Source: Octopus bimaculoides (lineage: Eukaryota). From it: a stretch of 45,489 nt of DNA. The notes under the pieces were generated by a model. It saw only the letters and a list, made by a program, of their open reading frames with translations, ran no database searches and was not told the origin of the DNA. Positions 1-45,489 of this stretch are shown here, piece after piece. Location of the stretch: assembly GCF_001194135.2 (NCBI RefSeq), contig NC_068985.1:77183472-77228960 (forward strand). The letters run 5' to 3'. How positions within the stretch are numbered: position 1 is the stretch's first letter; each line of letters begins with the position of its first letter. Both the position numbers and the translations under genes were made by a program.

Positions 1-50
<50 letters not shown>
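1..50. repeat. (AT)n microsatellite
   Basis: Perfect AT dinucleotide run at the window start. Confidence 0.95.
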
Positions 51-58
<8 letters not shown>

Positions 59-159
59 GTATGTATATGACGGAATCTCCTGTCATTAGACAACGTATGA
101 GGGTTCGACAATTTTCTTACCGAACAACCACACAGATGATTTGGATTGACATAAGCTCA

Positions 160-345
160 CCCCCGCCATCAGATCGACATTACGTGTACAAGTGCAATGG
201 GTACCACATGTCAGATGTCGAAATGATAGCAGAGCAACGTGAAACGAAGTGCTTTACTCAAGAACACAACGCAACGCCCGGTCTAGGAATTGAACGCACA
301 ATCTCCCAATCCGGAGTGCAACACCTAAACCACTAAGTCATGCGC
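160..345 (-). mobile_element. tRNA-derived SINE, 5' part
   Basis: The minus strand reads GCGCATGACTTAGTGGTTTAGG (A-box-like), then GTTCAATTCC (B box, 286-295), then a non-tRNA body. Confidence 0.6.
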
Positions 346-815
346 ATATATGTATGTATGTATGTTTATCAATTTGTGTTGCAAGATTCCTGATGTGATA
401 TTGTGCGTTGAAGCAGATATACGATATGAGCAGCATCTATTTGACAACCCCACCCTTCAACAAGAGTTTGCATCCCTCAACAGACAAATAACAAAATAGA
501 AGCACGCCTTACCATAGCCAGTAATAAAGTTAGGCAAATTTTAGAACAATACAGGGTAATACACACTCAATAGACATATATGCATTTACCTGTGACACAT
601 ATAAGAAATAGGGATAGATAAATAAAAAAAAGATTTTGAGAATAAATTAATAAATATATAAATAGATAAAAAAATAAATATATTTGTCATACACCAGTGA
701 TAAATATATGGAAAGGGCATTACTACAGAATAATTTCACACACTAGACTTCCCAAATAAACATTTTTATTTACCGAATGCGAAGAAATATATATATATAT
801 ATATATATATACATA

Positions 816-1698
816 TGAGGTGCATTCTTGAAGTTTTGAGACTTTCATAAGTGAAGTAATTATAACTGTCGTAGATTGTTGTACTTTTAGTATATCATTG
901 CTATACACCGAACAAGATGACCAGCCAACTTTTGCTTTCCCAGATTGAAGAAGATGGCTGTAACTGTACTTTGAACACACCATAGTAAACACTGCTTGTC
1001 ATAGCTGACTAGTTTGCAGAATGCAGTGGAAACGGTTGGAAGATCGCTCAGAAACTTATGAAATGCTCTAGACTGCTTATAGATTAACTTTTCGCTGATA
1101 CTAAAGGTTCAGGGACGGTTCAGAGGATGTGAAAGACGATGAGAGGCGTGGTAGTGTGAGGGACGTCAAAACATCAGAGCTGATAGAGAAAATATGCAAC
1201 TTTCTGGGTGAAGACCATCGTGTATCTATAAAGGTTATGAGCATACAGTTTGGAGTTAATACGGCAAGTGTACACGGAATTATTCACGAAGATCTGAAGA
1301 TGCGCAAAATTTGTTCCCAGGGTGGTCAGGGACGAGTATCTTAGTAACCAACTACTTGACAGATATGGCCATCAAAACTGTTCCACATTCTCTTTACAGC
1401 CCAGACCTTGCTCCGTGTGACTTTTGGTTGTTCTTCACTCTGAAGAATTTCAGGGGCACTCGTTTAGAACACGAAGGAGTTTGTGACAACGGTCCTGGAC
1501 ACCTTCACTTTGAAGGACTTTCATGGGGCCTTCATATGATGGCTGGAGTGCTACAACGAGTGCATTGAAGTTAGAGGATCCTACTTTGGCAGGTCAGCTT
1601 GTTTGGTGTATAGTAATGATATACTAAAAGTACAATAATCTACGACAGTTATAATTATTTCACTATTAAAAGTCTCAAAACTTCAAGAATGCACCTCG
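816..1698 (+). mobile_element. Internally deleted mariner-family DNA transposon with 111-bp TIRs, flanked by TA
   Basis: 816-926 and 1588-1698 are near-perfect inverted repeats (GAGGTGCATTCTTGAAGTTTTGAGACTTT...), with TA at 814-815 and 1699-1700. ORF 1129-1344 resembles the mariner HTH region (DDERRG...VHGIIHEDLKMRKIC). ORF 1311-1568 carries YSPDLAPCDF. Confidence 0.9.
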
Positions 1699-1949
1699 TA
1701 TATATATATATATATATATCACTCTCTCTCTTCCCTTTACACCGGCATGGTCACATGCTTCCGGTCAATAATCCTTTCCTTCCTCGGCTTTCGCCAAGTA
1801 ACGCACGCCACCACTTTGTCTCTCTCGGTTCCGTGCCTCATCGCGTTCCTACACACATAATTTTTCTCGTCTGGCCGTAAAGCCTTTTCTGTTTGTTTTC
1901 CTGTCTTGTTTTTTGTCCGCCACTACATTCCTCCATGGCTAGATTTAAT

Positions 1950-2505
1950 NNNNNNNNNNNNNNNNNNNNNNNNNNNNNNNNNNNNNNNNNNNNNNNNNNN
2001 NNNNNNNNNNNNNNNNNNNNNNNNNNNNNNNNNNNNNNNNNNNNNNNNNNNNNNNNNNNNNNNNNNNNNNNNNNNNNNNNNNNNNNNNNNNNNNNNNNNN
2101 NNNNNNNNNNNNNNNNNNNNNNNNNNNNNNNNNNNNNNNNNNNNNNNNNNNNNNNNNNNNNNNNNNNNNNNNNNNNNNNNNNNNNNNNNNNNNNNNNNNN
2201 NNNNNNNNNNNNNNNNNNNNNNNNNNNNNNNNNNNNNNNNNNNNNNNNNNNNNNNNNNNNNNNNNNNNNNNNNNNNNNNNNNNNNNNNNNNNNNNNNNNN
2301 NNNNNNNNNNNNNNNNNNNNNNNNNNNNNNNNNNNNNNNNNNNNNNNNNNNNNNNNNNNNNNNNNNNNNNNNNNNNNNNNNNNNNNNNNNNNNNNNNNNN
2401 NNNNNNNNNNNNNNNNNNNNNNNNNNNNNNNNNNNNNNNNNNNNNNNNNNNNNNNNNNNNNNNNNNNNNNNNNNNNNNNNNNNNNNNNNNNNNNNNNNNN
2501 NNNNN
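1950..2505. other. Assembly gap. Others: 8907-8925, 12844-13131, 15176-15609, 30434-30830, 31695-32555, 34406-34803, 37443-37542, 39188-39197
   Basis: N runs. Confidence 1.
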
Positions 2506-2570
2506 CGATCTGCGTATTATAGTTTATAATATTGATAAAGTCCACCGGTATTCAGTCACATATCTCTTTT

Positions 2571-2579
2571 CAGGTAAGT
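2571..2579 (+). promoter_or_regulatory. Candidate splice donor of a 5'-UTR exon of gene 1
   Basis: CAG|GTAAGT perfect consensus. The context ATATCTCTTTTCAGGTAAGT resembles ATATCACACTTCAGGTTGGT upstream of gene 2 (about 16455-16474). Confidence 0.4.
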
Positions 2580-3845
2580 ATTCTTGCTGTTGTTTTATAA
2601 CAAAGCGCCCTTAAAAGTTTTTTTATGTTGATATTCTGTTTTGGATATGTCTTCCACACTTGTGTTGAATGCAACATGGAATTTAGATTTATCTTCATGA
2701 AATCAATGCATTCATCAAAACTGTATTAATAACATCATCAATAACATATGAAGGTTATGCTGATAATTTAGTCTAAATGTGAGATACTATTGCATTAGTA
2801 ACTGTCTTACCTTACAGCCAGGTGGATGCTGCAAGTATTGATCTGCAGGATAACACTGCAATGAAAGAATTAATTCAGCACAATATGGAAGGACAGACGT
2901 CCCATTATCTGGAAGCTAGATAAAACTACGTACCACAAGAGCAACACAACAACTGCAATCAGATGTTAATCTAAGTGTCAGCAAAATTTGTACCGTAGTT
3001 TCAGCATAAAATGGATATGAAAGAAATCAGAAAAACTTAATTTCTTCTACATAATGGCTGAATTCGTGATGCCTTACGTTTCTTTCACCGGGACAGTAAT
3101 CAAAAGTCTCGAAACTATGCTGCATATCATCTACATCAGCGTGTTTCGTGGCATTTGAAATATGTGCTGGAAAAAGCAAACTATTCAAAAAAAAATTAAA
3201 CTTTTAGTTCAGGCACCAGACAGTATTAGGGAAAGAATGGTTCACTTTGTTGGACATTAGTGAATAAGTAACGAGAAGCTGATTAGTGACACTCATCTTT
3301 GAACACTTCAACATTGTTAAAATCATGGGTCACTCAAGGAAGACATATCGACAGATGACACCAAATGACATGGGAGGAATCATTTCATGACAGGAATATT
3401 GGGATTAATAGAGAATCAGGTGTTATATTATGTATACTGACAAACTCGACCTGGAAGGAGAAGGCTATATGATGTATGAGTGACCTTATTAATTCAAAAT
3501 TATATTATCCAGTTTCATATAAGTATGTTTTCAATTCAAATATGGCCTGATTCATAAATTAGGATCCTAAATTAGGATCAGAGAATCTGGAATTTCTTAT
3601 AACCATAAAATTCTTAAGAATTCATCAAAATTCATGTGTCTAGATATTAAAACAAAATTAGATAGAAACACGGGAACAGCAAAAAAAAAAAAATAATAAT
3701 AATATTTTCTAGTCTACATTGGCCGAAATATTTGTTTAACACTTAATGAAAGATATGATAGTTTTACACTTAATTATAAACAAATATTTACCATTTCAAA
3801 TAGTTAAGAAATAACTAATCTCATATGATTCTGTATTCAATTGTG

Positions 3846-3865
3846 TTCTTTTTTTTTATTTACAG
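3846..3865 (+). promoter_or_regulatory. Splice acceptor 19 nt upstream of the gene 1 ATG
   Basis: Polypyrimidine tract plus TTTACAG|ACAAC. The same motif and spacing occur in the paralog. Confidence 0.7.
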
Positions 3866-3884
3866 ACAACGAAGTACAACAGCC

Positions 3885-6128
3885 ATGAAGATGACAATAG
3901 CAACCAATTCTCTTATTGTTTCAATCACATTTATTATATCACTGACACCACTAAATATAGATACAACAGAAGTCGGAAATAGTTGTGAAATAAAAATTTC
4001 CCCCAATGTCAGCAAGAGTTTAAACCGTTTAGTAAAATCAGGCAAAAAGGTTTTCAATTTTAAAGTTCATATATCTGATAAAAATTTCGATGATTTTCTG
4101 AATCCTGTACCTCTAGATCATTATGCAAATGCTAGGCATTTCACGTGGATTCCAGATGAAAAAGATGGTCTCATAGCGTATAAGAATTTCTTCTATGACT
4201 TTTCACTCCACACATTTAATTTATTAGATGTCTACATCGCTACTCTAAGTATTGATATCGATATAAATTGTGGAAAACAAAATATTCAGAGACACGGTGT
4301 AATAAATTTAATTTTTAAGGAATTGAAGAGAGTCGTATTTATCGATAAATTGCAAATGGGAGATTCCGGATACATGTGTTTTCTTATAAATTTATCCCAG
4401 GACATGAATAAGACGAACAAACACGCGTTAGAAGCTTATAGAAGACTGGGTATGAATCGAGAGATATTGAAGAACTATTGCTGTGAACTGCATAAAAATG
4501 AAAGCCATGTTTATCATTCACAATCCATTTGTTCTGGACATACCATTGAAAATAGCATGTATGTCAATTATGAAAATATTGTTGGAGCAGTTTTGTGGGC
4601 TATATTGCCATTAATTATCAGTTTTGTATCAAAAGCTAAATTACCTTCATATTCCCGCGAACTTAACCAACAACAATTAACTCACGATGGATCCTCATTT
4701 AAAATTATGTACACATTACCATACAAATCAGAATGGGTCAATGGAAAACATAGTACTTACAGTTTCTCTCATTTTCTATCTTGGTTGTTTTGTTTTCACC
4801 ATTCCACTTTCTTTGCTTCAAGAGTAAGAAGATTCATTTTTATTATGTTTCCTCTTTCAATAATTTTCCTGGATCTTTTAATGCATTATTTATTTTTATA
4901 TGAAACGATGACAATACTTTTACATGATCGTATTCCATTGGGTTATCGCGCCATAATTCTAGGAATCTCTGAAAGCTTTGAAAATACAGATGGTTTTTTC
5001 GGGGGTCCCTTTGTTTGGTTTATCATCTATATATTTTTCAACTTTATTCTCTTCGTTCTTCCCAGTCGTTTAAGTGAGACTATCGCTTATAGTACATTAC
5101 ATCAAAGGTCTACTTGCACTTTTCTTATTCAGAATATTAGATTAATAGAGAACTATGGAAATTTGAATAGGTTTGAACTTGAAGATTACGATCTACTTTA
5201 TGCAATAATGAGAGCCAATGTTTCTACTGCTTTAAACCCAAATTTCTGGTATTTAATAATTTATACTTGGATTAAACGCATAAAGAAAATTTGGTTTTAT
5301 TACTACGAGAGAAATATTTTTAGCCAATTCATATTACTTTGGTTATTTATAACGATTACGATTTTATTTGCTGTATTTTCTATCTGCGAATTACTTCTGT
5401 GCCTCGTTTATTACGGAATCCCAATCGTTTATTTGATTCTAACTTTACCATTAAGTTACTTCAAAGTCTATATTTTACCAATGTATTTGAATCCTAACCA
5501 TATTTCCAAGATTATTGCTTTTATTTTAACATTCGTTTCGTTGCCCTTTTATGTATTATGGTATTTAGATTCGATTTATATTTTTCTTACAACTTTCCAA
5601 GTTCTTTGCAACTATTCATTTTCAATAGCTATTGCTGTAATTGCTAAACCTGATACTGTTGGTGATATATGGTTTGTTGCCATGTTTTTCGTTTACGGTT
5701 TTGCAATTACGAAAGCTATTCATAAAAAGTATCGTACTATACTAGTTAAAAGTATAAAGTTAACCAGAACTGTTCGCTCAGATTTAGTTCAATCAAAATA
5801 TGGAGAGAAATTCATAAGTGTTAAGTTGTTTAAAACAATTATTAACCAACATTTTCCTTTGAGATACGAGATTAGTACATCCATTGTAAAACTGTTCCTA
5901 ATCGTATCTTTTTTCTTTGCTTGCAATAACATAATAAACCGAAATGATTTGGATCTATCAGCATTCAAAAAAATCACGTTGATTTTGATGACGTCTCTGA
6001 TGCCTAAGTTATTGTCAATAATTAATACTAAATTTCGTGTTGATATATCCCTGTCACATAAAATTATCGGAACAATTAATGCATTCGAAGAAGTAAATAC
6101 TTCACAGACAAGTTTATCAATTTATTAA
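3885..6128 (+). CDS. Uncharacterised multi-pass membrane protein, paralog 1 (747 aa; signal peptide, ectodomain of about 200 aa, about 8-10 hydrophobic segments)
   Basis: Uninterrupted 2.2-kb ORF, co-linear with 16984-19197. The start GCCATG follows a splice acceptor and precedes a hydrophobic leader. N-x-S/T sequons and Cys residues lie in the N-terminal domain. Confidence 0.9.
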   Translation: MKMTIATNSLIVSITFIISLTPLNIDTTEVGNSCEIKISPNVSKSLNRLVKSGKKVFNFKVHISDKNFDDFLNPVPLDHYANARHFTWIPDEKDGLIAYKNFFYDFSLHTFNLLDVYIATLSIDIDINCGKQNIQRHGVINLIFKELKRVVFIDKLQMGDSGYMCFLINLSQDMNKTNKHALEAYRRLGMNREILKNYCCELHKNESHVYHSQSICSGHTIENSMYVNYENIVGAVLWAILPLIISFVSKAKLPSYSRELNQQQLTHDGSSFKIMYTLPYKSEWVNGKHSTYSFSHFLSWLFCFHHSTFFASRVRRFIFIMFPLSIIFLDLLMHYLFLYETMTILLHDRIPLGYRAIILGISESFENTDGFFGGPFVWFIIYIFFNFILFVLPSRLSETIAYSTLHQRSTCTFLIQNIRLIENYGNLNRFELEDYDLLYAIMRANVSTALNPNFWYLIIYTWIKRIKKIWFYYYERNIFSQFILLWLFITITILFAVFSICELLLCLVYYGIPIVYLILTLPLSYFKVYILPMYLNPNHISKIIAFILTFVSLPFYVLWYLDSIYIFLTTFQVLCNYSFSIAIAVIAKPDTVGDIWFVAMFFVYGFAITKAIHKKYRTILVKSIKLTRTVRSDLVQSKYGEKFISVKLFKTIINQHFPLRYEISTSIVKLFLIVSFFFACNNIINRNDLDLSAFKKITLILMTSLMPKLLSIINTKFRVDISLSHKIIGTINAFEEVNTSQTSLSIY

Positions 6129-6140
6129 TATTCTCTGAAA

Positions 6141-6146
6141 AATAAA
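6141..6146 (+). terminator. Candidate polyadenylation signal AATAAA
   Basis: 13 nt after the gene 1 stop. AT-rich DNA makes chance matches common. Confidence 0.35.
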
Positions 6147-6211
6147 ACTATTCATATATTCTAGAAATTATTCTATCGTTTTTAACTACTTTTGCACTGA
6201 CAGAAGCACAA

Positions 6212-6377
6212 AATACACACACACAGACCCACACATATTATAGATGTGTATGTGTGTGTATGTATGTATGTATGTGTGTGACTATATGCACGTAATAATA
6301 CATATGTGAATATGTGCGTGCGTGTGTGAATGTGTGTAGTATGTGTGTGTGTTTGCGTGAGAGTGTGTCTGTGTTTG

Positions 6378-6413
<36 letters not shown>

Positions 6414-6416
6414 TGC
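6212..6416. repeat. Compound (CA)/(GT)/(GTAT) microsatellite
   Basis: Direct reading. Confidence 0.9.
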
Positions 6417-6539
6417 ATAAAAGATTATTGTAATTTACTTAAAACAGTGCAATATGCTTAAATGAGATATATGCTTAAAAGAAAGAACTTTCAAGAAATG
6501 CAAGTGAGAATTTAAGTAAGATATGAAAGGTAATATTGG

Positions 6540-6746
6540 TTTCAAATTTTGGTGGAAGTCCAGCAAGATTGGAGGAAGGGGAGTAAGTTGATTGAATCGA
6601 CCCCAGTGTTCAGTTGGTACTTATTATATCAACCCCGAGAGGATGAAAAGGAAAGTCGACAGCAGCAGAATTTGAAATCAGCACGTGAAGACGAATGAAA
6701 TACCACTAAGCATTTTGTCCGGCGTGCTAACGATCCTGTCAGCCCG
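6540..6746 (-). mobile_element. tRNA-derived SINE, same family as 24145-24338
   Basis: Shares ATCGACCCC...GGTACTTA...AAAGTCGAC...GAATTTGAA...CTAAGCATTT..CCGG.GTGCTAACG with 24145-24338. A degenerate B box lies on the minus strand. Confidence 0.75.
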
Positions 6747-7486
6747 TTGTCTTTATGTATGGTGATATTTTAACAATTGAAAACAGAAAGAACATAACAG
6801 TTTCTTACAAACATTTTTTAATGACCCTGTAAATTTTAGGGAGTAATTTCCACTTTTCAAATAAAAGAAGAAAAAGGAGTGGCTATCGACAGGCCATTCT
6901 AGTATGTTATGACGAAAGACATTGCTATGATTACCATTTTATGTGCGTGCATACGAACGCATTAATATTTTCAACAAAAGAATTGACAGTGACTTCAAAG
7001 TTTCGGCGTTATCAGACTATGGTTTACTATGACCTTTCTACATTTATGTATCGCTTTTGGCAGAGTGTTTCTTTGGTAGGTGGCGTGCACTAAATGAAAA
7101 TTAAGTACAGCGTACCGAGACAAGAGAAATGACTACAGGAAGCGGGGATGAAGAAAGACAGGAGGAAAATATATGTTTGTTGAGTGTGGGTCGAAAGAAA
7201 GGGATGGTGGGTGTAGTTTCTTATGGTTGAATAAATAAAGTTTGCTATTGTTTCGCTTCACTCAGGCACGTATGTAGCAGAGCAAAACTTTTATAGAGGT
7301 TTATGTGGTTTATAGGGGTTTATGTGTCATAATCAAGTTACATTTCGTGTTGGCTGCAGTTTTAGTTTTTAACTAAAAGGGGTGAATTGCATTACCTATT
7401 TAAATCCTTCTAGAAGCAAAAAGATAATGGTTGAGCTGTTGGCGAATGACATTGACAGATTTAACGGCTCATCAAATTCAATTCTT

Positions 7487-7903
7487 TTATTCTTTTACTT
7501 GTTGCAGTCATTTGACTGCGGCCATGCTGGAGCACCGCCTTTAGTCGAACAAATCGACTGCAGGATTTATTCTTTGTAAACCTGGGTTTATTCTTTGTAA
7601 GCCTAGTGTTTATTCTATCGGTCTGTTTTGCCAAACCACTAAGTGTCAGGGACGTAAACACACCAACATCGGTTGTCAAGCTATGGTGGTGGTGGTGGTG
7701 GTGAGGAAGCAAACACAAACACACACAAATATATTCATAAATATATACGACAGGTTTCTTTCAGTTTCCGTCTACCAAATCCGCTCACAAGGCTTTGATC
7801 GGCTCGAGGCTATAGTAGAAGACACTTGCCCAAGATGCCTAGCAGTGGAACTGAACCCGAAACCATGTGGTTGGGAAGCAAGCTTCTTACCAGACAGCCA
7901 CGC
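7487..7903 (-). mobile_element. tRNA-derived SINE with internal microsatellite, family shared with 8741-9143
   Basis: Minus-strand tRNA-like head (GCGTGGCTGTCTGGTAAG...GGGTTCAGTTCC). The body CAGTCATTTGACTGCGGCCATGCTGGAGCACCGCCTTTAGTCGA recurs at about 8758 and, in related form, at about 29130. Confidence 0.85.
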
Positions 7904-8740
7904 TTGCGCCTATATCTATATTTTCTTGTACAAGATAATATATATCAGGTGACTAACATGTTCAAAGCAGTCACACAAAGTCTACTAACTGTATTACTGG
8001 ATCATGGTCGAAAATTTTTCTGATCTGAGAGGGATTACGTACCGTTACGGTAACCAATACAGTTACAACCAGCCTCAGCTAAAAGTCGACAAGTAGACTT
8101 GTCTTCTCGATAACATGTCTGAAATGGTGTCCCAATGAACCATTGATCCTAAACGGGGTAAGATCTATTTCAAGGAGTGAAGGAATGTTTTAGACATGGT
8201 TGCCAACATTTTCAGCGATTTGGGCTCGAAACAAAAACAACACCAATAATATAGTAAACTTAAAGTCGCCATCTCTTTGTGAATGCATTGTATCGAACTT
8301 AAAAAAAAAAAAAAAATCGGCGTGAATGAAGCTGCAGTTTCTGGTGAAAGTTTTCTGTCCGGTAGATGCTCTGCGGTAAAACGGCGTAGATTCAGTCATC
8401 GTCATGTTGAGGCTTGAAGAAAAGTATGCTAAGTATTGTGCTTCAAGAATGAAAAACTTCTTCCTCGCTTAAAATTGTGAAAAAGATAGGGTAAAGTCAC
8501 ACAAGAACCAACAAATCAAACCCAAATGGATGAATTAGTAGAACGCAAATATTGTGGCTAATCAGGAGAATACAACGCTCGCCAAGAATGTGTAAGCTAG
8601 AGGAAAGGGAATTTGATGTGGAAAATCTTAACGATCAACTGGAGATCCATAAAATCTGAGGAAGAAACTGAAGGAAACTGAGGCCCTGGAGTCAGAAAAT
8701 TTGTGATTAGTAGATCGAACCAATACTTTCTTTCTCTCTT

Positions 8741-8925
8741 TACTCTTTTATTTGTTTCAGTCATTTGACTGCGGCCATGCTGGAGCACCGCCTTTAGTCG
8801 AGCAAATCGACCCTGGGACTTATTCTCTGTAAGCCTAGTACTAATTCTATCGGTCTCTTTTTGCCAAACCTCTAGCATCGGTTGTCAAGCAACGCTAGGG
8901 GGGGGGNNNNNNNNNNNNNNNNNNN

Positions 8926-8985
<60 letters not shown>

Positions 8986-9143
8986 GAGGTGTTTCTTTCA
9001 GTTTCCGTCTAGCAAATCCACTCACAAGGCTTTGGTCGGCCCGAGGCTATAGTAGAAGACACTTGTCCAAGTTGCCATGCAGTGGGACTGAACCCGAAAC
9101 TATGTGGTTGGTAAGCAAGCTACTTAACACACAGCCACTCCTG
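8741..9143 (-). mobile_element. tRNA-derived SINE with internal (CA)n
   Basis: Co-linear with 7487-7903. Confidence 0.85.
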
Positions 9144-9329
9144 CACCTGTTTGAAATATTGAAATACCATTAAAATTGAACAATGGTATTGATAAGACTA
9201 TCTGCAGAAAGAATAAAGATACCGATACATAAGTATTAGCAGGTGTTAATTTATTTGAGGAAATCCGGTGGAAAAAGAAAGGACAGACAAAACAACTTTA
9301 GCGGAAACCTTTGTAGAAACCTTTGTGAC

Positions 9330-10400
9330 AAACGTGGATACTAATCATTTTGAGCAGTCGTAGGAAAAATATAAAGATCTCAATCGACGGTGGAATCCAG
9401 ATAAATTAAGGACAGGGAGAAAGGTAGATAAGAGGTAAGAGAAAATTTGGAATCGAACATTTTCTATGATGGAGATGAAGTAGGTAAAGTTCATAAAAAT
9501 ACTAAAATAGATCTATCTAATGAGGAGAATATAAAATGACTAAATGTTGAAATAACATACATATATCTGAGAATATTGGAAACTGATAAAATGAGAAATA
9601 TAAAATTGAAAGATGCCCGCACTAAAGCTTATTTGAAAATCCAAATTGAATGCAGAAAACATCGTACAAAAATTCTACTCGAGGGTAGTATCGTAAATAA
9701 AGTATGGAGTAAAAATTATTGAGTTGAAGAAAGGTATATCAACAAGAAAATGAATTAGCATTTCACAATGTACAGAAACATGCATCCCCAATCAGATGTA
9801 CAGCGGTTACAGAAAGAGAGTTAATGATTATCGAAGCTGTGACAGAACTAGAGAAAGCAAGTCAAGGTTTCTATCAAGAAGGAAAAGAAATTATATTATG
9901 CAGGTAGTAAATGAAGCGCTACTTACAGAGTCTGAAAAAGGAAAACAGGAATATATAGAAAATGAGAAAATAAATTTTAAAACAAAGAGACTTCATTCAG
10001 TGATAATTCAAAAAATCCATATAGACAAAGACAGCTGGCTCTGGCTAATGATGTTAAAGAAAGAAGTATTCAGGAAAGATACTGTGAGTATGGTTTCAAT
10101 TGAGTAGGTACATGTCCAAAGGAATATTTAGATCTCGAGAATGAGAGATTAAGAGGAATACTCATACAAATATAGAATGTGTGATGATTCAGATGAAATC
10201 TTAATTAATATTGTATCAGAATATCTACAATCAGTTTAGAAAGAATAGAAAAAAGGTAATCATAATAAGATTGCAGCAATCATCCATTGAGATATTTGAA
10301 AGAAACTTGGTTTTTGCATGCAAAGAGAAATGACTATTTTAGGGGAATAGAAATATGGGAAAATAGAAATATGGAACTGAAAAGAATGGGGTGAGGTTGT
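9330..10400 (+). mobile_element. Highly decayed R4/Dong-like non-LTR retrotransposon fragment
   Basis: Residual peptides TYIYLRILETDKM, KRLHSVIIQKIHIDKDSWLWL and HNKIAAIIH parallel the better-preserved element at 26112-28525 (YKYLGILEMDK, KRMYGQFHR...RWLWM, RHDNIARLVHW). Confidence 0.55.
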
Positions 10401-10689
10401 TATGAGACTTTCCTAAAGAAACGATATATTGCAATTAATGTGTTATGTCTATTTGATATCAAATAAAAGAAAAAAGAACAGAAAAAGCAAAAGAAAAGCG
10501 CATTACATGGACTTCAAGTGCTACTGTACTCTGTCTCCAAATACAGAAGTCTATTTCTCATCAGGCAGTGAAGTAGCTTTGTTGGTGTTTCGGTCTCTTT
10601 TATCGCGAAATCAGACCTGCTCGGGTCCACCCACCGATTTAAGCGATAAAACGCCCGTACAACACCACGGGCTTTGTTGAATCAGACAT

Positions 10690-12690
10690 TATGGCTCTAG
10701 GCCAGATGTTTCTATCGTTCTCAGTGCTCGTTCTTGCTGCACCACTCGTCATCGGTCTTAAACCAAACTTGCTTTCTTAGTGGCTTTTGACGATTTTCTG
10801 ACATCTTTTCTTTACTTCGCGAATAATCTAAGGTTTTTGAGCATCAAGTGAAACAAATCTTCTAACACCTAAGTCTACAGAAGACATATTGCCTCCAATA
10901 GTTCATTTTCTCAGAGTTCAACTAACTTACTTATTTCTTGTCTTTCCTGAGGAAAGTGTCTTCGATGTTCACTTCTCAGAGAACTATCTGTTCTATATTT
11001 TTTCCATTTTCATTTCCTTGATGGCAAAAGGTGGAAAGTGATATATACCAACAGAATCTACATAAACCTTTCAAGTACCCTTCCATTTTGGATCATGCTT
11101 CTTCTTTACAGTAGCTGGCTTGCAACGTTCACCTTTCCTTCAAAATTTTGTCTTCCTATGCTCCTCTACTTTTGGTCTTCATCGTTGTTAATTCACATTA
11201 CCCACCTCCGATACTTCGTCAGCCAGTAATCTAAGTGCTTAGTAATGCTGTCATGTATATCTGTGCTCCAACTCTAGTGTACAGTTGGACAGAGAGCGCT
11301 TCATCGCTCCAACCTGTCCAACTTTACACAGACCACTCGCTTTTATTTTCCAACGGAAGTTTGCAGGACTAGGAAGAATGCCGAAGACGGGGCGAATTAG
11401 AAAACTGATTCTGGCTGGTTCCCATGACCGCGGTACACTATTCCTGTTGGTTACATTGTACCAACTCAACGCAGCAGCTTTTTGACTGTTCTTTCTTTAC
11501 CTGGTTGGCTACTGCAATCCTTCTCTGCTTCTCGTTCATAGCATGATTTTCAAAGCCTTATCTATTAGTACGTGTGTGGCTCATTATATCCCTATACTTT
11601 AAGGAGTCCACAAACTTCTCCGTTGCATCCGAAGCTATCCACTTTTTCTAGTCCTTATCTCTCTCTCTAGAAGAAAGGATTGGATGACAAAGTCATTTGA
11701 ATGGTGCAGCATCAGTACCGTCCGCACCATATCACATTTGCACTGCTCAACTATTGATGAAATGTGTGTCTCTAATTGCCCTCTATTCCTTTACAAATAC
11801 GTGTTTGCAAGGGCCCATGACATATTTCCAAGTGGGATCGCAAATACCCACTTGCAAATATAGACGTTACGTTTTCATTTTGTTGTAGTATCCTGTGTCA
11901 ATGCAACTTGATAGAATACCAGTGACCACTGCAGTCTGGGGTACAGAGCAAATTGCGAACATCAGAGTTTGAACTTGTTTGGTTGTAATGTTTTATCGAT
12001 AATTCACAGTAATTTTCTGGATTTTGGATACATTAACCCCTATCATTAAGCGGTCCACAATAATGTCCCCTCAGGCTCTTCACAGGCTCCGCTGCTATTG
12101 TTGGTATGACTTTTCCTGTAATCTCATTCTTCACTTATTTCTGTCTCTCCTTGATGAGTGCTGCACTCCGTAACTTTGTTTTAAAACTCATTCTTGTTCA
12201 GCTTATCAGCTCATCCAGTTTTCTCGGTATTCTCACCACTGACTTATCCTTCAAGCCAACAAAGCTACATCATCCTTGAAAACTTTTTTTTATAGAAGTA
12301 GGTTATTCCTTCCATGGACATGGGCCACTCTGCCTCGTTTCTTCCAAGACGTTGAATAGTCCTTTGTGGTAAATCGCATGTATAACTTGCCTTAGTAGTC
12401 TATCCTTAGTTTGCAGACTTCTGGTGAAACCCAGAAGGAGCTCCATGTCATGCTCAAGCAGTTTGTGTCGAACTGATCTAAAATCAGTTGCCAGATTAAG
12501 TCACACAAATGCTAGGTTGTTTTACAGTCTCTTCACTGTCTGCATAGCATCCTAGATCTATGCAACCTAGTACACCTGGGATTCCAGCTTTCTGTACTGC
12601 ACAATCAATATAGCCATTATCTACCAAATATGCCATAGCCCATCTAACAACAACGGCAAGCAATATTTTCCCATTTACATTTTGCTGGGA
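10690..12690 (-). mobile_element. Decayed R2-superfamily non-LTR retrotransposon, Hero-like
   Basis: Minus-strand peptides in the expected order: AVQKAGIPGVLGCI, NLAFV*LNLATDFRSVRHKL, RKLDELIS*TRMSFK, IPTIAAEPVKSL, KFKL*CSQFALYPRLQWSL, RKKWIASDA, EPARISFLIRPVFGILPSPAN. Many stops and frameshifts. Clade assigned from recalled motifs. Confidence 0.7.
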
Positions 12691-12762
12691 ACTTAGCTTA
12701 AACTGGTTAAGAGTTGAGGAGTTCTGCTCTTTGGGAAGGTAGATACATTGTTACTGTTTAAC

Positions 12763-12767
12763 GACAC

Positions 12768-12843
<76 letters not shown>
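12763..12843. repeat. (CA)n microsatellite running into a gap
   Basis: Direct reading. Confidence 0.95.
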
Positions 12844-13559
12844 NNNNNNNNNNNNNNNNNNNNNNNNNNNNNNNNNNNNNNNNNNNNNNNNNNNNNNNNN
12901 NNNNNNNNNNNNNNNNNNNNNNNNNNNNNNNNNNNNNNNNNNNNNNNNNNNNNNNNNNNNNNNNNNNNNNNNNNNNNNNNNNNNNNNNNNNNNNNNNNNN
13001 NNNNNNNNNNNNNNNNNNNNNNNNNNNNNNNNNNNNNNNNNNNNNNNNNNNNNNNNNNNNNNNNNNNNNNNNNNNNNNNNNNNNNNNNNNNNNNNNNNNN
13101 NNNNNNNNNNNNNNNNNNNNNNNNNNNNNNNGAAAAAAGCAAATAAAACGAAGCTATGGAAATTAAATACGCTTTACACCGCTTAATCAGCCAAAGGAGT
13201 AAATGTAAACAACTGAATACTTGTCAGTGATTGGTTGAAATTATCGAAATAAGACAATTTTTTACATGAAATAAATTCGAATACAAAAATATTTTTCTGT
13301 TCTATAACACAAAATAGATAAGTATACGAAGTTTGAAAGTCTTTCGGTACCAAAAACACTACGTAAAACATTAATGAAAAATGTGGCCCCCGTTTTAAAA
13401 AAGATCCGAATAAAGTTATATTCTCATTCTAACTAGGCCAAGTTGATATATGTAAATAAACTAAGAAAGATATTTAAAAGCTTGGACGAGGATGTTATAT
13501 CGAAATACAGATTTATAGTTATATAATGCTATTAGGGCATATTGATTAACAGAGATAAG

Positions 13560-13750
13560 TAAACATCTTGAAAGACTGATTTCCACAGAATGTTGACTTT
13601 GCTGTTTATTAATAAGATTCGTACTCTCACATAATGTTTCAAGGAACTCTCTGCTACACATATTGCATGCAATCGGCTACATCGGTAAGATCCTCTAATA
13701 ATAGATCGGATTATATAAAAATTGTTATTCGCCTTGAATTGAGGGATATA
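13560..13750 (-). mobile_element. Penelope-like element relic, C-terminal GIY-YIG region
   Basis: Minus-strand CNMCSREFLETLCESTNLINKQ resembles the Penelope C-terminal CxLCxxEK...NLLNKR motif. Confidence 0.4.
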
Positions 13751-14419
13751 ATTTACAAACAAAGTGAAAGGTTTGCGCGTAATAGAAAATTTATATAGCA
13801 CATCTATATTCGACATTATATCGCATGGAATCACCACCCAAGGACAGATTGTTAAGTATTCTACATTTACATTTATTTATATCACGTGGAAAAATGCCAT
13901 TAACACTAATAATTTTGTTACTATTATTCATATTGTTCTCGATTCTATCAATATTGCTGTCAAACATACCAATACAATCATTATTACTGTTATTATTCTT
14001 ATAATTGTTATGAACATCAATACAATTATCTTTGATATATTTACAATTAGGAATGTTAATATTATTTTATTACTGCACTTAAAATAGTTATCATAGTTAC
14101 AGATGTTTTTGTTCTTACGTAATATTATAATAGCAATTATTCTGATATATCTTACATGTGAGAAAACACAATATGTACTTCATCAGTTACGCTGGGGGAA
14201 AGAAGAGTAGAACAACAAACGAAGTGAGAGTGGGTGACAGTCAGAGACGCTAAAAATAGGCCAGCTAAATTCAAATACGTTGCTCTGAAGACGCTTGTTA
14301 TTTTAACCAAAATAAAATTGTAAATTTTTATCGTAAATTGTACTTATCAGTTTATCAGTTTCACACACACATACACATACATACACACACACAGACATAT
14401 ATATACACACACCCTTCTC

Positions 14420-14590
14420 ACTAATCGTTAAGAACTTAGCTAAATCAGTCTTTAATATACTGGACACCAACTTCCCTCGTCAACATAAATATTACCCTAT
14501 CTTTAATAGATCTACCATGAAGCTATCCTATTCCACCCCACCGAACTTCGAGTCTATCATAGTAGCCTCTAATAAACAAAAGCTTTCTTT
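14420..14590 (+). mobile_element. Penelope-like element relic, RT-endonuclease linker
   Basis: KNLAKSVFNILDTNFPRQHKYYPIFNRSTMKLSYSTPPNFESII matches the Penelope pattern F..LIDKHFP..H.L..IFNRNT.K.SYS..PN...II. Confidence 0.65.
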
Positions 14591-15084
14591 CTACTATCAA
14601 AACTCACACTATAACAACTGTGAATACACGAGCCCCCAACATATACACAGCTCCAGCATTGAACACCATACGTTAGATCACAACCATAACCCAACCTATC
14701 CTACTAACACTATCTAGAATACTACCACAATTGCCATCACCGTTACAGATAGAGTAATTAACAACAACTATAGTAATAATAACGATAATAGTAATAACAA
14801 TACTAATAACTTTCTTCCCTCATCTCTAACCTCTCCTCTGACATTATTACCTCCTCTATTCCTGAAAATAATCCACAAAATACACTCACTTGTAATTGCC
14901 GTCCTGGGTCCATCTGCCCTCTACAAACCCATCTATTTTTTATTTATTATTTCTTCTTGCGTTATTTTTCTTGCGTTATTTCTTCTTATTCCTTATGTTT
15001 GACGGATTATGTTGTATTTCTTATATATGTTCATTGAGGGAGTGTGATTTGTTGAGTCGTTAACCCAGTCTTTTTATTCTATAA

Positions 15085-15087
<3 letters not shown>

Positions 15088-15175
<88 letters not shown>
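15088..15175. repeat. (TA)n(TG)n microsatellite
   Basis: Direct reading. Confidence 0.95.
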
Positions 15176-16944
15176 NNNNNNNNNNNNNNNNNNNNNNNNN
15201 NNNNNNNNNNNNNNNNNNNNNNNNNNNNNNNNNNNNNNNNNNNNNNNNNNNNNNNNNNNNNNNNNNNNNNNNNNNNNNNNNNNNNNNNNNNNNNNNNNNN
15301 NNNNNNNNNNNNNNNNNNNNNNNNNNNNNNNNNNNNNNNNNNNNNNNNNNNNNNNNNNNNNNNNNNNNNNNNNNNNNNNNNNNNNNNNNNNNNNNNNNNN
15401 NNNNNNNNNNNNNNNNNNNNNNNNNNNNNNNNNNNNNNNNNNNNNNNNNNNNNNNNNNNNNNNNNNNNNNNNNNNNNNNNNNNNNNNNNNNNNNNNNNNN
15501 NNNNNNNNNNNNNNNNNNNNNNNNNNNNNNNNNNNNNNNNNNNNNNNNNNNNNNNNNNNNNNNNNNNNNNNNNNNNNNNNNNNNNNNNNNNNNNNNNNNN
15601 NNNNNNNNNAGGTTAGCTGAGTTAGAGGTTAAAATAACCGTCTAAAGAATAGAAGTATCCACTATACTACCGGTATATTACCTATGTTTAACCATGGGCA
15701 TAAATCATAGGTAAAAACAATGATAAACATGAGTTTATCAAGAATCAAAATTTAAAGAAAACAGAAAATTGAGAAATATTGATGAACAATTGTATGTATG
15801 TATGTATGTATGTATGTATGTATGTATCTATCTATCTATCTATCTATTTATCTATCTCAGAGTCATTCATCCACTCTATCTATATATCTATCCAACTGTG
15901 TACCCATCCATATATTCATCTCTTTATCACTCTCTACTTGATATAAATTTTCGCCTAAATGTTCTCGTTTATGAAAAATAGTTTCTTCCTTCCCTTCTTC
16001 TCTTCTTCAACTTATTTGCTAGAGTACGCATTTGTGTTACTGTTTTTTATTTTATTGTTGTTGCTGTTGTATTTATGATTATGGTTACGAGTAGATATTT
16101 TGTAGTGCTACTCATCAACCATATCAACAACAATAAATACACACACACACATACACATAGAGGCATACACACTCTCACACTTGCGCGGGGACGACACCAT
16201 CCTAACGTCTGAAATATAAACGCAGATTAAATCTTTAGAGAGAAGGTAGCCGCATAAAAATTTACCTGCTCTTCCTATCAATCACTAATTTACAATGAGA
16301 AAATTTTATTACTCAAAAGACATTTTTTGCACTTCACTGATTTTTAGGTTAAAATATCTAGTTTCTTAATCTTTGTTCTCAGGTTTTTGTTACTATTACC
16401 AAGGCTCCAAGAAAAACCGCCTGTATCACAATACTCTGTCTGCAGTACTCTAGGATATCACACTTCAGGTTGGTGTAACATTCTATATTATACTTTTTCC
16501 ATTTGATTTCAAAATTCCGTGTTAGATGAGAATGCATAGTTTCTTCGACGACTAAGATATCTATCCTGTTCTGTTCTGTTCTGTTCTTTCAATTCTTTTA
16601 TAGAAAAGTCTCACAAGCTCGCTTCATTGTTTACAAGGACTAGCGGTTCTATTCCCTGTCCTCCATGTCTTGGACCCTTTGGTCAATAAAAGAAATTATT
16701 ATTATTGTTAACAGAGTTGTGTTTATTTTCGATAATTATCGAAGTTTTGCTGACGTCGGTCAATGAATTTCATGTGGAGCAGTTAAGTATCATCGGTTTG
16801 TGTTTATATGTCTTTAGTGAAGTTATCACCACAGTTTGAAAGATACTTCTTCTACTTAAAAAAACCTTCTAATAACAAGAAACCGGCTGTAGAAATATTC
16901 TCCGTTTCAAATGAAACTGAAATGAAACCTTTTTGCTATGTATG

Positions 16945-16964
16945 TTCTATTTTCTTATTTACAG
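16945..16964 (+). promoter_or_regulatory. Splice acceptor 19 nt upstream of the gene 2 ATG
   Basis: TTCTATTTTCTTATTTACAG|ACAAC, homologous to 3846-3870. Confidence 0.7.
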
Positions 16965-16983
16965 ACAACTTAATATTGCTGCC

Positions 16984-19197
16984 ATGCAGATAACAACAAC
17001 AACAACCAGTCTTCTTATTCTTTCAATCACCATTATTACCACATTGGCATCGCTAAAAGTAGATGCGAAAGAACTCGGACATAATTGTACAACTACAATT
17101 TCTCCCAATGTCAGCAAGAGTTTAAATCGTTTAGTAAAATCAGGCAGAAAGGTTTTCAATTTTGAAGTCCATGTATCTGATAAAAGACTTGATGATTTTC
17201 TGAAGCCTGTACCACTGAATTATTTTGCAAATGCTAGGCATTTCTCGTGGATTCCAAATAAACCTGACGGTTTAAATGCGTATAAAAATGTTCCCTATGA
17301 CTTTCCACTTTACTCTCTTAATTTATTAGATGCGTATATCGCTACTCCAAGCATCAATATCGATATAAATTGTGCAAAACAAAATATTCGTAGATACGAT
17401 GTAATACATTTGATTTTCGAGGAACTGAAGAGAATTGTATTTACCGATGAATTACAAATGGGAGAATCTGGATACATGTGTTTTTTTATCAGTTTGTTAC
17501 ACGAAGTGAAGAAGAACAGTCCTTATGCGTTTCTAGCTTACAGAAGATTGGGTATGAATCGAAAGATACTGAAGAACTACTGCTGTGAATTACATAAAAA
17601 TGAAAGCTATGTTTATCAAGCGAAATCCATTTGTTCTGGAAATATCATTGATAACAGTTCATTTAATAATTATGCAAATATCGTCGGAGCAATTTTGTGG
17701 GCATTTTCCCCATTGTTTATTCGTTTTACATCAAAAGCTGAAATACCTTCATATTCCCATCAGTTCAATCTAGTCCAATTTGCTCACGATGAATTTTTAT
17801 TTAGAATTAAATACACGTTACCAAACAAATCAGAATGGATTAATGAAAAACATAGTATTTACAGTTTCTCTCATTTTGTATCTTGGTTATTTTGTTTTCA
17901 CCATTCCACGTTCTTTGCTTCAAGATTAAGAAGATTCATTCTTATTCTGTTTTCTCTTTCAGTTATTTTCTTGTGTATTTTAATGCATTATTTTTTTTTA
18001 TATGAAACGGTGACAATACTTGTACAAGATCGTATTCCATTGGGTTATCGTGCCTTAATACTAGGAATCTCAGAAAGCTATGAAAATACAGATGGTTTTC
18101 TCGGGGGTCCCTTAGTTTGTGTTATTGGCTACATATTTTTAAGCTGCATTGTCTTCATTCTTCCCAGTCGGTTAAGTGAGACTATCGCTTATAGTACATT
18201 ACATCAAAGATCCACTTGTACGTTTCTAATTCAAAATATCAAATTATTAAACAACTATGGGAATTTAAATGTTTCTACACTTCAAAATTATGATCTACTT
18301 TATGCAATAATGAAAGCTAACATTTCTACTGCTTTAAATCCAAATTTCTGGTGTTTAATAATATATACTTGGATTAAACGTTTACAAAAAATTTGGTTTT
18401 ATTACTACGAGAGAAATATTTTTAGCCAATTCATATTACTTTGGATCTATATTGCGATTACAATTTTATTTGCTGTATTTTCTATCTGTGAACTACTTCT
18501 GTGCCTCGTTTATTACGGAATTCCAACTGTTTATTTGATTTTTACATTACCATTAAGTTACTTCAAAGTATATATTTTCCCTCTGTATGTAAAAAATAAT
18601 TATTTTTTCATGATTATTGCTGTAATTGTATCGTTTTTATCATTTCCATTTTTTACATTATGGGTACTTTATTCAAGCTACGTGTTTCTAATGAGTTTTC
18701 AAATCATTTGTAGATATATATTTTCAATAGCTATCGCAATGCTTGCTAAACCTGATGCTGTTGGTGATGTATGGTTTGTTGCCATGTTTTTCTTCTACGG
18801 GTCTGCTGTTATGAGTACTATTCTGAAACAGTACCACACTATCCTGCTTGAAACTATAAAGTTAACCAAAACTCTTCGTCCAAGTTTAGTTCAGTCAAAA
18901 TATGGAGAGGAATTCATTAATGCCAAACTGTTCAAAGTAATCGTTAACAATCATTATCCTTTGAGACACGAGATTGGTAAATCCATTGTAAAACTATTTC
19001 TGGTCGTATCTTTTTTCTTTGCTTGTAACAATATAATAAGTCAACACGACTTGGATCTATCAGCATCCACAAAGATTGCATTATTGTTGATGACGACTAT
19101 GATACCAAAATCATTATCGATAATCAATACTAAATTTCATTTTGATATATTCCTGTCAAGTGAAATTATTGACACAATTAATGTATTTGAAGAATGA
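16984..19197 (+). CDS. Uncharacterised multi-pass membrane protein, paralog 2 (737 aa)
   Basis: Uninterrupted ORF, roughly two-thirds identical by eye to paralog 1. It has invariant blocks (ISPNVSKSLNRLVKSG, ILKNYCCELHKNES, LPSRLSETIAYSTLHQRSTCTFLIQNI, KIWFYYYERNIFSQFILLW) and runs of synonymous differences. Confidence 0.9.
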   Translation: MQITTTTTSLLILSITIITTLASLKVDAKELGHNCTTTISPNVSKSLNRLVKSGRKVFNFEVHVSDKRLDDFLKPVPLNYFANARHFSWIPNKPDGLNAYKNVPYDFPLYSLNLLDAYIATPSINIDINCAKQNIRRYDVIHLIFEELKRIVFTDELQMGESGYMCFFISLLHEVKKNSPYAFLAYRRLGMNRKILKNYCCELHKNESYVYQAKSICSGNIIDNSSFNNYANIVGAILWAFSPLFIRFTSKAEIPSYSHQFNLVQFAHDEFLFRIKYTLPNKSEWINEKHSIYSFSHFVSWLFCFHHSTFFASRLRRFILILFSLSVIFLCILMHYFFLYETVTILVQDRIPLGYRALILGISESYENTDGFLGGPLVCVIGYIFLSCIVFILPSRLSETIAYSTLHQRSTCTFLIQNIKLLNNYGNLNVSTLQNYDLLYAIMKANISTALNPNFWCLIIYTWIKRLQKIWFYYYERNIFSQFILLWIYIAITILFAVFSICELLLCLVYYGIPTVYLIFTLPLSYFKVYIFPLYVKNNYFFMIIAVIVSFLSFPFFTLWVLYSSYVFLMSFQIICRYIFSIAIAMLAKPDAVGDVWFVAMFFFYGSAVMSTILKQYHTILLETIKLTKTLRPSLVQSKYGEEFINAKLFKVIVNNHYPLRHEIGKSIVKLFLVVSFFFACNNIISQHDLDLSASTKIALLLMTTMIPKSLSIINTKFHFDIFLSSEIIDTINVFEE

Positions 19198-19299
19198 AAT
19201 ATATCGAAGAGCAGTTTATAAAATTTTTAGCTTCGCCTAAAAAATCCCTTATAAGAATCTTTAACTATTTTAATAAGTAAAACTAGTGCAGACACCGGA

Positions 19300-19432
19300 C
19301 GGACATACACGCACACACACACACGCACACATGCACGCACGCACGCACGTACGTACGTACGTATATATGTATGTATGTATGTGTGTATGTATGTATGTAT
19401 GTATGTATGTATGTATGTATGTATGTATGTAT
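19300..19432. repeat. Compound (CA)/(GCAC)/(GTAT)n microsatellite
   Basis: Direct reading. Confidence 0.9.
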
Positions 19433-19659
19433 GTCAGGTCGCTCTTATGTGCTACTGGTAACATGTAACCCAGTACAACCTGTTGCACGATCGGGTCGTC
19501 GGCGACTAAACCGGCAACCTCACCAACCTTATTTGGTGAGGATGGTGACTGTTGGACACCCTGCGGGATAAAAAGCAAAACCCGTCAAAGGGCGGAAGAA
19601 CTCAGAAGAGTCAACGGCCATTCAATAAAGTATGTAAAGTTGTGTGCGTGTATTTTGTG

Positions 19660-19703
<44 letters not shown>

Positions 19704-19929
19704 TCATGTGTGTATTTTTTTAATGAACTTTTATCAATAATTTTATGTATGTGATGTGCATGGCAATTTTTGTTTCTTTGATAAATGTATATATCTTTTA
19801 TATTTTTATTTGTATTTATATTTTTTTTATCATGTTCAGTGTATATAATGGTGTGTATTCATTATTACTAACTTTGTGGCTGTTAATGTGTGTCTCTGTG
19901 TGTGTCGGTGTGAGTGCATGGAAAACCCC

Positions 19930-22900
19930 TACGATGGGCGGATAGTAGCTCTTTAGTCTTGAATGACAAGCTGTCTAGGAGAAGGATACTCCGAAATTAA
20001 ACCTTAAGTCTCAATGAACATCCATTGATGAGGATCTATTCCTTTTTATGGGTTATGCTTTTGGTACTTAGAGAGTGGGATTTGGTGAGTGCAAGCTCTC
20101 TCCTTACTTCAAAAAGTTTCTGGCATCGGTATTGCTTTAGCAAATTTTGCTTAAGTTATACGAGCTCAGTAAATGGGGCTGGTTGTAGCCCGAAAAAATG
20201 GCTTAAATGCAATTATGAGATCCATAAGCTATGAAAATGTAAATGACAAAAAGGGCTTGGGATCCAGAGATGAACAGGTCTGGCCCAGCAGGTGCCCCAG
20301 TGTACCGCGGCCTGGGCTCGGTCGTCGTTCTGCCCCTGCGTTTAGCAACAGCAACAGACAAGTTTCCATGAATATTGGATGCTGAAATGTAAGAACATTA
20401 TTAGATTCAAAATCAAATTAAAGATACCCAGAGAGAAAGTCTGCTCTTATTGGTATGGTGATGCAAAAGTATGCAATAGACATTGTAGTATTATCAGAGG
20501 CTAGATTGCTTGGGAAAGGTAACTTTACTGAGAAATCCAGTGGCTACACATTTTATTGGAGTGAGAAAGAAGAAAAAGAAAATTACAAAAAAGTAAGTTG
20601 CGTTGCTTTTGCTCTGAAAACCTCCTTGGTTGATAAGTTAGAGGAATTGCCATGTTGCCCTCAAGAAAAGGTAGGTATGTAACACTTGTTAGTGTTTATG
20701 CACCAACTATGAATGCAAGTGAAAATGAAAAGCTTTCCTTTTATGATGTGCTGAAAGAAAATACCCGCAAAATTCCACACAAGGATGCGATAATCATACT
20801 GGGCGATTCTAATGCTAGAATTGGTAAAGATCATGAGATATGGGGTGTGATTGGAAGACACGGGGTGGGAAATTGTAACAACAATGGCTTACTTTTGTTA
20901 CAGATGTTTTCTGAGCTAAATCTATTTATTAGGAGCAGTGCTTTTCAGCAAAAAGATAAATTCAAAACTAGATGGAAGCACCCCGGTTCAAAACAATGGC
21001 ACCTGATAGACTGTATGATAACTAGAAAGCGAGATAAGGAGAATTTATGTATAATCTGGGTTATGCGAGGAGCAGAATGTTGGACAGATCATCGCTTGGT
21101 TCGTGGGAAGATCAAGTTTAAAGTGAAACCAAAAAGTAGACAAAGTGGCACTGGCATCTCTAAACATCTGAATGGGAATTTCCTTAAGGATAAAACAGTT
21201 AGAGTAGAATTTCATCAGAAGATCAAAAATTTGGATTGGCCAGATGAGTGGATGGACTTCAGAGGACAACTATACAATTTAAGTAAAGAAGCTTTAAGAA
21301 GAAAGAAGAAAAAACATCAAGATTGGTTTGATGAAAGTGATGGAAATATTCAACATATGTTGGAAGGAAAAAGAAAGGCATTGCATTCATTACTAGCAAA
21401 TAATTCTGATCAAAATAGAGCTTTTTTTCAAAGAGATAAAAGCAGATGTGCAAAGAAAGATTTGAAGCATGCAGGTGGCAGAAGAAAGCAGAAGAGATAG
21501 AGGCTGCTTCCAATGTTAAGAACACTAAGTTATTATATACTCTCCTTCATGAGGTGTATGGGCCATCATTTCCTACTTTGGCTCATGTGAAGAATAGTAA
21601 TGGTGTTTTATCGAGGGAGCCCAAAGACATCTTAAAACGATGGGAGAAACATTTCAATGAACTTCTGAATCGACCATCAGTTGTTGATGAAAAAAGTATT
21701 GATATGATTCCACAGAATGCACCTATTGAGTGCTTAAATGACACTCCGTCAGTGGAGGAAACAATACAAGCAGTACCAAAGCTGAACAATGGCAAAGCAC
21801 CGGAAGTTGATAGCTTGAATATAGAACTATTTGAGTTTGGGAGGTGGGGTATTACTTGCTAGAAATGCTGACAGCAGTAATATAAAAGATATGGAAAAAT
21901 GAAGTTATGTCAAAAGACTGGAAGGATGCAGTCATGGAAGTTGTGTTCAGGGGTAAGGGACAAAAGGATGGATGCCATAACTTTCGTGGTATTTGCCTGC
22001 TTGCTACAACCGGCAAAGTTTTATCACGAATAATGTTGGACCGGCTGCAGATGTATATAGCAAATGAGATTCTTCTTGAATCACAGAGTGGATTCAGAAA
22101 TGATAGGGTACTGTTGACATGATCCTCTCTGCACGGCAGTTACTGGAAAAGTGTATGGAACAGAACTTCATCAAGTATTCATTGATCTTACTAAGATTTT
22201 TGACTCTGTCAGTCGAACTGCCTTGTGGGAGATCTTGAGGAGACTTGGAGATAAGTCTTAAAGCAGTTTCATGATGGCATGGAAGTAAGGATCAACATTG
22301 GTGGAAAGCTCTCGGAGCCCATCTCTGTCATGAATGGAGTAAAACAAGGTGACATACTAGCACCCACTCTCTTCACCCTATATTTTACTATAGTTTTTCA
22401 GTTGGCTTTCAAAGGGTCCTATAAAAGCATATATATATATATATATATATATCAGATATCGCACAACAGGAAAAATCTTTAACATCAAAAGACTGTCAGC
22501 TAAGTCAAGGACGTCTTCAACTCTTATTAGAGACCTCCTCTATGCATATTGTGATATTGTCACTGATACTGAAGATGACAAGAAAAATCTTATGAATGCA
22601 ATTTCAAAGGCTTGTGAGGCACTTGGCTGAACCATAAAAATAACCAAAACTGTTGTCATGTTTCAGCCAGCACCAGGAATGCCATACATAGAACCTGGTA
22701 TCTTCGTGTATGGAAGAAAACTTGCTGCGGTTTCTAAGTTTGTTTACTTAGGGAGCACACTAAACACATCAACAAATCTTGATGATTAAGTGTCACTACG
22801 CATTCAGAAAGCCGGTTTTGCTTTTGGCAAACTGGAAGACCGCCTACGGTCTAGACATGGTATTTCCACTACGACAAAGATTTAGGTATACAATACATGT

Positions 22901-23680
22901 ATCTTAACCTCTTTATTGTATGCTTGCGAAACCTGGACTGTGTATCATAAGCACTTAAAACTTATGGAACATTTTTATCAACAATGTCTGAGAAGGATTT
23001 TGAGGATCAGCTAGAAAATGTTTGTGAGTGACGATGAGGTGTTTGAAAGAGGGAAATGCTTCAGTATTGAAGCTTTGCTATTGCAGTACAAATTGAGATG
23101 GAGTGGACACTTAGTAAGAGTGGTAGACAGCAGAATGCTTAAACAACTTTTTTATGGAGAATTGGTGACAGGTAAGCATCTGTCCCACAAACCAAAGATG
23201 AGGTACAAAGATTGTCTGAAGTCGGGATTGAATAAGATAAATGTTCCAATTGACAACTGGGAAGATTTTGCGCATTGCTGAGAAAAATGGAAAAAAGTTG
23301 TGCATGAAGGTAAAAATAAATTTGAAAGGAAGAGAATGGAGCATGCAAAGATCAAAAGAAAGATGTGAAAAAGTGACAGGAATGATGTTCTAACAAACAT
23401 TAATGAACGTGATGATCTTACATGTGATGAATGTGGAAAGATTTGTCTTAGTGAGGTTGGGCTAAAGAGCCATATGAAATCACACATTGCACAACCACAC
23501 ATTGATTATAGTTGGGCGAATGTATACTCTATCATAAAATATGCAGATCAAAAAGGGGCTTGAAAAAACAGTAAAGTTCGTGGAGCTGTAAACTATACAA
23601 GCACCAAGTTTTCTTGCACTAATTGTCAAAAAACATGCAAGTCTTTGGCAGGCCTCAAAAGCCATATTCGTGCAGCTCAA
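19930..23680 (+). mobile_element. Near-full-length, inactivated RTE-clade LINE (AP endonuclease, RT, C-terminal zinc fingers)
   Basis: Endonuclease motifs: IGC*NVRTLLD, IDIVVLSEARL, YAPT, IILGDSNARIG, WHLIDCMI, TDHRLV. RT motifs: NFRGICLL, ESQSGFR, FIDLTKxFDSV, GVKQGDILAPTLF, KTVVMFQP, YLGSTL, LLYACETWT, LRWSGHLVRV. Many stops and frameshifts. Confidence 0.93.
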
Positions 23681-23764
23681 ATATGATATTCTGGGGCATA
23701 AAAAATCAGGCAATAGCTCTACTCGAAATCGAGTTGGCAATCATCAGTTATGTATGATGATTGT

Positions 23765-23765
23765 C

Positions 23766-23817
<52 letters not shown>

Positions 23818-23975
23818 CGCGCGCACGCACACACATTCACACGCACGCACGCATGCAAACACACATGCATACGCGCGCGCGCGCGCACACATACATACAT
23901 ACATACATACACACACATATACATACATACATGCATGCATACATGCATACATACATACATACATACACGCATGCA
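23765..23975. repeat. Compound (CA)/(CG)/(TACA) microsatellite
   Basis: Direct reading. Confidence 0.9.
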
Positions 23976-24144
23976 TACTCCAATAAGTCATCTTCCTGTG
24001 ATTAGTAAAGTCTTTGAATCTATTATTAAGGTAGATTTGGTCAGGTACTCTGACTCTCCAGGCTTCTTTCTGAGTTTCAATAGAGTTTTCGTGTACCTAG
24101 ATCTACTACCGACATTTTCATTGTCATATCCTTTTTTACTCTAG

Positions 24145-24338
24145 ACACAAGGCCCGAAATTTTGGGGAAGGGGGCTATTCGATTAGATCGACCCCTGTGC
24201 GTAATTGGTACTTAATTTATCGACCCGATAAGATGAAAGGCAAAGTCGACATCGGCGGAATTTGAACTCAGAACGTAAAGACAGACGAAATACCGCTAAG
24301 CATTTCGCCCGGTGTGCTAACGTTGCTGCCAGCTCGCC
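24145..24338 (-). mobile_element. tRNA-derived SINE
   Basis: Minus-strand GGCGAGCTGGCAG..CGTTAGC head, then GAGTTCAAATTCC B box. A second copy lies at 6540-6746. Confidence 0.85.
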
Positions 24339-25609
24339 CTGTCGTTCATTTAACTCTTCTAGTGAAGCTAAGGCCATCGATTGTGATATCTCAAAATCGT
24401 CTGAGGAAGGGTGGCACACTGGGCTGATTCATAAGCCAGATTCTATGCTCTGTCTGGGCTTTTCTTTACTATCAACACTGTTCTTTCAAATCACAGAATC
24501 AAGGCTAGCAGTAAAAAAAGAAAAAGATTAAAGAAAAATCCAGAAACTCCACAATAGCTGTGATCCGTGGTTCGACAAACAAAATTACATAATTCTCACT
24601 GCCACGATCAAACTCTTTGGCCCTGACGTGGACAAAAACGAATCACTCCCAATGACAACAACAACAATAGCGAAAGAGAAGTGACCTACAAGCAGTCCTT
24701 CAAAAAGACATATGCACACTTCTTCGAAAGACCCAATACAATACAAATAGATAAAATTAATGAGCTTGAACAAAATTTAGATTTTCATTCGTAAGACTAA
24801 CAACGATTTAGTATACTGCTTACAGTACAAATGGACAAAGAAATGGGATCGGTTTTAGATAGCACATGACGTGCGACCTGAATTGTCTACTGTAAACCAA
24901 GAGTTCCTCACCGAAGATTCTGAAATCTTCAGCTAAAAGCAATACAGGAAGTTAGTTGCGGAGCTACGTCATCAGAAACATGGCGTACCCTAATCAACAC
25001 AAGAAGACTTTTAAACTTTATATGAGTACATTATTGTAATTTTTGTATCTTCCATCTTTTGAATTTTCTTTGAATTTTGTTGCATTTCTCTCAGTTCTTG
25101 TTAATAAATAAAGATTATTATTACTGTCATGTTTTCGTTGTTGTTGTTGATTTATTTTCTACAAGCTGTTCCAAGTCTCATTCAGACATCTCCAAGAACA
25201 ATAATTTACACGTTTTATTGTGTGTGTTATTTGAGTAACACGGATAGATTTCAGGCAAAGGAAACCATATACTGAAAATTAGATGCCATTATATGTTTGT
25301 TGTGATATTTGCGATTTTGAAAGATTTTAAGAAATTCAAATATTCTCAGGTCGATGGTGTTTTTCTTAGGATGCGAGCTATACGGATTAGAACAATATTT
25401 TGAAGTTCTGATACTTTATAGTTTTCTGGAATTTAAAGTATTTAAGAGAACCATTTGGTGTTTAGCCAAAGTGCCTAAGGTTACAGGTATAGTTCTCTTA
25501 ATTAGATGCCACATATTTGAGACCTCTTTTTCAAGGTCCGTGTATCAACTCCAGTTTTCACAGTGTTTTCACAGTGTTTTCACAGAGGCGGTGCAGTTTT
25601 CTGGAGTTA

Positions 25610-25611
<2 letters not shown>

Positions 25612-25650
<39 letters not shown>

Positions 25651-26110
25651 GAGTGAGAGAGCAGTGCATGCCATCAAAGTGACATTGGGGTAAAATATAC
25701 GAAACCCAATGTACCCATCATGACTACCTATTTGATATGGGTACACCAGGCAGGTGCATCACAACCATATGTGTGCGACATGGTGATCTCATATAAAGAT
25801 AAACAGCGCATGGCTTTGCAGGTGGGGGCCCAGTTAGAGTAGCCCATCCCGTTCAAAAGGTCCTTGAATAAGGGGTGTATAAGGATGTTGAACGAAACAC
25901 CCATGCTTCCACAGGCAAATTATTAAAATCCCAAAGAATTCCTCTCAATACATGGCTCTGATGCTCCACCACTACTTCTGCTCGTTGTTAGAGATGCACG
26001 TATCGTCAGCCATCAAGCGACATGCTCAACTGGTTAAGAGCAGAAGCCGTGAGAACCAGTGCCTGGTACTACATCAGAGCATTTGTTATTATTAATTATT
26101 ATTATTATCA
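25612..26110 (-). repeat. About 435-bp non-coding interspersed element bounded by (TAA)n tracts
   Basis: Complex sequence 25651-26085 between (ATT)n at about 25612-25650 and an imperfect ATT run at about 26086-26108. No ORF. Confidence 0.5.
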
Positions 26111-26111
26111 T

Positions 26112-28525
26112 AACCCTTGCACAGCTTCTACCGCTGGAGATGTACTACAGTGTCAGCTGTTCACTACCAATGAACTAAGGTAACACCTTTTATTTTTCGA
26201 GCACCTTCCGGAGTATTCGAGCGGTTCCAAGCAGTGCTGTTTTCTGAAGTGCTCCACCTTTATTGCAGCCCCTATTTGTTCCACGTACTTCTCGAGATTT
26301 TTGCTCACTGTTCCCAGGGCTCCAACAATTATTGATAATACTGCTACCTTTTTCATCGGCCACAACTACTTAACTACCCAAGCTAACCTGTCATATCTCT
26401 CAACTTTTCTTTCTTCCTTATCGCATACCTTTTTTTTAGCTGGGCATGCTATATCTATGATCCAGCATAATTTATTTTCTTTCTCAATTAAGACTATGTC
26501 TGGCTTCCTATTCTCTATCTCATGATCGCACTGAATCATAAAATCCCATAGTATCTTTCATATCTATTTCCGAAGATGCCTTCAGGTTTGTGGTCGTACC
26601 AATTTTTTGCTCTGTCAAGTCCATACTTGTTGCAAAGTGTCCAATGAACAAGCCTAGCTATATTGTCGTGGCGTCTCTTATATTCCTCCTAGGCTAGTGG
26701 CGTACATTGGCTGGTAATATGCCATACGGTTTCGCCATTTTGTCTACAGGTTCTGCATTTATCACTTTCTGCTGTGTTGTCTATTCTGTATTTTATGTAG
26801 TTTGTTCTTAGTGCTGGCTCTTGGGCAGCACAAATTAGAGCCCCCGTTTCCGGTTTTAAATCACTTTTAGTCATCCACAGCCATCTTTTTTCTCCGTCTG
26901 TCTTATTTTCAACATCCCTATGAAATTGACCATACATTCTTTTCTTTACCCACCTATTTTCTGTTTCATTAGTTTTCAATTTCTTGTATATTGTTTATCT
27001 TTGCAATCTTTCATCCTACCCGAGCCTGACCTTCTTATTCTAATAATAGCGGTTCTGTGGCATTTTTTACATACCATGCTATGTTGTTTTCTTCTGCTCT
27101 AATGCTGTGTTCGCATCCAATAAGTCTTTTTCCTCCCTCTTTTTCTTGGTACATACAGTCTGTTTGTGTCACTTTTTGGGTGGAGTATCCTATAACTAGT
27201 TAGCAACTTCCTTGTCTTTCTGGCTAAGCTGTTTAGTTCGTCTACTGTCCATGCGATCACCCCTTCTCTATATCTAAGGAATGAAACTGCTCAGGTGTTG
27301 ATAACTTCGATCTTATTCCGTCTGTTTAATTTCGACTTAAGGATTAGTCTCAGTCTGAGGAAGTACCCCACCTTAAATTTTTCTGTGATTTCTTTCTCCA
27401 ATTTATCCATTTCCAAAATCCCCAAGTACTTATAGCCCGTCTCTTCTATCTGCTTCATAACTTCCCCCGACGGTATCGTTAGCCCATCCATACATTTGAT
27501 TTTGCCTCTCTTCAAGACTAACACACCACACTCTCTCAGTCCGAACTCCATTCTGATATCAGTTCTGAAGGTATACTCTGTATCAACGAGAGAACTGACT
27601 TGGGTTTCATCTTTACCATAAAGTTTGAGGTCAACCATGAATAACAAATGGTTGACTTTGTTGGTGGCTTTTGAATACATACCTAGCCTTTGCTTTCCTC
27701 AAAATCAGTGTAAGTGGTATCAAGCACAGTACAAAGATCAGTGGAGACAGGCAGTCCATTTGGAAGATGCCCCTCCTAATTTCTACTGTCCCTAAACTTC
27801 TTCCGTATGCTGTCAGGTCCGTCCTCCAATTCGTCATACTTTTTCCAAGCAATCGCTCGACATTCGATGCAATACCAAAGAGGTTCGTACACTCCATAAT
27901 CCAAGAATGTGGGATCATATCGTACGCCTTACGATAGTCGATCCATGACATGGCTAAGTTAGTTTTCCTCCTCTTGCAGTCTCTGAGTACAGTTTTGTCT
28001 ATCAGGAGTTGATCCTTGGTACCTCTGTACTTACGCTTGCAATCCTTCTGCTCATGTGGCAGGACTCCATTTTTTTCCAGATGTTCGTACATTGACTCTG
28101 CGAGTATTCCAGTCAATAACTTCCACATAAGTGGCAAGCAGGATATCGGCCTGTAATTGTCTACCGTATTGCCTTTTTCGATGTTTTTCAGGCACAGCAC
28201 TGTCCTACCCAATGTCAACCACTCTGGTGTTACTTGGTCTGCATTTAACAAGGTGTTGAGTTGCGCAGCTATTCGTGCATGACGTTCACCAAATCTTTTG
28301 ATCCAGTAGCCTTGAATCCCATCTGGTCCCGGGGCCCTTCAGTTGCTCATTTATTTTGCTGATTTCCTTCACTTCCCAAACTGAAATGACTCGTTCTGCT
28401 TGCTTTGGACAGACTACTGTTTGTTTCAGTTCTTGCAACGATTCAGCATCCTTCTGGTGCTCCTTGTCTTTGCCCCAGATGTCACTCCAAAACCTTTAAC
28501 TTTCAATGCAATCTGGTATCATATA
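26112..28525 (-). mobile_element. 5'-truncated R4/Dong-clade non-LTR retrotransposon (RT, CCHC knuckle, restriction-like endonuclease)
   Basis: [99 protein letters not shown]. The 3' end runs into a TAA tract. Confidence 0.9.
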
Positions 28526-29124
28526 TGATATTGCCTTGTCATTTGAGCCCTGTTTGTCTGCGAATCCATAAGTCAGAACCTGTATTCGTGCATTTGTCAT
28601 TATGTTGGGTGTATTAATGTTTAAAATACAGAATCAGCGATCTAGCCGAGCTGTATTTTATCTATTTGTTTAAGCATGCGAGATAGAAAAGTACCTAAAG
28701 TAGGTAGAAGAATATAGCGAAGGCTGGTAGAAGAATATAGCGAAGGCTGTCTATTACGAGGGATAAGGGAATGTCACATCCGATTGCTCAGTGTTGTGAA
28801 AATCGGCAAATCCACGAGAGAAGTTCGTTGGGGAATTTAATGAAGAGTTATTACCCTTGCACAATGATCAGAATGTTTCCACTGGACCAAAATAATGCCT
28901 ATAGAGAGGGTTTCGTGGATTCAGCTGCAATGATATGTGTTGAGAAATGCGCAGATTAGGGACAGAAAGAAGAGGAGACGTGAAGGCTAATCTTAATATA
29001 AGGGGCCGAAATGTAGATGTATATGTTTGTCAATATTATGGTATGACTGAGATACGGGAGTTTTTGAAGAGTTGCCTCCCTTAGCATAAAGTTTTCCTAA
29101 GGAATTTAGTGGTTGTTTTAGCAT

Positions 29125-29314
29125 TTTCAGTAATCAGACTACGGCCATGCTGGGACACCGCCTTGAAGATGCTTAACAAATCGACACCATTTCTTTCTTC
29201 CTTATGCCTGGTACTTTTTTTATTGCCTTCATTTACCGAAACACTAATTTACGACAACGTAAACACACCAACAAGAGTTATCAAGCGCTGTTGGGAGACA
29301 AACAGACATAAACA

Positions 29315-29315
<1 letters not shown>
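29125..29315 (-). mobile_element. SINE body/tail fragment, family of 7487-7903
   Basis: CAGTAATCAGACTACGGCCATGCTGGGACACCGCCTT...AAATCGAC...GTAAACACACCAAC parallels 7500-7680. Confidence 0.7.
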
Positions 29316-29375
<60 letters not shown>

Positions 29376-29432
29376 GTCTGTCTAACTGTCTGCCTCTCTA
29401 TCTCGCTTTCTCTACCTCGCTCTCTCTATCTA

Positions 29433-29492
<60 letters not shown>

Positions 29493-29540
29493 TGTGTGTG
29501 TATGTGTGTATGTGTGTGTTTGTGTGTGTGTGCGTGTGTG
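29316..29540. repeat. (TATC)n/(TC)n/(TG)n compound microsatellite
   Basis: Direct reading. Confidence 0.9.
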
Positions 29541-30132
29541 AAGTATCCCATCATGCACCAGTTTACAACAATTGATGCTAGATTTAGTAATGTGCGCCGA
29601 CGGATGCATATCCACAAGCATAATGTCCACTTAAGTGAAGTGAAATAGCGGCAAGCCAGTGAGCCAGCAAGCGGCGGAGTTTTGCTAAGTGCTGGACGTT
29701 GCTGTTGTAGTAATCGTCGTGTTAGGAAGATCCATAGGTATTTCCTGTTGGTGTGGATAACCACAGCATAAGTGTGTGATGACGAGTGCAGGGGTGTGGT
29801 GATGTGTTGAGGAGCATTTGTGGGTAAGATTGGGACATAGTAGTAGTAAGGGCAGTGTGGCATGAGAGTGAAGGACTATTGACTAATTGGCAGCGGCAAA
29901 GTGAAATCTGAAAGCGAGTGAGCGTGTGCTAGTTGCAAGTAGTGTATTTGGGAGTTAGAATAAAAGAAAGGAAGAAAGTTTGATCAGCCGATGCAATAGT
30001 GAACTGGTAGAAGAAAAGTAGAGTAACGACTTGAAAATTGTGACAAAAGTGAGTATAGATTGTAAAATGTTAAAAGCTGCTTGCATTTAGTCATTTATTA
30101 GAATAAAGGTACTAAAATGCAGGTTGACAATT

Positions 30133-30252
30133 GCTTACGGCCATATCACGCTGAGAGCACCGGTTCTCGTCCGATCACCGATGTTATGCAACGTCGAGCC
30201 TAGTGAGTACTTAGATGGGTGTCCGCTTGGGAAACCTAGGTGCTGTAAGCAT
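30133..30252 (+). rRNA. 5S rRNA class A, 3 private substitutions
   Basis: GCTTACGGCCATATCACGCTGAGAGCACCGGTTCTCGTCCGATCACCG...GGTGCTGTAAGCAT; helices I-V can be drawn. Confidence 0.85.
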
Positions 30253-30869
30253 CGCACACTTTTTGTTTAATGTTATTACTTGTAAAAAGTTTTATAAGTT
30301 TTCACCTATGCCTCTGGCAGCTGAAATTATAAAGAAACTTTAGAGTAGATTTTATATTTTCTTTTCCTTCTTCTCTCTCTTTTTTTCATTTCACTCGCTT
30401 CTATTGCAAGAGGCGTTCAACCGTTCACTGCTGNNNNNNNNNNNNNNNNNNNNNNNNNNNNNNNNNNNNNNNNNNNNNNNNNNNNNNNNNNNNNNNNNNN
30501 NNNNNNNNNNNNNNNNNNNNNNNNNNNNNNNNNNNNNNNNNNNNNNNNNNNNNNNNNNNNNNNNNNNNNNNNNNNNNNNNNNNNNNNNNNNNNNNNNNNN
30601 NNNNNNNNNNNNNNNNNNNNNNNNNNNNNNNNNNNNNNNNNNNNNNNNNNNNNNNNNNNNNNNNNNNNNNNNNNNNNNNNNNNNNNNNNNNNNNNNNNNN
30701 NNNNNNNNNNNNNNNNNNNNNNNNNNNNNNNNNNNNNNNNNNNNNNNNNNNNNNNNNNNNNNNNNNNNNNNNNNNNNNNNNNNNNNNNNNNNNNNNNNNN
30801 NNNNNNNNNNNNNNNNNNNNNNNNNNNNNNNACTTTTTACAAGTAATAACATTAAACAAAAAGTGTGCG

Positions 30870-30989
30870 ATGCTTACAGCACCTAGGTTTCCCAAGCGGT
30901 CACCCATCAAAGTACTAACTAGGCTCGACTTTGCTTAACTTCGGTGATCGGACGAGAACCGGTGTTTTCAAAGTGATATGGCCGTGAAA
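30870..30989 (-). rRNA. 5S rRNA chimera: class B 5' part, class A 3' end and downstream flank
   Basis: TTTGAAAAC, CAAAG and T73 are class B. G117 and the flank CGCACACTTTTTG are class A. Confidence 0.8.
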
Positions 30990-32555
30990 GATAGAGAAGT
31001 GTCATTCGAACCGTTTTCTGTAATACACCGTCTGAACATAGGAAATCGTTTTGTGGTTATGAATTGAATTTGTGTTATCTTGTATGTGTATTACTGAGTT
31101 TTATTTTACTCACATCTCAGCATCTGTCGCTTTGTCTTTGCCGGCCAGTTGCAATTAGCATACTTTCGATGAAGATTGTTGTCATAAGCAGCATTGCTTG
31201 TTTACCTCCGACAACGTCGCTCGCTGTAAAGTGTCCCATCATGTACCAGTCACTAGACATGATGCGAGCTTTAGTAATATGCACGTAGAGAGTCATTTCC
31301 ACTAGCAAAAAGTCCACGGAAGTGAAATGAAAGATGGGTGAGTCACAAGCGGGCAAATTTTGCTAAATACTGGACGTTGATGTGGCGAGCGTCGCATCAG
31401 GAAGATCCATAGCTATTTGATATTGGTGCTGATAGCCAGAGAATTAGTTTGTGATGAAGTGTGGTGATGTGTTGAGGAGCATTTGTGGGTAAGATTGGGA
31501 CAGAAGTAATAGTAGTAAGGGCAGTGTCGCGTGACAGTGAAGGACTATTGACTAATGGGCAGCGGCAAAGTGAAATCTGAAAGCGAGTGAGCTTGAAGCT
31601 AGTTGCTAGTGGTGTATTTGGGAGTTAGAATAAAAGAAACAAAGTTTGATCAGCCGATGCAATAGTGAACTGGTAGAAGAAAAGTAGAGTAAAGNNNNNN
31701 NNNNNNNNNNNNNNNNNNNNNNNNNNNNNNNNNNNNNNNNNNNNNNNNNNNNNNNNNNNNNNNNNNNNNNNNNNNNNNNNNNNNNNNNNNNNNNNNNNNN
31801 NNNNNNNNNNNNNNNNNNNNNNNNNNNNNNNNNNNNNNNNNNNNNNNNNNNNNNNNNNNNNNNNNNNNNNNNNNNNNNNNNNNNNNNNNNNNNNNNNNNN
31901 NNNNNNNNNNNNNNNNNNNNNNNNNNNNNNNNNNNNNNNNNNNNNNNNNNNNNNNNNNNNNNNNNNNNNNNNNNNNNNNNNNNNNNNNNNNNNNNNNNNN
32001 NNNNNNNNNNNNNNNNNNNNNNNNNNNNNNNNNNNNNNNNNNNNNNNNNNNNNNNNNNNNNNNNNNNNNNNNNNNNNNNNNNNNNNNNNNNNNNNNNNNN
32101 NNNNNNNNNNNNNNNNNNNNNNNNNNNNNNNNNNNNNNNNNNNNNNNNNNNNNNNNNNNNNNNNNNNNNNNNNNNNNNNNNNNNNNNNNNNNNNNNNNNN
32201 NNNNNNNNNNNNNNNNNNNNNNNNNNNNNNNNNNNNNNNNNNNNNNNNNNNNNNNNNNNNNNNNNNNNNNNNNNNNNNNNNNNNNNNNNNNNNNNNNNNN
32301 NNNNNNNNNNNNNNNNNNNNNNNNNNNNNNNNNNNNNNNNNNNNNNNNNNNNNNNNNNNNNNNNNNNNNNNNNNNNNNNNNNNNNNNNNNNNNNNNNNNN
32401 NNNNNNNNNNNNNNNNNNNNNNNNNNNNNNNNNNNNNNNNNNNNNNNNNNNNNNNNNNNNNNNNNNNNNNNNNNNNNNNNNNNNNNNNNNNNNNNNNNNN
32501 NNNNNNNNNNNNNNNNNNNNNNNNNNNNNNNNNNNNNNNNNNNNNNNNNNNNNNN

Positions 32556-32595
32556 GGACGAGAACCGGTGTTTTCAAAGTGATATGGCCGTGAAC
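32556..32595 (-). rRNA. 5S rRNA class B, 5' 40 nt (rest in gap)
   Basis: Reverse complement GTTCACGGCCATATCACTTTGAAAACACCGGTTCTCGTCC. Confidence 0.8.
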
Positions 32596-33408
32596 GATAG
32601 AGAGGTGTCATTCGAACCGTTTTCTGTAATACACCGTCTGAACATAGGAAATCGTTGTGTGGTTATGAATTGAATTTTTGTTATCTTGTATGTGTATTAC
32701 TGAGTTTTATTTTACTCACATCTCAGCATCTGTCGCTTTGTCTTTGCCGGCCAGTTGCAATTAGCATACTTTCGATGAAGATTGTTGTCATAAGCAGCAT
32801 TGCTTGTTTACCTCCGACAACATCGCTCGCTGTAAAGTGTCCCATCATCCACCAATCACTAGACTTGATGCGGGCTTTAGTAATATGCACGTAGAGAGTG
32901 ATTTCCACTAGCATAAAGTCCACGGAAGTTAAATGAAACATGGGCGAGTCACAAGCGGGTAAATTTTGCTAAATACTGGACGTTGATGTGGCGAGCGTCG
33001 CGTCAGGAAGATCCATAGCTATTTGCTATTGGTGCAGATAGCCAGAGAATTAGTTTGTGATGACGTGTGGTGATGTGTTGAGGAGCATTTGTGGGTAAGA
33101 TTGGGACACAAGTAGTAGTAGTAAGGGCAGTGTGGCGTGTCAGTGAAGGTCTATTGACTAATTGGCAGCGGCAAAGTGAAATCTGAAAGCTAGTGAGCGT
33201 GAAGCTAGTTGCAAGTGGTGTATTTGGGAGTTAGAATAAAAGAAAGAAAGAAAGTTTGATCAGCCGATGCAATAGTGAACTGGTAGAAGAAAAGTAGAGT
33301 AAAGAGTTGAAAATTGTGACAAAAGTGAGTATAAATTGTAAAATGTTAAAAGGTGCTTGCATTTAGTCGTTTATTAGAATAAAGGTACTAAAAGGCAGGA
33401 TGATAATC

Positions 33409-33528
33409 GCTTTCGGCCATATCACGCTGAGAGCACCGGTTCTCGTCCGATCACCGAAGTTAATCAACTTCCAGCCTAGTGAGTACTTAGATGTGTGACC
33501 GCTTGGGAAACCTAGGTGCTGTAAGCAT
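33409..33528 (+). pseudogene. 5S rRNA class A, 5 uncompensated substitutions
   Basis: A5T, G56T, G61T, G64C and G86T versus the class consensus. Confidence 0.75.
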
Positions 33529-34071
33529 CGCACACCTTTTGTTTAATGTTATTACTTTAAAAATGTTTTATAAGTTTTCACCTATGTCTCTGGCAGCTGA
33601 AATTTCAAAGAAACTTTAGAGTAAATTTTATGTTTTCTTTTCCTTCTTCTCTCTCTTTTTTCATTTCACTCGCTACTATTTCAAGAGGCGTTCAACCGTT
33701 CACTGCTGCAGTTGCCTGCTCTATGCTACTTCAACATTTGCACATGTAGGAGAGCCGATCAAATTGACTCTGCCCATAAGTATGAGTAAAATGAAGTTTA
33801 ATCGTCGAGCACGATTCACCAGGGAGCCAATATACTGAGGTAAGAATTAGCGAAAGCCGCATGAAACTAGAAGCGGGTGGTGGCCTGGACTATATGACTA
33901 AGCAAACATTGGCAACAGTTATTTCACTTTGAAGAATAAAGCTGTAAAAGTGCAATGAGAGAAAAGCATGGAAATTGGTGTCTGTAAATATGTATATTTG
34001 TGTGCGAGGCAAAAGCGAAAGAAGAGACAGACATGAAGTAGAGAACACTTCCGAAAGAAAAGAATGGAAAG

Positions 34072-34191
34072 ATGTTTACAGCACCTAGGTTTCTCAAAAC
34101 GTCACCTATTTAAGTACTAACTAGGCTTGACTTTGCTTAACTGCGGTGATCGGACGAGAACCGGTGTTTTCAAAGTGATATGGCCGTAAAC
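34072..34191 (-). pseudogene. 5S rRNA class B, box C/helix IV degenerate
   Basis: The box C region reads TTAAATAGGTGACGTTTTGAG instead of TTAGATGGGTGACCGCTTGGG. Confidence 0.75.
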
Positions 34192-35013
34192 GATGGTGAG
34201 GTGTCATTCGAACCGTTTTCTGTAATACACCGTCTGAACATAGGAAATCGTTGTGTGGTTATGAATTGAATTTGTGTTATCTTGTATGTGTATTACTGAG
34301 TTTCATTTTACTCACATCTCAGCATCTGTCGCTTTGTCTTTGCCGGCCAGTTGCAATTAGCATACTTTCGATGAAGATTGTTGTCATAAGCAGCATTGCT
34401 TGTTTNNNNNNNNNNNNNNNNNNNNNNNNNNNNNNNNNNNNNNNNNNNNNNNNNNNNNNNNNNNNNNNNNNNNNNNNNNNNNNNNNNNNNNNNNNNNNNN
34501 NNNNNNNNNNNNNNNNNNNNNNNNNNNNNNNNNNNNNNNNNNNNNNNNNNNNNNNNNNNNNNNNNNNNNNNNNNNNNNNNNNNNNNNNNNNNNNNNNNNN
34601 NNNNNNNNNNNNNNNNNNNNNNNNNNNNNNNNNNNNNNNNNNNNNNNNNNNNNNNNNNNNNNNNNNNNNNNNNNNNNNNNNNNNNNNNNNNNNNNNNNNN
34701 NNNNNNNNNNNNNNNNNNNNNNNNNNNNNNNNNNNNNNNNNNNNNNNNNNNNNNNNNNNNNNNNNNNNNNNNNNNNNNNNNNNNNNNNNNNNNNNNNNNN
34801 NNNGAGCGTGAAGCTAGTTGCTAGTGGTGTATTTGGGAGTTAGAATAAAAGAAAGAAAGTTCGATCAGCCGATGCAATAGTGAACTGGTAGAAGAAAAGT
34901 AGAGTAAAGATTTGAAAATTGTGACAAAAGTGAGTATAAATTGTAAAATGTTAAAAGGTGCATGCATTTAGTCGTTTATTAGAATAAAGGTACTAAAAGG
35001 CAGTTTGGTAATC

Positions 35014-35133
35014 GATTATGGCCATTTCACGCTGAGAGCACCGGTTCTCGTCCGATCACCGAATTTAAGAAATGTCGAGCCTAGTTAGTACTCAGATGGG
35101 TGACCGCTTGGGAAAAATAGGTGCTGTAAAGAT
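35014..35133 (+). pseudogene. 5S chimera: class A 5' part, class B 3' part and downstream flank
   Basis: The upstream flank and GCTGAGAGC are class A. T73, A117 and the flank TTCTTTTATTTCAGAAG are class B. Several private changes. Confidence 0.78.
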
Positions 35134-35661
35134 GTCTCTATTCTTTTATTTCAGAAGTATTCTCTACTTCAAGTCTGTCTCTTCTTTCGCTTTTGCCTCG
35201 CATACAAATTTACAGGCACCAATTTCCATGCTTTTCTCTCACTGCACTTTCACAGCTTTATTCTGCAAAGTGAAATAACTGTTGCCAATGTTTGCTTAGT
35301 CATATAGTCCAAGCCACCACCCGCATGCGGCTTTCTCTATTTCTTACTTCAGTATATTGTCTCCCTGGTGAATCGTACTCGACGATTAAACTTCATTTTA
35401 CTCATTCTTTATGGGCAGAGTCAATTTGATCGGCTCTCCTACATGTGCAAATGTTGAAAGTAGCATAGAGCAGACAACTGCAGCAGTGAACGGTTGAACG
35501 CCTCTTGCAATAGTAGCGAGTGAAATGAAAAAGAGTGAGAGAAGAAGGAAAAGAAAATATAAAATCTACTCTAAAGTTTCTTTGAAATTTCAGCTGCCAG
35601 AGGCATAGGTGAAAACTTATAAAATTTTTTTTAAGTAATAACATTAAACAAAAATTGTGCG

Positions 35662-35781
35662 ATGCTTACAGCACCTAGGTTTCCCAAGCGGCCACCCATC
35701 TAAGTACTCACTAGGCTCGACATTGCTTAACTTCGGTGACCGGACGAGAACCGGTGCTCTCAGCGTGATGTGGCCGTAAGC
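35662..35781 (-). rRNA. 5S rRNA class A in an inverted block, 4 substitutions
   Basis: Reverse complement GCTTACGGCCACATCACGCTGAGAGC...GCTGTAAGCATC with class A flanks on both sides. Confidence 0.8.
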
Positions 35782-36626
35782 GATTATCGACTTGCCTTTT
35801 AGTATGTTTATTCTAATAAACGACTAAATGCATGCACCTTTTAACATTTTACAATGTATACTTACTTTTGTCACAATTTTCAAATCTTTACTCTACTTTT
35901 CTTCTACCAGTTCACTATTGCATCGGCTGATCAAATTTTCTTTCTTTTATTCTAACTCACAAATACGCCACTAGCAACTAGCTTCACGCTCACTCGCTTT
36001 CAGATTTCACTTTGCCGCTGCCAATTAGTCAATAATCCTTCACTGTCATGCCACACTGCCCTTACTACTACTACTTGTGTCCCAATCTTACCCACAAATG
36101 ATCCTCAACACATCACCACACGTCATCACAAACTTATGCTCTGGCTATCCGCACCAATAGCAAATAGCTATGGATCTTCCTGTTTCGACGCTCGCCACAT
36201 CAACGTCCAGTATTTAGTAAGATTTTCCCGCTTGTGACTCGCCCAACTTTCATTTCACTTCCGTGGACTTTATGCTAATGGAAATGACTCTCTACGTGCA
36301 TATTACTAAAGGCGGCATCAAGTCTAGGGATTGGTGCATGATGGGACACTTTACAGCGAGCGATGTTGTCGGAGGTAAACAAGCAATGCTGCTTATGACA
36401 ACAATCTTCATCGAAAGTATGCTAATTGCAAGTGGCCGGCAGTGAACGGTTGAACGCCTCTTGCAATAGAAGCGAGTGAAACGAAAAAAAGAGAGAACTG
36501 GTAGAAGAAAAGTAGAGTAAAGATTTGAAAATAGTGACAAAAGTGAGTATAAATTCTAAAACGTTATAAGGTGCTTGCATTTAGTCGTTTATTAGAATAA
36601 AGGTACTAAAAGGCAGGTTGGTAATC

Positions 36627-36745
36627 GCTTACCGCCATATCACGCTGAGAGCACCGGTCTCGTCCGATCACCGAAGTTAAGGAACGTCGAGCCTAGTGAG
36701 TACTTAGATGGGTGACCGCTTGGGAAACCTAGGTTCTGTAAGCAT
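36627..36745 (+). pseudogene. 5S rRNA class A, 1-nt deletion plus substitutions
   Basis: ACCGGTCTCG (one T lost), G7C, C57G, G110T. Confidence 0.75.
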
Positions 36746-37291
36746 CGCACAATTTTTGTTTAATGTTATTACTTAAAAAAAAGTTTTATAAGTTTTCACC
36801 TATGCCTCTGGCAGCTGAAATTTCAAAGAATCTTTAGAGTAGATTTTATATTTTCTTTTCCTTCTTCTCTCTCTTTTTTTCATTTCACTCGCTTCTATTG
36901 CAAGAGGAGTTCAACCGTTCACTGCTGCAGTTGTCTGCTCTATGCTACTTTCAACATTTGCACATATAGGAGAGCCGATCAAATTGACTCTGCCCATAAG
37001 TATGAGTAAAATGAAGTTTAATCGTGGAGCTCGATTCACCAGGGAGCCAATATACTTAAGTAAGAATTAGCGAAAGCCGCATGAAACTAGAAGCGGGTGG
37101 TGGCCTGGACTATATGACTAAGCAAACATTGGCAACAGTTATTTCACTTTGCAGAATAAAGCTGTGAAAGTGCAGTGAGAGAAAAGCATGGAAATTGGTG
37201 CCTGTAAATATGTATATCTGTGTGCGATGCAAAAGCGAAGGAAGAGACAGACTTGAAGTAGAGAATACTTCTGAAATAAAAGAAGAGAAAA

Positions 37292-37411
37292 GTGTTTACA
37301 GCACCTAGTCTTCACAAGCGGTCACCCATCTAAGTACTAACTAGGCTTGACTTTGCTTAACTTCGGCGATCGGACGAGAACCGGTGTTTTCAAAGTGATA
37401 TGACCGTGAAC
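37292..37411 (-). pseudogene. 5S rRNA class B, several substitutions
   Basis: C9T, A45G, G64A, G98T, A102G, C103A. Confidence 0.75.
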
Positions 37412-37597
37412 GATAGAGAGGTGTCATTCGAACCGTTTTCTGNNNNNNNNNNNNNNNNNNNNNNNNNNNNNNNNNNNNNNNNNNNNNNNNNNNNNNNNNN
37501 NNNNNNNNNNNNNNNNNNNNNNNNNNNNNNNNNNNNNNNNNNGAAAGAAGAGACAGACTTGAAGTAGAGAATACTTCTGAAATAAAAGAATGAAAAG

Positions 37598-37717
37598 ATG
37601 TTTACAGCACCTAGGTTTCCCAAGCGTTCACCCATCTAAGTACTCACTAGGCTCGACTTTGCTTAACTTCGGTGATCGGACGAGAACCGGTGTTTTCAAA
37701 GTGATATGGCCGTAAAG
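37598..37717 (-). rRNA. 5S rRNA class B, near-consensus but carrying class A G73
   Basis: G1C, C91A, G73. Confidence 0.82.
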
Positions 37718-38526
37718 GATAGAGTGGTGTCATTCGAACCGTTCTCTGTAATACACCGTCTGAACATAGGAAATCGTTGTGTGGTTATGAATTGAATTTT
37801 GTTATCTTGTATGTGTATTACTGAGTTTTATTTTACTCACATCTCAGCATCTGTCGCTTTGTCTCTGCCGGCCTGTTGCAATTAGCATACTTTCGGTGAA
37901 GATTGTTGTCATAAGCAGCATTGCTTGTTTACCTCCGACATCGCTCGCTGTATAGTGTCCCATCATGCACCAGTCACTAGACTTGATTCGGGCTTTAGTA
38001 ATATGCACGTAGAGAGTCATTTCCACTAGCATAAAGTCCACGGAAGTGAAATGAAAGATGGGCGAGTCACAAGCGGTGAAATTTTGCTAAATACTGGACG
38101 TTGATGTGGCGAGCGTCGCGTCAGGAAGATCCATAGCAATTTGATATTGGTGCTGATAGCCAGAGAATTAGTTTGTGATGACGTGTGGTGATGTGTTGAG
38201 GAGCATTTGTGGGTAAGATTGGGACACAAGTAGTAGTAGTAAGGGCAGTGTCGCGTGACAGTGAAGTACTATTGACTAATTGGCAGCGGCAAAGTGAAAT
38301 CTGAAAGCGAGTGAGCGTGAAGCTAGTTGCTAGTGGTGTATTTGGGAGTTAGAATAAAAGAAAGAAAGAAAGTTTGATCAGCCGATGCAATAGTGAACTA
38401 GTAGAAGAAAAGTAGAGTAAAGATTTGAAAATTGTGACAAAAGTGAGTATAAATTTTAAAATGTTAAAAGCTGCTTGTATTTAGTCGTTTATTAGAATAA
38501 AGTTACTAAAAGGCAGGTCGATAACC

Positions 38527-38645
38527 GCTTACGGCCATATCACGCTGAGAGCACCGGTTCTCGTCCGATCACCGAATTAAGCAACATCGAGCCTAGTGAG
38601 TACTTAGATGGGTGACCGCTTGGGAAACCTAGGTGCTGTAAACAT
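38527..38645 (+). pseudogene. 5S rRNA class A, 1-nt deletion in box A, carrying class B A117
   Basis: ACCGAATTAAG (G51 lost), G61A, GCTGTAAAC end with a class A flank. Confidence 0.75.
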
Positions 38646-39879
38646 CGCGCAATTTTTGTTTAATGTTATTACTTAAAAAAAGTTTTATATGTTTTCACCT
38701 ATGCCTCTGGCAGCTGATATTTCAAAGAAACTTTAGAGTAGATTTTATATTTTCTTTTCCATCTTCTCTCTCTTTTTTTCATTTCACTCGCTTCCATTGC
38801 AAGAGGCGTTCAACCGTTCACTGCTGCAGTTGTCTGCTCTATGCTACTTTCAACATTTACACATGTAGGAGAGCCGATTAAATTGACTCTACCCATAAGT
38901 ATGAATAAAATGAAGTTTAATCGTCGAGCACGATTCACCAGGGAGCCAATAAATTGAAGTAAGAATTGGTGAAAGCCGCATGAAAGTAGAAGCGGATGGT
39001 GGCCAGGACTATATGACTATGCAAACATTGTTCAACAGTTATTTCACTTTGCTGAATAAAGCTGTGAAAGGGCAGTGAGAGCAAAGCATGGAAATTGGTG
39101 CCTGTAAATATGTATATTTGTGCGCGAGGCAAAAGCGAAAGAAGAGACAGACTTGAAGTAGAGAATACTTCTGAAATAAAAGAATGANNNNNNNNNNATG
39201 TTATTACTTAAAAAAAGTTTTATATGTTTTCACCTATGCCTCTGGCAGCTGAAATTTCAAAGAAACTTTAGAGTAGATTTTATATTTTCTTTTCCATCTT
39301 CTCTCTCTTTTTTTCATTTCACTCGCTTTCATTGCAAGAGGCGTTCAACCGATCACTGCTGCAGTTGCCTGCTCTATGCTACTTTCAACATTTACACATT
39401 TAGGAGAGCCGATCAAATACTTTCGATGAAGATTGTTGTCATAAGCAGCATTGCTTGTTTACCTCCGACAACATCGCTCACTCTAAAGTGTCCCATCATG
39501 CACCAGTCACTAGACTTGATGCGGGCTTTAGTTCTATGCTACTTTCAACATTTGTAGGAGAGCCGATCAAATTGACTCTGCCCATAAGTATGAGTAAAAT
39601 GAAGTTTAATCGTCGAGCACGATTCACCAGGGAGCCATTACACTGAAGTAAGAATTAGCGAAAGCCGCATGAAAGTAGAAGCGCCTGGTGGCCTGGACTA
39701 TATGACTAAGTAAACATTGGCAACAGTTATTTCACTTTGCATAATAAAGCTGTGAAAGTGAAGTGAGAGAAAAGCATGGAAATTGGTGCGTGTAAATATG
39801 TATATTTGTGTGCGAGGCAAAAGCGAAAGAAGAGACAGACTTGAAGTAGAGAATACTTCTGAAATAAAAGAATGGAATG

Positions 39880-39951
39880 ATGTTTACAGCACCTAGGTTT
39901 CCCAAGCGGTCACCCATCTAAGTACTAATTAGTCTCGACATTGCTTAACTT
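39880..39951 (-). pseudogene. 5S fragment, 3' 72 nt with class B end, truncated at a rearrangement junction
   Basis: GATGTTTACAGCACC...TTGCTTAACTT joins the class A downstream flank. Confidence 0.8.
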
Positions 39952-40843
39952 TAAAAATGTTTTATAAGTTATCACCTATGCCTCTGGCAGCTGAAATTTC
40001 AAAGAAACTTTAGAGTTGATTTTATATATTCTTTTCCTTCTTCTCTCTCTCTTTTTTTTTTTTTCATTTCACTCGGTTCTATTGCAAGCGGCCTCAACCG
40101 GTCAGTGCTGCAGTTGCCTGCTCTATGCTACTTTTATACTCACTTTTGTCACAATTTACAAATCATTACTCTACTTTTCTCCTACCAGTTCACTATTGCA
40201 TCGGCTGAGCAAACTTTATTTCTTTCTTTTATTCTAACTCCCAAATACACCACTAGCAACTAGCTTCACGCTTACTCGCTTTCAGATTTCACTTTACCTC
40301 TGCCAATTAGTCAATAGTACTTCACTATCACGACTCACTGCCCTTACTACTACTACTTGTGTCCCAATCTTACCCACAAATGCTCCTCAACACATCACCA
40401 CACGTCATCACAAACTTATGCTCTGGCTATCAACGCCAATAGCAAATAGCTATGGATCTTCCAGTATTTAGCAAAATATCCCCGCTTGTGACTAGCCCAT
40501 CTTTCATTTCTCTTCCGTGGACTTTATGTTAGTAGAAACGACTCTCTACATTCATATTACTAAAGCCCGCATCAAGTCTAGTGACTGGTGCATGATGGGA
40601 CACTTTACAGCGAGCGATGTTGTCGGAGGTAAACAAGCAATGCTGCTTATGACAACAATCTTCATCGAAAGTTTGCTAATTGCAACTGGCCGGCAAAGAC
40701 AAAGCGACAGATGCTGAGATGTGAGTAAAATAAATCTTAGTAATACACATACAAGATAACAAAATTCAATTCATAACCACAAAACGATTTCCTATGTTCA
40801 GACGCTGTATTACAGAATACGGTTCGAATGACACTTCTCTATC

Positions 40844-40963
40844 GTTTACGGCCATATCACTTTGAAAACACCGGTTCTCGTCCGATTACCGAAGTTAAGC
40901 AAAGTCGTGCCTAGATAGTACTTAGATGGGTGAGCGCTTGGGAAACCTAGGTGCTGTAAGCAT
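40844..40963 (+). rRNA. 5S rRNA class B in an inverted unit
   Basis: GTTTACGGCCATATCACTTTGAAAACACC...GCTGTAAGCATCTTTCC with class B flanks; G117. Confidence 0.8.
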
Positions 40964-41494
40964 CTTTCCATTCTTTTATTTCATTAGTATTCTAGCAGTG
41001 TACTCTACTTCAAGTCTGTCTCATCTTTCGCTTTTGCCTCGCAGACAAATATACATATTTGCAGGCACCAATTTCCATGCTTTTCTCTCACAGCTTTATT
41101 CTCCAAAGTGAAATAACTGTTGCCAATATTTGCTTAGTCATTGAGTCCTGGCCACCACCCTCTTCTAGTTTTATGCGGCTTTCGCTAATTCTTTCTTCAG
41201 TATATTGGCGCCCTGGTGAATCGTGCTCGACGAGTAAACTTCATTTTATTCATACTTAGGAGAGTCAATTTGATCGGCTCTCCTACATGTGCAAATGTTG
41301 AAAGTAGCATAGAGCAGGCAAATGCAGCAGTGAACGTTTGACGCCTCTTGCAATAGAAGCCAGTGAAATGAAAAAAAGAGAGAGAAGAAGGAAAAGAAAA
41401 TATAAAATCTACTCTATAGTTTCTTTGAAATATCAGCTGCCAGATGCATAGGTGGAAACATATAAAACTTTTTAAAAGGATTAAATTGTGTGCG

Positions 41495-41584
41495 GTGCGT
41501 ACAGCACCTAGGTTTACCAAGCGGTCACCCATCTAAGTACTCACTAGGCTCGACGTTGCTTAACTTCGGTGATCGGACGAGAAC
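41495..41584 (-). pseudogene. 5S class A fragment, 5' 30 nt missing
   Basis: CAACG and G73; homology stops at GAGAAC. Confidence 0.78.
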
Positions 41585-42210
41585 TGTTGCTCGTTGTAAA
41601 TCATGGAAATTGGTGCCTGCAAACATGTATATTTGTGTCCGAAGCAAAAGCAGACACAGATTTGAAATGATATGCGCCTAGAGCATGATACCCACTGAAG
41701 TGAAGTGAAACAACGGCGATCCAGCAAGGCAGCAAGAGTCCAAATTTTGCTAATTGCTGGTCGTTATTGTTGTAGCATTGTGTTAGGAAGATTCATCGGT
41801 ATTTCGTATTGGTGAGATAGCCTTAGAATAAGTTTGTTATGATGAGTTCGGGGCTGTAGTGATGGGTTTAATTGAAGATCATGTGGGTGTAAGTTTGCCA
41901 CATAGTAGTAGTAACGGTAGTGTTACCTGTGAGTGAAGCCCTATTCACGAAATTGGCAGCGGCAAAGTAAAATTTGCAAGCGAATGAATGAGCGCGAGTC
42001 TATCTGCCAATGGCGTACTGTGGGTGCTAGTTAGAAGAAAAAAAAGAAAGAAATTTGCTCAGTTCATGCAATAGGGAGCAGGTAGAAGAAAAGTAGTGTA
42101 AAGTTTTGAAAACTGTGAGGAAAGTGAGATTACATTGTAAAATGAAACAAAAGAAAGCTTGCATTTAGTTGTTTATTAGAATAAATGTACTAAAATGCTC
42201 GTTGCAAACT

Positions 42211-42330
42211 GCTTGCGACTATATAACTTTGAAAGCAACGGTTCTCGTCGGATCACCGATGTTAAGCAACGTCGCGCCTAGTGAGTGCTTAGATAGGTGA
42301 CTGCTTGGGAATCGTAGGTGCTGTAAGCGT
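42211..42330 (+). pseudogene. Diverged terminal 5S copy
   Basis: GCTTGCGACTATATAACTTTGAAAGCAACGG...GGTGCTGTAAGCGT, with many uncompensated changes. Confidence 0.8.
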
Positions 42331-42439
42331 CTCACACATTTTATTATTTGTCTTTTTTTTTTTTTAATTTTTCAAGTTTTCATCTATGTTGCTCGCATGT
42401 TTCAAAGTACAGTGGATTTTAAACTGACATTGAAGAAAG

Positions 42440-42957
42440 GAGTTCCAATCATGCTTTCGAAAAATCATGATCCTCCAAAGCTGTGCAATGACTGATTGTC
42501 AGCCAAATGCATCCACATCTTCTGGAAGCAACAATCTTCCCTGGACAAGGAAAGGGAGAAAATGTGTTTATCCAAGAATTCCACTGATTCCAGAAGATAT
42601 GCCCTTTGAATTCAAGAGAGTTCAATTTCCAGTAAGAGTTAGTTTTGCAATGCAATTAACAAGAGTCAAGGACAATCACCTCACACAGTAGTGCTTTTCC
42701 CATGATCAGCTCTATGTTGGTTGGTCCCGAGTTGGAAAAGGCAACCTCTTCATACTCGCACCAAATGGTAAAACCAAGGATGTTGTTTCTTCTGCTGCTT
42801 TACAGTGATCTCCAAATGTCACAGTGATACAATTTTTTCCAAATATGATACTCTATGATATAAATCTGATATGGTAGGGTACCAATAAATGCTTTGTTAT
42901 TATTGACCTCTTTTTAGTTTTGGGCAGGAGGCCCAATTAGACTTCCGCAGGAGCTAG
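42440..42957 (+). mobile_element. Helitron 3' fragment: PIF1-like helicase C-terminus plus candidate hairpin-CTAG end
   Basis: PRIPLIPEDMPFEFKRVQFPVRVSFAM/INKSQGQS...HDQLYVGWSRVG...NLFILAPNGKTKDVV. Hairpin TTGGGC-AGGAG-GCCCAA at 42920-42936, then CTAG at 42954-42957 followed by T. Confidence 0.8.
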
Positions 42958-43299
42958 TGTATAATAAGAAAAGGAAGAGGATTTAGGTCCATATTGGGGG
43001 TAAAAATCTATATTACATATATATTAAGTAATACTTTTATATTTACAGTATATATTAAAATATGGTACTAATGTATATATATTAACAGCTAATATTGGAG
43101 CTATGCATGGGGAAGAATAACCGCCTGACTTCCTAAATTACTATGAAAGAAATATATACGGGAATCAGTAGACATTACGTAACAAGTTTAAAGTATGCAA
43201 GCACTCTTCTAGTATGATGCAAACAGTTAAGCCTGAGTTCGGTTTTTATTAAGGAGGTTACCTTGATATATTAATATTTCATACACTTCAGTGCAGCAT

Positions 43300-43348
43300 A
43301 GTCTATATGCATGTGTTTGTGCTGGCGTGCGTGCGTGTGTGTATGTAT

Positions 43349-43394
<46 letters not shown>

Positions 43395-43395
43395 G

Positions 43396-43440
<45 letters not shown>

Positions 43441-43455
43441 GTGTGTGTGCATATG
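43300..43455. repeat. (GT)n compound microsatellite
   Basis: Direct reading. Confidence 0.9.
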
Positions 43456-44479
43456 CGATCACTTCGAAAGCTGATGCTTGGTACACGCGATCACTTCGAC
43501 ACATTTTCAAAATAAGCAACTTTTATGACAGTTTCAGTTTCATGACCTGTATTTGGAGTAATTCTACTATCTGGCATTTCATCTGTCGGTGGTACAAAGT
43601 CAGGCATCGGACCGCTAATGATTAAATCAGCCGTATTTAAACCATGATCGTTGTTGGTATATGCATTTGAGCATGAGACCATTGTGTTGTTGTTGTTTGT
43701 TGGTTGGAGCCGTCTATTAATATTACATCTAACATAATTTCTGTCACTAGTACTGTTTGAGATTGTAGTACTTTTACTAGTTTTTATAGGACGACTCCAT
43801 ATTTCTGGTTTTATTTTCTCCTGTTAGTTTATTACGAGCTAGTGTAATATTCTGCCTATGTAAAATTGCCATTACAGTACCTAGATTTTTCTTCTATAGA
43901 AAATATGGCTCTACCAGTTACAGTGGGGGAATGTTTCTCTAATATATGGAACAGTTTATTATAAATATTGGTAGTTATTGCAATAGTAAAAGATAGATTG
44001 TATCAGATTGTGTAATCATTAGTAATTTATTGTAATAATACCTATTATGGTGTTTAACTCAGTGTTTCTGTATATTATGCAACTCACATTATTATTGATA
44101 ATATGGTTGTTATGGCCATTTCATTACTAGCGGAAGTTGTGTAACAGTTAGAACATCGTGATTCGCTACTACTTTGTTAACGTTTTTAACATTAATGTCG
44201 TTACTAATATTAGTGCTAATATTCCCATCTCAGTCATTAGAATTATTAATATACTTGGCCATTATTATTCAACTAATTAGAATTATTGTTGCTGTTGAAG
44301 ATCTTGTAACTGTTACTGCCGTTGTTGCTATCGCAATTCAGCTTTATATTGCTTGTTAGTTCAGCCGTAGGTTTTCAAATATTATACTTGCAAGAGTTTC
44401 ACAAATCATTGAACTGCTTCGCATTGTAACTACCTAGTACTCCCCTAGTATTAGATTTATCATTAATAAGTTGAGGATT

Positions 44480-44800
44480 GCCGGATTGGTCATAGGTGGC
44501 TTTATCTTCTATATGTAAGAACACAATATTTTGCTTGTAGCTAACCTTGAACAGAGTAGAGTTATGATAATGGGCATGCTAATTGCAAACATCCACATTG
44601 GTAGAGAGCTGTGTGATCGTAGTTGATATGCCTTTTACAAGTGAGTTGATTACACAAGGTGGATGATTGCATAACCAGTTTACATCACTGATGATTTCGT
44701 CGGGTTTTATGTTGGAGTAGTACAACTCCAGAAAATTAGAATCATGCTCATAGGTAATATTTAGGTTGTAATTCCCAATGATTCTGGAATCGGGGGGGGG
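44480..44800 (-). mobile_element. Penelope-like RT C-terminal relic
   Basis: NFLELYYSNIKPDEIISDVNWLCNHPPCVINSLVKGISTTITQLSTN resembles Penelope NFLD...YxKP.....YVN..SNHPP.I...LPK.I..RLS.LSSN. Confidence 0.6.
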
Positions 44801-45489
44801 GGCTCCCCCCTTTTTTTCCGAACGAAAATAAGGGATTTGCAGCATATTAGGAGGTCAGGGTACTTGATTCCACGCAAAAAATCCGAGTTTTCTCTTTTTT
44901 CTTAGTGAAAATCGTGCGGGTGTTAATCTAACAATTTACCCTTTGTTTTCCTTCCTTGCCATTGCTAGACAGATGACTTAACTCATATAAACAAACTTAC
45001 GGATTTCACCGACGTAGAAATTGGCAAAAGTTATGATGGTTGAAAATCGATTTTTACCACTATCCGTGTGTGCCTCGGGGAAAATAAGTTGACAAAAACA
45101 CAGCCATGATTGTTACCAATGTCCTAAAGTTGGAGCGACATGCGTGCTAATTTGTGGATGCGCATAAATTACATTCACGTACATGCACACATTTCCTGCC
45201 TTTAATAGATAAATAGATTGATAAATAAGTGACTTAAAATAAATATATTTTAATTGTTGGGTGAGAAAGTATATATAATCTGATTATAAAATATAGTGTC
45301 TTTCAAAAATATCTTAAATTTGAAGACTATATCTCGTGTTTAAGAAAAAAAAACATTTTACATTTTTACTTTTGATGAACGCTGTCACTCTGTCCCTCAC
45401 ACACACTCTCTTTACATTTTTTTTGTTAGACGCTGTCAAACTCTCTCTCTCTCCACACACACATGCATCAACACACAACGTCTCCCCCC

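Follow-up and report, generated by a model that had tools for sequence, protein, structure and literature searches.

The window, a stretch of 45,489 nucleotides of Octopus bimaculoides DNA, carries two genes (A and B), which are very probably functional paralogues in an undescribed gene family of molluscs and at least one annelid. Taken together, the evidence is best read as a spiralian family, not described before, of multi-pass glycoproteins of the cell surface that probably act as sensors, channels or transporters (probability of about 0.45), while the functional class itself, a surface sensor, channel or transporter, is proposed only tentatively.

Two intact paralogous genes

The reading frames and the assembly gaps between them are located as follows:

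3885..6128, + strand: gene A coding sequence, single exon, 747 aa plus stop codon (6126-6128)
16984..19197, + strand: gene B coding sequence, single exon, 737 aa plus stop codon (19195-19197)
8907..8925, unstranded: assembly gap in the inter-gene spacer, followed by an (AC)n microsatellite
12844..13131, unstranded: assembly gap in the inter-gene spacer, preceded by an (AC)n microsatellite
15176..15609, unstranded: assembly gap in the inter-gene spacer, preceded by (AT)n and (TG)n microsatellites

The frame of gene A is open from 3825, with the ATG at 3885 as its likely start, and the chance of 747 codons without a stop at 30% GC is about 2e-27. All three runs of N, each abutted by an (AC)n or (TG)n microsatellite, lie inside the 10.8-kb spacer between A and B and none within either frame; therefore, both frames are continuous, and scaffolding affects only the adjacency and spacing of the two genes. 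Gene A is present as an annotated 747-aa gene on chromosome CM046605.1 of O. bimaculoides GCA_001194135.2, and this genome assembly was the sole place where an exact-match look-up found it, while gene B corresponds to P0003 in the list of relatives. The two proteins share 69-70% identity over their full length, and the similarity between the two DNA regions starts at 3844 on the gene A side and continues to 19229 on the gene B side, where the stop codon comes about 10 codons earlier than in gene A. With a dN/dS of 0.37 at a dS of 0.45, the pair is, as judged from these sequences, under purifying selection. A reading made earlier from the sequence alone had described a tandem pair of intact frames of about 740 aa coding for membrane proteins; the gap-free frames and their neighbouring positions on the same strand agree with it, and this dN/dS supports real genes under selection.

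Exon structure and surroundings

Upstream of each start codon lies a candidate splice site:

3846..3865, + strand: predicted 3' splice acceptor of gene A, polypyrimidine tract, then AG at 3864-3865
16944..16964, + strand: predicted 3' splice acceptor of gene B, polypyrimidine tract, then AG at 16963-16964

A Y-tract with a TTACAG|A motif was present 10-20 nt before the ATG in six of six octopus loci examined (A, B and four O. sinensis paralogues). This conserved acceptor implies a 5'UTR intron and an upstream non-coding exon, and the genes are thus probably not intronless but carry a 5'UTR intron before one coding exon. The description of the genes as intronless is accordingly correct for the coding sequence, which is a single exon in every family member checked, but not for the gene.

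In the O. vulgaris gene model P0017, an upstream exon is joined to the orthologue of gene A (92% identity) exactly at the acceptor site, so that gelsolin is fused to it in frame. Since a gelsolin gene also ends about 2.5 kb upstream of gene A, and the region holds much retrotransposon debris, the frames might be supposed not to be independent genes at all, but 3' coding exons of gelsolin, transposon- or virus-derived frames or recently dead copies. We consider this the most improbable of the alternatives. Every family member begins with a signal-peptide-like segment, which is functional only at an N-terminus, and in Mercenaria, Owenia, Ostrea and O. sinensis the relatives stand alone as single-exon genes flanked by unrelated ones. 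Moreover, the P0017 model omits aa 288-599, which suggests a model artefact, and every pair has a dN/dS below 0.5 and frames free of stop codons. The fusion to gelsolin in the O. vulgaris model needs to be corrected.

Two transposon remnants were located in the window:

20652-21500: LINE endonuclease fragment
27631-28251: reverse-transcriptase fragment

These fragments bear out in part the earlier description of the surroundings as heavily decayed transposable elements. The neighbours of family loci vary from locus to locus and are mostly host genes (gelsolin, ankyrin, Arf, cNMP-binding and chitin-binding proteins), and transposon genes are not consistently adjacent. A Foldseek search against viral structures (BFVD) gave no significant match, the best having E=1.2. 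A transposon- or virus-encoded membrane or envelope protein was rejected on these two grounds.

Protein architecture and topology

The predicted parts of the two proteins are:

3885..3950, + strand: gene A predicted signal peptide, aa 1-22, hydrophobic core SLIVSITFIISLT (hydropathy)
3951..4553, + strand: gene A ectodomain, aa 23-223, an alpha/beta module
4554..6023, + strand: gene A membrane domain, aa 224-713 (AlphaFold, hydropathy, positive-inside counts, conservation)
Roughly aa 1-23, + strand: gene B predicted signal peptide
17053-17655, + strand: gene B ectodomain, aa 24-224
17656-19125, + strand: gene B membrane domain, aa 225-714
Roughly aa 224-249, 318-337, 374-392, 478-511, 513-535, 539-587, 589-610, 663-686 and 693-713: gene A transmembrane helices, about nine
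aa 393-477 and 611-662: gene A structured cytoplasmic segments

The N-terminal hydrophobic, signal-peptide-like segment is found family-wide, and the peptide is predicted to be cleavable. It is followed by an ectodomain of about 200 aa, which is probably N-glycosylated and locked by three disulfides. Its six cysteines in gene A (34, 129, 165, 199, 200 and 216, with 199-200 forming a CC pair) are strongly retained across 44 relatives, without exception for C34, C165 and C199 and with 89-98% conservation for C129, C200 and C216. Each window protein has four ectodomain sequons (N41, N169, N175 and N205 in gene A), and the family means are about 5 in the ectodomain vs 0.3-0.6 per predicted cytoplasmic loop, a 3-4 fold enrichment per residue.

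Each protein holds 9-10 hydrophobic segments, and loops rich in K+R lie on the predicted inside. The AlphaFold model (pLDDT 83, pTM 0.79), together with these counts, predicts about nine membrane helices with the N-terminus outside and the C-terminus inside, as well as structured cytoplasmic segments totalling roughly 200 residues. Since the helix at 539-587 extends over about 49 residues, all of them in a hydrophobic stretch, the count is nine, or ten if this helix is a hairpin; with ten, the C-terminal third of the protein would have the opposite topology. Conserved residues of the membrane domain comprise GGP373-375, P393, FW454-455, R465, E502, YYGxP509-513, P589, Y616, P658, R660, K669 and P707. 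The signal peptide, the ectodomain of about 200 aa with six cysteines including CC and sequons, and some 8-10 hydrophobic segments had all been noticed earlier, and hydropathy and the conservation among the 44 relatives confirm them.

Family distribution and evolution

A profile search recovered 160 clusters (defined at 50% identity) at E<=1e-3 and 69 at E<=1e-30, and both window proteins were recovered at E=0. The relatives are mostly 750-870 aa, mostly full length and aligned end to end; the family was defined by this full-length alignment with its conserved residues, and A and B carry the six ectodomain cysteines, W88, GGP373-375, P393, FW454-455, R465 and E502 as well as the family-defining P513, P589, Y616, P658, R660 and P707. 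Named members come from cephalopods (Octopus, Argonauta), abalone (Haliotis), bivalves (Mytilus, Ostrea, Mercenaria, Mya, Ruditapes, Sinanodonta, Potamilus) and the annelid Owenia, and all are annotated as uncharacterised. Hence the genes are not the orphans they had been taken for, and, as judged from the relatives' sequences, the family is older than cephalopods. A 160-cluster family without a name, a Pfam entry or a structural relative in PDB or BFVD merits a Pfam entry.

Octopod copies are monophyletic, and so are the Owenia copies, consistent with the lineage expansion suggested before; Mercenaria also has a tandem pair (60% identity, in sequence without gaps), and O. sinensis has a loose cluster of four genes on one chromosome. 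Repeated local duplication would have produced these lineage-specific sets of paralogues. Because of the tandem pairs, the O. sinensis cluster, the separate octopod and Owenia expansions and an identity of only 16-20% across phyla and molluscs, the gene turnover is more like that of a family facing the environment than that of a housekeeping family. As it duplicates in octopus, oysters and clams, the family may reasonably be considered for a part in lineage-specific sensation or defence.

Over 15 octopus paralogue pairs dN/dS was 0.27-0.47, with about 0.2-0.45 in both the ectodomain and the membrane core, and faster evolution of the ectodomain was looked for in these pairs and was absent. Fast-diversifying chemoreceptors and immune receptors usually have an ectodomain more variable than the core, and an ectodomain no more variable than the membrane core speaks against such a receptor, so that one expectation of the sensory or immune role suggested earlier is missing. 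Copy number is modest as well (about 6-10 per octopus genome among the matches listed, not hundreds), which also counts against the preferred reading.

Searches for known families and folds

No Pfam match was obtained for A or B at E<=10, nor for 44 relatives at E<=5 or the family consensus; no family member matched NCBIfam, and PDB sequences gave no match. The Foldseek comparison that the sequence-only reading had suggested as a check was run with the AlphaFold model against PDB and BFVD and returned nothing significant. A confident full-length match to a characterised family was thus found in none of Pfam, NCBIfam, PDB and BFVD, and the earlier failure to recognise a GPCR, Cys-loop, TRP, transporter or transposable-element motif was upheld. 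A GPCR (7TM) was rejected, since no 7tm_1, 7tm_2, 7tm_3 or Frizzled match was found and the proteins have 9-10 hydrophobic helices; GPCR chains appeared in the Foldseek list only at E of about 4-6. A profile-profile self-comparison revealed no inverted-repeat transporter symmetry, and no pore motif or selectivity filter was found.

Cephalopod chemotactile receptors resemble A and B as membrane proteins with single-exon coding regions, local duplication and glycosylated ectodomains. However, chemotactile receptor subunits are of the Cys-loop type, with four helices and a ligand-binding beta-sandwich in about 400-500 aa, whereas A and B have about 740 aa, about nine helices and a predicted alpha/beta ectodomain, and belong to a family that predates cephalopods. 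Neither A, B nor the 44 relatives matched Neur_chan_LBD or Neur_chan_memb, and membership of this group, which had already been denied, is rejected.

Several TRP channels (TRPC1/5, TRPM8, TRPV1/2/5) occur among the weak Foldseek matches, and the short helices between TM2 and TM3 in the model could form a re-entrant loop, so that the proteins might be very distant members of a known channel or transporter superfamily (TRP/polycystin-like or OSCA/TMEM16-like) beyond the detection of HMMER and Foldseek. Such a relationship seems improbable. The TRP matches are at noise level (E>=0.5, probability <=0.11, TM-score <=0.1), the unrelated folds of the V-ATPase a subunit, MsbA and ClyA score equally, and Ion_trans, PKD_channel, RSN1_7TM and Anoctamin were unmatched in 44 members at E<=5. 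Polycystins, as predicted for A and B, are multi-pass proteins with a structured, disulfide-bonded extracellular domain, but theirs lies between S1 and S2 whereas that of A and B is N-terminal, after the signal peptide, and the helix count and cytoplasmic elements differ too. A TRP, polycystin or voltage-gated-like channel was therefore rejected for lack of an Ion_trans or PKD_channel match, and because Foldseek placed the channel chains only at E 0.8-7, with a probability of at most 0.05 and a TM-score of at most 0.09.

Membrane-embedded enzymes of the AT3, HGSNAT and GT-C types combine a luminal domain with 9-12 helices. NRF-6/acyltransferase-3 and HGSNAT proteins in particular have a signal peptide, a Cys-containing N-terminal luminal domain and 10-12 helices in about 650-800 aa, with lineage-specific expansions in invertebrates, and this architecture, length and expansion are shared by the octopus proteins. 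An acyltransferase of this kind or a GT-C glycosyltransferase is nevertheless very improbable, because Acyl_transf_3, NRF, HGSNAT and GT-C profiles and PDB folds were all unmatched. The conserved set consists of Cys, Gly, Pro and Trp plus E502, R465, R660, K669 and Y616, with no conserved catalytic His and no His, Asp or Ser set usable for catalysis among the 44 relatives, which argues against an enzyme.

TM9SF proteins (nonaspanins, EMP70) have a signal peptide, an N-terminal luminal or extracellular domain of about 200-250 aa, nine helices and a cytoplasmic C-terminus, and are pan-eukaryotic, highly conserved and multi-exon. On hydropathy, positive-inside counts, sequon distribution and the AlphaFold model, the octopus proteins have the same layout (possibly with ten helices). 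This shared architecture, uniform selection over both domains and the modest copy number would also suit an early-secretory or organelle membrane protein with a luminal N-terminal domain, such as a cargo receptor, lipid scramblase or organelle transporter. We regard this as unlikely, although less so than the other alternatives. There is no sequence similarity to TM9SF, the EMP70 profile being unmatched by 44 members and the consensus, as was every other Pfam profile. In addition, the octopus-protein family is fast-evolving, single-exon and built on a mixed alpha/beta six-Cys ectodomain. Housekeeping families are usually near single-copy, conserved and broad, whereas here identity falls to 16-20% across molluscs, the range is patchy and, among the named matches, spiralian (only molluscs and Owenia), local duplication recurs again and again, and dN/dS, at 0.3-0.45, is above what a core function would suggest.

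Possible function

In the preferred reading of a cell-surface family, the proteins would be located either on the surface of the cell or late in the secretory pathway, and the ectodomain carried by the helical bundle would serve for binding or sensing. A stimulus might be passed to two conserved outer-face elements, namely the TM2-TM3 loop (P351...GGP375) and E502-YYGxP513 at the TM4-TM5 turn. The bundle could then open a path for ions, a small solute or a lipid, or relay the signal to the conserved cytoplasmic segments (FW454-455, R465, Y616 and P658-R660). Time and again, newly found multi-pass families that carry a structured ectodomain have proved to be receptors, channels or transporters, and the term "channel-like" used earlier is a guess.

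More speculatively, and doubtfully at present, the family may represent a structurally new class of receptor-channels or transporters at the spiralian cell surface, with a fold absent from PDB, which arose before the mollusc/annelid split and underwent separate expansions in octopods, bivalves and Owenia, serving functions that face the environment (such as chemo- or mechanosensation, pathogen or gamete recognition). If the isolation of fold and family holds, it is a sizeable piece of the "dark" membrane proteome. The family is also easily tested, as the coding exon can be cloned straight from genomic DNA and a confident AlphaFold model exists.

Two intact reading frames and their surroundings

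The sequence-only reading had reported two long open reading frames, and these were recovered almost to the base when both frames were re-read and found to be gap-free. The frames, with the gaps and microsatellites around them, are as follows:

3885-6128, plus strand: gene A, open from 3825, most likely start ATG 3885, stop 6126-6128, 747 aa
16984-19197, plus strand: gene B, ATG 16984, stop 19195-19197, 737 aa
8907-8925, 12844-13131 and 15176-15609: N runs (assembly gaps) in the spacer between A and B
8926-8982, 12764-12843, 15088-15175 and also 6313-6415: microsatellites

At the local GC content of 30%, about 8% of random codons are stops, and a run of 747 codons without a stop has a chance probability of about 2e-27. 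In the whole window, tblastn with protein A as query returned these two copies only, and gene A is already annotated as a 747-aa gene near 77.18 Mb on chromosome CM046605.1 of GCA_001194135.2. Since the three N runs between the genes all lie in the 10.8-kb spacer and neither frame contains any, both frames are continuous sequence, and the adjacency of A and B and their 10.8-kb spacing are the only claims that rest on scaffolding. Each of the spacer gaps adjoins a perfect (AC)n, (TG)n or (AT)n microsatellite, and microsatellites are the usual cause of short-read assembly breaks. Nine N runs occur across the window, including those at 1950-2505, 30434-30831, 31695-32555 and 34406-34803, which points to a short-read scaffold.

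Gene structure, selection and the gelsolin neighbour

Proteins A and B are 69-70% identical over their full length with one single-residue gap, and their dN/dS is 0.37 at a dS of 0.45 (Nei-Gojobori); over 15 pairs, including four O. sinensis paralogues, dN/dS ranges from 0.27 to 0.47, and none of the six coding sequences compared (A, B and the four from O. sinensis) holds a stop codon. At the DNA level, the two genes are 81% similar from 3844 and 16943 to 6127 and 19229, respectively, and this similarity is limited to the coding exon and about 40 nt upstream. Gene B stops about 10 codons before A (B ends ...NVFEE*, A ends ...NAFEEVNTSQTSLSIY*) and the similarity to A runs 32 nt beyond this stop (19195-19229), suggesting that in A and B, as in the rest of the family, the extreme end of the C-terminal tail can vary or be dispensed with.

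The upstream 40 nt of both genes consist of a polypyrimidine tract followed by TTACAG|A. All four O. sinensis loci carry the same motif 10-20 nt ahead of the ATG, a similar acceptor motif is found 45 nt upstream in a more distant relative, and in the O. vulgaris gene model P0017 the junction between upstream exons and the A orthologue falls exactly at the predicted acceptor. From the conserved motif and the P0017 junction, A and B are very probably genes with a non-coding first exon and a 5'UTR intron. The earlier description of the genes as intronless thus holds for the coding sequence, which is a single exon, but probably not for the whole gene. The intron sequence 5' of the acceptor is otherwise unconserved among paralogues; in the O. 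sinensis paralogue P0007 (locus L005, about 1920-1970), a (CTAT)n microsatellite reaches the polypyrimidine tract and acceptor.

Further features of the window flank the two genes:

1-1344 (L006 coordinates 1-460), plus strand: 3' end of a gelsolin-domain gene, Pfam Gelsolin, 781-aa product
20652-21500, plus strand: LINE endonuclease fragment, Exo_endo_phos_2, E=8e-6
27631-28251, minus strand: reverse-transcriptase fragment, RVT_1, E=8e-12

The gelsolin-domain gene, which has the same orientation, ends about 2.5 kb before gene A. P0017, annotated as "cytoplasmic-like" (1010 aa), fuses gelsolin residues 1-641 in frame to the A orthologue and lacks residues 288-599 of the latter. A chimeric or damaged model is the probable explanation; read-through transcription or decay of the orthologue is less likely. 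When octopus transcripts were sought by exact match, gene A was retrieved from the genome alone and gene B from no record. The P0017 fusion could be read as a sign that the frames are not independent genes, being a 3' exon of the gelsolin gene, transposon- or virus-derived frames, or dead copies; with stop-free coding sequences and the dN/dS values on the other side, such an origin is hardly probable. Both non-LTR retrotransposon fragments are short ORFs 3' of gene B and fit decayed LINE copies.

Relatives and duplication history

A word-indexed search matched 24 proteins, from O. sinensis, O. bimaculoides, O. vulgaris and Argonauta hians (53-71% identity; the O. vulgaris orthologue of A reaches 92%), together with five full-length proteins from ENA and Logan assemblies (P0020-P0024, 33-36% identity), which include ENA ERZ21867824 contig ctg120634l and Logan SRR24189505. 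P0020 and P0022 come from ENA contigs of equal length, which are possibly one and the same. In the neighbour-joining tree these five form the sister clade of the octopod copies, and they probably derive from other cephalopods, perhaps squid or cuttlefish. The same search with a 44-sequence alignment of diverse members returned the same 24 cephalopod matches and nothing more, and with an Owenia query it returned Owenia paralogues only.

An exhaustive profile search of 1.84 billion representatives yielded 160 clusters at E<=1e-3 and 69 at E<=1e-30, most of them with members of 750-870 aa aligned end to end, and the genes can therefore no longer be called orphans. All named members belong to molluscs (Mercenaria, Mytilus, Ostrea, Mya, Ruditapes, Sinanodonta, Potamilus and Haliotis) or to the annelid Owenia fusiformis, so the family is restricted neither to octopuses nor to cephalopods; every one of them is annotated as "uncharacterized", "hypothetical" or "unnamed". 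Identity across molluscs is only 16-20%. The genes of Mercenaria, Owenia and Ostrea and the four from O. sinensis each span three bases per residue of their protein plus three, which indicates a single-exon coding sequence family-wide.

The arrangement of A and B has an independent counterpart in Mercenaria mercenaria (CM038760.1), where two single-exon coding regions for proteins of 841 and 823 aa, 60% identical, stand on the same strand at 974-3499 and 10001-12472 of locus L008, 6.5 kb apart in gap-free sequence. As well, a single O. sinensis chromosome carries four of the genes, at 205.04, 205.13, 205.34 and 208.61 Mb. A neighbour-joining tree built on 115 full-length members places the octopod copies in one clade, in which A and B are sisters, in agreement with the lineage expansion proposed earlier; the Owenia copies are also monophyletic, whereas the Mercenaria copies are spread over distant clades, suggesting both old and recent duplications.

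Comparison with known families

Neither A nor B matched any Pfam-A model at E<=10, nor did the 44 diverse members at E<=5, and 20 further relatives gave sub-threshold matches only. The HMM consensus had no meaningful match in Pfam; its hit to FAM176 (E=0.001) was limited to the signal peptide and a K/E-rich stretch. There was no match in NCBIfam, and none below E=0.3 among PDB sequences with a single protein and two profiles as queries. The confident structural model was likewise without a significant Foldseek match in PDB (best E 0.53) or in the BFVD viral structure set (best E 1.2). The PDB list was headed by the V-ATPase a subunit, followed by TRP channels, MsbA and ClyA, and is regarded as noise, because these top folds are unrelated and all have a probability <=0.11 and a TM-score <=0.1. 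By the same Pfam, NCBIfam, PDB and Foldseek comparisons, the proteins fall outside the GPCR, Cys-loop, TRP/polycystin, EMP70, acyltransferase-3 and viral-envelope families. The earlier view of an uncharacterised membrane protein family outside the named receptor and channel classes is therefore upheld, and the family is new in having no sequence or structural relative in these Pfam, NCBIfam, PDB and BFVD comparisons; a literature search that also used six LOC gene identifiers turned up no paper on it. That it belongs to a known channel superfamily as a distant member that escaped detection is improbable, the TRP channels in the Foldseek list being set against the null results throughout.

In TM9SF/nonaspanins, a signal peptide and a luminal domain are followed by nine helices; in NRF-6/HGSNAT-type proteins, the luminal domain after the signal peptide contains Cys, and there are 10-11 helices. 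Both groups are nearest to the A/B family by architecture alone, but kinship with either is unsupported by sequence, fold or conserved residues.

Protein architecture and predicted fold

As the sequence-only reading had it, each protein is predicted by hydropathy to begin with a signal peptide, followed by an ectodomain of about 200 residues (23-223) with six conserved cysteines and sequons. A hydrophobic stretch lies within the first 25 or so residues of almost every relative; among 44 diverse relatives, C34, C165 and C199 never vary, and the conservation of C129, C200 and C216 is 89-98%. The ectodomain of each window protein holds four N-glycosylation sequons. Family-wide, an ectodomain carries about 5 and a predicted cytoplasmic loop 0.3-0.6; per residue, sequons are thus enriched 3-4-fold in the ectodomain, in support of its extracellular or luminal position. 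The luminal option and the nonaspanin-like layout would suit an intracellular secretory-pathway protein, which we consider unlikely, given the features of an environment-facing family discussed below.

AlphaFold gave an unusable model from 14 cephalopod-type sequences (pLDDT 52.7) and a confident one from 44 diverse sequences, with a mean pLDDT of 83, a pTM of 0.79 and 314 residues >=90. In this confident model, a mixed alpha/beta ectodomain leads to TM1 (224-249) and a cytoplasmic linker that is disordered (256-281); the conserved outer loop between TM2 and TM3 (338-373) contains two short helices, and residues 393-477 form a structured cytoplasmic segment. TM4 and TM5 make a tight hairpin (478-535). 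After it come a hydrophobic helix of unusual length (539-587), TM7 plus its basic cytoplasmic extension (589-630), a beta-hairpin on the cytoplasmic side (635-645), helices 659-686 and 693-713, and a C-terminal helix. A nine-helix, N-out/C-in topology fits the family-wide K+R counts per loop and is preferred, because a hairpin at 539-587 would bring the count to ten and put the most basic of the loops outside. According to hhalign of ectodomain halves and helix pairs, there is no internal duplication or inverted repeat. Proteins A and B, which are under purifying selection, are well predicted to be secretory-pathway, N-glycosylated, disulfide-stabilised, type-I-oriented multi-pass proteins, and we put this description of the genes and the family at about 90%.

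The top conserved positions are structural (Cys, Gly, Pro and Trp), together with E502 near the outer end of TM4, K669 in TM8, and R465, Y616 and R660 on the cytoplasmic side. A membrane enzyme, to which the HGSNAT-like layout might point, is highly unlikely, as the conservation analysis found no conserved His, Asp or Ser set in the family.

Possible function

An environment-facing family appears to fit better than a housekeeping one, in view of the structured ectodomain, the conserved outer-face elements P351...GGP375 and E502-YYGxP513, the conserved cytoplasmic module, the lack of catalytic-type residues, the repeated local duplication, the patchy phyletic spread, the 16-20% identity across molluscs and the dN/dS of 0.3-0.45. 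The preferred, though tentative, reading is that A and B may be cell-surface sensors that would gate a path through their own helical bundle, as channel or transporter; alternatively, the conformational change of the sensor might be relayed to the cytoplasmic module. However, the ectodomain varies no more than the membrane core does, copy numbers in the family are modest and the octopus transcript look-up gave no evidence of expression, all of which argue against the sensory or immune flavour proposed earlier. The membrane-protein family is large, confidently modelled and unnamed, and it is easy to test experimentally.

Finally, the Ostrea edulis homologue (L010 9315-13050) is represented by ten Logan contigs of about 3.7 kb, all in the 2-5 kb size class and each from an independent sequencing run. 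The four compared with the genome (L011-L014) are colinear with it and stop at nearly the same positions at both ends, which is suggestive, and only suggestive, of a 3.7-kb mRNA that is unspliced and has UTRs of about 690 nt.
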